Assembly: GCA_028534125.1 (NCBI GenBank)
Contig: CM052816.1
Span: forward strand, 57,228,001-57,292,000
Direction of reading: 5' to 3'
Source of the DNA: Lama glama
Taxonomy: Eukaryota
Length of the DNA: 64,000 nucleotides
Under the pieces are notes generated by a model that was not told where the DNA came from, did not search any database, and saw nothing but the letters and a program-made list of their open reading frames with translations. This document shows positions 1-64,000 of the stretch, piece after piece. How positions within the stretch are numbered: the first letter of the stretch is position 1; every line of letters begins with the position of its first letter. Position numbers and translations under genes: made by a program.

Positions 1-366
1 GAAGCCTAGACAAAATGGAAACAGTCCAGAGGTCACCCACGGTGATGGAGGTGGACGTCAGGACGAACCAGGAGAGATGGGAACGTGGATGGAGGAGGCA
101 GCCAGAGGTAAGCAAAAAGCAGCAAGGGAGCCCTCACCCTCGCCCTCAGGGAGGACAAACTCCTGAGAGAAAGAGGGGACTCGGCTTGTCTCCCAGAAAG
201 AGGGGAAAGTGAGGTCCCTAAGGAAAGGGGGAGGTCACTGGGAATAAGGTCAAGTTTTGTGAAAGGGAGGCGGGTGGCAAGAGCAACTCAACTTCCACCA
301 TCAAGGCAGCTCTGGCACTGGGGGAAAAGCGTCAGGACCCATCCAGGTGACGGTTCCTTTAAGTGC

Positions 367-429
367 AGGGCTCCTGGAGGTTGTGGGACTGGGATTGACT
401 TTATGATGTGCATGAGTTTGGTGGGTCAT
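367..429 (-). pseudogene. COX3: mt COX3 5' fragment (left NUMT edge)
   Basis: Minus strand ATGACCCACCAAACTCATGCACATCAT...CAGGAGCCCT directly follows the ATP6 end; recognisable homology stops near 367. Confidence 0.8.
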
Positions 430-1209
430 TAAGTGTTAGCATGCAAGTAGAAGTTTACTTCAATTAAAGCTATTGGGAATTCAAGAATAGCAATTAAGAT
501 TAAAATATTAAATGTGATAAAAGCCATAGTAGGGCTAATGCTTATTAAAGCTAAGTTTGCGCCTTCAGTTAAATGAATTAATAAGTGTTCAGCAGTAGTG
601 CTGGCTGTGAGTTGTACAGCTGAGGCTATTGGTTTCAGTAATTTGCTAATATAGGAATAAGTGGGGTGTGTGTCCGTTGGAGCAGGAAATGGGCTCTAAA
701 GATGCTCTTGTTTTGTGGGGGAAGCCAGTGATTACTGTTCCTGCTCATAAGGGAATGGCAATTCCTAGCTTTATCGCGAGCTGTGTAGCAGGTGTCAGTT
801 AAGGTGGTAGAAAGCCTCGTAGGTTTGTTGAATCGATAAATAAGTGATACGAGTACTAAGGATTTCCTTTACCTGCGTGATTATGCTTAATGGCTCACCA
901 AATTCATGCGTATCATGTAGTAAATCCCAGTCCCTGCCCACTTCAGGAGCCCTGCGCTTACGAGAACCCTTAACGCGGAAGGGTCCTGGCACTTTTCCCC
1001 CAGTACGAGTGCCGCCTTGATGGCAAAAGTTGAGCTGCTTCAAATGGTCATCATTTGTTTTGATGTAAGTTGAATTTGTCATCATTGGATAGAAATTAAG
1101 TGGTTATTAATTAGTCCATTAGGTATGGGAAATAAAACACTTGGAAAAATACTAGAATAACAACAGATTATTATGTTTTGGATAGTGAAAGAGGTGAATA
1201 CGTCTTTAT
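430..1209 (-). pseudogene. ATP6: mt ATP6 pseudogene, interrupted at ~866-1039
   Basis: Minus strand encodes ATP6-like TPATQL..LGIAIPL(W)AGTVITGF..KT.ASL; broken by indels. Confidence 0.9.
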
Positions 1210-1363
1210 TTTGTTTCTCAAAGGGTGTAATGTTTTGGCACTTTAATTGTTTTTAGTTCTGAGTTGAAAGATAAGAATGTTTTGCAACTTTAAGCTGAAA
1301 TATAATCAACAGTACTATAATTATAATAGTAATGAATCATGTTAATGTATCTAATTGAGGCAT
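1167..1363 (-). pseudogene. ATP8: mt ATP8 pseudogene
   Basis: ATGCCTCAATTAGATACA (MPQLDT) starting at 1363 on the minus strand. Confidence 0.9.
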
Positions 1364-1364
1364 A

Positions 1365-1398
1365 TCCTTAAGGAAAGGTTGAACTCTCAGTCTTTTTA
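1365..1398 (-). pseudogene. mt tRNA-Lys 3' half remnant
   Basis: AAAGACTGAGAGTTCAACCTTTCCTTAAGGA immediately upstream of the ATP8 start. Confidence 0.65.
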
Positions 1399-1402
1399 AA
1401 AA

Positions 1403-2854
1403 TTAGTTATTAATTCCACTATCGATATTCCTTGTTTAGATGCAAAGTCTTGTCAAATGATAAAAATCACTGGTATTACTCCTGTTAATGAAATGGTGAA
1501 TGTATGTATGAATGAGATAGTGTTTCATGTTGTGTATGCTTCTGGACAGTCAGAGTAACATTCTGGTATTCCTGAAAGGCCAAGAAAATACTGCAAAAAG
1601 AGATTAATGTTTATAAATATAAATGTTTACAAATGTGAAGTGAATCTTTGCTCAGGTTGAGTCCATAGCCTAAAAATAATGGAAGTCAGTGGACAAACCC
1701 TCTTATAATGGCGAATACTGCTCCAGTGATAAGACGTAGTGACCAAAGTGCGCTGCTGCATAGTATGGATCGTGAAAATCTATGAGGACGAATTAGCTAG
1801 GACAATTCCTGTTAGACCGCCTCCTGTGCATAAGAAAATAAAACCTAAGGCTCATAATATGGCTGGTGATCATTTAATATCGCCTCCATGGAAGGTTGCT
1901 AGTTAACTAAATAAATACTTCCACTCCTACAGGGATGGCAACAATTAGAGTAACTGACGTAAAATACACTTACATCAACATCTACTACTGTGAACATGTG
2001 TTGAGCTCATTTGATAAAGCCTAGGAAGCCAATAGATATTATGGCTCAGACTATTCCCAAATACCCCATAGGTTGTTTTTTTCCTGAATAATGTATGACA
2101 ATATGTGAAATTATCTCAAAGCCAGATAAAATAAGAATATGAAAACCTGGGTGGCCAAAGAATCAGAATAGATGTTGATACAAAATTGGATCGCTGCCTC
2201 CTGCAGTATCGAAGAAAGATTAATAGATCGTGGTCTATTAACAATATAGTCATTCTGGCGGCTGGAACTGGAAGTCACAGTCGTATGGCCAGAATGAGGA
2301 TGGATCCAACAAACAGTGGTTGGATACTGAGATATAGCTGGAGGTTTGACGTTAATAATTGTGGTAATAAAATTAATAGCACCTAGAATTGAGTATACAC
2401 CCGCTCAATGTAGGAGAAAAATGGATAGGTCAACAGAAGCTCCCGCATAGGCTAGATTGCCAGTGAAACGTAAGATAGACTGTTTAGTCTGTCCCAGCAC
2501 CTACTTCAATTATTGATGACACAAGTAGGAGTAGAAATGATGGTGGAAGATGTCAAAAACTTAAATTATTTACTTGGGGGAAGGTTGTATCAGGTCCTCC
2601 AATTATGAGTGGAACCAGTCAGTTTCTGAATCCTCCAGTTACCATAAATGTAACTATGAAAAATTATTACAAACGCATGGGTGGTACAACTGCACTGTAG
2701 ATGTGAGAGTCTTCTAGTAAAGCTCCAGACCTAGTTCAGCAGGATTAAAAGGCTTAAGGCAGAACCTTCTGTTCTGGCACAGGCATCAAAAAACAGATGC
2801 TAAGTATCCATAAGATTTATGGTTTGTGGAGAATAATTAGCAGTTTATGAACAT
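1403..2854 (-). pseudogene. COX1: mt COX1 pseudogene, 3'-truncated
   Basis: ATGTTC start at 2854; FLGLSGMP..YSD.PEAYTTWNTIS and QHLFWFFGHP-like motifs; many lesions. Confidence 0.95.
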
Positions 2855-3234
2855 AGTAAAATGGCTGAGCAAGCATTGGACTGTAAATCTAAAGACAGAG
2901 GTTGAGCCCTCTTTTTGCCAAGCCCTGTGGTGAGTAACATACTGAATTGCAAATTCAGAGAAGCAGCTTCAATTCTGCCTGGCTTCTCCCCTGTTTCTCC
3001 CCTGAATGGAGGGAGAAGTAGACGGAAGCCAGTTGACTAGGGTATGGAGCTGTTAACTCAAATTCTGTGGCAGGAAATCCCACCAAATCTGGTGAGGATT
3101 TAGTTTAATGTAAATGTTTGATTTGCATTCAACTGATGTAGGATAAACTCTTGGAATCCTCATCTTCAGGAATTAAGTAAATAATACTTGCTTAGGGCTT
3201 TGAAGGCTCTTGGTCTGTGATACCCTAAATTCCA
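2855..3234. pseudogene. mt WANCY tRNA cluster with OL: Tyr ~2855-2920(+), Cys ~2921-2985(+), OL ~2983-3018, Asn ~3019-3091(+), Ala ~3094-3162(+), Trp ~3167-3234(-)
   Basis: Anticodon loops CTGTAAA (Tyr), TTGCAAA (Cys), CTGTTAA (Asn), TTTGCAT (Ala), CTTCAAA (Trp, minus); CTTCTCCC...GGGAGAAG OL stem. Confidence 0.9.
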
Positions 3235-4170
3235 AGTCCAGTACTGATAATACTGATGTTAGGGAAAGAAATAATGTTGATATTACAATTAGTGGTGGTA
3301 ACAGTATTATTCATTTCATGTTTTCATATTGCTGTTTTATTTTCATGTTATATATACAGAGAAATGTAGATTGAATAGCACTATGATCGCTATTAATGTT
3401 GGTAAAATACTATTTTTTGTTATTTCTTGAGTAATCATTCATTTAGGTAAAAACCTGAAAGTGGCAGGAGGCCTCTTAATGATAATAAACAGTGAGAATA
3501 AATCTAGCAGTTAAGGGTGTTTAGTTCATAAATTAGGAGAGTGATAGTGCTGTGGTGGATGGATTGTATATAAATAATATAAATGTCGTAAGTGTTATTA
3601 TGATACAAGCATAGGATTATTATAGTTGGATTGTGAATGACAGTAGCTGTTATTCAACCTATGTGACCAGTTGATGAGTGAACTATGATTTTTTCATAGT
3701 TGGGTGTGGCTGAGTCTTCTTCATCCTCCTAGTATGATTGATAAAATAGCTATAATTAGTAACATGTTTCGGTTAAAGAATGATGAAATTTGATATAAAA
3801 CTGATAGTGGTACAAGTTTCTGTCATGCTAATAAAATCAGGACAGATGTTAGTGGAGATTCAGGCACTCAAAAATGGAATGGAGAAAGTCCAAGTTTTAT
3901 GACTAGGGCTATTATGATAATGGATGCTGTTGGAGTAAACATTTTGGTAATTATTGGCCAGAATATATTAGATTAACAATAATAGCTGTTGTAAGAAGTA
4001 CAGATGTGGTGGCTTGTGTCAGAAAACATTTAGTGGATGCTTCTTTGGCTTGCAGGTTGAATTTTTTATTAAAATTAGAATAATAGCTAGTATGTTTATT
4101 TCAAAGCCAATTCAGGTTATTAATCAGTGTGACCTTATTGTAACAATTATAATTTCTAAAATCCCCTTAT
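3235..4170 (-). pseudogene. ND2: mt ND2 pseudogene
   Basis: Lies between tRNA-Trp and tRNA-Met; WIGFEMNMLA and EASTK.FLTQAT motifs on the minus strand. Confidence 0.9.
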
Positions 4171-4174
4171 TGTT

Positions 4175-4385
4175 ACTATAGGAAGGATATAAACCAGCAT
4201 TTTCAGGGTGTGAGCCTGATAGCTTATTTTGCTGACCTTACTATAGAATATGGTATAATATGGTAGCATAGAAAGCTTTGAATTCTTAGGGGTAGATTCA
4301 ATTCCTATAATACTAGAAATAGGAGGATTTAAACCTCCATAATTTACTCTATCGAAGTAATAACTCTTTTGTCAGACATGTTTCT
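4175..4385. pseudogene. mt IQM tRNA cluster: Met ~4175-4242(-), Gln ~4244-4316(+), Ile ~4314-4385(-)
   Basis: AGTAAGGTCAGC..AAGCTATC (Met), TAGAATATGGT..TTTGAATTC (Gln), AGAAACATGTCTGACAAAAGAGTTA (Ile). Confidence 0.88.
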
Positions 4386-5357
4386 TTGTTTGGTGAAATA
4401 CTTTATATCATGTTGGGTAATGATAGAAGTCGTTTTCAAAGAGCTAGTGTTAGTAGTGGGAAATTTTTTTGTAGATGTATAAGCTGGTCATATTGGAACT
4501 CTCGATAGGATGAATTCACAGGAATAAATGGTTAGGAAAAGGGTTTTGACAATAAAATTGAGTATAGTTCTGGTAAGTAAGGGTTGTGAAATGCTCCTAG
4601 CAATAGAACTGTTGTTAAAAAAAAAAAAAGAAACATTTATTGTAATAATGTTAGCATATTCAGCTAGGAAGAATAGGGCAAATGGGCCTGCTGCATGTTT
4701 TTCAGTGCTTCAACACTGAAGCCTGAAAAACAAGTTCTGATTCTCCTTCTGTCAGGTTGAATGGAGCTTGGTTAGTTTCTGCTAGGATTGAAATAAATCA
4801 TATTATGGCCCATGGCCAAGATGGAAAAATTAGTTATAAATATTCTTGAGAATATTTATTTAATGTTGAGGGTGTAAATGATCCATTAATTAATAGGACT
4901 TAGAATGATTGCTAGTGTTACTTAATATGAAACTGTTTGTGCTACTGCTCATAGGAACCCACTTAATTTTTGAATTTTGAATCTGAATTTTGAATGAGGT
5001 TCATCCTGACCAGACAATAGAATATACAGCTAGGCTTGAGACAGCTAATGTAGTCTGTCTAGGTTTATGTTGATTAATGGGTATGGCATGGGTAATGGAA
5101 TTCATATTTTTAGGGCCAAAGTAAGGGCTAGGATTGATGCAATAATACAGATATTGATGGTGTTAACGGTCATAATGGTACTTTAATAAATAGGTGGACA
5201 GCATTGGCAATGTGTTGGAGCAGGCCATCAGGTCCAACAATGTCTGATCCTTTATGGAGTTGTATATAGCCCAGTACATTTCATTGGCTTAGTATAAGGA
5301 ATTATTATAGCAATTGGAATGAGATTAATTAATGAAAGAAGGTTAATTGTATTAACC
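4386..5357 (-). pseudogene. ND1: mt ND1 pseudogene
   Basis: LGYMQL.KG..IVGP and ETNQAPFNLTEGESEL-like motifs on the minus strand. Confidence 0.92.
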
Positions 5358-5361
5358 AAAC

Positions 5362-5437
5362 TGTTAAGGAGAGGAGTTAAACCTCTGACTATAAACGTGT
5401 AAATTGTATGCCAAGTACCAGGCTCTGCCACCCTAAC
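5362..5437 (-). pseudogene. mt tRNA-Leu(UUR) pseudogene
   Basis: GTTAGGGTGGCAGAGCCTGGTA...CTCTCCTTAACA on the minus strand. Confidence 0.85.
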
Positions 5438-6140
5438 AAACCCTGTTTAAAGGGACTTTTGTAAAGTAGGTCTTATTTCTCTTGTACTTTCATTCTGGTA
5501 GAAATATGAAATGTATTGAAAGCAATCTGGATTACTCTGGTCTGAACTCAGATCACATAGGACTTTAATTGTTGAACAAACAAACCATTAATAGTGGTTA
5601 CACCTTTGGGATGTTCTGATCTAATGAGGTTATAAAGCCTGTTTGTGTGAACTCTAGAATAGGATCGTGCTGTTCTACCTAGGATAACTTGTTCTGCTGA
5701 TCAAGTTATAGTATCATTAAGTGATCAAATATTTTGACTAGTTGTCTAGGTTTTAATCATGTGTTTTATTCTTTGAGGTTACCCCAACCAAAATTTTAGT
5801 CCATTTAAAGTTTTGTTATCCCTTGGTTTTGTAAATTTGGGGTTATTGGGAGTTTTGTTTTTGTTTTTTTACTAAAGCTCCGTAGGTTCTCCTCTTACCC
5901 TGTCATTACCGCCTCTTCACAGGAAGGTCAGTTTCTCTAATTAAGAGAGAATGAAACACTCATGTGACCATTCATACAAGTCCTCATTTAAAGAACAAAT
6001 GATTTGCTACCTTTGCATAGTCAGGATACCACAGCTGGCTACTAAACATTTGTCAATGCCTCTAATACTAGAAATGCTAGAGGTGATAATTTCGTCAAAC
6101 AGGCAAGGTTTGTGTTTGCTGACTTCCTTTTACTTAAAAT

Positions 6141-8682
6141 AATTTGTTTTTATTGAAGTATAGTCGGTTTACAATGTTGTATTCATTTCTGGTGTACAGC
6201 GTGGTGATTCAGTTATATATATATGTAAATATTCCTTTTCATATTCATTATAGGCTATTACATGGTATTGAATATAATTCCCTGTGCTATATGGTAGGAC
6301 CTTGCTGTTTATCTATTTTACATGTAGTAGTTAGTATCTGCAAATCCAGAACTCCCAGTTTATCCCTCCACCCACTCCTTTCCTCTCAATAACCACAATT
6401 TTGTTTCCTATGTCCGTATCTGTTTTGTAAGTAAGTTCATTTGTGTTATTTTTTTAGATTCCACATATAAGTGATATCATATGGTATTTTTCTTTCTCTT
6501 TTTGGCTTAGTTCACTTAGAATGACAATCTCCAGGTCTATCCATGTTGTTGCAAATGGCAACATGGCAATATTCTTTTTCATAGCTGAGTAGTATTCCAT
6601 CGTGTGTATATATAGCATGTATTCTTTATCAAGTCATATGTTGATGGACACTGTTTTGATTAATGTAGCTCTGTAGTATTGTCTGAAGTCTGGGAGGGTT
6701 ATTCCTCCAGCATTGTTCTTTTTCTTCAGTATTGCTTTGGCAATTCTGGGTCTTTTGTGATTCCGTGTAAATTTTGGGATTATTTGTTCTTGTTCTGTGA
6801 AAAATGTCCTGGGTAATTTGATAGGGATAGCATTAAATCTGTAGATTATTTTAAGTAGTATGGCCATTTTTAACAATATTAATTCTTCCAGTCCAAGAGC
6901 ATGGGATATCTTCCCATTTCTTTATTTTTTTTATTGAGGTATAGTCAGTTTACAATGTTGTGTCACTTGCTGGTGTACAGCACAATTCTTCAGTCATACA
7001 TGAATATACATATATTCATTTTCATATTTTTTCACCATGTGCTACTACAAGATACTGAATATATTTCCCTGTGCTATACAGTATAAACTTGTTTATCTAT
7101 TTTATATATACCAGTCAGTATCTGCAAATCTTGAACTTCCAGTTTATCCCTTCCTCCCTCCTCCATTTCTTTAAATCATCTTTAATTTCCTTAACCAGTG
7201 TTTTGTAGTTGTCAGCATATAAGTCTTTCACCTCCTTGGTCAGGTTTATTCCTAAGTATTTTATTTTTTTAATGTGATTTTAAAAGATTGTTTCTTAACT
7301 TTTTTTTTCTGATATTTAATTATTAGTGCAAAGAAATGGAACTTATTTCTGTATGTTAATCTTGTATCCTGTTACCTTGCCAAATTCTTTTATCAGCTCT
7401 AGTAGTTTTTGTTTGGAGCCTTTAGGGTTTTCTATATGTAGTATCATGTCATCTGTATGTAGTGACAGTTTTACCTCTTATCTTCCAATTTGGATTCCTT
7501 TTATTTCTTTTTCTTATCTTATGGCTAGGACTTCCAATACTATTTTGAATAAAGGTGGTGAGATTAGGCATCCTTGTCTTGTTCCAGATTTTAGTGGGAA
7601 GGCTTTCAACTTTCCACCTTTGAGTATTACGTTGACTATGGATTTGTCATAAATAGCTTTTATTATGCTGACATATGTTCCCCTTATACACATTTTGGTG
7701 AGTTTTTATTGTGAATGGATGTTGAATTTTATCAAATGCTTTTTCTGCATCTATTGAGATGACCATGTGATTTTTGTCCTTTCTTCTGCTGATGTGGTGT
7801 ATCACATTGATTGATTTGCATATGTTGAACCATCCTTGTGTCCCTGGGATGACTCCAACTTGATCGTAGTGTATATATCTGACTTGATCATAATGGTATA
7901 ATCTTTTTTATGTATTGTTGGATTCAGTTTGTTAACATTTTATTGACAATTTTTGCATTTATGTTTATCAAAGATATTGGCCTGTAATTTTCTTTGTTGG
8001 TAGTGTCTGTCTGGTTTTGTTATCAGGGTGATGGTGGCTTCACAGAATTAGTTTGGGAGTATTCCCTCCTCTTCAATCTTTTGGAAGTTTGAGAAGGATT
8101 GGTATAAATTCTTCTTTGTATGTTTGGTAGAATTCCCCAGTGAAGCTTTCTAGTCTTGGACTTTTGTTTGTAGGACGTTTTTTCATTACTGATTCTATTT
8201 CACTTCTAGTGATTGGTCTGTTCAAATTACCTATTTCTTCTTGATTCAGTTTTAGTGGACTGTATGTTTCTAGAAACTTGTCCATTTCTTCTAGGTTGTC
8301 CAATTTATTGCTATATAGTTGTTCATAGTATTCTCTTAGGGTTTTTTAGTATTAACTGTGGTGTTGGATATAATTTTGTCTCTTTCATTTCCTGTTTTGT
8401 TTATTTGTGTCCTCTCTTCTTGGTGAGCCTGAGCAGAGATTTGTCCATTTTGTTTACTCTTTCAAAAAACCAGCTCTTTGTTCGATTCATTTTTTTTAAT
8501 CTCTGTTTTATTTACTTCCTCACTGATATTATTTCTTTTCTGCTGCTGTCTTTAAATTTTGTTTGTTGTTCTTTTTCTAAGTCTTTTATGTAATAAGTTA
8601 GGTTGTTTGAGATTGTTCTTGTTTTTTGTGGAAGGCCTGTGTTGCTGTGGACTTCCCTATGAGGACTGCTTTTGCTACATCC
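6141..8682 (-). mobile_element. 5'-truncated L1 (3'UTR plus ORF2 remnants, internal deletion near 6650) inserted in the 16S pseudogene
   Basis: 15-bp TSD CCTTTTACTTAAAAT at 6126-6140 and 8683-8697; ORF2 peptides [12 protein letters not shown] and [13 protein letters not shown]. Confidence 0.95.
6925..7162 (-). mobile_element. Short L1 3'-end insertion nested in the larger L1
   Basis: Poly-T tail at ~6925; 11-bp TSD CCATTTCTTTA at 6914-6924 and 7163-7173. Confidence 0.88.
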
Positions 8683-9461
8683 CCTTTTACTTAAAATCTT
8701 TTCTTAAGTGCACACCTGTGTTGGTTAAACAATTGGCTTAATAAATAATTATTAGATTAAATTTATATTAACTACCAGTGATTATCTATTCTGATATAAT
8801 CTTAGGTGTGGAGAAATAATTCTTATTACTCATATTAACAGTATTCCTCTATTAATTAACAGATTGATCCAGTATTAAGGTAGGAGTTCGTTTTTGTTAG
8901 TGGAATTAAGGTAAGTAAACTGTTGAGCTTGAATGCTTTCTTAATTTTTTTAGGGCAACTATGATATTATTAATATATTAATAACTATGACATTATTAAT
9001 ATACTAACTTTCTTATAAGGAAGTCTGTATCCTGCATGTAAAGGGTGTACCTCTTTAGATTAATATTTAAATTTAGGTTAGAATTATTTTTTAGGTAAAG
9101 TTGAACCAAAATTCTGTACTAGACAGCCAGCCATTGCCAGGCTCATTAGGCTTTTCACCTCTGTCCACAAATCTCATAGTTTTGCTACTTAGATAAATTT
9201 GTTCTTTAGAACCTGTTCATAGGTTTCATCTGGTTTGGGGGCCATTTAACATCTCTTTCCTAAATTGTTCCAGTTAATCATTATGGAGAAGTAAAGGTGT
9301 AAACTTTGCTATTTAATACTTGAAATATTTCTTTCACCATTCTCTTGTGGTAGTTTCTCTATAGCACTAATGAAAATTGATCTCTATCTCCTATGCTTTA
9401 ATTTTTAAATATTTAATTTATATACTGTCATTGAGCTTGATTAGTTTGGGCTAGCTCTGGT

Positions 9462-9525
9462 TCACAGTGGTCATTTAAGATGAAATCTCATGCATGTAAA
9501 CTGGAGTCTCTTAAGCTGCACTTTG
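9462..9525 (-). pseudogene. mt tRNA-Val pseudogene
   Basis: CAAAGTGCAGCTTAA...TTTACA..AGATTTCA between 12S and 16S. Confidence 0.8.
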
Positions 9526-10437
9526 ATCTGCCCATGCACTCTTCCCAGCGTGCTTACCTTGTGACTGGCCTGTCTCCTCTTACGTGTTAAATAGTTGTAA
9601 GTTGTATATGTAGGTTTTGATATTTGAGGAGGGTGACCATCTGTGTGTGTGTGCTTCATGGCCTAATTCAGTTCAGCTATTTTTTAATACACTACTAAAT
9701 CTTCTTAGTTTTTAATAACTTTTGTGTAAGTTTTAATATTCTTTAAGTAGAAAACGTAGCCCATTTTGTTCCACCCCATAACCTACACCTTGAACTAATA
9801 GTTTTACGTGGTTGTTTGTGCTTTCCATGGTTGCTTTTTAGGCTTTGCTGAAGATGGCGATAGTCTGTATTAGCAAGGGTGGGTGAGGTTTATCGGGGTT
9901 TATAGATTATAGAAAAAGCTCCTCTAGAGGGATAGAAAACCCCACCAAGTTTTTTGAGTTTTAGGCCATTGCTAGTGGTACTCTGGAAAATAGTTTTGTT
10001 ATAATTATTTGGGTTTAGGGCTATTAGTGGAGTATTGGATCCCAGTTTTGAGTCTTCGTTATCATGTAATCAGGAATATTGAAGTCATTTTCGTAGTTTG
10101 TTTTTATTTTAGTTGCAACTTGTTACAGCCTAATTAAAACTTAATTATGAGCATCTTTAACACTCTTTTCACTGAAAATTTTGTTAATTTGGGTTAATCA
10201 TATGACCTTGGTGGCTGGTATGGCATTTACGTAGTAAAAACTTAAACTTTTGTTTATGGCTTAATTTTTCTGTTGTTTTCCTGTGGCATGTGGTTAATCT
10301 GGGCATCATGAGCTTGTTAGTGTGCTTGCTGCCTGCTCCTTTTAATCATTGGTGATCTAGAGAGCTTTCTCACTGGGGTGTAGAATAATTGCACGTGTAA
10401 TGTAAGAATTAATAATAAGACTGTGACCAAACCTATG
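9526..10437 (-). pseudogene. mt 12S rRNA pseudogene
   Basis: ATAGGTTTGGTC start, AAACTGGGAT, GAGGAGCTTTTTCTATAATC, CAAGGTAAGCAC segments on the minus strand. Confidence 0.93.
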
Positions 10438-10506
10438 TGTTTATGGAGTTACTAAACTACTCCAGGCATTTTTAGTGCTTTGCTTTACTTACTAAGCTAT
10501 AGTAAC
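10438..10506 (-). pseudogene. mt tRNA-Phe pseudogene
   Basis: GTTACTATAGCTTAG..AAAGCAAAGCACTAAAAATGCCTGGA...CTCCATAAACA. Confidence 0.85.
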
Positions 10507-11617
10507 AAATTAGATACAGGGAGATCCCTGTCCATCAAAGTCTTGTGAATTTAAGTAGCATGCTAGTATTAGTGGAAGTATCTTAAATTACTGGGGAGTG
10601 AGTTTTTGTATTCCATAGGTTTAAAGTTAGAATTTTGGGTGTTTGAAATTTTCATTTAGTTAATAAGGATCTTGACTGAAACATGTCTTCATTTATGATT
10701 TAGAGATTTAATTTATTATAGAATGGGGGAAAGCAGGCTTTTATGTCCTGTAATATTTTAATCTTGTTTTGAGAATTTGTCAAGATTGGTAATGTATACA
10801 ATTTGAGGTCTACAGGAGCTAAGGGGAGTTTGCTGAGCTAATTTTTATTGGCTATGTGCACATACACATATCAATTTTCTTATGTACTGTAAACACTAAC
10901 AACTTAGGGTTGTTGATGTTGGAAAATAATATTCAATATAGGCTTAGCTACAAGTTGCTTAACTGTATTAAAGCCTTAGATGGCCATAGTTCAGTCACAG
11001 CATGCCCCCAAATTAAAAAATACCAAATATATGACAACATAGTTATGTGTGCACATGGGCCGATTAGTTCATCAAAACGTCTTATTTAAGAGGAAAGATA
11101 AGGAGATTTTTAGGGGAGATGATCCTGAAGAACCAGATGCCAGATATAGTTCACTTCTAGAAACCACCACATGTTCTGGGCCCAAAGCAAGAAGAGGGGC
11201 ATGTTTGGGGATGAGCTGCTGCTTTCTCAAAGTTTGGGTGTTAAGGAAGTCGTTGGTCATAAGCGTGGTGACTAGAGTTGATTTGACTTAATGGGATATG
11301 AACAATTAATATGTTCTATGTAGTATCAGTCATATCTCTTGGTTTATGAATTATCCATGTGGAAGAGAATTTTATGTATGATAAACCACTCTGTGTATTA
11401 TTTAATATTCATAGTTTGCATTTACACAGATGGGATAAACAATGTATGATTACATACGTATAGAATGTATCATGTACAATCAAGTATATATATATATAAT
11501 GATACATTGTAACAGGGCAGATCATTTAATATACAAAGTACACAGCAATGGAATCATCTAGAATTTTTAAATACTGACATAGCCCATGACAATATTTTAC
11601 TGTTTATGTGCAACTTG
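10507..11617 (-). other. Fossil mitochondrial control region with central conserved domain and CSB1/2/3-like blocks
   Basis: Central domain CTCTTAAATAAGAC..., CACATAACT..GTCAT..TTTGGTATTTTT; CSB3-like 10762-10783, CSB2-like 10815-10831, CSB1-like ~10880-10900; TACAT motifs near 11450-11510. Confidence 0.88.
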
Positions 11618-11747
11618 CAGGAAATAGTCTAGGGAGAATTTCATCTTGGGGTGCTGATGGTAGAGTTGGTGCTTCTTCCTTGATGTTCTAGGCGGGTTTT
11701 TCTCTTTCCAGTTTATAAGACCAGAGTGATCAATACACTATCAAGGC
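11618..11747. pseudogene. mt tRNA-Pro (~11618-11683, +) and tRNA-Thr (~11684-11747, -) pseudogenes
   Basis: Position between control region and CYTB; GGGTGCTGATGG (Pro), CTGGTCTTATAAACTGGAAA (Thr). Confidence 0.8.
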
Positions 11748-12040
11748 TTCTTTTTAGATTATTTCTGATTAAGATTGTGGGTGGCTTAAGTAAAAGACTA
11801 AGAAAATATAAGATTGATGCTAGTTGGCCAATGATGAGAAATGGGTGTTTAACTGGTTGTCCTCCAACTCATATTAATGTTAGTAGGTCTGCTACTAGTA
11901 GTAGTCAGAATAAGCATTGGCTTAGGGGTCAGAATATTATGCTTTGTTGCTTTGATATATGAACTGTTGGGCTAATTACTAGAATTAGGATAGAAATATT
12001 AGAGCTAATACACCACATAACTTACTGGGATTGATATTGA
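11748..12040 (-). pseudogene. CYTB: mt CYTB 3' fragment (right NUMT edge)
   Basis: Minus strand [47 protein letters not shown]. Confidence 0.93.
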
Positions 12041-13039
12041 GGTGGTAACATCAAGTTTATTGAAATTAAAAAAGCTCTTAATTTTGCCAAAAACTACCCA
12101 GAAGACAACCTTAACCACATCATACTTATACATTTCCTCTGTCCTGCCTCTGGATCATACTTGTTTGAAGATATTAATTTGGGCAGAAAAATCCTGATCC
12201 TTTATCCACTTAGACAAAAGAAATAGGGACATTTAGCTTTGAGACCAAAAGAAAAAAAAAGGAGAGCAGAAACCTACTTCCGTACATTAATAAGCAATAC
12301 AAAACAAATGGTTATATTAGTAGGACCAAGTGGAAGATTAAGGCATTATCAAAATGGGAAGGTCCTTATGTAATGAGACCCTTGTGCATTGTTTATGTCA
12401 ACATAAAGTTCAACTTGCACTCTCTAAAACTATTTTTCAGAATAGAAAGTTTTTATTACAAATATATCTACTGATTAAAAAATGAAATGTGGACATTAAA
12501 CATTCTGTGGAAAGTAAAAATCCCATCACCTAGAAATTACAACTTGGTATGCATTTTTGCAAAGCTTTTGCTTTACATGTTTGCACTTATAATAACAAAG
12601 AAGAATGATTACCTTTTGCCATCTAATAATGTCATGGCAGTATTTCCATATCAATGACCATAGTGATTATGATTTATTTTAAATACCTACATAGTACTTC
12701 ACTGTTTGGGAGTTATCAACTCAATTAACTAATCCTCTCAAATTTTTTCAAATTATAGATGAATCTTTACTTACTTGTCTCATTTTCTTAGGACAAACTC
12801 CCAACAGTGATGAATTACTAGTTTAAGCGATACATAAGATTTTTAAAGGTTCTGGACTCAAACTGCTCTTTAGGAAAGTTATATTGATTCAGTCTTCCTA
12901 AAGATAAAAAAGATATAGAATACTTTCAAGTTCACCCTGCTCATTGCTGGGTTAAAATTGTTAAATAAATCTCTGCACTTATCCCCAATTTCTAAATTGG
13001 TAATATGCTATAAGGAAACATGCATATACTAGTCAGAAA

Positions 13040-14030
13040 TTCTGTGGCTGACCTGTTGGCCATCTCACCTTCAGCCATTCCCAACCCCTTCTCCTTTACT
13101 CACTTTAAAAATAAATGCTATTTGCTTTCTCTGCCTCTTACACAATTCTGGCCAATAGCAAGTAAGCAGAAATGTGCTGGAAAAGCTTCTGGAAAAAGCT
13201 TTTACTCTACTGGCAAAAAGCTCAAACTGCTCCCTTTCCCAGCTTTGGATGTAAACATACAGTATGGTGCTGTGGCAGCCATGTTGTAACCATAAGGAAA
13301 AGATCAAGAGAATCACTTGTTCTGACCAATACCAGGCACAGATAAACTTGCAGACTTTGGTGATATGAAAAAAACTTGTCTGTTTCCATTCTTAGTTTTG
13401 CTTTGTTAGTTGCAGTTAAAAATATTACTGACAGACAAAACATTGCATGCTAAGCAATAATTTCTGAATGATCATAAATGACCATGAGTATCATTTATGA
13501 TTGGAGGAAATATGGAAATTATCAGATATATTTAAAATAGGGGAAAAAACAGGGATAAAATATCTACATACAGGAAGAGATGATGAAACAAAACTTTAGT
13601 ACTGAGAGCCACAGACACCATTAAAAGCACATTTAGGAGAAAGGAATAAAGAAAGTTAACAAAATGGAGAAGGGGTGGGTTCATGGCAGAGGATTACTGT
13701 GTTTATCTAAGCATGTTTTCTTTTCCTCCTAAGCACACAACCACACTATAGTTCCCATCTTTCCTTGTAGTTAGTTGGAAACACACATCAAGTTCTGACT
13801 AATGGAATGTGAACAGAAGTGATGATGCCAATTCTGGGCCTGGCCCATAAACTCCCATTTTCTCTGTTTCCCTGTTCACTGACTAATGGAGATTTTGAGC
13901 AGAATCACAAAAATAGGGGGAGCCTATGTCCCCGAATTACTGTTTGGTGCAGAGCTCTTCCTCTAATCTCCTTAGAACTGTGATGTGAGCAATATACTGT
14001 TTTATAGTAGTAAGCTCCTGAGATCGTATT
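13040..14030. mobile_element. Two old MaLR (MLT1-like) LTR remnants (~13040-13430 and ~13695-14030)
   Basis: Typical MLT1 phrases (TTCTGGCCAAT, GGCAGCCATGTTGTAACCAT, AATGGAATGTGAACAGAAGTG, TGTGATGTGAG); subfamily not resolved. Confidence 0.6.
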
Positions 14031-14504
14031 TAAATGACACAGATTTGGCAAAATTTTCAATATTTTGAAATTGGACGAAAATCTTTTTTCAGTTTCTTTT
14101 TTTGTTCTTTTCTAAATCTGCTGGTTTTCAGGAGGCTTGATGTTCCTGACTAGTTCCTTGGAAGAATATAGCTTTAAAATTGTGTAAGATTTTGTTCCTA
14201 AGCAACTGTCAGGAGGAAAGTCTCCGCTGAAGCTTAACATCAATTTAAACATACTTAGAAACAAAAAATAATCCCTTATTAAACAATTTCTACATTTTGG
14301 GGTTGTACTCCGAATGAAGTTTTCCTATGTGATCAATTAAAGCTAATAAGAGATGAATCCATATGCCTATTTAAATGGTGATACAAAGTTCAAAACCAAT
14401 TATTACTTACCTAGCTTGCCTCGTCCTAATGTCTAAGACATACATATTTTTACTAAGACATAGGTATTATTACTATTAAGGAGAGTAGAAACACATACAA
14501 ACCA

Positions 14505-16873
14505 ACTGATAAATTATATATTACATGTTTATTAAGGGTACAACTTTCATGTAAAATTTACATTTTATGAAAAATCAAAAATATTTACAAAATTTTGTAA
14601 GATTTGCAGTGTTCTAATTACAACTCAAATAGTAAATAACAAATTCTTAAAAATGCACATTTGTTAGAGTTCTTCTGTGTTTTCAAATTCTTGGTTAAAG
14701 AGGCAACTACAAAGTTTATCACTATACATAAGCAAGAACCAGCTTGCTAAATACATTTCCCATTGAAAATCTATTGGTCTTTTTTCACACCATTAGTGGA
14801 TTTTTAAATGAAAAGAAATCAATATAAACTCATATGGCTTTAAAATTGTAACCTGCACCCAAACAAATTTATGTATTAACACTTGGTATGAAGACTGTAG
14901 TAATTAAGAAAGTGCAGAACTTTAACCACTTCACTAATTTGTACATTTTTAGGTAATACTTGATTAAAAGCAAACATGGTGAGTATAATGGTGTCTGAAT
15001 TCCAATAATAAAATATTAACTGCTCAATAAAAGCAGCCTGACTGCAAAGCAGTTACAGTTAAGATTCCAGTAAGGGACTGTAATTGGCATTTAAAAGAGC
15101 ACAATGTAAGTTAGAAATTATAATTTTGCCCACTATTTAGTAAAGATGAACATTTTAGCAAATTGTTTTATGTGCTGCTTTAGTCAAACCTAAATTTAGA
15201 ACTGGGCTAACACTGAATATATTAAAAAGCACATTGTGTTTTATATATATATATATATAAAAATTTTATATATATATATATATAAATTTTTTTGCTAATG
15301 AGTAGATTTTCTGCTGTATTTAGTATAGCAAGATGTTACATAAATGTCTAGTAGTAGGGGTTTTATTTTCTGTAAAGCTTAACAGAACAATTAGTGGTTT
15401 TATATAAATTATCATCTACAACAGTTTATTCTATGCAAAATGCAAAACACTGGTACTTACAAATAAAATCCCCATTTGTAAATTATTAAACTTTGTCCAA
15501 AATAATTCCTTCAATTAATCAGGATTTGCTATAAAGTTAGGTTTTTTTAATATTAAAAATTAGTAGTTTATTTAAGAAATGTTTAACCCAATCCATCATT
15601 TCAATTTCTCTACTTTTAGCATGTAGCAATTAAATAGGAACAAAAAAATACAAATTGGTAATTTTTCCAGTTGTTGAAAATGCCAAAACTAATCTTTTCA
15701 AAAGTGTGTTCCTCTCAAACTACTACAAAATTCGTGCTCACAACACATTCAGTAAATATTTCTAATAATTATCAGACTGAAGGGAAATGTTAAATTGAGA
15801 GTTAAAATACCAGTTACCAATTTACCATTACAGTTTTTCAGAACTTTTTGATCAGGTTAAAGTGGAATATCTGAAGGTAATTTCTTCCCTTGTAAACATA
15901 TGCCATTAGTTAACATTTCTCTAGTGGCTACAGTGTATCACTAAAGAAGTGAGCCAGGGTTCTTAAGTATAAATTATCCTTTAGTTATTCTGAATTCCCT
16001 TCCCAACTGCAGCAAAAGATATTTTTAAAAATTGCAATTATCTTGTAAAAATGTTTGCCCACTCTATGATTCTGAATAGAAGATCCAGACTGTGAGAAAA
16101 AGTGAGGCACATTAATGAACACAAACTGGATAGGCACATTTCTGGGTTTTGTTATTGTTTTAAAAGGCACACATTATGCAACCCATATAAAAATAAATTA
16201 AATCTACAGCATTAATTCATCAAAACAATCACAACTTCTATAAAGTTAACTGCAGAAGTAAATCACTCTGCTGTCTTTGCAAGCTTATTTTAAAACACAT
16301 TGCACTTGAGGATTTAAAAAAAATCATAAAATAACATTTACACTTTATTAATACATTTATGAGAATCAAATTATAAATTTTTGCATACAGCTTGGACTCT
16401 GATCTGATTACTTTATGGCACATAACTCAATTTGATTGAGTGTTCTAAATTAATATTATCCAAAACTTAGAATTCACGTTCTGTTTGTATTCATTCAATA
16501 TCAAACTAAAAACTTATGGAAAGCTAAATTACTTTGTGCTTGCTCTCCTAAAATTTTAGGCCTGATATACTATAACCCCTTTTTCAACATAGACACTGAA
16601 GATAATTTAAATTTAAAATTTCAGCCTATAAAAACTTCATTTTACTGAGAATCTGAATAAATGTGCTTCCTGAATATTGAAGTTGATCATTTACAGCGTT
16701 GAAAAATCATTTCAGTGCTATTTCTTTCAATGACTCACTTCAAAAGTGCAATTTAATGTTTGTAGTCAGCTCTCAAAGACATAATACAAGTTCGAATAGT
16801 GTCTGGAAAGAACAGATAATGCAGAATGGCAGGTTTGTACTACTCCCTCGAGCCAACCACTTTCCAGGGTCCA
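14505..16873 (-). other. FCHO2: FCHO2 3' UTR (approximate end)
   Basis: Follows the stop codon; AT-rich with no recognisable interspersed repeats; AATAAA on the minus strand at 14528-14533. Confidence 0.7.
14528..14533 (-). terminator. Probable distal polyadenylation signal AATAAA of FCHO2
   Basis: TTTATT on plus strand, followed on the minus strand by GT/T-rich sequence. Confidence 0.55.
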
Positions 16874-16896
16874 TCAACAATCCGCCAGGTATCGTC
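16874..16896 (-). CDS. FCHO2: FCHO2 last exon, coding part (G)RYLADC*
   Basis: TTAG acceptor; TGA at 16874-16876. Confidence 0.95.
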
Positions 16897-19800
16897 CTAA
16901 AAAACACCAAGCAGACCTTTGCAATTATAATTTCAAATGAACTCAAAGGAGGACATTTTCACTGTGGTTATAGATACAGAACCCAGCTCCCATCTGCTGT
17001 TTACAATACATTAGAATCAGACCCACAGGTGTTCAGCTATACTGACCATGAGTACTCTTTCTCCCAGGTGTGTGTCTACCTGGCACCTAGTACCAAAGGT
17101 CAAGGAAAAAATTTCCATGTCTTGAGACTATAAACTGCTTGACAGTCATTTAGGAACTGTCAGAATGCAAATGTTTCCCATGTACATTAGAAAGCTTGAA
17201 ATCTCCCAACTTACCAGTGGCAAACCGCTTCTTTACTAAGGAAAGCCTATAGCCAGTGCCTACAAGTTCAATATCTACTCCTGAGAGGGTATTTCCCTCG
17301 CTGAGGAATTGCACTGCAAGTGTGGTGGGTTTACTGGGTCCTTCTGAAAGATCAAATTTTGCTCTGAGGGACCCAGAACCTATAAGGAAAAGAACAAAGA
17401 ACTTACACAGAGTAACATGTATTTCACACCAAAAAAGTCAACTGAACAAGTAAGCTAAACTGTGTCAGTCTTATGCCAAATTCATGAAACATGTACAGTA
17501 AACAAATCATCACCTGGTTTCCAAATAAGTCTTTATTCATTGAATCTGAATTTGCTAAGTCAATAATCTTAATCCATGCTTCTCTTTGACTTAATAGCAA
17601 TCTTCAGAGGTGCTTACTATAGAGATTCCTATGTTATATGCATGCTGGAGTCAAAAAACAAGTAAAGTCTGAGGGCAGCTCAAAAGCAAGCTCTGGAAGG
17701 GATGAGTGGGAAAAAGTCAAAAGGAAATGAGGCTGACTACCATTATCATGGGGCAAAAGAGGGTAAAGAAGGACAGACGGCTAAAGTTGGGAAGAGCTGT
17801 ATCAATATTACCATTTTGTATTCACCTTTCTTTTTAAAACTACCTGGTCTAACATCATGCCACATACTTCTGAGGGGCTTTCTTTCCAATATAACCATTT
17901 ATTCAACATACATCAGTCTAACAGCTTGGCAGAAATAGTAAATCGAAAAATTATGAATGTGATAAATGCCATAAAAACTGTCAGGAGCTATGGGCACAAA
18001 AGCACATAAAATGGTGGTGGGGATGATGGTGTGTATCTCAGACCTAAGAGAGCATGATGCATTTAAAGGGAACTGCATCTAGGAGAGCTGGAGAACAGGA
18101 CACAAGTGGAAGAGAGTGGCAGAAGACACTAAGTGATAGCAAGGAACACGTTCTAAATATCTTTACAAACCATGATAAGAAATAACCATAGGGAGCCACC
18201 AAAGACAAGGAAGACAAAACATTTCAGATTAAGTGTCTTAGAAGGGCAGAGGGGTACAAGATGCAAGGTAGGGAAACCACCTGAAGGTCAATAAAATAGA
18301 TTAGGATTCGAGGTGACAGGAAAAGGGGATCTGAACTAGGCTAAGGGAAAGGAAAGAAGGGAATGAATTTGAGATAGTTAGGAGTTGAAACCAAGGGGTG
18401 AAAAGGAAGAGGAGCCTGGGAGGGTTCACGGGTTTCTGGCTGGGGAAAAGAGACAGAATTGCTGGGTAGTGGGAGTGACAATCTGTAAGTCCCCATACAG
18501 AAGGTGCACACTACAGAGAGAAATCTGAAAGAAAATATAACACTAACCCACCCTACACTGCTGTGCCTGATGGCAGAGGTCAATTGGGAAGATGAACTGT
18601 TGTCTAATTCTTAACCCCTGTCTAAGCCCTCCTTAAACTTTTACGGTTCTTGATAAGCTATTCCACTCTGTGAAAGTTCCATCACAGGCCAAGAGGAGCC
18701 ACTTTTGCAATCCTTAAGCTTTAGAATTATTTCCTGTCCCTCTTCTGTGCATAAAGCCAAAAGAGAAACAGCTTTCTATTTCACAATATTCTAATTTGGA
18801 TATTTCTTTCAAAAAGCTGACTGACTAAATCAGAACCACATTTATAAGATTTTCCCATTTCCTCACACAGACACTCTGATACCTGAATAGCAGAGGGAAA
18901 CTATTAAACTCTCTGGTTAGAAAATTTGTATCTTATTTTTCAAAGAACAAATTCCCTTCTTGGTAAACACTGACAGTAGTATTGTTTCATTAAATAGGGG
19001 GAAATACACCCTTTCTGCCTTGCTAACTGGTTATGAACCCTCAATTCAAGTAGGATTTCTGGTTTACTCTCAGTTTTAACTAGGAGTTTCAGTTTTGTCT
19101 CTCACGGCCATACAGCTAAAGTAAAAGTCAGTACAGTTTGCCACCTTGGAAACAGGCAACCTTTAAGTACCAAATAGCAACAAAGGGACCAGAGATTAAG
19201 CTAAGTTATTTCATCCAAGGTGTGGTTTGCTAATAGTAAAAGTCTGATTCAGCACAGCAGGTATCAATGGGCAATGTAGGTACGTTCCTGGTCCTTTACG
19301 TAGAAATACCTATGAGAAAAACTACTGAGGATACATTGTACATTTTCATCACATTATGCTTAAAATGTTCAGTGGAAAAAAGCTGAGCAAAACTTGAAAA
19401 GCCAAAATAGCTACTTAATTAGAAACATTACTGGAGATTAATTAGGCATTCAGAAGAGGGCAGGAGAAATCTCTTTTGATGAAGAGCAAAATGCGAAGAA
19501 AATGTTACAGACTTGACTGTCCTGGGAATTATATTCTAAATTGAGCTATGGGATAGATATAATGCTAGGAGTGATCAACTTGCAGAGACTTTTTCTTTGC
19601 ATCGTGAACACGAACAGATGCAGACAAGGTAGGAGGAGACAATTAACTTGCTTCTCTTTAAAATAATGATCATAGAACTGAAGGCTGTCGATGGTTAGTT
19701 TTAATAAGGGGAAATGACCAAGGAAAGGTTCTCTTAAGAGAGAATAAGCAAAGTTTTTTTTTTAAAGCCTGGAAGCTTCTGCATAATTTCCAGGAGGCCA

Positions 19801-22800
19801 GGAGGACCCCATTAACAAAATGAGCTAAAGAGTGTGTCAGTTTCAATTAGTTATCAGTTTCAATTATCAGGTTATCTAGACTTTGACTTCTATAAATTTA
19901 CTTAACTAGGTATTTTCTCTTAAAGTTAGCATGTGAACATAAGGAGCATTTATGTAATATTTATAAAGTTAGAGCAAAACATTATTTTTCTCACAGAGAA
20001 AGCATATTCAATCTAGAAGGAAAAAAATGTGTTCTGAATCTCAACTAGTCCACTCTTATTTTAAGGTATTAACTTCCACCTAGTGGTCAATTCTAGAACT
20101 GAAGGCATGAAATTCCAGGAGAAAGTTTTCCATAAATGTTCCTAAAACACCATTTTCAGTGATATCACCTTATAAACAAACATGCACACACTTACCTCCA
20201 TTTTCTGATTTTTCTGAAATACCAGAGAGTTTCCAAAAGGCTTTCATCTGTTCTGCATTCCTGTAAGTACAAATATCTTCAGATAATGTGTCTAGTACCT
20301 CATATATAGATGAGCACTCAATAAATACATCTTAAATATTTCACTAGAACAACTATAGTGCTAAGTGTACTCTGAACAGTATCTTGGTGAAAATGTGATT
20401 ATGAATAATATAAATAAATACTGTATCTTTCTTAATGAATGGATATTTACCAAATTACATAACTTCTCATTTCTACTGGTCACAGAAATGAAAACAACAT
20501 GTAGGTGGCCCAGTACCTTCATTAATCAAGGAAAACACAGTTTTATTATTAAATGGTGAGGTAAATGTAGTGGTTAGAGTCTATACTAATATTTTTTTAA
20601 TTAAAAAATTTATTTATTATACTATTTAATTATTTTTATTTTGGGAAGGGGGAGGTAATTAGGTTTATTTATTTTTAGAGGTGGTACTGGGGATTGAATC
20701 TAGGACCTTGTGCATGTTAAGCATGTGCTCTCTACTTCAGGTATACCCTCCCCCCATACTAATTTTAATAGAGGGAAATATATACAAGATCTTGTGGTAG
20801 CTCACAGTGACAAAAAAATGTATGACAATGAGTATGTGTATGTTTATGTATAACTGAAAAATTGTGCTCTACAGTGGAATTTGACACAACATTGTAAAAT
20901 GACTATTACTCAATAAAGAAAAATATTTTAAAAAAAAAGAGGGAACAAGAGAGGTAGTTAAGTGATGAGGGTAACTAATACCTAATCAGATAGGTTTTCC
21001 TATAGATGTGCTAGATTCTATATTTAACCCTGTATTTTTTAAATGAAAAAAAGGTTTAAAGAAGTTATGTGCTTCGCCTAAGGGTAAAGTTGTATTGAAT
21101 CATTCAAGTCTGGGTGCTGACAGCAAAACTAGTTTTGTTTATTTTGGATTAAGGCTACTTCCTGTAGCTTGGCTAAAAATGAACAAAATGAACAGTACAT
21201 TTTATAACATGGTTTCTCTGGGAAAATGCACTAAAACTTTTCTAATGTATGATACAACTTTCAGAATTTAGGTTTTAAAACTCATGGATTGTAACAGAAA
21301 CTCAGCAGGAATTCAGAAATCTACTTAGTTTACCATATTGCAGGGGGAAGGGACTGCATGTTTGTGACTCCTCCATCCACTGGTACCACCACCTGTATAT
21401 TGGAAAGTACACTTGGTGCCACCATAGCTTCTGGGTTGTACTTATAATCCACTCTAACATCTGTGGTGCCAGCACTACATTTCCAATATGTTGCAAGATT
21501 TAGAGGAGTGGACTGAATACCATTTGATGATACCTTTAAAGAGAGGGAAAAAACAAATAATTGCCTTTGACCCAAAAAGTAAACAAGTCATGTTAATGAC
21601 ACACAGTTGAACAAAAGCTGACACATTCAAAAATAATAATGCGGGAGCTGTCTATTGCTAAGAGTGAAGCAGGCTCATCTCAAAGGCATAAGTGTGACTC
21701 TCAACATGTGGACCCAGGACTATGTACATCAAAATTTCTGTAGTGCTTGTTTGAATTGCACATTCCACTGACTCGAAATGCAGGAAATCTGATTCAACAG
21801 CTAAAGTACAGGACAAAGAAATCAGCATGTTATCAGGTGATTCTTACTTATGCACATAATGTTTGAGAACATTCAACACAGAATTCTAAGATTTTTTAAA
21901 ATGAGAACTTAGATTTAAAACAGTTAGAAAAACTGCATGCAGTACTGCAAGTCTGCAGTTAGAATACTTCCAACCTCAAGTGTTTAATTTTAATCACACA
22001 AACCATAGAAAGTGGTGCAATTCCTTCTGGTTCTACAGTTCCTTGCTCAAATGACTTCAATAAGACCTACTCTGATCATCCTGTTGAAATTTACACTGAA
22101 AACTGCGTTTTCACTCTTCTTACTTTATAGACTTTCCTTTCACCTTATCACAACATACGTTATTTACTTAATAGTTTACTATCTTACTCCCTATCCTACT
22201 CACAGCAATTAGCAAGCACTAAATAGTAAATATTTGTTGAATGAATGATAAATGAATACTTGGAATAAATTTTAGGTCTACCTAAGTGGCAGCACTTTTT
22301 TATTCTTTAAAGTATTTATTTCCTAGAAACATAAGCCTATTAATACAGTTATCCTATTAAAAACTCAAACAATACATAAGTGTATGAAATGGGAAATTTA
22401 TCCTTTGGCATCCTTACTCCCTACATCATGGTACATAAGCTTCTAAACTTCCTAGGCATGCTAACATGGATCTGTCTCATTCTTTTAAATGGCTGCAATA
22501 ATTAATTTAGTCAAGCTCTTTGTGGATGTGTATTAGGTGGTTTCCAAACAATGATACAGTAAATACCTTTCCTACCTTATCTTCCCCCCCCATTTGTGAT
22601 TTCTGAAGAACAGATTTCTGTAAGTGGAACTGTTGAATTAAAAGTTACATCTGCTCAACAATCTAATAGCATTTACCTTCTAAGAGGTTGTATTAATTTG
22701 TACTCTCATTAACAACTGGTGATATCTCTCTTAATAGAACAATCTTTCTCATTTTTGTCAGTCTGATGTGGGCTAAAACTGGTATCTCATTGTCGTCTTA

Positions 22801-25800
22801 ATATTCATTGCTCTGATTACTACTGACACAGAGCATCTTTCCATCAGTTATCTATCTATTGAGTTATTCATCTTTTAGCTACTAATTTATACAGGCTTTT
22901 TGAAATAAGCCTTTTGGTTTAACTTATATTACAAATAATTTTCTCTCAGATTAAGTACTGATTCTTTTTAAGGGTTTGTGTGTTTTAACCAAATATCTTA
23001 TACACACGTATTTATTTTTGCCTCAAGTATCTCATTTTATTGCATGGCTTCTGGGTTTTTAATTATACTTAGGTCTTCTACACTTCAAGATTAAAGTATG
23101 TAATAAATATATATTATACATATATGCAACACACGTGCATATATTCCTATAGATAATACAATATATTCACCATGCTTTATTTTAGTATCTTTACAGCTTC
23201 ATTTATTATTAAACCTTTGATACATGCAGGTTTTAGTTTTCGTTAAATGTCTGAGTTAGGGATTCAGCTGAATCTTCCCCCAAATCTCTAGCCTGCTGCC
23301 CCAATATTACCTTTTAAAAAATTCATTATTTCTACATTGCCTTGAAATGTTACTCTGTCATATGATCCATTTTCCATTTATTCTTCGATCTATTTCTGGA
23401 TGCTCTAATCTATTGCATTCATCTGGCCATCTATTGTTGTGCCAGTCTCTATTTTAAAAACTGTTGGCTTATACTGTTTTCCCATTAAACTAAACATTAC
23501 TCCACATTACTGTTTAAAACACTTCTTAATTTTCCAAGCTTTACTCTTCCTGAGAACTTGAAAATTACTGTCAAGTCTCCAGACACACATAGCGCTCCAC
23601 TAAGTTCTGATCAGGATCACACTAAATTTATAAGCTAATTTAGAAACAGCTAAGCTTTATTACAACATGAGTCTTCTTTTAAATAAAGTATGCCTTTCTA
23701 ACTATACTCAAGTCAGTAGAGATTGTGCTGTTTCTTCTTAGTTAAAATTTTTTTGTTTTGTGTTCACTGTGGCTACAGGAATGGATGCAGTAACATCTTT
23801 TTTTAAAAAAAAGTTTTTTTTTTGAAGTGAAGTATAAGTGACATTACATTATATTAGTTTCAGGTGTACAGCACAGATTTGATATTTATATACATTGTGA
23901 AATAATCACCACAATATGTCTAGTTTACCTGTCACCATATATAGCTACAAAAATTTTTCCTGTGATGAGAACTTTTAAAATACACTCTTAGCAACTCTGA
24001 AATATGTAATACAGTATTATTAACCTTGTCATATTGTACATAACATCCCCATGACTTATTTACTTTGTAACTGCAAGTTTGTAACTCTTGACCCCTTTCA
24101 CACATAACACCCACCCCTAACCCCCTGCCCTCTAGCAATCACCAGTCTGTTCTCTGTATCTCTTCCATCCAAGTACTAACCAGGCCCGACCCTGCTTAGC
24201 TTCCAAGATGAGATGAGATCGGGTGCATTCAGGGTGGTATGGCTGTAGACTGTTCTCTGTATCTCTGAGCTTGGTCCGGTTGGTTTGATTTTCAGATTCC
24301 ACATATACGTGAGATCATGTCTTCTATCTTCCTTCGTCTGACTCATCTCATCTCACTTAGCATAATATTCTCAAGGTCTATCCATATTATCACAAATAGC
24401 AAGATTTCATTTTTCGTGACTGAATAGTATTCGTGTGTGTGTGTGTGTGTATGTGTGTGTGTGTGAAATCTTTATCCATTCATTTATCAATATTTTTTTT
24501 TTTGCAGGATCCAGCTTTAATAAATTTGAACACAAGACACAGGTTCCCAGGTGTACATAAATATATGTCCATTTTACAGTTGCTTTTTGCTTCTTCCATC
24601 TCTTAATTCTTTTGGACAGGCATGAAAGAATGTTCAAACTCTTGTTCAACAAGAACTTCTTTAATAGAGCCTAATGGTCTTTTGTTGCCTCCTAGATCTT
24701 GGTGAGGTTTTTACAGTTGTTCTGTATCTTGGCTACTATAAATAATGCTGTGATGAACATGGGGATGCAAGTATCTTTTCAAATTAGTGTTTTCATTTTC
24801 TTTGGATAATTACCCAGAAGTGAAATCATATGGTAGTTCTATTTTTAACTTTTTGAGGAACCTCCATACTGTTTCCATAGTAGTTTTATCAGTTTATATT
24901 CTCATCAACAGTACACAAGGGCTCCCCTTTATCCACATCCTTATCTTTCTGTTAACAGGCATCTAACAGGTGTGAGATGATAGCTTATTGTGGTTTTGAT
25001 TCACATTTCCTGATGATTAGTGATACTGAACAACTTTTTATGTACCTTTTAGCCATCTGTATGTCTTCTTGGAAAAATGTCTATTCAGATCCTCTGTCCA
25101 TTTTTAAAATCTGACTCTTTTGGAACTGAGTTGTACACTCTTCATATATTTTGGATATTGACCCCTTATCAGATATAGCATGTGCAAATAATCTCCCATT
25201 CAGTACATTGCCTTTGCATTTTGTTGATGATGTTCTTTGCTGTGCAGAAGCTTTTCAGTTTGATATGATCCTGTTTGTTTATTTTTGCTTTTGTTGTCTT
25301 TGCTTCTGGAGTCAAATCCAAAAAATCATTACCAAGGTTGATGTCAAGCAGCCTACCTTCTATGTTTTCTACTACGAGTTTTAGGGTTTCAGGTTTTGCA
25401 TTCAGGTCTTCAATCCATTTTGAGTCAATTTTTGTGTATGGTGTAAAATAGCAGTCTAGCTTCATTCTTTTGATTGTGGTTAGTTTTCCCAACACTATTT
25501 ATTGAAGAGACTGTCCTTTCCCCAATGTGTATTTATTGGCTTCTTTGTCATAAATCAATTGAGCATGTATGTGTGGTTTTACTTCTGAACTCTCTATTCT
25601 GTTCCACTGATCAATTGTCTATTTTTTGCTAATACCATAATGTCTTGATTACTATACCTGTGTCATGTAGTTTGAAATCAGGAAGCTTGATGCTTCTAGC
25701 TTTGTTGTTTTCTCAAGATTGCTTTAGCTATTTGGGGTCTTTTGTGGTTCCATATAAATTTTAGGATAGTTTTATTTCTGTGCAAAATTGCCACTGGAAT

Positions 25801-28800
25801 TTTAATAGGTATTGCATTAAATCTGTGACTGTCTTGGGTACTATGGACATTTAAACAATTTTAATTCTATTAATGAGAAAATATTTTTTCATTTAGTTGT
25901 GTCTTCAATTTCTTTCATCACTGTCTTACAGTTTTCAGTGTACAGGTCTTTCACTTCCTTGGTTAAATTTATTCCTAAGTATTTTACTCTTTTTGATGCT
26001 AGCTACTGTAAATGGGATTTTTTTTAATTTCTCTGCTAGTTCATTATTAGTGTATAGAAACACAACAGATTTTTTAATGTATTTTGTATCCTGCAACATT
26101 ACTGAATTCATTTATTACTCAGTATTATTCCATTTATTCATTTATTATTCAGTATTTTAAGTTTTGGGGGGAGGAGGTAGGGGAGTCTAAAGATTTTCTA
26201 CATATATGCGTCATCTGCAAATAGTGAAAATTTTACTTCTTTCTAATTTGGGTGCCTTTTCTTTTTCTTGTCTAATTGGTCTGGCTAGAACTTTCAGTAC
26301 TATGTTGAATAAAAGTGGTGAGAGTAGGCATCCTTGTCTTATTCCTCATCTTAGAGGAAAAGCTGAAAGCTTTTCACCACTGAGCATGATGTTAGCTATG
26401 GACTTGTCATAAATGACATTTATTATGTTGATGTATGTCCCCTCTACACCCACCCTGTTGGGAGCTTCTATCATAAGTGGATGTTGAATTTTGTCAAATG
26501 TTTTTCCTGGATCCAATGAGATGATCATAGGATTTCCATCTTCGTTAATGTGGTATATCATGTTGATTGATTTCTGGATGTCACCAGCCTTGTATCCCTG
26601 GAATAAATCCCACTTGATCATGGTGTATGGTCCTTTTAATGTATTGTTAAATGTGATCTGCTTATATTTTGTTAAGGGTTTTTGTGTCTGTGTTCAACAG
26701 GGATATTGGCCAGTAATTTTTTCTTGTAGTGTCCTTGTCTGGTTTTAGTATCAGGGTGATAATGCTGGTCTCATGACTTTGGAAGTGTTCCCTCCTTTTC
26801 TATTTTTCTGAATGAGTTTGAGTTTGAGAACTGGTATTCTTTTAATGTCTGGTAGGATTTTGTAATGAAGCTGATTGGTCCTGGACTTCTGTTTGTTGGG
26901 AGGTTTCTGATTGCTGACTCACCCTGCTCACTACTAATTGGTCTTTTCAGATATTCTACTACTTCATGATTCAATATTAGAAAGCTGGTTGTATGTTCCT
27001 AGAAATTTATCCATTTATTGTAGGTTGTCCAATTTGTTGGCATATAATTGTTCACAGCAGTCTCTTAACAATTCTCTGTAGTTCAGCGATATTAGTCTTA
27101 TCAGTTCTTCTTTCATTTCTAATTTTATTTGAGCCTTCTTTTTTTCTTGGTGAGTCTACATAAGTTTGTCAATTTTATCTTTTCAAAGAACTAACTCCTA
27201 GCTTCATTGATCTTTTCAGTCCCTATTTATTTCTGCTCTGTTATTACCTCCCTTCTACTAATTTCCGGCCTTGTTTGCTCTTCTTTTTCTAGTTCCTTAA
27301 AGTGTAAAGTTAAGTTGTTTATCTGAGAATTTTCTTACTCGACTTTACTGCCTTGTTCCCCAGAGAAGGTCTGGGTTTGTGCGTTCCATCCAGACACTAG
27401 GCTACCATGCTGGGGGGTGAGGCTTACAGTGAGACCCTGTCTCAGCCCCTACTCCTCATCTCAGTGCAGCCCTTTTCTCATTTGCTGATGTGAAGGAGCT
27501 GTTTAGCTTTACTTTAAGGTCTTTTTCAGAGGGACCTGTTCCACATGCAGCTGTAGATCTGGTGTGTCCATGAGAGAAGGTGAGTTCAGGATCTCTCTAT
27601 GTTGCCATCTTGGACAGCCTCTCCAGCTCTAATTTAGTTTTTTTAAATTTGTGAATATTTTTCTCTATTAGTTTTCCTAACTGGTTGTTTTAAAAGCTGT
27701 TAATTTTTGTATTAATTTTTAAAGTGATCACTTTACTAAATTCCCTTATATCAGTTTTTCAGTTGATTCTCTTGTGCCTTCTAGAAATATATCACCTATA
27801 ATTAATAATTTTTGTTCCTCTTTTCCAATATTTCTCACCATTTATTTTATTCTCGTCTTAAGTGTACTAACACATCCAGAAAAATCTTATACACACTAAC
27901 AGGAATAAAGGGCGTCTTTGCCATTCCTGAGTTTGAATGCTTTAGATGTTTCACTATTAAGACTAATGTGCTGGACTTTTCAGGTTAAGGACATATTCAT
28001 ACATTTATATTTACTCAGTATTTTAATCGGTAATAGATGGTGAATTTGATCAAATTGGTCAAAATCTCCAACGCATTGCTGGAATGAACTTCATTCGGCC
28101 ATGACATATTATTCATTTAATGATCTGCAAGACTCTATTTGTTAATATTTTAATAAGGATTTTTATAATGGTATAACACTTACCTGATACTTTAATACAT
28201 CTACATTATAATAAGAAGCAGCTGGATTTTGCTCTGACAGCTTCTTGAGGTAGACAGTAACAGCTTGCATGTTCATCCAGAAATCTTTTGTGTTAGAATC
28301 ACACTGTGATGGATCACTGTATGTATAAGAAATATTTTCATTATTTTATTTGAGTTGTCTTTATCCTTTGTCTCTGTGTAGGAATTTGGTGATGTGGGAA
28401 AGACTAGTAGAAATTAACCAAAAGATGAAAATGAGGGAAAACTAAAATTAGAGGATAAAGAATGGAATACAGCAAAAGGTTGCCTAAAAGATGAGATGTA
28501 CAGTAGAGAAGGGCTTAACAGTAACTACTACCACCACAAGCACAAACAAAAGACAGCAGAAGCCTATTTAATCATAATTTTGGTATTGTCTTCAAGTTGA
28601 ATTATTATTGATTTGAAGAAGGAAAAAATGTCTTAAAAAGAAATTTTACCTTCAGAACAAAAGTACACAAACCTGAACACAAGCTGTGCATTTGGAAGAA
28701 TTTGCTCTAGTCTGCTGATATTTTTCACCCTGAAGCAGAGCACAGCTGGAGATGGATTGCTAGTGAAGACTTTAATAACTCCACTTGGAAATGATATTGT

Positions 28801-31800
28801 CATGTCACCAGTGATCTTCACAATACACCTGGAAGTGTGGGTTTTGAAAAATTTAAACCATTTAAATAAGGCATTTTAATCTCCATTTAAAGCATATTTG
28901 GTTTAAAAACTGCTTTATTTATATACATAACCTTTATCATAATTACAGATGAATTATTTTTTCAGTTTAATTATTAAAAATGATTCTATGTGAAATGACA
29001 TACTCCTCTAATACCAGTTTTTCCTAGAATTAAATTCCAAACACAAATGCAAGCATACTGAAAATATTCCTTCACTTGTTTGCTGAAACCATCCCCTGGC
29101 TGCCTCGTAAGGACACTGTTTCCCTGGTACCACTACCTGTAGCTGTAGCTGTCTTTCCCTCCAAACTCCACAAAGTGTACTGGGCCTGATGGTAGCAGTG
29201 GTAGATGTCCTCCTTGCTTCTCACTGCCTCTTACAGCCCTGTATTCCTGCTTCCTTCTGAAAACCACCAGCTTCTTTTTGAAACTCACATCATCAGATTA
29301 TACTATTATCTCAACCCTTCAAGTCATCTTCAATGTTCCCTCTCATTTTCTGCAAATTTTAGCTCCTGGCCCACTGTCAGTCTCTGCAACACTACACCTA
29401 TTATAAATGTTTAGTGATTTCATTATCCACACAGATAATCCTTTCAATGCTTTGGTCACTCAGTTCTTCAGTCCCTTTCCTCCAATGATCCTGTCTCCCA
29501 GCCTACCTCAGCCATGCTTCAGCCCCTCCATAATTTAAATCTCAGATTCCCCACTCTTCTAATTGTCATTTCCTATTTCTTCAACTCATTCTGTCTAGTA
29601 CTACAGCCAACCGCATCAAAAACCTCAATAATCCATTGTTCCTACCACCATTTTTTTTTAACTAACTCTTCCTTCATAATCCATACACCCTCCTATCTTG
29701 GGACTTCATGGTCCATCATTATATGTACTCCTTTGCATAAGTTCTCCCTTGGTTCTCTTTCACTTGACTATGTTTGCTTGGCTAAACACAATCTTGGTTA
29801 AACCCAGCTTCTCACCTACATCTTATACCACTGAACATGAGTAGAGAAAAACATAACCATACAGCCAAAACTCTCAATAGGGCCCCCTTAGTATTACCTG
29901 GAAATTCTACTATATTCCCTAGCTCTTTGCATACCTTCTCCTTTCTTGTCTAACTCTAACCTGCAAAATCCCTCCCCTCCACTCCCCACCTTGGCAACCA
30001 ATGACTTTCCTTTAAATTTTACAGAGAAAATAAAATACTACCCTCACTAGTAAAATCCTAATCTCCCTGACTCAGAAGGCATTCATACCTTCTGCCTTCC
30101 CTCCTATTTCAACAGAATCAGTCTCTACACCTAAGGCCAATCCTATCCCTTCTGCACTGAAGCACATCTCTTACATAGTAAAGGACTTCACTCATGTAAT
30201 TGTCCTCTTTCCTGCAGATTCAATTTTTTCTATAAATACTGGATCGTTCCTATTAGCATACAGACATGCTGAAATGTATATTATCTTTAAAAAACACAAA
30301 AACTAAAATTAATTTAAAAAAACTTCCTCTAATTCTGCCAGCTCTCTCCTGCTACCAACCCAATTTCTCTGCTTCCACTTAGAGCAAAATATCCTAAAAT
30401 AACTGCTTAACATTTGCTCTCTCCAAATGCAGTTGTCTGTATTTGCACCATCTCCTGCTCCTGAGCTCCCTCCAAGCAGGCTTTCATCACAACTCCATTA
30501 AAACTGCTCTTGTGAAGGTCATTAATGATCCATTTTTCTTGACCTGACAACATCAGATAGAGATAGCTTCACACCTTCCTTCATGAAAAGGTTTATTCAC
30601 TTAGTTTCTAGGATACTAGTCTACTGGTCTTCTCATCTCTCTTGTTGCATGCTGTCCCAGACCCTATTGTTGGATCATTCTCGTTTTCCTGTTTTTAAAC
30701 ACTGAAGGGGGCCAGGGACTTAGTTCTCATCAGATTTCTTCTCTGTCCCCTAATGCTCCCAGCTTTAAATATCATACACAAATTAATGACTACTAAGTAT
30801 TTTCTTTCTAGCCTGACCTATCTACGAATTCCAGAATCATATACTCACTTATCATCAACTCAGCATGTCCACTAAGTTGTCTTAAGTACTTCAAATTTAG
30901 CAATCTACTCTCTCGACAAATTTTGACAACTCTGTTTTCAAAATATCTTCAGAATCTCATTACTACTCACCATCTCCTCTGCTAATACCCTTACACACCA
31001 TCATCTCGCATCTGGACCTTAGTAGTTAATCCTTTCTCACTGCATCTACTCTGGCGCCTTTTAGTTTATTCTCCATATAGCAAGCAAAGTGCTACTTCAA
31101 AAATGTAAGTAACCACATACCTCCTCGACTCAAAAGTCTCCACTGGCTTCCCACCTCACTCAGAAGTTTCTTAAATATGCCAAGCATGCTTCTACCTCAA
31201 TTCTTTACAACACCTGCTGGAATGCTCTTCCCTCAGGTATCTGCATGGCTTGGTCCTCCCTCAGTGTCTTTCAAACATCTGCTTCAATCAGCCTCAGGAA
31301 GTTTACTCTGATCACTCTATCTAAAATAGTAGCGCTCTATTGTAACTGTCTATCCCCTTACCCTGGTTTATTTTCTTCAGGACATACTCACTTTTTGAGT
31401 AACATTATTCCTTCAACATACATTCATTCATCAAATATCTGAGTGCTTACTATGTATAAGACTGTTGTAAGTGCTGAGAATACTTAAGTAAACAAAAGTT
31501 CTCTACAGAATTTAAATTATCTTGAGAAAACTAAAACTTTCTCTCACAACAGTGCAAGCTTATAATAGTCTTACACATAGTCAGCATTCAAATATTTGAT
31601 GAATACTGTTATACATGAAAAATAAGGGTGATCATTTCACCCAAATATAATGTCTTATAAGAAGGAGGTTAACCAATCCTTTGAGAGTCTCCTGCATTAA
31701 ATGTGCATTCTAGGTCTCTCCTGCAAACATCACACTTTCACCAAAGATATACTTTAGGCCAAGATCCAGAGTTCTGTCCTCACCAGGTCAACTGCCATAT

Positions 31801-34800
31801 CCTGCTCTACAGATATGTCAAACAATAGATGTGTCATACTGGTCATAAAGCCTGGGCAAAAATGTAGATAAACAGAAAAAGCCATCACTACTGATGATTA
31901 CAGTGATTTCTTAAATTTGAAAGACAATCTCTAAATGACTATATTTGATAGCAAAAAGCAAGCAGACAAGTAATAGGAAGCTCTAACCTATAGAGAATCA
32001 ACATATAAATCTTAAAATTTACCACCAATCCCCCCCACAACACACACACACACCACAGACATATATGTAATCTTTTAAAAACTAACTTGGTGGGATCTGC
32101 TCCTTTAAAGTAGGCATTAACAGATTCTGTAAGGGCGACTGCCACAGGTAAGGTGTCCTGATTCCCGAGGCTGACAGGACTGGGACCTCGTGACACACCT
32201 AGAATAAATACAATTCATTTGTTAAATCCTATAGAAAGACATTTATTAAATACCAAGACAAGTAGATTCAAAATTTTAGCTTGTCACAAATGACTATCAC
32301 TGGTTTCAAAGATGCCCCAAGTATAAATCTGGAGGTATAAAGCATAAAACAAACTGGACAAATTAAAAAAACCAGGAAAACATGTCACACTGACTTTAGT
32401 TTTAAATGTGATGACAGAGAAGGGCTGGGTTAAGGAAATGTCAGAAGGAAAAAGCCCTTCACTTGAAGAGCTAAAAGTACTAAAATGTGGCTTCAAAACC
32501 ATTCAGATACTAAATTCTTTCAGGTTCTACCAATCACATACTTATAGTCATTAAACTGGATTTTTCTATTTAAGCTATTTCTATCCATTAGCTATTTCCA
32601 ATGTGATCATACACTGCTCTTTCTTACTATAATTCTTTTACCTCTTCTTTGTCCAATGCTTGTATTATATTCCCATATTACCTTTCCTTGATAAATATGA
32701 GTAGTAAGATTATTTTGGCGTAACATTCCTGACATAAAGTTCACTAAGATACCTTTAGAGTCAAATCATATAAAGATTAATGTTTTCAAAGCATAATAAA
32801 ATGTAAACAAATTTAATCTATGTGTGTGTTCAGGTGTGTTTTTTAAAAACCTAAACAAAGTATCTGGTTTACTTCATAACAGAAAAACCCCTCAAAGTAA
32901 TGTATTGCCTTTCTTTTTCTTTATAAATGTACCCTTCCCTTTTATGTCTTACCATTACTGTTACTGATTGGAAAGTGCAGCATTTCATTTAATATATAAT
33001 ATATGATGAAATTTTGTTTAAAAAGTCAATAGGATAGTTAATTATGATTATTCATTCTTAAAAAAATGAAAAATCTAGGTCAAGATATAGCTCTGAAATT
33101 TGAATGTATGCTTTTGTTATATAAATGCCACACAAGGTTCATAGCCATCAGGTATTTTCATTTCAGACATGACTGCCCATAGGGGAATTACTGAATTACT
33201 TTTGAGACACGTAGAGTACTACTTCTGACAAAAATCAGTATTAGCCTTCTCGGCTTCACAACTAAACCTGGGATACTAAAAATAGTGAGAAAGAGCTTTT
33301 GTTAGCTTAAGAGGCCAGGAAGACTTTGTAACAGTCAAGATTTTGAAGAATTTTGATTTAGAAGATTCTTCATAGTTTAAAAAAAAAAGAAAAGAAAAAA
33401 GGGTTCAGTGATTAAATATATATGGAAACAGAACTGCTGTTTCTAGGCCACTGGGAAAAGTAAAACCCTCTCAAGACAACTTAAAATTTTGTATGAAAAT
33501 AAACTCGACATAAAAATTTATTCACAAGATCACAACAGCTACTGTTTACTGACCACTAATATATGTCAGACACTCTGCCAAAGAGTCGTCAAAGAAATGG
33601 TGCCTTTTGGAACCACATGTAGTTTTGCAAAGTGGGAACATACTTTGTGGGTGAGGCATGGGCTGCAGTGACGAAAGGACATAAAAGTATGGAGAAGTAC
33701 TTACGACCCAGATCAAGGCATGGAGGACCTTTAATTTTATCCTTTTGGCACTAAAAGCCACTGAAAATGTTTAAGAGAAACATGATTATGTTTTTCACTT
33801 AGTAAGATCACAGAGTAGGTCCTGGATTGAAGAGAATAATGACTTGGCAGGGATTCAGGTTTTGATCAGGTGAGAGATGATTAAGTGAAAAACAAGCTTC
33901 ATCAAGAGGCAGTAGTTTCTAGCATATGTTATTGCAATTATGTAAATACACGATTGTGCACTGGGAAAATTTCACTGTAAATCTATTAGTTCAGTAAACT
34001 TAAAAAATATACTGTTCTAGAGGGTCACTAGAAATTCAGGAAAGCATATTTTCAGAGAAAGATGAAGGATATAATATTTCATTAGAGAAAATTGTATTCT
34101 CTTAAATATAAAATTAAACTTTTCCCCTAACCTACAAAATGGGTATTTACACACATTTATGGGTAACATTAATGTCTGCTACTGCTTTGACATTAAAAAT
34201 CGAAAGAAACCTAGAGTTATTCTTTTCTGTTATTCAATTTGGGCATATAAAATGCGAATTCTTGACATTGTTTCCCTTTAAACTGTTAAGCCCATTATTG
34301 AAACATGGGAAGAAGAAAAAAGTATGGAAAAGTTAAGAAAAAAATATCCACTTACCATACTTAACATTTTGGCATACCCCCTTTTCTATTTTCCATTTTT
34401 GTTTCCAAGATATTACATATGCATACTTCAAAAAAAAATCTGACATAGGAAACTGTACTTAAGTCCCTTAAAAAAAAAAGTCTAAATTTGTACTGTATTA
34501 TTCAGAATAACTCATTTCTTAGAAATAATAAATTCCTTGGATATTTTTTATAAGGATAGCATGCATTCTAACTTGTTTAATTGTTGCATATTTAAACACT
34601 GCAAGTGTTTTGAAAATGCAGAGAGATAAAGCTGAAATATAGGGTAACTTCCTTTGTAACAATCAATGAATATTTCTGTGGAATTCCTCTCAACTCAGGA
34701 GTAAAAAAGAGGGGCTCACTCCCAAATATTTTCTACCTCTGTGCCTCTAACTTCAGATCACTGTATGTATGGTTTAGTATAACAGCTTTTGCTCTGGTGG

Positions 34801-37800
34801 TTTCTGTGTTATAGTTTTTTTTTTCTTTAACTGACATACTCTTCTTTCCTAACCACTTTTACTCTGCTTCTGAAAGCTTTAGAGGTAAGATTTATTGATA
34901 CTTAATGTTGAGGGGAGAAGAGCAGGGAGATGGAAGATAATGCAAAAATACTGTACATTTTTATAATTTATCCAATGATATCAATGGATCTTGTATAGAA
35001 ACTGGACATAATTAGTACAAAATTGACAGTTAAACCTTAGAGTTATTCTTATTTCTGAGACACTGTACATTGCTGGAAAAAGAAAAATTAAGTAACAGAG
35101 TATTTTAGATACACTTTAGGATCATTAGTCAACACATACATTTGCTTTTGATACAATACCTTGTGAAGTTTCACAGTGCTTTTCAATTTCAGAGAGAGTC
35201 CCAATCAAATTATCATCTTCTATCACATTTAAATAAAACAAAATATTGCAGGAAAAGAAAATACTTTCAAGAAACAAAAAGAATCAAAAGCTTAAATCTG
35301 AACAGGGAGCTGAATAAACGTCACAACAAAGAACTTTTGAGGTAGATTTAAAGAGACTTTGTTGTACAAAATCCACATTACATCCTGCCTGCCTGTATCA
35401 TCACTGTCACCTACTTGTGGTTCTCCTATTGCCAGCATTGACCCAAAACTAAAAACAAGTATCTATCAATTTAATCAAAGTTAAAGTTCCCATCACAAAA
35501 AGAAAACTTTCCAAATAATCTAGAGATAACGGGAAAGGACTAAAGCAATTCTGTTTACCCAGACTACATGCCTGATTTCTAACAGGACCCATGTGTTTTT
35601 TAAGACTTACTGGATATATTTACACAAAGTTGAAAGATGGGAAAACCAGTAATGTTCACAAAACTATATGACAGTAACATCATGTTTAGACATTTAGAAA
35701 TCAAATCATGTTTATCTCATTTTAGCCAATACTACTCATGCCATTTTTACAATGGCTACACACAGAAGATGCATTTCTTTGTGTGTGTACTAACAAATCA
35801 AATTGGGTATAATTAAAGCAGCTAAATTAAGACTGTGATTCTCAAACTTAACATGCATCAGAATTGCCTGGAAGGCCTGTTCAAAGACTGCTAGCCTCAC
35901 TCCAGAGCTTCTGACCTAGAAGGCCTGCATTTCTAATCAGTTCTCAGGTGATGCAGACAGATGCTGCAGGTCCAAGGACCACACTTTCTGCACTGCTGAA
36001 TTATGCTCAGTTAGTGCAAACCAGTAATTTTTATTATCAAAGATTAACTATTTACTACTGAGAAACAGCAATGGGGACAATTATAATTCTTATGACAGGT
36101 TGTTGCTCCTGAAATACAGCTTCTCTGTTTAAGTGGCTTTGTGCTTTGTATATTATATTAGCAGTGGGTAAGAAAAATGGTGAGAATTTGTGTAAAGAAT
36201 TGAATAAAACTGATGACAGAAAAAACTCGAGCAAAATCTAGATATAAAATAATCAGTTTGTTTGGTGAAGTTTAGGTTTACAGTTATGCCTTAATATCTA
36301 GTTTTAAATCTGTATGATTTAAATTCTTATAGAAAAAATAAATTGATTGCAAGCACAAAACCCCTTTTATTGAATCAGTTGCTTTTAAAACAAATTTTCT
36401 TAGGAATCCAAGTATCAATTCACAGTAGAAAGGACTGCATCGTATTTTGCCTTCAACTATTTATACTGGTCAGTAGTTTATAAATTTAATGCATTCTTAA
36501 CAGTGCTAACCATGGTTAAAATTCTCTCCAGATAATACACAATGTGAAAGAGAAGGAAAATGTGGCTAGTTTGATAATGCCAGGTATGTTTCCAAAAAAC
36601 CAAAATGTTTAATGTTTAATTCTTCACTAGCCCATTAAAAAAAAAAGCCTCAGCCTGATCATATTTTGGATGCTAACTTTCCCATGTAATCGATGATAAT
36701 CACTTACCTACTGTTGGAGTATTGGCAGCACTTAATGAAGCAGAAGACGAGATAGAGGAAGAACTTTCTGCCCGGGCTAATGGAGCAGCAGGAGGTGGGC
36801 TGGTACTAGACGTTACAGGTGGGCTGAATGGCCTGGGCTTAAGAGCAAAATATTATGTACCAAAATGCTAAACAATTCCCCTCTTCTCAGAAAAGATTCT
36901 GAAGTATCAAGTAAGATTAATTTTAACATACTAAACCAACTTTATTGTGTTTCTTACAACCCACAGAGATGCCATATGTCAGTCATTTTCAAGAATATAT
37001 TAAAAGCTGAAATGGCTATTTTAAAATAATGCTGTTTAGAGAATCTTGGTATATAAAATATTTTCTGTATTTCCAAAAGTATGCTTAAGACACATTCTCA
37101 GAAGTTAAATTATTAAACAATGTGAAGGCTTCTCATACACACTGCAAAACTGCTTCCCTTTTGGGTTACTCACTTTACTGCCTATAAAAAAATATTTCTC
37201 TGGATTCTTGCCAGCAATAAATGGATGAGCCTTAGGAGAAGGAAAAATAATAAAATTTTAAAACTTGTAGCTAATTTAATAGATAAAAATAAAATTGGCA
37301 TTTCCCTTTTATGAATTGTCTATATTAGCTTTGTCTTACTGAGTCTGGGGACGACGTCTTAGTATTTATTACCCAAGCTTTCACTAACCCTTTTCTTTAA
37401 TGTAAATATTTTCTTCCTAAATATTGCTTGCCCTTTACTTTTGGCATTTACACATCTGTCCACATTTTCTTTCATAATTCCTTGTTAATGCTTCCTCATT
37501 GAGAAAGTTCACCCCATTCAGAGATTTGAGAAAATCTTAATTCTACTATCTTCCTATTTTCTAGTTAAAAATTACAACAAATATACAAAATATGATTCCA
37601 ATCCATTTATCTTTTACTTTGGTGAATGGATTTTTTTCTTTCAAAATTCCTAATTGTTCCTGTAATGTGTTAGCAACACTTCCTGAGTTATTTCACTTTT
37701 TAAAATACGGACTATTGAGCTTAATTAAAAATAACCTTTTCCTGTTTGTAAAACTATTAAGTGAATGCAAATTTATTTAGGGCCTAGTATGTGTCATGTC

Positions 37801-40800
37801 ATGGGTACTAGATACAAAGCAGTGAACAGAAAAACATTATAGTTTCTGTCCCCAGTTATCTGAGGAACAAGAAAAACAAAAGACAAAAACAAACCAAAAA
37901 GACTCCATAAGAAGCATTCACACATTAAAATTATTCAACTCTACATTGCATGAATATAAATGTACAGATATGTACTTTAATAAAAATCAGATTATACTGC
38001 CCAAAGTGCTTTATAATTAGTAAACCCCACACCCCCCAAATCAACTATTTTTAAAATATAGCTCCAGAGAATGGCCTTTTGATGTCTCATTATGTACAGT
38101 AGGTTGGAAAAATATAGCAAGGTATACAAATGTGGCTGCAGATGTATACAGATGGAGGTAGTGCAGTACATGAGGCCAAATATTAAATTCAACAGCTGAT
38201 CTGACTTAAAAGTTTGTAAAAATTTTAACTACTGTTGGGGCTGTTTTTCCTGTGGCAGCATGGCCTCATGGCCGGTATCATGTGGTTGCACTTTATGATT
38301 CATAATTACAAAGTGCATTTCATAATTTTTTAGGAAAAAACAAAAACAGCTCTTCTCTCAAGTGGCTTTCTCTTAACTTTCAAATGGCGCTGTCCAGTAC
38401 AGTACCACTAATACTTGATGTGTGGCTAGTTCAAACTTGAGCTGTATAAAATACACAGTGGATTTTGAAGACTTTGCATATACACAAAAAGAATACAAAC
38501 TCCCAATTTTTATATTGATGATATGTTAAAATATGTTTAATATACTGAGTAAAATTATTTTTACTGTTTCTACTTTTTTTAATGTGGATACTAGAAAATT
38601 TTAAAGTATATGCTGCTTATATTTCTATTAGACAGCACTACTTTAAAATACTACTTCTTAAACATTAACATGCATCAGAGTCACTCTGAGAGCTTGTTAA
38701 AACACAAATGCTGGGCCACTCTCCAGAATTTGATTTGTCTGAGGTAGGGCAAAGAAACTGCATTTCTGCCAAGTTCTCAGGTGATGCTAATGCTGCTGGT
38801 CTGGGGAACACACTTTGAGAACCACTGCTCTAGAATAATAAGGATTTCTCTGTAGAGGGGTAGGGAGAGTATGGTTATAGACCCTTTGCGCATGGAGTGA
38901 AAGGTATGAGCCTTCTCTCCAGAAAATACACATACAAGCATGCAAGGAAGAGTACTCCAATACAGCTGGAGAGAATTCGAATCAGCACTACCTTTTTGGT
39001 GGGCACTGCAACAGTAATCATCAAGAGTCTTAAAAATGTGTATACCATTTAGTTCATGAATTTTACTTTTAAAACTATTACTAAGGAAATAGTGTCTGCA
39101 AAGAAACAAAAATATTCATTAAGGCATTTTTTATAATGAAGTCCTGGAAATAAACTAAATGTCAAATAATCAGATTTCTAAAAACTTTCAAAAATTTAAT
39201 GCTGATAACAGGGTAGAAGATAGAGCATTTATGCTCTGCAGCCACTTCAAATGATGTTCCCTGAAGCCCTCAGAGGGTGGTTTCTAGAAGGCTCTCAAGG
39301 CTTGGGTAGGGAGTAAAGTATGATGTGAAAAAATTATAAAAGTCCCATTTTTACTTAATTAATAGACTTACAACTTGAGACTATTTGACAAAGGATTCTA
39401 CCACTTTAAAGAAGTCTGAAAATTATGGAATACTTTATGATATAGAAAAACATTCCCCAAATATTTTCAAGTGAAGATTAAAAAATACGTAAGGTATGAC
39501 CTTTTATTTAAAAATATATACCATTCATGGTAACTAACTTTTATGAGCATTGTACTTGACAATGCTTTAAGTGTTTTACATATATTCACTCATTTAAGTC
39601 TCAAAACAGCCTATTATCATACTCATTTACCCATAAGGAAATTGAGACTCTAAACTTGTCTAATGGTGCTCGGGTAATTAGTGTCTAACAAGCCTGTGCT
39701 TTTAATATCTACATTTTACCACCTCTGGATAAATACTTACACATTAAAAAAAATAATGAAAGGATATGTATAAAAATATTAACATGGTCATTATTGGATG
39801 GTGAAATATATAGAAGGAATTTTTGTTTTCTGTTTTCTCTATTTTCAAAATTTTACAACATAATCACACACTGATTTTGTAATCAGGAAAAAACACATTA
39901 AGATGTAGTAATTTTTAATGCTGTAACCAGAAACTGACATACTGTAATTGGCTATACTTCAAAAAAAATGTAATTTTCATATCACTTAAATAATAACCAT
40001 CTCCTTGGGAGCTTGTACTGAGTTGTCATTTTCCTTCCACTAAGTCAGCTTGGATAGAAGATCAAAGAAAGATGTCACTGTTTCAACACTTGGTGCTCTT
40101 AGCTTTCTTATTTATTTATGAAACATTTCCTATCCTGAACCATGTGACAAGCATGATGTAAAGTATTAACACATTAGCAAAGTATTAAGCATATAAAATT
40201 GGCTAAGGCTCTAGTGAGGGGAGCACACACACACAAAAGTAGTCCTCCCTTGGTATCCACAGAGTATTTGCATATAACCTTTAGGAAGCACATTCTCCAG
40301 AGTACTTTAAATCATCTCTAAATTACTTATAATACCTAAGACAATGTAAATTCTATGTAAATAGTTGTACATGCAATGTAAATGCTATGTAAATAGTTGC
40401 TGTTGTGTGGCAAATTTGTTTTGCTTTTTGGAAATTTCTGGAGTTCCCCCCCCAAATTATTTGAATCCATGGATGCAGAACTCACACAGAGGTCGACTGT
40501 GGGTCAACTGTATATACAAGGTGATCTATGCACTAAAAGAAGCATAAGCAAAGTGTATGGGTGTAAGGAAGAGAATGACTAAATCCAACAGGAGAGGAGT
40601 AATAATCAAAGAAGGCTTTACCTAGGTTGTGATATCTAGCAGGGTCTTAAAGAGAGCAGTTTCCTACATAAAAACTGAGGGGCATGTCAGATAGAAGGAG
40701 CACAATAAGAAGACATGGATGCATAAAACAGCATGTGTTTATGGAAAAGTGGAAAGTTTTGAGTGGCTGGAACCTAGGCTGCAAAGAGGAGAAAGCTGGA

Positions 40801-43800
40801 CAGTTTGGTAATGCAGATTGTTGAGGTAACTTTATCAAGAGCCTTGTACATTCACTTAAAACGTTCAACCACATGGATTATGGAGTACCACTGGAGATGT
40901 ATATCGGGAAAAAGATTAGTCCTGACATTTAGAAATTTAATTCTGGCAATTAAACTGGCAAGTAAAAGATGAAGCAAAGCAGAATAGACTGAAGGAGAGA
41001 AGACTGGCTTGAGAGAGTCTGACTCTGAGTAGAACTAATGTATTTTCATTATCTGACAACTTTTGAAAACCAATGCCTTTTTTTTTTTAAAGCAATATGC
41101 ACTTTTACAAGCCAGTTAAGTGATGTGAACTGCAGATTCCTTATGTATAAAATAAAGATGGACTAGATGCCTACCAGGACTCCCCTGGCAGTGTACTTCT
41201 AAGGCCTAAAAACGGGCTACCTGCGTACTTGACTTCAATATTGGAATTTAAGTAGAATTATATGAAAATTGCTATTTAATTATGAAACAATGGGTACTGA
41301 ATTGTATTTTTTTATCTTTTATCAACTTTCTCAGGAGAGCTCTTTCTTCCTGAACAATGGTTTTGCTCCACAGGTATGAACACTAAGATAATATAGGGAA
41401 GTAAAGAAAGTATTAGCTGGGATAACTTTTCTGTAGTTTGAGAAGCATATAGAAAAATATCATTTGTACATTTGCATTTTAAATCAAAAGTTATAATTAA
41501 AAAAAAAAAACAACACCTGAGTACATACTATTTCATTAATCCCACTGAGTTTGCCTGAAGTAAGCTTTGGTCTGGAAGCAGGCCTTGGAGGTGGGACAAT
41601 GGTGCCTATAGAAAGAGGAGTTGTGGGCCTGGCTGGTGGGTGGAAAAAGAGAATTTGAAGAAAATCATTAGTATGCAGCAATCCTTACATAAAAACATTC
41701 TATTATAGAATGACTAGGTTTCAAAGCTCATTTTTTTCAGGGTTTTTTTTTTTTTAATATAACTATAGCTATTTATTGAAATGCTGTGACTCTATCAAAT
41801 ACACTTTTTTCAAAGCTACCAATAATATTCCTGAAAAAAATCATTAAATTCTCAGTTAAACTGACATACTATAAATTATATTCCTGTTTCAATTATTTAT
41901 GCACATAAAAATTAAATCTAATAAATTAGCTGGTGAAAATTAACCAGTTTAGGGTCTAAGATCTTTAGTTTATTGCCAATACTCCTAACTTTATAGTTAT
42001 GCAAGACCAAGCCTGTGACGCAACATCTTCAGAGTAATAACATGAACTCTAAATAAAACATTACCTTAATTAAATTTGAAATCTCACTTTTAAGTTGAAT
42101 CACACTGTACCATTTTTTGGTGACAATCAAAAATACCTCATTAGTTTACCAAAAAAAATTTCCCCAAACCACTAAAATTAATTTTTGGTAAATACAGAAA
42201 ATCATACCTTAAGTCTTCCTAAATCCTATATAAATTTAGTGTTCAATATTTTAACACCATTTTCAAACTTTACAATTTTATAAATCAGAAATACTAAATA
42301 ACCTCAGTATTCCTAATTAAAAATAACTCAGCATGGTAGAAACTAATGAAATTCAAGTATACATCAAAAGTCACACATGTATTAGCATAATCAAAGCAAG
42401 TGTGAAGAACAGAAGCAAATACATTTAAACCAGCTTTAATTACTTAAAATGATCTTCAAATCCTTTTGGACCATTCTAAAAGATGGGGCTATAATTCAGA
42501 TTGAAGACTATAATACGGATGGGAAGAAATGTATTTCAATAAGCTCTGTAAGTTTACAGATGTGCAAAGTTAAAAATATATGAATAGGCCTAAGCATATA
42601 CATGATGAAGCAAACAGGAAAGCTGAGGACAGTAAGCTTGGGCAGCAGTGGAGGCATGAAAGGAAAGGGCATGGAGGTGACAGAAGACATAAAAAAAAAA
42701 AGTTAGTCACACACAGAAGTGAAGGTAAATGTATGGGGGTATGGAATCATTTAGAAAGTAGATCATATGAAGAGAGAAAGGATGCAAGCACAGTTGAGAC
42801 TGCTTGAAGAAAACATCAAAAAGCTGATAAGAAATCAAGCTTAGATCCTTCTTCCAGTCAGCACCAGTTCTTTCATGCTGCACCCCTGCTTTAAGCTGTA
42901 CATTGAAAGAAATGTGCACTAGCCTGAGGACCATAACACTTCTCTGAGCCATGACATATTTACTTTGAAGATATGTTCACTATCAATGAAACCAGCACTG
43001 ACCAATACTCAAGTTATTTCAAGCTTGTGATAGAGCTTAACATAGTAGAGACATTCACTCCTGAAGCTTCATTAATGATCATGTGACCTGTCCAAATGGC
43101 ATTTAGATTGACTCATATCAAGCCCGGTTGAAGTTCAGCTCCTTCAAATAATCAGAATTTGCTTTTTGAAAAAAGTTAATACAATATCTATTAACATCAC
43201 TGTTTACAAATGAATCTATTAATTGTAAGTTAATAATAAATTTATAAATTATAAATCTATCTCTGTATGGCAATTAGGTACTGCTTTTAGGAGCCTCTGA
43301 AAGAGATTACTACAATTGATTACAGGCTTAAGTATCTTAATTGTGTTTTGTGGTGGTGGTGCTGGTGGTGGAGCTCACTTCTAAAAAATGTCTATTAGAT
43401 ACAGTATTTCAAGAAATAGGAAGTGACTTGTAAAGTATAAAAACATAGGCAATAAGAGCTAATCTACATCTGCCTTCTGACATTACCTAAGGGGAAGGGA
43501 CAAAGCATGTTTCCTGTAGCATTCTTCGCCTGAACAAAGGTACAGACTAATCTAGAATCCAGAAGTAATGATAATGCAGAAGAAAAATTAGCAGCATTGT
43601 TAGCTGCTTCTGTTAGTAGTTTTTCAGGATATGTAATAGTATGGCAAAGGCCACTCTGATCCTCAGAGATGCAGCTGTTAGAAGATCTGTCATCCAAAGC
43701 ATCAAGGAACCCAAAGGTATTTTCAACTTTATAGTGCATCTCTGGAAAGCCTTATAAGTGCCACTGGAGTCAGTAATTTTAACAAGTTCATCAGTAAAGG

Positions 43801-46800
43801 AAATCCACTGACTACAACCATGAAGCAAAAGGAAATTTATGCTGGCTGGTGGTGGTGTTACAGCAGGATAACATAGAGGGTTGATGGAACAGTCTGGTAA
43901 TGGGTTTTCTAGACCTAAAATCTGACCTGGTTTCAAGTAAAGATTCAATTGTTACACACCCAGACAAGTCAGTTTGGGAGAGAAAAGTAAAGCTGTATTC
44001 TGTTCATTAAGGTCAACAGAAGAAGAGGAAAGCAATTGAAAACAAGAAGTAACAGAAAAATTCTAGAAATAAAATATAAATCTATATAGCCAAGTAATTC
44101 TTATTTCAGGTTAATGTTACTTTAATTACTCAAAGCTAGAAAAATTTAATACATGGAAAAGAGCTTGAAACCCAACTTTATATTAACCAAGGAAGATAAA
44201 TAGGAGAAATAAGAAACTTAAAATATAGATGAGTAATATTTGAGGTCCAAAAATATATAAAGGCAGAATTATTCCTGTTTCCCAGAGGAGCAAAAGGTAA
44301 TGTTAACAGTAAAAGTCTAAAAAGATATGACAAGGTATCACAGTGATAGTGCTTTATACATGTGTTACTCGACAAAGTGCCTGTCTGGCTAGTAATAAAA
44401 CTTGAAACTGTTAGGAAGTAAGAGGAATTAATCAGTTTTGGATTTAATATATAAAACTTAGCCTAATATTTTTCAAAAGATAATTCTGTGGGGTTTTTAC
44501 AGAACTCAGGTGCTCAGTTAATCCACGGGTAGAGGAGAGATGGTCCATACTAGCACTTTATCAAAAAGGAAGTAGATGTGACCTATTTACATTAAATTAC
44601 ACATAAATATTTTATTATATATAAATTTATTTATATGTAAATGATACGTAATGTTTATTTATGTATCTACATGGTGGAAGAAGCAACTGAAACTACTTCT
44701 ATACCAAGCTCTAAGTATGCTTTTTAAACATACAACAACATTTATCAGTTATTAACTAGAATTATTTTCTTCGAGACTGCTTTAGCTGAGATGGTGTCAC
44801 TAATGAATTAAGATTCTTAAAGAGACAGAAGAGAGTAGGGAATAATCTGACAAACCACACCTTGCGAAAATGTGAAAATGGGTACCTGTGTAGATAATGT
44901 TAAGATGGGAGAGATGCACTGCAAAGAGGTGAAAGAAAATTTAAGACAAAATACCTATTTCACAATTTCACTTAGAACCAGTCTTATAAAACATCATAAT
45001 GTATTCATAAGTTTTTATCAATAATTATATTCTGCTCAAGTGAAGACATAATCATAATTACTACATAGCAGAATGTCTTTTCAACATCACTAACATTCTT
45101 TGAAGGGAAAAATAATTTGACATTATTTTTCAGAATAAATAGGAAGGTTTTAAAAGGCATACCAAAATAAATTTTAAAACACACAAAAGGTTAATTTTTT
45201 ATCATTTCCTACCTACTAAACATCAAATGACAGCTGAATGAAAATGTATTATTTTCTACCTGAGGTTGAAAGTGATATGGGCAAAACATTCTTTAGACAG
45301 GGAGCAAGAAGAGGGCATGTTTTTGAGAAGAATGAGGCTGTGCTGAAGGAAACAGCAAAAAACAAAGGGTGTTATGAAGAAATTTCTATATAACTAAATA
45401 CTATGTAATAACAAAGTGAAAACTTTTATTAAAGATTTAAAAAATAAGTCATAAAAGAATATTAACAAAATTAAAAAACATTGCTTAGGACTCCTTTCAA
45501 TCTAAAAACAAAAACACTATTCTGACATTTTCACTAAACAAAAAAGAGATGTTATTACAACTTCAGTTTTTCTTGTACAATTGTTTTACTTACAAAATCT
45601 ATTAGTAAGATTAGTTTCCTAAAACAAAATAGTAACAAAGCCCCATTGAGAGAGGCTATAATGCCACTTTAGAATATGTTCAATTATCTAGTGACTGTTT
45701 CTTGCTGTTTTACAAGTTTAGGTGCACATCACCTAATACTTTCTCTTCAAAATTCCTAATTGTTTCAGGTTAAGGTTGCCTAAAATCCATTTATAATTTC
45801 TTTTTAAAACATTTAGTTTCTAAACAGTCCAATTTTAAATATTAGTATTTATGTTATTATTTTGTTAATCTGCCAGTGTGTGATAAATAGAACAAAGACT
45901 TTAGAATCAGTAAGACTCAGGTTTGAGTCCATGCTTCATTTCCTAGTTATATAAAGTTCCTGGTCATCTCTGAGCTTTATTTTTTTTCATCTATATAATA
46001 GAGAGACAATAAGAAGGATTCCATATAGCAGTTAATGAGGTGAAATCAAATAGAATGTGCAGATTTCAGGAGAGACGTAGCAGGAACTCCATCAATTCAA
46101 GTTCTCTTCCCACCACTCCAGCACTCCCTTAACCCCAACTGGCATTTCTGAAATCCCAGGGAAGGCTGAAGATCAACTTAAACTGATTTTATTTTCTCAT
46201 TTTAAATAAGCAGTTTTATTAAACATGTTTTGATTCTTGACAAATGGGATTCTAATATTTTGAAGAAAAGAGAAATTTAATATATTCTTGCCAAAAACAA
46301 CAACTAAAATTCATTCACCAAGTTCTTTCATGCATTTCTTGGGAAGTGCTAAAACCTTTCTGGAAGGCAGTTTGGCAATAAGCATCAATGGGCCTACTTT
46401 ATGATTCATAAATCTTGCATTGGTAAATTATTATAAGGATATGAGATGTGCACAAAATTTATTATATCCACAGATGTTTATAATACTAGAAAATCAGATG
46501 CAACTTGAGTGTCCATCAAGATAGGACTGATTAGATTAATGTATACATGCAGTTGAATAATATTAAGAATTATTATTTGGGCACTGATATATAAATGATA
46601 CCTAGAAATAAATATATAATATATAAATGAAAAAAAGTTGGTGTTTGATAAATTTTCATTCTTAAAGCCATGGTGTCTTTAAGGTCTGTTAACAAAAACA
46701 GTATAAAATCACTCTGATCTCGCAATATGATAGAGGACAAGTTAAAAAATTTTTGATCATTAAGTACAACATACAAGTAATGAATAAATGAATTAGAAAA

Positions 46801-49800
46801 AAGTAACTACTGCATTCCTTTACAGTTAAAAAAATACATATATATATATATTTACCTGATGATGACGAAGTTAGTGAAGCTGAAGAAGATGAATCAAGAG
46901 ATGGTCCAAACAGGGGGTCCCAAGCAAGTAAATCACTGTTCCCTTTACTGCCATAACATTTTAAAAGTAGATTTTAAGCAAAGGAGTATTTTATTAGTAC
47001 AAAATCTAGTCACTTGTTTTTATTTCATAGAAAAATTGTAACAGCTCAGTATATATGATTAAAGAGTTAGATATTCTGCCAGTTGACTATTTGAAGAAAT
47101 TTAATTAGCAGATTTCATAAACTGGTATTTATTAACTGCTATAAGCAAACCTACAATAACATTATGTGAGGTCGGTAAGGGAGGGTAGAGATTAATCCCC
47201 ACTGATTAAATCTTGTTATATTCTAACAATCTTAGGGGGCCTCAGAATGGAAATAATTTCAGCTTTACAAATGAAAAGCAGCACAGAGTCTAAATGACCT
47301 GCCTATCTATGGTAGCATAGCTAATTAATTCTACAGTAGTGTCAGGTCTGCCCATTCACATCTAGCATCCAGTCTTGGACAGAAAATTTCTTAAGTGATA
47401 GAAAATCAGGTAGAAATTTTAAAAGGCCATACTTACTTTCAAAGATGAAGAAAAAGGGTAAAAGATTTTTTTAAAGTACTTTTTAAGTACAGAATGGTGG
47501 CTTAAGCCCCATCTATATAAACTTCAAAGGTCTGATCACTAGAGTAGATCGTGCATAGGTGGGGTTTTTCCCTAGGCAATCCACTACCTGGGCCACTAAG
47601 TCGGTCTAGCAAAATGTCTGGGTCATATATGCCTTTTTATGAGGTTACCAAAACCATGGACAAAATTAAGAGTATCAGCAGTCTAGTTTCAAAAACAACA
47701 TGTATAACCAAAGATTTTCTTCCACTGACTTCATGGAATCCACTGGACCCAGTTACTCTCAGGATTCAACTCCTGGCTCTTTAGTGTGTATTTAATAAAG
47801 ACTTTTATATAAATGTTTCTCTTTTTCATATTAGTCACAGCCCTTTTAAGATGCCTAATCTCTAGGATCTTGAGCATGTGATCTTTGCTACCACTTCTTT
47901 TTCTTAAATCCAGCTTTACTGAGATTTGACTGACAAATAAAAATTGTATATATTTACAGCATAAAAGAGAACATTAATCCTCATTTTAAAAAATTTAATG
48001 TATCAATCTGCCATTATTTAAAATATTTTTCAAAAATCTTAGAAAACAGGCCCACTATAATACAGTTATCTAAGAAACATGTATCTAGTATTTCAGCATG
48101 CACCGACATGGAAGCACAGTCATATGATAACACCTAGAATCACAACTGCATAAATGATTCTTAAAAACAAAGTCTTAAAACACTAAACTTCTCTTTAAAT
48201 ATGACAAATCAAATGAATACCACCACTCTGCTCAGTTAGTGCCTAGCTTCAAAAGTTTCAATTTTAAACTACCCCTCTAATTAAGTCTACTTTTACTCAT
48301 ACAAAAAAACATGAAAAGAAAGTAGTCTTATTGGTAAATACAGAAGTGAAAAAGGACCTATGCAACACTGGCTTTATACACACACACATTTTTTTTTTAA
48401 AGAAGAGCTTGCAACATGTCTTCTAGACCTCTCTTTTTTCAACTAAGTTGAGATACTTCTTCATTTTGAGGGTCATAAAGTATACAGTTTATTTTATAAG
48501 GTCACAAAAAAACTGAAGGAAAACAAAATTTCCATGAGAATAACTAATTAGTTGAAATACAGATGTGTATGAATTTGGGATATCATCATTTATTCAGAAG
48601 CAGTGAGGACATCAAGGCCAAAATAGGTGAATGGGTTTTTTGTTAATTATCATAAAAAGAAATATTATCAAATGAGAAATAATTTAAAACATCTAAAAAT
48701 TCCACATGATGTTTCACAGCTTAGGAAAAAGGATGATTAAAAACACTCTACTGGAATTAAAGCTGCAGAGATAATAAAACTCTCTAGAAAAAAAGGACAA
48801 AAGAAGAAAATTTTTCATGTTTAAATTTTAAAAATTAAATTGCAATGGGAAGGGACACAGGATTTTTAGGGCAGTGAAATTTTTCTGTATGATACTATAA
48901 TGATGGATACATGTCATTAACTATTTGTCAAAACTTATAGGTTATACAACACCAAGAGTGAACACTAATCTAAACCTTGGACTTAACGGTGATAATGATG
49001 TGTCAATGTAGGTTCATCAGTTTTGACAAATGTGCTATTCTGGTGGGTGATTCTACCAGTTCAGGAGGGGTTTGGTGTATGTGGAGGGAAAGTGTACATG
49101 CAAAAATCTCTATACCTTCCACTCAAACTAGCTGTGAACCTAAAATTGCTCTAAAAAATAGTCTATTAAAAAAATTTTTTTAATGTGGAACTTACTCATT
49201 GGATGCAGCAGATGGCTTCGATTTTGTTAACTCTTCACCTAATCAAAAAATTGAAATATTATGAAAAAAATAATCTGAGTAATAAAAATATTTTAATATA
49301 GAGAGAAATACTACACATATAGTAGTCCATGAACAATTTAAAAAATATGGCATTAATAACATATATATATATATAATTTAAACAATTACAAAGAAAAGGA
49401 ACATGTCTTTAATAAGTTTTCTACCATGCTTAAGAATATTTAGCTGAATTTCTGCTAAATTTTTATTTCTTCTAATAGCTTTAGTAAGAAATGACTTAAA
49501 TCAACTAAACCATCATATTCATTAAACTGCTGTGAAAAATATATGGGCTTCAATAAAATTAGAACGAATGTCTAAATTCTTACGTATTACTTAAGAATTT
49601 TAACTGAAGAATCATGAAGGCATTTTTCAAGTTCTAATGATATTATTAGTGATTATTATATTGGCCAAAAGTAGTTATTAACTCTTGAAACACATCCTAT
49701 TTTGAAAAATAAAATTTTTACAACAACTTAGTCTATTTTGCTACCTTTTGCATTTCTAATATGAATCAAAAGCAACCGGTACACAGGGCAACAGCATCAG

Positions 49801-52800
49801 TAATGCAATAGTCCTGTTGGTTCATAAGTAATTTTCCCTGCACCTTAATGTTTTGCAACAAACACCAAGCAATGGCTAATATATCAACATGGGTAACTGC
49901 AACAAACTATGAGGAATACCACAGTGTACACTGATACTCATTCAAACCACATTCCTTCATTTGATTCAGTTTGGTTGGTTATTTTGCCTCAAAGTGCTTA
50001 TTGTGTTGTTCTCCATCTTTCTGAGTTTTTCCCTCATCATCATAACTCAGTAGACTTCCTTTATACTCATTTTCTTCACATACCTTATCAAGCTACTTAC
50101 CACTTATTTTTAAAAGTAAAATCCTACTTTTAGCTTGATATTTGTTATGAGTTTAACGGGTCTTTGTAATTGTGCTAGAATTTTCACTGGGACTGATGTT
50201 ATAGTTCTGGGTCATGAGGAAGTTATGCCAGTTAAACAGTTTAATACGTGGCTACATTTTTCAGAAATCAGCAGAGCCAAAGAGTAGCTTCTAAATAAGC
50301 ATGTTAAAGTTTAAGGTATGTCTCAACACTAAAAAAAAATAATATAGATAAGTTGTCTTCTGTTGTAAAGTAAGTATCTTTCTAGTCTGTCATTAAGGCT
50401 CATGATGAGAAAAGACGATTTCTACAACTGTATATGTTAGGCTACAAGCTTAGCACATTGCCTGATAAACTTAAATAGACTTAAAATAACCAATTTAAAC
50501 ATCAGACTTACTAGATGAATTCCGATTCATCTGCACCTAAAACAGAAATATAAAAATAAGTGCCATTAAACAAATAATTTGGTAATAAAATATCTGGTAA
50601 AATGTCAATACTGAGAACTAATTTTAAGTTATTTTTAATGTATCTGCTCAATTGTAAACTGTATTTACATAAAAAGATTACAGAAAATACTTTCAGTAGT
50701 TTTTTGTCTTATAATTTAAAAAATACATATACCTTTAACATTCAACAAAAAGTTTCAAAATACTAATTATCTATATAGCAAGATACCATGGCTTGCTAAT
50801 TTAAAAACACAAATATTGTGCAAATCAATGTTCAAACATAATGATTTTTTTTAAAGTCAACAGGTAAAAACATAAAATCTTGCACTTACTGGACTGTGTC
50901 TCTAGCAGTAGTACATAGAAGGGAAAAGAAAAAATAGTGTTAAAAAATAAGAAAAAAGAAAAAGTGTTCATTCTATAATTTAAAATATCACATTTCCCTA
51001 GTCATCCATCTATTCCCTTCTGAAACATACCTAAAATCTATACACCTAAGAACACATACATACACTTTTGGAGGGAAAAGAACTTAAGCTAGATAAACTG
51101 GGCAATAAAATTGTGAGATCCTCTTTCAAACCCAATATTAAGTATTAAATTTTTTATTTATTACTCATCTTCTGAGTACAAAATTATGTTTACTGTTTTT
51201 TTAAAAATAGAGAAGAGCACAAACGATCAATTATCTCACTACCCAAGATGGATGTTTAACATTTTGATGTATATTTCCTCCAGGCTTTTATTTGCGTATG
51301 TATTTTAAACTAGTTATTATGCTCTTACACAAAAAATTTTTAATGGTTTCACAACTTCCTACTTCATATATATATATATATATACACACACCATAATTTA
51401 ATCTTGGCATTAATCTTAATAAGCTAAGTAGAAATGGTCGAATAAAACCTCACTTCAGAAATCTCTTTTGGTGGAAAAAATAGTTCTCAAATTAAATTCT
51501 TAAAGTGCATGACTAGGGAAAAAAACATTTTTTCCAAACAAATACATATAGACTACTTACAATATTTAATTACATAACAATACGAAATAGTGTGAACTTT
51601 TATTCTTCATTATCAAGAATGGTTTTAGGTGGGGGAGGGTATGGCTCAGTGGTAGAGCACATACTTAGCATACAGGAGGTCCTGGATTCAATCTCTAGAA
51701 CCTCCATTAAAAAAAATACTAAATGGGGGGGAGGGTATAGCTCAGTGGTAGAGTATGTGCTTAGCATGCACAAGGTCCTGGGTTCAATCCCCAGTACCTC
51801 CATTAAATAAATAAACCTAATTACCGCCCCCCCCAAAAAAGAAGAGTTTTAAAAACAATTACGATAAGTATGTACAGATAAACTAAATTGACATTCTAAG
51901 ATATACTTTTTCCCATAGTTTAACATTTCTGAATTTAAGAGTATGACATCAATAGAAAGATCTATTATGATGATTTTTTTCTCCCTCAAAGCTATTAAGA
52001 ATCTCAGAATTGAATAAGTAACCAGTAAGAATTCTTATCTGTACCTCTCTTTGTATGAAAACTATGGAAAAACAAACAATACAGTGAAAGACAAAAAAAA
52101 ATGCAAAGATATAATTTAATCTTTAAATTCTTTTTTATGGAACTCTCTTTTATAAAAAGTTCATCCAAAAAATGAATGAAAAACTTTTAAAATTAGATGA
52201 GGAAGAGATTAACACTGCCCATTCACAAAATTCTGCCTGGGACAACACTACTTATAGTACAAATGGCAGAAATAGTGGATTTTCTGAATTTTTGTTTAAA
52301 ATACATTCAAAAGGAAATAAAACTGAGCGAAATTCACAAATTCACTTGCCTGTATAAAAATTATAAATGATATACCTCAATAAAGCTGAAAAAATTATAA
52401 ATTAAATATTTCCTCATCCAACATGCTTAATTATTGCTAAGTGATGTTTTATTTTTTATTAGTTCTAAAACTAACCAGATGCAGGTAGATGACATTAAAC
52501 AAACTAAGGCTTCCGTATAAAAACTGTAAGTGACTTGCTCATTTTCTTACTTACAGATACCGCTGGGGAGAGAGTTATATTTCCTATAGATACTTTTAAT
52601 TCATCCAATGAAGCCATTGTGTGATGTGAGTTATTTGGATGCATAGGTTTGATTTCTATCCGGTATTTCTTTGGTTCTTCATCTTCAGAATCAGAATCAC
52701 TAGATGAGTAGAAATGGTTCTCTTTGGTATGTGAGTTATCAGTTAAAGAATTCAGTTTTTAAGTTACCTTAATGCACAACAAATTTTTCACATATTTATA

Positions 52801-55800
52801 AAAAGGAACAACAACAACAAAAAGAGGTAAGATAGACTTTACCAGAAATGTAACTACTAATATTAATAACATGTCAAATAAAGGACACAAAAGAATTTTA
52901 TTGTAATTAAAAATCTGAAGAGTAAGAGTCTTTATAAAATAATAGATTATTTTGCTGTAAATGTCTACTTATATGCCAACACAATCCATAGAATATCCAG
53001 ATGATGAAAGGATATCATTCTGATTTGCTTCTGGTTTTATACTATAGCCCTCTTCATCTACATCAGGAATGTTCTGGGGGGAAAGAAAAAAAAAACTTTA
53101 CTATAACAATAGTTCCAGCTGTGAAAACCTTAAAAGTTAGCAAAATAGCCTTAACTATTACTGAGGGGCTTTATAATTTATCAGATATCAGTAGATTAAC
53201 AAAATTATTAAACCTGTGGGAAAATTATATCTTTTTAATCGACTTCAAATTATACTCCATGCTTCAGATGATCTGAAAGAGAAAAGCACTGCAAAACAAA
53301 CAGGAGAAACACTGAAAGGAAGAGAATAGGTGTGTGGGTAGGCATGCCAGCAGTTCTGTGGATAACCAAGTTTTCACCCAAATCTTCAAAGTGGAAGAAA
53401 AAGGCATAAGACTGTGTGTGTCCAGGGAAGAGAGGTGGTAAAATCAAAGGACTGACAGCTTAAGTACATGGAAATATCTACTATAAATACAGAACAAAAA
53501 AAACAGAAATAAAAGACTACCAAGAAAATTTAAACTACATTAAAATACCATCTCTTACCCATGAGACTGGCAAAAATTCAAGAGTCTGAAAATATACTCT
53601 GTTGGCAAAGCTGTGAGGAAATGTACTCTTATACTTTGCTGGCATAAGTACAAAACAGTACAATGCTACAGAGAGAAATTTAGCAATATCTAACAAAAAT
53701 ATGTATGTGTTTACTCATCCATGCAGGAATTGTTTCTAGGAATTTACCCCAAAGATACACCCCCAAGAATGTAAAAATACATGTGCAACAAGGTTATTTA
53801 TCAGAGAATATTTTTACTCAAAATTGCTGGAAAGTACTAAATGTCCAAGCATAGTTGAATACACTTCATACACAAAATGAAGTATTATGCAGCTATTAAA
53901 AAAAATGAGAAAGGTTTCCATGAAGCAATATGGAGTGACTTCTGGGAAATACTGCTAACTGAAAAAAAACTAAGTACAAAAGAACATGTATAGTATCTTT
54001 TAAGTAAGAAATTAAAAAACCATATAGATATCTGCTTATCATTATTAAGAAAAACTGCTGGAAGGATAAATCAGAACACAATAAAGTTGGCTACCTAAGA
54101 AGGGAGGACAATTGAGCAAAAGGGATAAAGGAGAGAGGGACACATCTAAATATGCTTTTGTGGTTTGACAACAGAATATAAAATTTATGCTCAAATGGAT
54201 CAGAAAAGAAACTATACACATATAAACACATGCACATATATACGGAAAATGCAACTGTTAAAGCAAATGCAGTAAAAAGTTAAAGGTATATACTTTGTAC
54301 TATTTTATTCTCATATTTTTTGCAGGTTAGAATTTACTTCCAAGTAAGTTTTAAAAATGGGAAAGAAAGAAAAGAAAAAAGACTGCCAAGAAATGCCAGG
54401 GTTTACTAGTTCTATATAATTGGGCAGCCAATATCCATCTCCTGGCAGTTTGCCATTCTTCCTCCAATCACTTGCTAAAGCTCAGCAAGAGAAATAGGAA
54501 GGATCACTAATCTGACAGGCCCAGCACAAGGTTTACACAGCTATAGCCTCCAAGCTGAAAAAACAGTCTAATGTAGCCAGCAGTGACTTAACAGACTGGA
54601 TTAAAGCCTAGAAGTGAAAAATCTAATATAGGGTAAAGAGCAGATTCCATATAAAAAGATGACAACTGATGTAATTATGACCCTACAAGTAAAGCATTTT
54701 CTTTGAGTTCTATATGTTGCTTGCTAGTATGCAAATAACATTTTAAAATACTTTAAAAACAAAGAAGCTTTGACAAATGTGGATTCATCAGAAATCAGAA
54801 TTAAAAAATTTTTTCAAAATACTTTATTCCTATTCCCAGTACCCTAGAAACATACCAGATATTGGGTTTCCTAGAGGTTTTATCTGGGAACTGCCACTGC
54901 CACTACTTTTAAATTTGTTTACAATACTTTATACAGGACAATGTAATAATTTTAAATAATACTGAGCTGTTCTCTGTTAAGACTGAATAAACTGCTTTTG
55001 AATCAATCTCCTGTAGATTACAACTATAAACTCCGGTCAAAATAAACAGACAACTATCTGAAGGTACTGAAGAGTGACCCACAGCAGCTACTTAAAAAGA
55101 TACACAAGGTGATAACACTTAAAAAAACAACAACTATAAATCAAAATGAAATTCTAAAAAAAGTTCAAATAATCCAGTAAAAAAAAAAACCCCAAAATTC
55201 AAAAAAAAAAAAAAGAGAAAGAGAGGAACAAATAGAAAACAAAAAATAAGATGTCAGACTTAAGCCCTCACATGTCAATAATCACTTTAAGTATCAATGG
55301 TCTAAATATAAAAAAATCTAGATTGGCAGAATGAATTTAAGGAAGTATGACCCAACTATATGCTACTCACAAGAAACTCACTTCAAATATAAAACAGAGG
55401 TAGGTTGAAAGGAAAAGGATAGAAAAAACATACCATGTAAATATTAGTTTAAAAAACAAAAAAGACAGTCACTATTAGATAAAAACAGACTTCAGAAAGA
55501 AAATGACCAGTGTCAGACATTATATCCACACAAAGACCTGTATACAACTGTTCAAAACAACATTTCTAACAGCCAAAAGTTGGAAACAACTAAATGTCCC
55601 ACAATAGGTGAATGGTTAAACAAACTCTGGTACATCTATATCATGGAATACTATTCAGCAATAAAACGGAATGAACTATTCATACATGCAACAACCTGAA
55701 GAATCTCCAGAGAATGGTGCTGGGTGAAAAAAGCCTATCCCAAAAGTTTACATACAGTATGATTCCACTTAAATAACATTCTTGAAATGATTTAATTATA

Positions 55801-58800
55801 GAAATGGTGAAAAGATTAGCGGTTGCCAGATCAGGGAGAAGGAGGGAATGAAACAAAAGTGGCTGAAAAAGGGCATCAAAATGAAAGATCCTTGGAACAC
55901 TGGAATTTCACACAACATTGTAAAATGATTATAAATCAATAAAAAATGTTAAAAAATACATATAAAAATAGTAATTTTCTTATTTAAAGGCTGAAATATA
56001 AAACAAAAATACTAGTATTATCTTAAGTAACATAAAGCACAGTGTTTTACAGAATACCTAGTTTTTTATTTTGGTACACCAATATCCTATAAAAGAGCAT
56101 AACATGTTGTGGCCAAAAGAAACAACAGTAATGCAAGCAAGAACAATAAAGGAAACAGCTGGACTCTACTGCACTTATCAACATGAGCAGTGTCTAATGA
56201 ATTCTAATGAACAATTTGAAAAATGTGTCTGTCTACACATTACTTACATCATTTGGTAAATCTACTCTCCCACTGTACCCACAGGGAGCTCCATCTGATG
56301 TCTTCTTTAATTACATATAAAGAAATATATTTAAACAAAGAAATATAAACAAACTTTCTTTAAAACAAAACAAAAAGCACAGAAAAGTACTAACCATGGT
56401 TGTTGCTATTTTTTCTAAAACTACAGTCTGCTAAACAAAATTCAAATATAATGAACAGATAAAAGCAGTATTTTAACAGATCTAAGAATCAATTAATAAG
56501 AGCACCACATTTTAAAATAAAGTAGGCAGGTTTGAAATTTGACATATTTCCCAAGAAAAAGCAATATTCTACGGCACCACTTCAATTTTAAAAGTAAAAT
56601 ATCCACTTTTCAAAGATAGTTAGAAATATCTTCTATTATTAGTAAACCAAGGGTATCAAAGCTTATAGCAATGTAAAGCCAAAAATGCATCTGTAAAGTA
56701 ATTTTTTAAAAATAATTTTAATAGTGAATTTATAATAACATGGTTAGTATTTTTCTTGGAAACGTTTGTGAATAGCTCAACCCAAATATGCTGGGTATTT
56801 CCTAATGGAAACAGCTAAACTGTTTATACCAAAATAAAATCTACTTACAAGTGAATCTGCATCAGGGCATTCCCTGTTAAAATAAACAAAATATTAGAAA
56901 TATTCAACTGTTAGAACTATCTGATAATTACACTAAACTGAAAGTTTTGGCTTTGGTATTTAAATATAACTTTTATTTAAACTCTAGGAAAATTAGAGAA
57001 ATCAAATCATGAAGATTAAAATATACCAAATGATTTTAAAATTCACACAAAGACATTACCCTGTACCATACTAAAAGATAAAATAAAACAAACAGCTTAC
57101 GAGTATTTTAAAAACTACTTTCAAAAGTACTTCTTTTCCATGAATACACACAAGAATCATATCAAGGAAGCTGTCAGCCCTACAAGGATTTCTGGTGGCT
57201 TTTAATCCTTCAGGTGGAGAAAGAAAAAAAAAAATCCCTCAAAGAAGAAAATCTGGCTTTAAAAAATAATCTATATTTTTATTGGTAAAAAATAGTAAAT
57301 AACATATTTAAATTAAAATTTTTTTAAACTTCAGTTTCCTTCCCATAAGCTAGCATATAGGGAAGTGAAGCCACCTTTCTCCAAATGTTAAATGAGCAGC
57401 TAGACTTTCAGCCAGAATAGTTTCTAGTCTAATGTAATATGTAATTGAGAACTGATATTTTATAATTTAACTAGTAAGCAAACAAGAATCTGGATATAAT
57501 CTAGTGAAAACTATTACTTTAAATGTAAAGCTAAAACATAAATATCAACATTCTCGACTAGCCAAATAAAGACCTAAAACTTAAAATTAAAGACATTAAA
57601 GCCATGAGGAGTAAGGTGAGAAAAATTTGTATGTATACTAGTTCTAAAACAAATTCACAAACAAAAATTAGAGTGCGTATTTTAAAAGCACTAGCTTAGT
57701 TACACAGTCTTTGGCTTGAGATATTAATGCATATAGTGTGAGATTTTGCCACTTTAATAATAAACTGAAAACACAGACATTAGATACACCTTAAGAGCCA
57801 AACGAACAATAATAAATGGCACTAAATATATAGGGAAAGCACTTAATATACAGGATAAACAGGTAATCTGTATCAATCCAAAGACTAAGCACAAACCAGG
57901 AAAATCTACAAATTAAAGAATTTTGTTCAAGAAAGGATGAAAGAGACTGAAAAAGTGAAAAAAGAGGGAGATGACTATACTGTTCTTAATCCAAATGGAA
58001 GCACCAAAGAGACAGGATGAATGCAACCCCCACATGTCTTTATATCCACTTAAAATAGCAAATTTTGAAAAAAAGCTTCCTTATTATTGGTAGATTATAA
58101 GAAATATTTTATCAAAAAAACCTATGCATACTCTGAAGAAATGTTCCAAAATAGGTACTAGGATAATAAGTTCAATCCCTGTACAGAATAAAATCAATTA
58201 AGATGTGAGAAGACTTTTCTACTTTCTTCTTTTTTTTTTTTTAAAGATAAAATGTAAATATAAAAGTAAGTATAAAAGTTCCAAACTGTTAATTCTCTGG
58301 CTTAAACCAGAATCCTCCAGTCTTTGCGGTAAAGCACTCATCTGTTTGCTTCACAGTGCACAGTGTGAGACCTGCAGGTGAAATCCCAGGAAGACTATGC
58401 TCTGAGCAAGACCCCTCATCCACAACTGCTGGCATTTCTAAAGCCTTCAGGCTATGAGAAGAAGCATGCCAAGAGCCTCGGGCATTTCAAGCAAAATGAA
58501 ATCTCAACTTTTTTTTCTGCCAGGAAGTGTTGAAAGAAGGCGATCATGATGACCTAGTATTCTTATTGGTCAAATATTCCAATATCCAAGTGGCCTAAAT
58601 GATCATACTGGGAAATTATGGTCATGAAAAATTGTTTTAAAAACATGAAATAAACAAAAATATTATAAGCTCCCTAAATGAACAGCTGTGAAAACCATAC
58701 ATTGTAAAAACATTTTAACTCTTTCTAATACAGTCACTAACAGATAAACTGGCTACACTGTAAAAATTTACTTTAAAAAATCAATTGTTTAGATTTCAAT

Positions 58801-61800
58801 ATGTATTTCCAATATTATAAAAAGAGACGAGGTTCCATCCCCTTAGCAAAATACCCTCTTCACAATGTTCAAAAAACATCTGCAGAAGAGACAATAGCTA
58901 TATGCATAAATTACTTTGCAAACAGTCTTAATTTGTAACCAAATACTACTAGGGGAGGGGTAAGAAACAGACATTTAGAATGGTAGAAACTCAGATACCA
59001 AGAATATAACCAGAGAGGAGGCAAGAATACCCGAAGCACAAATTGTTCTCTTACATTGAAAAATGTGAGTGCCCATCAAAATACTAAATCTCGGGAGAGT
59101 TTTGCTGATTATGCTAGAGAAATAGGGATTTTAAACAAATTTTCAGTCAATGTTATTAGGTCAACAAATCACTCAAGACTTTTGACTAATCTAAACGGGT
59201 CGAATAATTAAGCAAAGAAAAATTCCTTTAATTCCAGTTTGTCTCTGGTTAATCATAGCTCAATGATTCCCAATCCCACGTGTATATCAGGAATCACATA
59301 GGCTGCTTAGAGTAAAACAAAAACTATGCTGGGCCCTCACGCCCCAAGAATCCCATTTAATTGGTCTGAGGCAGGGCCTGGCATAGATATACTTATTTTA
59401 ACTTCCCAAGAAGTTCTCATATGTAGCCAAGGTAGAAAACTTCACTTAGCGAATACTAGTTTAATTTCTTTATATGCTAATTATGTTTCTTTGTATATTA
59501 ATTTCTTATTTTTAAAAAAGGTAAATGAAATTTACACTCCATCTGGCATCTAAAAATGATGAACTAGTATAAATGTTTAACAAATGTTAGGGCTTTTTTT
59601 CCTCCATTTAAGATTTTCTATTTATGTATACATATATCAATGTGTGCCTATATGCTTAGAGTTGTCCTAAAGGATCTTCATCAAATTGTTGACCATGGCT
59701 TTTTTCTTATATTAAGACTAAGAAAATGTTTGTTTTCTTTGCATCTTTGTTTAATTTTTTAAAATATGCCTTACCATTTTATAAAATAAGAGTAACTTTA
59801 AAGTTTCAATTTCAAAACACTAAAGCTTTATAAAATCTTGAAATTTTAAAATAAGAAAAGTTAATACTTTAAACTAAAACTAGAAAAGCTGGCAGATGTT
59901 TCTAGAAAAGTGTGTATTTTTCATACTTTAGTTATATATACTTTGAGTTATTTGCAAAAGTTTTTTCTTTTCAAATTAATAACAAAAGCCTTATTCTTAA
60001 TTATTTATAGCAACAGAAAGGATTTTGACAATATTTAATATACTTACACAGATTCTGTATCCTTTTCCTTTTTAATTATGCCTGGCAAACCAAAAGTCTT
60101 TCTTTTCCTTGGTTTTATACCTTAAAATAAATGTATATTGTTACAGAAACATAACTATTCCTGATAAATATATTAAACTTATGAATACATCTGGTATCCT
60201 GACACACAATTTGCTCATAATTGTTGATACTAAATTTGGACGAAAGAAATAAAAATATCAACTGCTGAACCTTAATATTTAATTTAGAGTCATAGTCTGT
60301 TTAGATTTTTCTTATGTTAATATAATAAAGCCTGTTATTCACCAAAAGGCTATATATAGAACATTCACTTTATAGATGAAATTCTCTCTTCCCCTCCTAA
60401 GTCTCCCCTAAATCACCTCAGGCAAAATAAGCATTTGCAGATTTCCTAAAACTTCAAAGTACATTATTTACCACGTTAGATTCTGTTATAATTGCAGATC
60501 AAATCATGTTTCCTGTACACAGGGTCACAAAATATAAATGTGCTGTTTTAAATAAAAAGATAACATGACAGATCCATTAATAGTATAACATGGGAAACTT
60601 ACAATATGGCATTATTGTCCATATGTTATCTCTAATATAAACCATAAATGAAGAATACCATCTTTTTTTAACTATAGTTATAGTTTATTCAGATTTCCTT
60701 AACAAATATCATCTTTGTTTTGCCTAATATGGCAGTTCCCCCACTTTTTGCATGGCAAATTATATTTTAAATGTCATGCTATCAATTGTTAATAGAATCC
60801 AGCGCTTTAAAGCCTGGCTACTTACCGTTTGAGAACCAGAGCACATCTAAGCTAATTTCTCACCTTATACATGAGGAAACTCAGGCTATTATGGTTTTCT
60901 TTTTTTTTAACTCAGTTTTATACATCTAGTAAATACTATAGCCAGGATTACAATCCAAGTGTCTTAGAATAATGTACTTGCTTTCATGCAAAACTAACTC
61001 CCTGAATCATACATCTGAATACCATAATATTTTCAAAATACATCATTTTTATTCTCATGGAGTAGGTATTATTTATTATCCACATTTTAAAAGAATTTTT
61101 AAAATTCTCTTAAACTTTAAAAAAATTATTTTAATGTACAGAGAATTTAAATAATTATTGCTCTCAAACAGTGAGAACTATAGTCTAGGCCCCAGAGCTC
61201 CTGGCTGCTCTGATAACCTTACACACAACAGCAAACCATTTCTCCAAATTCTTACACAGGCCTTGGAACAAACAGAAGACTGCTTCCAAATTATTTCTAG
61301 CAGCTTACAAAGTGAGATACATAAAACATGACAAAAATTGTGGATGTCTCTTGGGTTTCATACTATGAAAAACATCAATTTATAATAGGAGAGGTTGTGG
61401 ACCCTTTCTCCAAGTCACATCATCAACCTATTTTGAATGATAACATTAGCATTAATGCACAGCCTTATTAATTATTAAAATGTTAACTCATTGTAGCATA
61501 AGCAGTATACATTAATATATGTTGATGACCTTCATATTTATATTAGAATGTTTAAAGATGGGTATCAATGGAGAAAACATTCTCAATGTATATCTGAAAA
61601 CAAATACATGTTATATTTAATCTTTAAAATATATGTATTCTAACACTAATATTCCTTTGGGCAAACTTACTGCTTATTAAGTAGACATTAATATCTGCAG
61701 GTCTTTGAACCATAACTCAAATTTTTTTTACATCACTCTATAGACATGCTAACACCACTGGACAGCAGCTCCTCTTTATTTGTTCAGTAAACAGAAGCTA

Positions 61801-61882
61801 TTAGCTAGTTGCCACATGTTACAACTGGTCAACTTACCCTCAACTGCACTAGCAGGGTCACATTCTTCAAATTCAAAAAGGC
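16874..61882 (-). CDS. FCHO2: FCH and mu domain containing endocytic adaptor 2, last 18 exons (linker and mu-homology domain); the F-BAR exons lie beyond the window end
   Basis: Spliced translation GLFEFEECD...[12 protein letters not shown]...[21 protein letters not shown]...FATGRYLADC* matches FCHO2; all exon phases are consistent. Confidence 0.98.
17215..17379 (-). CDS. FCHO2: FCHO2 exon ~25 (165 nt) [15 protein letters not shown]...KKRFAT
   Basis: AG/GT boundaries, phase 1-1. Confidence 0.96.
20196..20260 (-). CDS. FCHO2: FCHO2 exon ~24 (65 nt) [21 protein letters not shown]
   Basis: AG/GT boundaries, phase 2-1. Confidence 0.96.
20591..20755 (-). mobile_element. tRNA-Ala-derived SINE (vic-1-like, camelid)
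   Basis: GGGGAGGGTATA...GCTTAACATGCACAAGGTCCTAG..TCAATCCCCAGTACC..AAATAAACCTAATTACC on minus; ATACTAAT direct repeat on both flanks. Confidence 0.85.
20778..20937 (+). mobile_element. Short L1 3'-end fragment
   Basis: Same 3'UTR type as 6925-7162; AATAAA plus A-tail; AGAGGGAA repeat at 20770-20777 and 20938-20945. Confidence 0.8.
21334..21533 (-). CDS. FCHO2: FCHO2 exon ~23 (200 nt) [19 protein letters not shown]...LPPAI
   Basis: AG/GT boundaries, phase 0-2. Confidence 0.97.
24164..24250 (-). pseudogene. 3'-truncated (tailless) 5S rRNA retropseudogene
   Basis: Minus strand GTCTACAGCCATACCACCCTGAA...GCTAAGCAGGGTCGGGCCTGGTTAGTACTTGGATGG; 16-bp TSD TGTTCTCTGTATCTCT at 24148-24163 and 24251-24266; no A-tail. 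Confidence 0.93.
24493..24715 (-). pseudogene. Processed retrocopy of an unidentified polyadenylated RNA 3' end
   Basis: Non-L1 sequence interrupting the L1 3' region; ATTAAA (24516-24521) about 12 nt before an 11-nt A-tail. Confidence 0.65.
28184..28316 (-). CDS. FCHO2: FCHO2 exon ~22 (133 nt) [16 protein letters not shown]...DVLKYQ
   Basis: AG/GT boundaries, phase 2-0. Confidence 0.97.
28673..28828 (-). CDS. FCHO2: FCHO2 exon ~21 (156 nt) [16 protein letters not shown]...NAQLVF
   Basis: AG/GT boundaries, phase 2-2. Confidence 0.97.
29090..31605 (+). mobile_element. Long, ancient L2 remnant
   Basis: C/T-rich L2-like sequence with RT-region phrase TCTTGACCT..CTTCCTTCATGAAA (~30537) and L2 3' end ACATAG..AAATATTTGATGAAT (~31600). 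Confidence 0.7.
32087..32198 (-). CDS. FCHO2: FCHO2 exon ~20 (112 nt) [37 protein letters not shown]
   Basis: AG/GT boundaries, phase 1-2. Confidence 0.97.
35160..35219 (-). CDS. FCHO2: Candidate 60-nt alternative exon [20 protein letters not shown]
   Basis: TAG acceptor after a pyrimidine tract, CAAG/GTATTG donor, phase 1-1, open in the FCHO2 frame. Confidence 0.6.
35835..35995. mobile_element. MER5-like hAT-Charlie MITE (similar copies near 21695-21875, 38655-38830, 59260-59445)
   Basis: TTCTCAAACTT..GCATCAGAAT..TGCATTTCT..CAGGTGATGC..CACACTTT motifs. Confidence 0.75.
36708..36837 (-). CDS. FCHO2: FCHO2 exon ~19 (130 nt) [28 protein letters not shown]...NTPTV
   Basis: AG/GT boundaries, phase 0-1. 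Confidence 0.97.
38387..38640. mobile_element. MER3-like hAT DNA transposon remnant
   Basis: Terminal inverted GCGCTGTCCA...TAGACAGCAC and internal ATGTGGCTA motif. Confidence 0.6.
40240..40512. mobile_element. MER2/Tigger-like DNA transposon remnant
   Basis: CCCTTGGTATCCAC...CTTTAAATCATCTCTA..TTACTTATAATACCTAA...GGATGCAGAAC..CGACTGT. Confidence 0.7.
41529..41632 (-). CDS. FCHO2: FCHO2 exon ~18 (104 nt) [35 protein letters not shown]
   Basis: AG/GT boundaries, phase 1-0. Confidence 0.97.
43280..43930 (-). pseudogene. Decayed exon-like segment resembling the long Pro-rich SGIP1 exon
   Basis: Colinear peptides QWISFTDE (43787-43810), [15 protein letters not shown] (43467-43511), APPPAPPP (43351-43374); frameshift and stops. 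Confidence 0.55.
45260..45342 (-). other. Candidate 83-nt frameshifted or poison exon
   Basis: Strong acceptor TTTTTTGCTGTTTCCTTCAG and donor TCAG/GTAGAA; in the FCHO2 frame reads [16 protein letters not shown]. Confidence 0.45.
46856..46947 (-). CDS. FCHO2: FCHO2 exon ~17 (92 nt) [30 protein letters not shown]
   Basis: AG/GT boundaries, phase 2-1. Confidence 0.96.
48845..49175 (+). mobile_element. Old L1 3'-end fragment
   Basis: GGATACATGTCATT..TTTGTCAAAAC..ACACCAAGAGTGAAC..TGTGAACCTAAAATTGCTCTAAAAAATA. Confidence 0.75.
49196..49238 (-). CDS. FCHO2: FCHO2 exon ~16 (43 nt) [13 protein letters not shown]
   Basis: AG/GT boundaries, phase 1-2. Confidence 0.94.
50512..50536 (-). CDS. FCHO2: FCHO2 exon ~15, 25-nt microexon VQMNRNSS
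   Basis: TTAG/GTAAGT boundaries, phase 0-1. Confidence 0.93.
50890..50901 (-). CDS. FCHO2: FCHO2 exon ~14, 12-nt microexon RHSP
   Basis: CTAG/AGACACAGTCCA/GTAAGT, phase 0-0; matches FCHO2 SRHSPV. Confidence 0.92.
51631..51840 (+). mobile_element. Two tandem tRNA-Ala-derived SINE units (vic-1-like): ~51631-51716 and ~51725-51840
   Basis: Two GGGGAGGGTAT.GCTCAGTGGTAGAG..CTTAGCAT..GGTCCTGG.TTCAATC units with A and B boxes; AAGAA..GTTTTA repeat on the outer flanks. Confidence 0.9.
52555..52730 (-). CDS. FCHO2: FCHO2 exon ~13 (176 nt) [19 protein letters not shown]...[10 protein letters not shown]
   Basis: AC acceptor (U12 intron), GT donor, phase 1-0. Confidence 0.96.
52731..53015 (-). other. 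U12-type (minor spliceosome) AT-AC intron, 285 nt
   Basis: 5' end ATATCCTTT, branch site TTCTTTAAC at 52742-52750, 3' end CAC; splicing restores N-D-T-K-E. Confidence 0.95.
53016..53073 (-). CDS. FCHO2: FCHO2 exon ~12 (58 nt) [19 protein letters not shown]
   Basis: CAG acceptor, ATATCC donor, phase 0-1. Confidence 0.96.
53540..55960 (+). mobile_element. Cluster of old L1 fragments (~53540-54350, ~55000-55880, short L1 3' end ~55895-55955)
   Basis: L1 ORF2 and 3'UTR phrases (GACCCAACTATATGCT..CAAGAAACTCACTT, CTGGTACATCTATATCATGGAATACTATTCAGCAATAAAA). Confidence 0.7.
56248..56304 (-). CDS. FCHO2: Candidate 57-nt alternative exon [19 protein letters not shown]
   Basis: AAG acceptor (NAGNAG), consensus GAT/GTAAGT donor, phase 0-0, open frame. 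Confidence 0.65.
56395..56430 (-). CDS. FCHO2: Candidate 36-nt alternative exon [12 protein letters not shown]
   Basis: TTTTGTTTAG acceptor, ATG/GTTAGT donor, phase 0-0, open frame. Confidence 0.4.
56849..56873 (-). CDS. FCHO2: FCHO2 exon ~11, 25-nt microexon ECPDADSL
   Basis: CAG/GTAAGT boundaries, phase 2-0. Confidence 0.94.
60048..60120 (-). CDS. FCHO2: FCHO2 exon ~10 (73 nt) [23 protein letters not shown]
   Basis: AG/GT boundaries, phase 1-2. Confidence 0.96.
61838..61882 (-). CDS. FCHO2: FCHO2 exon ~9 (45 nt) [15 protein letters not shown]
   Basis: AG/GT boundaries, phase 1-1. Confidence 0.95.
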
Positions 61883-64000
61883 CTAAAAAAAATGTATGAA
61901 CAAATACTAGTTAAAAAAAAAAAGCTGGCAGAAAACAATTAGATCAGATCCCATTACATTTTTAATTGTTCTGAAATGTGTTCCAGTGTTATGATTGTGT
62001 TAAAGTATCAGCAATAATTTAAAAAAATCAAATAAGCCTAACAGTGAAAAAAAACTGACACTAGCCTATTATCATGATCATAATTTACTGAAAACCCTTT
62101 ATATATGGTACCACAGAAGTGGAGACACAGAGATCTAACATGTACTTTCTGCTTTCAAGGAGCTTACAATATGTATAGTTGAAAGAAAACAAACACGGTA
62201 AGAGGCAGTTGCTGAATCCTTGGTTGTGTTTGCGGGAAGGACAGAAGGACGAACTCAGTAAAATACTACCTGGACGGAAGCTTGGGACTCTGTCTTATTT
62301 ACCACTGTGAACTAGCAAATAACAGATTTTCCATAAATATTTCCTTAATAAATAAGTGAATTAATTACATACTAAGTGGTGATGCTAGATAATCCAGATC
62401 TCTCTAACTGTATAGCAGATCAAGGAATTTGAACTGTAGTTTGCAGGCAATGGGAAGAGTTTTTAAGTGAGGAAGTCACACATACACACCCATGCCGAGT
62501 AGTCTCACAGAAAAATTAATTCAGTACTGTTATCAACTGTAGAGGAAGACAATGATAAAATGGAAATGAGTTGGAAAACAATTAAAATAGCCCTGAAATG
62601 ACAGTTCTGCTGAGACTAGCCTTAAATGCCATAAAATATATATTCCATATGTGTAAAATATCAAAGTATTTAGTAAAGAAAGTAGCAAAAGCATGAATTA
62701 CTCTTCTACTGAAATATACCCAAAGCTAAATATTAGACTAAAAATTTATGTTCCACTAAACTGTCATTTTTGCCTTGTTTTGTAATGTATAAATTCACGC
62801 AAGTTCAGCATTTTTGTGAAATAATTTTTAATTTATTTAGGGTAACTGGTACAGCCTGCTACATCAAGAAATTTTAAAATAGAGCTCAGAGTAAACAGTG
62901 GATAATAGAGGATTTCATTACTGGTTCTTCTAAGCTGTTAAGCTTAACCATAACTATGTGCAAATTCATGATCAGAGTTCTCACTGATCATTCCATTATG
63001 AAAGAAAACCACGAATATATAAGAAAGATTTCTCTACAAGTAGGAACATCAAAAAATACTGGCTAATAAAATGTATTTCTTCTTGCCCCTAAATCGAAGA
63101 TTTACTTCTTCAGTTCCAGTTTCTATTCAAATAGAGTAGATTAACATTTAGTGATAAGCAGAATAAGTCATAAAAGTGAGTTGATAAACAAGGTCCTAAT
63201 AAATTAATTAGCAATACCTTCCTTACTGGGGCAATCTTACAACACATATCAGAAGACTTGAAAAAAAAAAAATACACTCACTATTTCCATCCAAAAAATT
63301 CTTACGGAGTCAGAAAATTGCCCAATTAACATTTTAAGGACTTCCTCTCTGTAAATCTGGAAGCTAAGAATGTATTAAATGACAGGGTGATGAGCTGCTT
63401 CTCAGAATTCTTTTAACAGCCTACATTAACAGTTTAGAAAGAGATGAGAACTGAAAGATCAGTAAAGGTAAAGAATTTTAGTAGTACATGCATCTGATAA
63501 ACAGCAAATTTTTGCTTGCTGTAAAAATTAAGAAGAATGAAAATCTCTACCTAAATTACTAACAGCTTATTAAGTATTATTAGTTTTATTACATACAAAA
63601 AAAGCTTAAGAGAATATAACCACTTGTCAAAAAAAAAAAAAGACAACTAGAAATGTGGTTAATCCAAAATGTTCCTACAGTTACACAGCACATCATTTGT
63701 ACCCAGTAACTACAGAATTTCTAATATTCAGCTTATAGGCATATTCCAGAGAATAAAACACCAATGCCAAAAAAATGTATTACTTACAAATATTTTCAAT
63801 GTAGTATCTAGAAAGACTTTTACAAATCACCTTAGCAAATACAGTATATACTCTTTTAAGATCTTTGGATGCCTTCATGTATGTGAAAATTGTAAAGGCA
63901 TCCCTTCACTCTATAAACATCAATCCCTTCACACAAAATTCTACATTTTCTTCTCACAAAACACTTTTCCAATACCAGACGTATCTTGATTGCTTCTCTT

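Follow-up and report, generated by a model that had tools for sequence, protein, structure and literature searches.

Linker exons in the introns of a camelid FCHO2 gene and their probable common ancestry with exons of SGIP1

The gene whose duplication in early vertebrates produced FCHO2 and SGIP1 probably already had a set of cassette exons in its disordered linker that preserve the reading frame, and the two descendant lineages have since retained different members of it; we put the probability of this reading at about 0.7. In the introns of a camelid FCHO2 gene, a 57-nt and a 60-nt exon have paralogs in SGIP1 and are conserved as far away as ray-finned fish, and a long exon found in models from marsupials, monotremes, sauropsids and ray-finned fish is dead here. 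An earlier note on this DNA had read five exon-like segments in these introns as "hidden" remains of an exon set shared with SGIP1. The core of that idea holds, but the set is only partly common to the two genes and a 36-nt segment is unsupported as a member of it.

The camelid gene in the window (the whole stretch of 64,000 nucleotides that was analyzed) is FCHO2, on the minus strand. The Vicugna FCHO2 model P0467 matches the window exactly in 17 blocks, in order, and Pfam detects FCH and muHD domains in this model, as befits FCHO2, a muniscin. Among the canonical exons, all on the minus strand, a 25-nt exon (56849..56873) precedes the slot of the 36- and 57-nt segments; its SGIP1 counterpart is also 25 nt long and ends in phase 0. 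The exon encoding the AP2-binding block N1 (53016..53073, identified by sequence and model match; residues 314-328 in PMC9054013) is followed by an AT-AC intron (52731-53015) common to SGIP1. The exon with block C (WDPLFGPSL; 46856..46947), assigned by model match and PMC9054013, ends in phase 1. A phase 1 exon ending in TPTV (36708..36837) and the exon starting with GVSRGPSP (32087..32198) were placed by model match. All five segments lie on the minus strand between canonical exons, where the earlier note had put them, and the 36-, 57- and 60-nt segments are indeed open, in phase and bordered by AG..GT. According to the earlier note, SGIP1 has extra exons at the same three junctions, and the SGIP1 exon map from the same genome bears this out, with exons of 57 nt (phase 0-0), 75 and 483 nt (both 1-1) and 66 nt (1-1) in slots as in FCHO2.

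The 57-nt exon (KTSDGAP...; 56248..56304, minus strand, phase 0-0) inserts directly before block N1, and the 60-nt exon (EDDNLIG...; 35160..35219, minus strand, phase 1-1) adjoins the mu-homology domain, just before its start. Each resembles the SGIP1 exon of the same slot and phase. In protein shuffle tests, the 57-nt exon against the SGIP1 57-nt exon and the 60-nt exon against the SGIP1 66-nt exon both gave p=0.0005, and at the DNA level 29/57 and 37/60 nt were identical (p=1e-4 for each). Among 84 frame-by-exon comparisons, only these two colinear, in-phase pairs reached p=0.0005. Sturgeon FCHO2 exons bridge to SGIP1 with z=12.4 and 19.6, and the peptide of the sterlet 60-nt exon is identical to SGIP1 at 16/20 positions. 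Slot, phase and significant similarity agree for both exons, and we regard their paralogy with the SGIP1 57- and 66-nt exons as firm. The 60-nt ENEQ exon of SGIP1alpha was rejected as the partner of the 60-nt exon (protein p=0.98, versus 0.0005 for the 66-nt VSEDD exon). Ungapped DNA identity between the 60-nt and ENEQ exons was 26/60 (p=0.003), given which the SGIP1 66-nt and ENEQ exons may be a tandem duplicate. None of the five segments was a counterpart of the SGIP1 84-, 72-, 93-nt or ENEQ exons, and a search of 10 kb of the FCHO1 locus with four queries from short exons found no counterpart there (best E=1.2).

Both exons already occur in public gene models, so they are not hidden. Counting predicted protein models, a sample biased by the queries and distinct from genomes or reads, we found the 57-nt peptide in 14/17 camelid, 30/199 placental and 13/13 ray-finned fish models and in 0/79 sauropsid, 0/30 marsupial and 0/3 monotreme models; the placental models with it are from camelids and canids only. 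The 60-nt peptide was present in 50/193 placental, 4/30 marsupial, 36/82 sauropsid and 7/12 fish models and in 0/17 camelid models. Judged by frame, splice sites, conservation and the existence of models with and without it, the 57-nt exon appears to be a live cassette exon. The 60-nt exon likewise reads as a live cassette, the models that contain it coming from other mammals, not camelids. That the two are instead functionless leftovers or splicing noise, heading for decay like two of the other segments, we consider quite improbable. The 57-nt exon is annotated patchily and its canid counterpart is diverged (18 aa, 72% identity), and the 60-nt exon combines its absence from camelid models with weak splice sites (-0.4 and 2.5). 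However, the 60-nt peptide is identical to that of pig, bat and dolphin models and shares 15/20 residues with Tasmanian devil, and the camelid 57-nt peptide is identical at 13/19 positions to sterlet and bowfin FCHO2 (7/19 to SGIP1), whereas a dead exon alongside them in the same lineage has been broken by at least 3 frameshifts and has neither splice site left. As live exons, the 57-nt exon would separate the F-BAR end from block N1 by a spacer of 19 residues or place a short motif there, and the 60-nt exon might tune the approach to the mu-homology domain. QKI-type ACTAAY sequences lie at +31 and +144 downstream of the 60-nt exon only, a signal too weak to assign a tissue; no RBFOX sites were found near the six segments tested.

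The splice scores are rough because the matrix behind them was built for this work from few sites (26-29, with some misplaced training boundaries and with non-AG/GT sites dropped). In 37,709 intronic bases, 84 open, in-phase segments score at least as well as the 60-nt exon; four reach the level of the 36-nt segment (itself, a 33-nt variant, the 57-nt exon and one unrelated segment) and one reaches that of the 57-nt exon. With so many such segments in the introns, an open frame in the right phase says little by itself. The 36-nt segment (56395..56430, minus strand, phase 0-0, AG..GT), which precedes the 57-nt exon by 90 nt, is most likely due to chance and is probably not an exon. On an improbable alternative it would be a genuine microexon, missed by annotation, that forms a pair with the 57-nt exon. 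Its open phase 0-0 frame, its mid-range splice scores (5.4 and 7.4), the fact that just one unrelated segment in 37.7 kb of intron scores as high and the extra phase-0 exons of SGIP1 in this slot lend this some color. Yet that count used a threshold taken from the segment's own scores, the segment occurs in 0/340 FCHO2 models, and it has no protein similarity to the SGIP1 84- and 72-nt exons (DNA p=0.31 and 0.95).

The fourth segment (45260..45342, minus strand, AG..GT) is a frameshifted remnant of an 87-nt FCHO2 exon. Its 83 nt do not make up a whole number of codons, and they include an in-phase stop. The 87-nt form occurs in phyllostomid bats, platypus, echidna and turtle, and shorter forms of 30 and 21 nt occur in New World monkeys and marsupials, respectively, so that an exon dead in this camelid is in frame in some other amniotes. 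Its comparison with SGIP1 gave p=0.0055 among the 84 tests; a post hoc anchored test against the SGIP1 75-nt exon gave p=0.02-0.04 with 7 orthologs (p=0.009 for bowfin alone), and the DNA comparison gave p=0.21. Paralogy with the SGIP1 75-nt exon is a weak possibility. The earlier statement that four of the five segments resemble SGIP1 exons was overstated: the likeness is firm for two, marginal for this one, absent for the 36-nt segment and, for the long segment, confined to slot, phase, length and a 6-residue motif.

Both segments described earlier as decayed are so, but the long one spans 497 nt rather than ~650. This remnant of a ~168-aa linker exon (43520..44016, minus strand), which lies shortly after block C, has TG at the acceptor and CT at the donor position, 3-5 frameshifts, and 17, 9 and 3 stops in its three frames. 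We take as its extent the stretch that can be aligned to the exon of marsupials, birds and turtles. In tblastn searches it matched four marsupial proteins with E values of 4e-14 to 1e-13, and frame-aware alignment gave identities of 79/160 with devil, 82/160 with opossum, 71/163 with kiwi and 72/163 with turtle. A proline-rich tail (~43250-43519) was rejected as part of the dead exon, as it falls outside all four full-length outgroup alignments; its match to SGIP1 (p=0.02) is the best of 3 frames in low-complexity sequence. The long exon is present in marsupial, bird, turtle, crocodilian and ray-finned fish models (~168 aa) and is shorter in monotremes. It was found in 21/30 marsupial, 3/3 monotreme, 89/90 sauropsid and 13/13 fish models and in 0/183 placental models (0/196 with a second anchor), and a dedicated search returned 74 matches among 887 candidates, none of them placental. 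Since the exon is live outside placentals, its decay is lineage specific; it may have been lost in or near the placental stem, this genome being the one in which the loss is demonstrated at the DNA level.

A 10-residue stretch in the dead exon is perfectly kept, with ~165 nt around it open in one frame, and models from Hipposideros include 42 aa from the interior of the long exon. One might read these facts as signs that the exon is alive, either because its lesions are mistakes in the assembly or because a smaller internal exon still supplies the motif described below. We hold this to be very improbable, because the remnant carries at least 5 separate lesions, the exon is in 0/17 models from four camelid species, and the Hipposideros piece begins downstream of the motif. 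A residual motif-bearing mini-exon was also rejected: all 10 open, in-phase candidates have donor scores of -1.3 or less, under every training donor.

The most conserved block of the long exon, W-I-S-F-x-[DE], fits the AP-2 alpha-appendage motif WXX[FW]X[DE], which binds the appendage sandwich site at about 10 uM (PMC5694535), and the dead exon retains an intact match, WISFTDE (43787..43807, minus strand). SQSQWI.F..E is the densest conserved block across 21 FCHO2 orthologs, and KWV.F.D is conserved among 8 SGIP1 sequences. Motif position 6 is D/E in 18/21 FCHO2 orthologs, the others being turtle (WICFTG) and paddlefish and Aldrovandia (WISFTN, WIAFNN); 7/8 SGIP1 sequences fit the consensus, one fish SGIP1-like model lacking the motif. 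A hagfish muniscin has an insert in the same slot with the same motif, also on consensus, which beats 200/200 shuffles on the FCHO2 profile. Shuffled exons yielded the motif in 0.4-1.8% of cases, and it is absent from 8/8 FCHO1-clade and 4/4 outgroup linkers.

We place the long exon in the ancestral FCHO2/SGIP1 set with moderate confidence. The long exons of FCHO2 and SGIP1 share slot and phase, and they may be homologs reduced in common to one motif. Overall similarity was not detected (hhalign probability 1.1%, E=0.048 over 10 columns); none of 8 SGIP1 sequences scored above shuffles on the FCHO2 profile, and in the reverse direction one of 7 FCHO2 sequences came near (4/200). The two exons could instead have arisen independently in the same intron, with W-x-x-F-x-[DE] converging on a short AP-2 ligand and the 57- and 60-nt exons alone being ancestral. 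This alternative, which we find unlikely though worth taking seriously, would explain why profile similarity is limited to 10 columns, why the motif sits near residue 72 in FCHO2 and residue 40 in SGIP1, and why the SGIP1 exon is proline rich and the FCHO2 exon serine rich; short linear motifs, moreover, evolve repeatedly. Against it, both exons lie directly before the RPTTP/RPATP exon in phase 1-1, their lengths agree (158-177 aa in most FCHO2 versus 161-170 aa in most mammalian SGIP1), the hagfish HWVSFDDESP resembles both versions of the motif, and the neighboring exons are demonstrably common to the two genes. A muHD tree of 29 rows has a basal polytomy of FCHO1, FCHO2, SGIP1 and hagfish and gives no order for the gains and losses.

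On its sequence, the motif is a likely candidate for AP-2 docking. We propose that W-[IV]-x-F-x-[DE] would dock on the alpha-appendage sandwich site and that inclusion of the exon would therefore add an AP-2 contact, raising avidity, beside block C, which binds the platform site. The platform-site motif LFGPxL is present in 159/182 placental FCHO2 models and in 0/82 bird, turtle and crocodilian models, and 13/112 of the SGIP1 models retrieved include the skippable long exon. A broader proposal, to which we give slightly less than even odds, is that the long exon is a splice-switchable fifth AP-2 contact of muniscins, as old as vertebrates, live in mammalian SGIP1 and non-placental FCHO2, with a complementary loss of LFGPxL. 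Placental FCHO2 would then have lost the motif and mostly kept LFGPxL, birds, turtles and crocodilians would have done the reverse, and two lineages would have solved appendage capture by opposite deletions.

The history of these exons, most of them already in public models, is neat but unexceptional: paralogs hold cassette exons in common and lose some of them. If our reading is right, the 810-aa FCHO2 is a trimmed placental version, many other vertebrates can produce a form of ~980 aa that carries an additional AP-2 ligand, and the same ligand survives in neuronal SGIP1, within a skippable exon. It would also counsel caution, as bird and fish FCHO2 may behave unlike human FCHO2. The long-exon reading bears on the confusion over SGIP1 isoforms (PMC8740024).

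FCHO2 initiates clathrin-coated pits via short linker blocks that bind AP-2, mapped on the 810-aa form. One report is said to have catalogued splice variants of mouse Sgip1. The SGIP1/SGIP1alpha variants of PMC8740024 use alternative linker exons at the same three junctions, but the SGIP1alpha inserts (28 aa and the 20-aa ENEQ) are not those common to FCHO2, which matches the 57- and 66-nt exons. Depending on the species, the 57-, 60-, 87-nt and long exons are already part of public FCHO2 models (RefSeq X isoforms, Ensembl/UniRef), which are unreviewed predictions, silent on paralogy, loss and function. The 113-nt FCHO2 exon named in bioRxiv 10.1101/2025.11.05.686847 fits none of the five segments in length. 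Neither these FCHO2 exons and their paralogy nor a WxxF motif in muniscins came up in our literature search, which most subscription papers lay outside. The APA domain of the muniscin linker is described in PMC4215536, and linker blocks N1, N2, N3 and C bind AP2 (Zaccai et al. 2022; PMC9054013). The exons described here lie in that very linker of FCHO2, with the 57-nt exon directly ahead of N1 and the long one shortly after C. The main text of PMC9054013 contains "WxxF", "isoform" and "splice" 0 times each and treats four blocks on an 810-aa human-type protein, to which the candidate motif would add a fifth, splice-dependent block. Among alpha-appendage sandwich ligands (PMC5694535; stonins, PMC6912373), the candidate resembles the known examples in matching the consensus within an unstructured, acidic context and, as in synaptojanin 170, in being carried by a long splice form. 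It differs from them as a predicted ligand that is present in a single copy and is dead in the FCHO2 of this genome.

The 3′ two-thirds of FCHO2 lies within the window on the minus strand, where 17 blocks of P0467, an FCHO2 model from Vicugna pacos, match exactly and in the same order, which places the genome among the camelids. SGIP1 (contig C9) and FCHO1 (contig C11) were both found in the same genome, so direct exon-by-exon comparison was possible. An earlier note had proposed five exon-like segments inside FCHO2 introns, and all five are present where it had placed them, on the minus strand. Those of 36 nt (56395-56430), 57 nt (56248-56304), and 60 nt (35160-35219) are indeed open and in phase; the 83-nt segment (45260-45342) has lost its frame and carries an in-phase stop, and the long segment (43520-44016) measures 497 nt instead of the ∼650 nt claimed. 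Being open and in phase is weak proof alone, since 37,709 intronic bases contained 84 open, in-phase AG..GT segments scoring at least as high as the 60-nt segment.

In SGIP1 of the same genome, the exon for the AP2-binding block N1 is preceded by exons of 84, 72, and 57 nt (phase 0-0), that for block C is followed by exons of 93, 75, and 483 nt (phase 1-1), and GSSRGPSP is preceded by exons of 66 and 60 nt (phase 1-1). We compared the four short segments in three frames with seven SGIP1 exons (84 protein comparisons; 2,000 shuffles, floor P = 0.0005). Just two comparisons reached the floor, both colinear and in phase: the 57-nt segment with the 57-nt SGIP1 exon (z = 8.6) and the 60-nt segment with the 66-nt exon (z = 7.4), with DNA identities of 29/57 and 37/60, respectively (P = 1e-4). 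In sterlet FCHO2, the 57-nt-exon peptide is identical to SGIP1 at 10/19 positions and to the camelid type at 13/19, and the 60-nt-exon peptide at 16/20 and 11/20. Fish FCHO2 bridges the camelid FCHO2 and SGIP1 versions, and both exons are older than the FCHO2/SGIP1 split. SGIP1 is nearer to FCHO2 than to FCHO1 (PMC4215538). The ENEQ exon, one of two SGIP1alpha inserts described (PMC8740024), was rejected at the protein level as the counterpart of the 60-nt exon (P = 0.98).

The 66- and 60-nt SGIP1 exons (locus L005, 5197-5262 and 4200-4259) lie 937 nt apart and have a common phase and a common 10-nt word, in different frames, and are possibly a tandem duplication. The intron 3′ of the FCHO2 60-nt exon contains two QKI-type ACTAAY elements at +31 and +144 (35016-35129, minus strand); downstream ACTAAY would favor inclusion in muscle, heart, or glia.

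The 83-nt segment is a real FCHO2 exon in origin: FCHO2 of turtle, monotremes, and phyllostomid bats has it at 87 nt, that of New World monkeys at 30 nt, and that of marsupials at 21 nt. Its likeness to the 75-nt SGIP1 exon is marginal (P = 0.0055 among the 84 protein tests; P = 0.21 for DNA). A post hoc start-anchored test of seven orthologs gave P = 0.02 to 0.04, a value owed to bowfin (P = 0.009); turtle and platypus did no better than chance, and the 93-nt SGIP1 exon, as a control, gave P = 0.73 to 0.95. Paralogy may be considered possible. The 36-nt segment showed no similarity to SGIP1 exons in protein or DNA comparisons and is unlikely to be a real exon; its respectable splice scores and its position 90 nt from a real exon, that of 57 nt, leave it a small probability.

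A 12-nt microexon (RHSP; 50891-50902, minus strand) is in or out across public FCHO2 models; the matching junction of SGIP1 carries a short optional stretch of residues. An AT-AC intron (52731-53015, minus strand) separates the exons for N1 and N2, a further AP2-binding block; SGIP1 has one at the same place (locus L010, about 1155-1792). Its donor, ATATCCTTT, and branch-like element, TTCTTTAAC, were read against the minor-spliceosome consensus. Elsewhere, a decayed mitochondrial insertion (about 400-5700 and 9400-11900, minus strand) has weak ATP6 and ND1 Pfam matches and rRNA and tRNA matches (5524-5674, 5362-5437, 2855-2920, 3094-3162, and 10447-10506); frames amid it, at about 6000-8700, are presumably LINE-1-like. 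The intervals 51630-51805 and 24130-24249 hold a pair of neighboring SINE-like copies of tRNA origin, one of which scored as tRNA (51731-51802), and a copy resembling 5S rRNA.

We then consider the long exon, whose motif and lineage-specific loss are the aspect most worth following. Its densest conserved block across 21 FCHO2 orthologs is SQSQWI.F..E, of the type WXX[FW]X[DE]; KWV.F.D is conserved in eight SGIP1 long exons, and the hagfish muniscin P0191 has HWVSFDDE inside an insert at the same place that scored above 200/200 shuffles against the FCHO2 profile. The motif arose in 0.4 to 1.8% of shuffled exons and was found in 0/8 FCHO1-clade and 0/4 outgroup linkers. The alignment of the FCHO2 and SGIP1 profiles covered just 10 columns (E = 0.048, probability 1.1%), and none of eight SGIP1 long exons exceeded its own shuffles on the FCHO2 profile; we therefore regard the two as probably homologous on the strength of slot, phase, length, and motif rather than of sequence. 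A tree of the mu-homology domain recovered no branching order among muniscin paralogs and hagfish. The proposed ancestral exon set holds in outline with its count overstated: of the five segments, two are firmly shared with SGIP1 (57 and 60 nt), the long one is probable, the 83-nt one is marginal, and the 36-nt one is unsupported.

Exon presence was counted in predicted FCHO2 models, not species or reads, from several searches (one with 120 of 761 matches listed, another with 74 that favored long forms), leaving out 7 TMEM171 and 5 unnamed or structure-fragment entries and using as denominators only models spanning each junction. Among models listed, the 57-nt exon occurs in 30/199 placental (camelids, canids), 13/13 ray-finned fish, 0/30 marsupial, 0/3 monotreme, and 0/79 sauropsid models, and the 60-nt exon in 50/193 placental, 4/30 marsupial, 0/3 monotreme, 36/82 sauropsid, and 7/12 ray-finned fish models. 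The live exons are therefore already annotated somewhere, not hidden as the earlier note had it. The 36-nt segment is in 0/340 models. Of 17 camelid models, 14 carry the 57-nt exon and none carries any other segment. The long exon is in 21/30 marsupial, 3/3 monotreme, 89/90 sauropsid, 13/13 ray-finned fish, and 0/183 placental models listed, from which we infer its loss across placentals. Given 3 to 5 frameshifts, the llama remnant aligns with the entire exon in Tasmanian devil (79/160 identical), opossum (82/160), kiwi (71/163), and turtle (72/163); its acceptor and donor positions read TG and CT, and a check for sub-exons found no plausible survivor inside it. Hipposideros (horseshoe-bat relatives; models P0049 and P0514-P0517) splices in a 42-aa inner piece that begins 3′ of the motif and so omits it, an apparent shrinkage of the otherwise lost exon. 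A similar short piece is stitched into Weddell seal model P0064. From these two cases, other placentals probably still carry the remnant.

Block C carries LFGPxL, which is in 0/82 sauropsid models listed (P0123-P0179, P0559-P0591, and P0597; e.g., LFSSSL instead), though the motif exon is kept there, and in 159/182 placental models listed, where the motif exon is missing. Both are present in 29/29 marsupial, 3/3 monotreme, and 11/13 fish models listed. This opposite retention in placentals and sauropsids is suggestive but not a strict rule, because neither is present in 23 placental models, which include some from rodents and bats.

The portions of the literature available to us, PMC4215536, PMC8044098, PMC4921775, PMC6499997, and bioRxiv 10.1101/2025.11.05.686847 among them, gave no account of these FCHO2 exons, of their being paralogous to SGIP1 exons, or of a WxxF motif in muniscins; PMC4215538 contains WXXF once, and the available text of PMC6912373 gives WxxF for stonins only. 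Some of this may already be visible in splicing atlases or in a linker alignment of PMC9054013 (Fig. S3E). N1 (314-328) directly follows the F-BAR domain (PMC9054013); the 57-nt exon would lengthen the tether before N1 by 19 residues or add a short G/Y-rich motif, and the 60-nt exon would change the run-in to the mu-homology domain. Block C binds the platform site of the AP-2 appendage at 100 to 200 μM for FCHO2 and SGIP1 (PMC9054013), and WXX[FW]X[DE] is a ligand, at about 10 μM, of the separate sandwich subdomain of the alpha-appendage (PMC5694535); inclusion of the long exon is predicted to supply a second and stronger contact with the appendage, some 90 residues beyond block C.

Follow-up and report, generated by a model that had tools for sequence, protein, structure and literature searches.

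Results

A decayed exon in a phase-1 intron of FCHO2

The window, by which we mean the whole 64,000-nt stretch of Lama glama DNA analysed here, carries part of a camelid-like FCHO2 gene, and the phase-1 intron between the C-block exon (ending at 46856) and the ARPTTP exon (starting at 41632) contains a fossil exon of 497 nt, at 44016-43520 on the minus strand (Table 1). Aligned at the DNA level to positions 2779-2270 of a bird-like contig, L003, the fossil is identical at 322 of 495 aligned bases, its flanks at 42/82 and 54/110, and the similarity stops at the canonical splice sites of L003. An earlier note on this DNA had proposed the fossil of a long exon here and looked to a colinear alignment for support, and such an alignment is significant. 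In frameshift-aware comparisons with the intact exon of wallaby, ptarmigan and platypus the region scores 249, 190 and 119, respectively, while the maxima over 114 other tiles of the window are 40, 43 and 39 and those over 100 shuffles each are 52, 66 and 36; the similarity is far above chance. Amino acid identity to five marsupials is 46-53% over 147-150 aligned positions, and the region is single-copy within the window.

Table 1. Positions of the fossil exon, its lesions and neighbouring features in the window
Feature	Position	Strand	Remarks
Upstream constitutive FCHO2 exon (C block, WDPLFGPSL)	46856..46942	-	ends in phase 1
Dead ancestral acceptor	44017..44018	-	...TTCTG/ vs ...TTCAG/ in L003 (AG>TG); pyrimidine tract still present
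Fossil FCHO2 cassette exon	43520..44016	-	497 nt; phase 1 at both ends; DNA alignment to L003
Five frame-shifting indels vs L003	43739..43975	-	+2 at 43975, -2 after 43903, -7 after 43840, -2 after 43818, -1 after 43739
Retained motif block [10 protein letters not shown]	43784..43813	-	fits WXX[FW]X[DE] consensus; 29/30 nt identical to L003, which was selected by this motif
ORF 1 of the earlier note	43613..43951 (stop-to-stop)	-	mosaic of in-frame and out-of-frame fossil pieces; no gene
ORF 2 of the earlier note	43464..43751 (stop-to-stop)	-	fossil 3' half in ancestral frame, through dead donor into intron
Dead ancestral donor	43518..43519	-	G/CTACAG vs G/GTATGG in L003 (GT>CT)
Pyrimidine tract-AG/GTAATG site (donor 43487 of the earlier note)	43481..43506	-	intronic; scores higher as acceptor than as donor
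CCA run reading APPPAPPP	43351..43374	-	intronic, about 150 nt past exon end; outside fossil
Downstream constitutive FCHO2 exon (ARPTTP...)	41529..41632	-	starts in phase 1

The overlapping minus-strand ORFs that drew attention to the region do exist, as do the peptides named from it ([11 protein letters not shown] from 43867, QWISFTDE at 43810, GNMLCPF at 43514 and APPPAPPP at 43374). The AGs that open at 43926 and 43914 share phase 1 with the first ORF, and the stretch 43914-43487 is 428 nt long and reaches a stop at codon 101. These positions are not the exon limits, however: the true limits are 44016 and 43520, and the proposed acceptors are weak and internal to the old exon.

General searches returned little. 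Rfam gave 0 matches for the fossil region; Pfam gave none above cut-off for five local ORFs, with one weak DUF599 match (E 0.057); the PDB gave nothing for the fossil exon or for a 20-aa exon; the ESM Atlas gave no usable match, with one low match at 0.76; a word-indexed search with the mosaic ORF as query gave 0 of 233 candidates; and a phage collection, not informative as a control, gave 0 matches.

Intact orthologs in marsupials, monotremes and birds

Annotation gives the orthologous exon a length of 168 aa in a ptarmigan and in each of five marsupials, and of 86 aa in platypus and echidna. Ten database proteins carry an insert at exactly this junction (six rows from the five marsupials, one ptarmigan and three monotreme rows), and these intact long FCHO2 isoforms are database gene models, that is, predictions. 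Entries without the insert are also present for wallaby (P0098) and opossum (P0118), and the occurrence of both kinds in the same species fits a cassette exon. In L003, which was picked by DNA motif and not by ORF, the exon is open over 510 nt and bounded by AG/GT, with the same flanking exons in the same, syntenic order; of the three DNA-motif matches, the remaining two, L001 and L002, showed no resemblance to the window and were set aside.

The intact exon keeps an open frame and a near-constant length in marsupials, monotremes and birds alike, with whole-codon indels only, and together these sequences strongly suggest that in non-placental amniotes it is a frame-preserving cassette with canonical splice sites. 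It is still fast-evolving: wallaby and ptarmigan are identical at 80/167 positions in the exon versus 697/810 in the rest of the protein, and 60 of 170 columns are invariant over the exon in the six long forms. Its composition in the nine intact forms (18-26% Ser, 3-9% Pro) is Ser-rich, and the earlier description of a Pro-rich exon does not hold. A word-limited search with the intact exon found no reptile, amphibian or fish match and one bird cluster only.

Decay of the llama copy and placental-like remnants

In the llama both ancestral splice sites are destroyed and the frame is repeatedly broken, with an additional in-frame indel relative to L003 (-3 after 43572). Translation from the old acceptor runs into a stop at codon 22 (43954); the ancestral frame of the fossil itself holds no stop. 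Fifteen of 50 otherwise invariant residues are altered, which in a simple simulation corresponds to neutral decay amounting to about 0.18 substitutions per site (range about 0.10-0.30). With L003 as outgroup, relative-rate tests over the exon give 32-35 camelid-only versus 11-17 marsupial-only changes (p 0.001-0.03), in five related, non-independent comparisons with the camelid branch in common; the control, the rest of the protein, gives 30-33 versus 23-32 (p 0.34-1.0). Constraint on the fossil exon is relaxed on the camelid branch.

Identity between the window and L003 by codon position is 110, 101 and 101 of 161, and 19/28 at fourfold sites, and lacks a codon-position signature; for contrast, a constitutive exon gives 30, 33 and 25 of 33. 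This missing signal, and the predicted nature of the isoforms, would suit a conserved non-coding element or an old transposon whose chance open frames were made into exons by annotation pipelines. We find that explanation very improbable, given the open frame, steady length, whole-codon indels and protein-level motif in marsupials, monotremes and birds, a similarity to L003 that ends at canonical splice sites, a single copy in the window and the empty Rfam result.

Among the best 120 of 966 FCHO2-like proteins, the camelid isoforms are all without the exon, and in this set, 104 of them named from placentals, the exon is matched only by the wallaby isoform and by a 41-aa piece in one bat model, which includes part of the exon in frame. 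Four short ORFs match the fossil remnant, with frame breaks elsewhere; one of them, P0130, is identical to the remnant at 149/157 and shares the window's frame except for a break near 43739, and in P0133 the motif is altered. Compared across the placental-like remnants, the frame breaks showed no frameshift common to all. Three of the seven HMMER matches (P0132, P0135, P0136) were rejected as compositional noise. A seal model, P0027, resembles the 5' end of the exon by eye; it did not reach E 1e-3 and was not counted.

The remnant could, in principle, be partly alive, either through cryptic sites (43926 or 43914 to 43487, or an AG at 44062) that yield a low-level NMD exon tuning FCHO2 dose, or through motif DNA that acts as a regulatory element. 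Both proposed exons are out of frame and stop-bearing, and the scores of the AG at 43926 (0.4) and the GT at 43487 (1.6) lie inside the range of true sites, towards its bottom. On a matrix built from only 17 and 16 own sites, however, 72% (43914) and 30% (43926) of 2883 background AGs score equal or better, and 19.5% of 2344 background GTs equal or beat 43487. The near-identity of the motif block to L003 and the retention of 8/8 invariant motif residues also speak for residual function, but such retention has a p of about 0.06 under neutral decay, the selection of L003 by that very motif deprives the DNA identity of any force as proof, and there is the altered motif of P0133. We therefore rate a partly living remnant as quite unlikely.

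A WxxF-acidic block and its predicted partner

The best-conserved 12-mer of the exon is WSQSQWISFxDE, 11 of whose 12 positions are invariant in the six long forms. The motif survives in the short monotreme form, and none of the nine intact forms departs from the acidic residues that follow F (xDE). A pattern of this kind by itself is no evidence, as the six frames of the window contain W..[FW].[DE] 10 times; scanned over proteins, WXX[FW]X[DE] matches once in each of three long isoforms and not in the camel protein P0010. WXX[FW]X[DE] is described as the consensus of AP-2 alpha-appendage sandwich ligands, for example stonins and NECAPs (PMC5694535, PMC6912373). We infer that SQWISFxDE, the most conserved block, would bind the AP-2 alpha-ear. 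Of the earlier proposal that FCHO2 once had an AP-2-ear-binding long isoform, now frameshifted, the orthologs uphold the isoform, the WxxF-acidic motif and the frameshifts, and the ear binding is predicted from the consensus match only.

The same fossil might instead have served another ancestral partner, its W-x-x-F entering the cargo pocket of AP-2 C-mu2, as the WxxL of the C block does, or binding another adaptor. A receptor WXXF signal reportedly binds mu2. In FCHO2 itself, the WxxL binds C-mu2 at the Yxx-phi site with an affinity of about 25 uM (PMC9054013), but the xDE after F is invariant in every intact form, as the alpha-sandwich consensus requires (PMC5694535), and we regard a C-mu2 or other partner as unlikely.

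A different question is whether the exon and the long proline-rich segment of SGIP1 stem from one ancestral exon that predated the FCHO2/SGIP1 duplication, an origin compatible with a pseudoexon in the llama. The SGIP1 segment lies at a similar position in the linker and presumably has W-x-x-F-x-D. SGIP1 is the closest FCHO2 paralog (PMC4215538), with a proline-rich domain ahead of the muHD (PMC8740024). Of the three SGIP1 matches that the earlier note offered, the WxxF block lies inside the exon, but GNMLCPF... and APPPAPPP are intronic, beyond the old donor; by eye, in an unscored comparison, the second SGIP1 motif in the form given there looks closer to a block inside the exon (NV[I/R]CPExxLxEE in marsupials; window 43640-43608) than to the intronic peptide chosen for it. 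With the intact exon as query, moreover, no SGIP1 protein was returned (0/10 hits among 846 candidates), and the Ser-rich exon is unlike the Pro-rich SGIP1 segment in composition. A shared origin is conceivable, and we lean slightly against it. The SGIP1 chains in the PDB cover the muHD only.

Discussion

Overall, we are confident that a cassette exon of amniote FCHO2 has its decayed ortholog in this fossil, which makes the fossil a pseudoexon. Direct observation covers its orthology and synteny, its boundaries, the dead splice sites and the frameshifts, and the excess camelid-branch change. In marsupials, monotremes and birds, the exon would be spliced in optionally, after the C block and ahead of the Pro-rich stretch that precedes the mu-homology domain; its inclusion would add about 168 aa to the FCHO2 linker, or 86 aa in monotremes. 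Since the C block, about 95 residues upstream of the exon motif, weakly binds the platform site of the same alpha appendage (PMC9054013), long FCHO2 would grip the AP-2 ear at two sites and would resist DPF/FxDxF competitors. In the camelid lineage inclusion would then have been lost and the sequence left to drift, so that the gene would make only isoforms without the exon. The amount of decay points to a loss early in placental history, which may have happened once, by a hit not pinpointed, or several times. A broader proposal, in which a regulated long isoform of ancestral amniote FCHO2 carried a second alpha-ear motif, possibly of an origin shared with the SGIP1 long segment, and so clamped both ear sites, and in which placentals lost this isoform and a neighbouring small cassette decayed here too, is put forward tentatively, as something slightly short of an even call.

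FCHO2 starts clathrin coats by engaging AP-2 via short linker blocks. An optional further AP-2 motif whose conservation extends from birds to marsupials, and which is dead in a placental, would alter the picture of the ancestral initiator; if this is true, mechanistic work on human and mouse FCHO2 describes a reduced form, and the lost isoform is open to study in opossum or chicken, where long and short isoforms would form a natural pair for comparison. The case is a clean exon-level loss in an essential gene, and the binding prediction for the motif is directly testable. Our literature search found no description of a long FCHO2 isoform or of its loss. The gain/loss analysis of a large cross-species exon survey was limited to exons under 500 nt (PMC8187152), and an exon of 504 nt would have been filtered out; FCHO2 is not mentioned in the text supplements of that survey, whose larger data tables may list the exon.

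Pseudoexonization of a motif-bearing exon is a known kind of event, FCHO2 is a well-studied gene, and the intact isoform is already in database annotations. In shrews and moles the pseudoexonization of TNNI3 exon 3, as described (10.1101/2023.05.19.541292), likewise took one motif-bearing exon from a retained essential gene; gene and pathway differ, the FCHO2 exon is much longer, and its loss, apparently widespread among placentals, comes with no adaptive account. In the annotated long FCHO2 of marsupials, monotremes and ptarmigan, the orthologous exon has the same junction, phase and motif and is intact, whereas in llama it is splice-dead and frameshifted. Within the FCHO linker, blocks N1-N3 and C are short, conserved AP-2-binding blocks (PMC9054013), and the C block lies in the exon directly upstream of the fossil; it uses the alpha platform or C-mu2, whereas the exon motif is a predicted further block, absent from the placental protein. 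WISFxDE resembles the stonin and NECAP ligands in fitting the consensus, from within a low-complexity linker of an endocytic protein. The FCHO2 motif differs in being carried on an optional exon, its binding is predicted only, and the available portions of the accounts of these ligands report no such motif for FCHO2. Stonins, like FCHO2, also pair WxxF motifs with a muHD.

Results

The 3' part of FCHO2 lies in the window, on the minus strand. A camel protein aligns exactly to it in 17 segments that span 61883-17213, and one muHD exon matches Camelus and Vicugna entries at 100% identity. Past the C-block exon (end 46856) and ahead of the ARPTTP exon (start 41632), a phase-1 intron hosts a stretch that the earlier note had read as the frameshifted fossil of a long FCHO2 exon, a reading that intact orthologs bear out and that we consider very probably correct. 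The open reading frames, peptides, AG sites and 428-nt arithmetic are all present as described there. The exon does not open at 43914 or 43926, AGs that are internal to the true exon; the first open reading frame strings together fossil pieces, some in frame and others out of frame, and the supposed Pro-rich exon is Ser-rich (Ser 18-26%, Pro 3-9%).

The fossil exon and other features of the window
Feature	Position	Strand	Remarks
Fossil FCHO2 exon	44016-43520	-	497 nt; 322/495 identical to L003 (bird-like contig with the intact exon); flanks 42/82 and 54/110
Second decayed cassette	45260-45342	-	83 nt, in the intron of the fossil; both AG and GT retained; acceptor strong
AG...GT-bounded stretch	44887-44918	-	~33 nt; good pyrimidine tract; no ortholog seen
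Pyrimidine tract-AG, then GT	43481-43506	-	arranged like a recursive or dual-specificity splice site, maybe by chance
Intact cassette	~35160-35219	-	60 nt; matches 20-aa insert of devil FCHO2
19-aa exon	56248-56304	-	57 nt; in camelid isoform models, missing from the other 10 aligned proteins
Tandem repeat	51631-51811		96-nt unit twice, head-to-tail; by appearance presumably a tRNA-derived SINE

Among the best 120 of 966 muHD matches, a 982-aa wallaby FCHO2 bears a long insert at the C-block/ARPTTP junction. With this insert as query, a word-limited search of 846 candidates matched 10 proteins, from wallaby, sugar glider, devil, opossum (two), bilby, ptarmigan, echidna and platypus (two), all of them database models. 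The exon segment in these models measures 168 aa in the bird and in each of the five marsupials, whereas the monotreme form, at 86 aa, stops just past the WxxF motif; entries without the insert also exist for wallaby and opossum. In frameshift-aware alignment, the window shares 46-53% of residues with the marsupial segments, 51-53% with those of monotremes and 40% with that of the bird. Scores are 249 (wallaby), 190 (ptarmigan) and 119 (platypus), against null maxima of 36-66. A DNA motif scan returned three loci, one of which, L003, matches the ptarmigan exon at 78% and carries three FCHO2 exons, ordered as in the window, around an open 510-nt exon with AG and GT bounds.

Compared with L003, the ancestral acceptor AG has become TG and the donor GT has become CT, and five indels in the window exon shift the frame, with one further deletion that preserves it. 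The ancestral frame has no stop codon in this comparison; translation begun at the old acceptor hits a stop at codon 22. Three observations count against our reading: the 846 candidates yielded no reptile, amphibian or fish copies in the word-limited search, the window and L003 show no codon-position signature, and the exon evolves fast even in intact copies.

With L003 as outgroup, camelid-only changes in the exon exceed marsupial-only changes two- to threefold (p 0.001-0.03, in comparisons that have one branch in common), and the rest of the protein shows no camelid excess (p 0.34-1.0). Invariant sites are changed in the window at 15 of 50 scorable positions (95% interval 0.18-0.45), matching in a simple simulation neutral decay of ~0.18 substitutions per site. 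This is near the root-to-tip length of camelids within placentals, so loss early in placental history is plausible, if loosely dated. Four ORFs match the remnant. The frame of P0130 differs from the window only near 43739, and the breaks near 43903, 43840 and 43818 are thus unlikely to be assembly errors; the break near 43739 could be an error or a recent change. P0131 has two breaks in common with the window, and P0133 has none of the four window breaks in its span and others of its own, so that the common first hit is none of the frameshifts observed here. The 120 best of the 966 muHD matches, 104 of them with placental names, gave two matches to the exon at E 1e-3, the wallaby form and one bat piece. 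This bat model, P0026, keeps 41 aa of the exon middle in frame, without the WxxF motif, by genuine splicing or as a modelling artefact.

The earlier note also suggested that cryptic sites could still give a poison exon at the fossil, a candidate that we rate as unlikely. On a matrix of 17 and 16 of FCHO2's own sites, its acceptors and donor score weakly, though two of them lie inside the range of genuine sites, near its bottom. At 43487 the sequence is more acceptor-like, in the top 1.5% of AGs. All eight motif residues invariant elsewhere are kept in the window (p ~0.06 under neutral decay). The 83-nt cassette has a stop in the phase-1 frame and matches a 29-aa insert of two bat models, platypus and echidna; spliced into the transcript, it would act as a poison exon, and it is a better candidate than the one in the earlier note.

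Discussion

Motif matches number 10 across the six frames of the window, and a pattern this commonplace needs orthologs to carry weight. The best-conserved block of the exon, WSQSQWISFxDE (11 of 12 positions invariant), agrees with the consensus WXX[FW]X[DE], a motif that docks on the AP-2 alpha appendage at its sandwich subdomain (PMC5694535). The C block lies upstream of it in FCHO2 and engages the platform of that appendage (100-200 uM) as well as, via WxxL, C-mu2 (PMC9054013). The long isoform would then grip the alpha ear at two sites, WxxF motif on sandwich and C block on platform, an arrangement that the sequence moderately favors; the main rival is that its WxxF motif binds C-mu2 instead. 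This endocytic mechanism is inferred, and open to test. In L003 (2230-2269, minus strand), GCATG and CTAAT lie 10 nt and 34 nt past the intact donor, and both are missing from the corresponding window places. We take them to resemble RBFOX and QKI sites; from this single locus they hint, as a lead only, at tissue-regulated inclusion.

Three SGIP1-like motif matches had been proposed; one lies within the exon, and the second and third peptides are intronic. Since an in-exon block also resembles, by eye, the second SGIP1 motif given in the earlier note, paralogy with the SGIP1 segment can be entertained, although we lean slightly against it. The 60-nt cassette presumably lies at a position equivalent to that of a 20-aa segment of SGIP1-alpha. 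An optional C-terminal segment of that length is described for SGIP1-alpha (PMC8740024). Our search of mainly open-access literature found no description of the FCHO2 long exon or its loss, and a survey of exon gain and loss is limited to exons <500 nt (PMC8187152). Exon loss of this type is a known kind of event.
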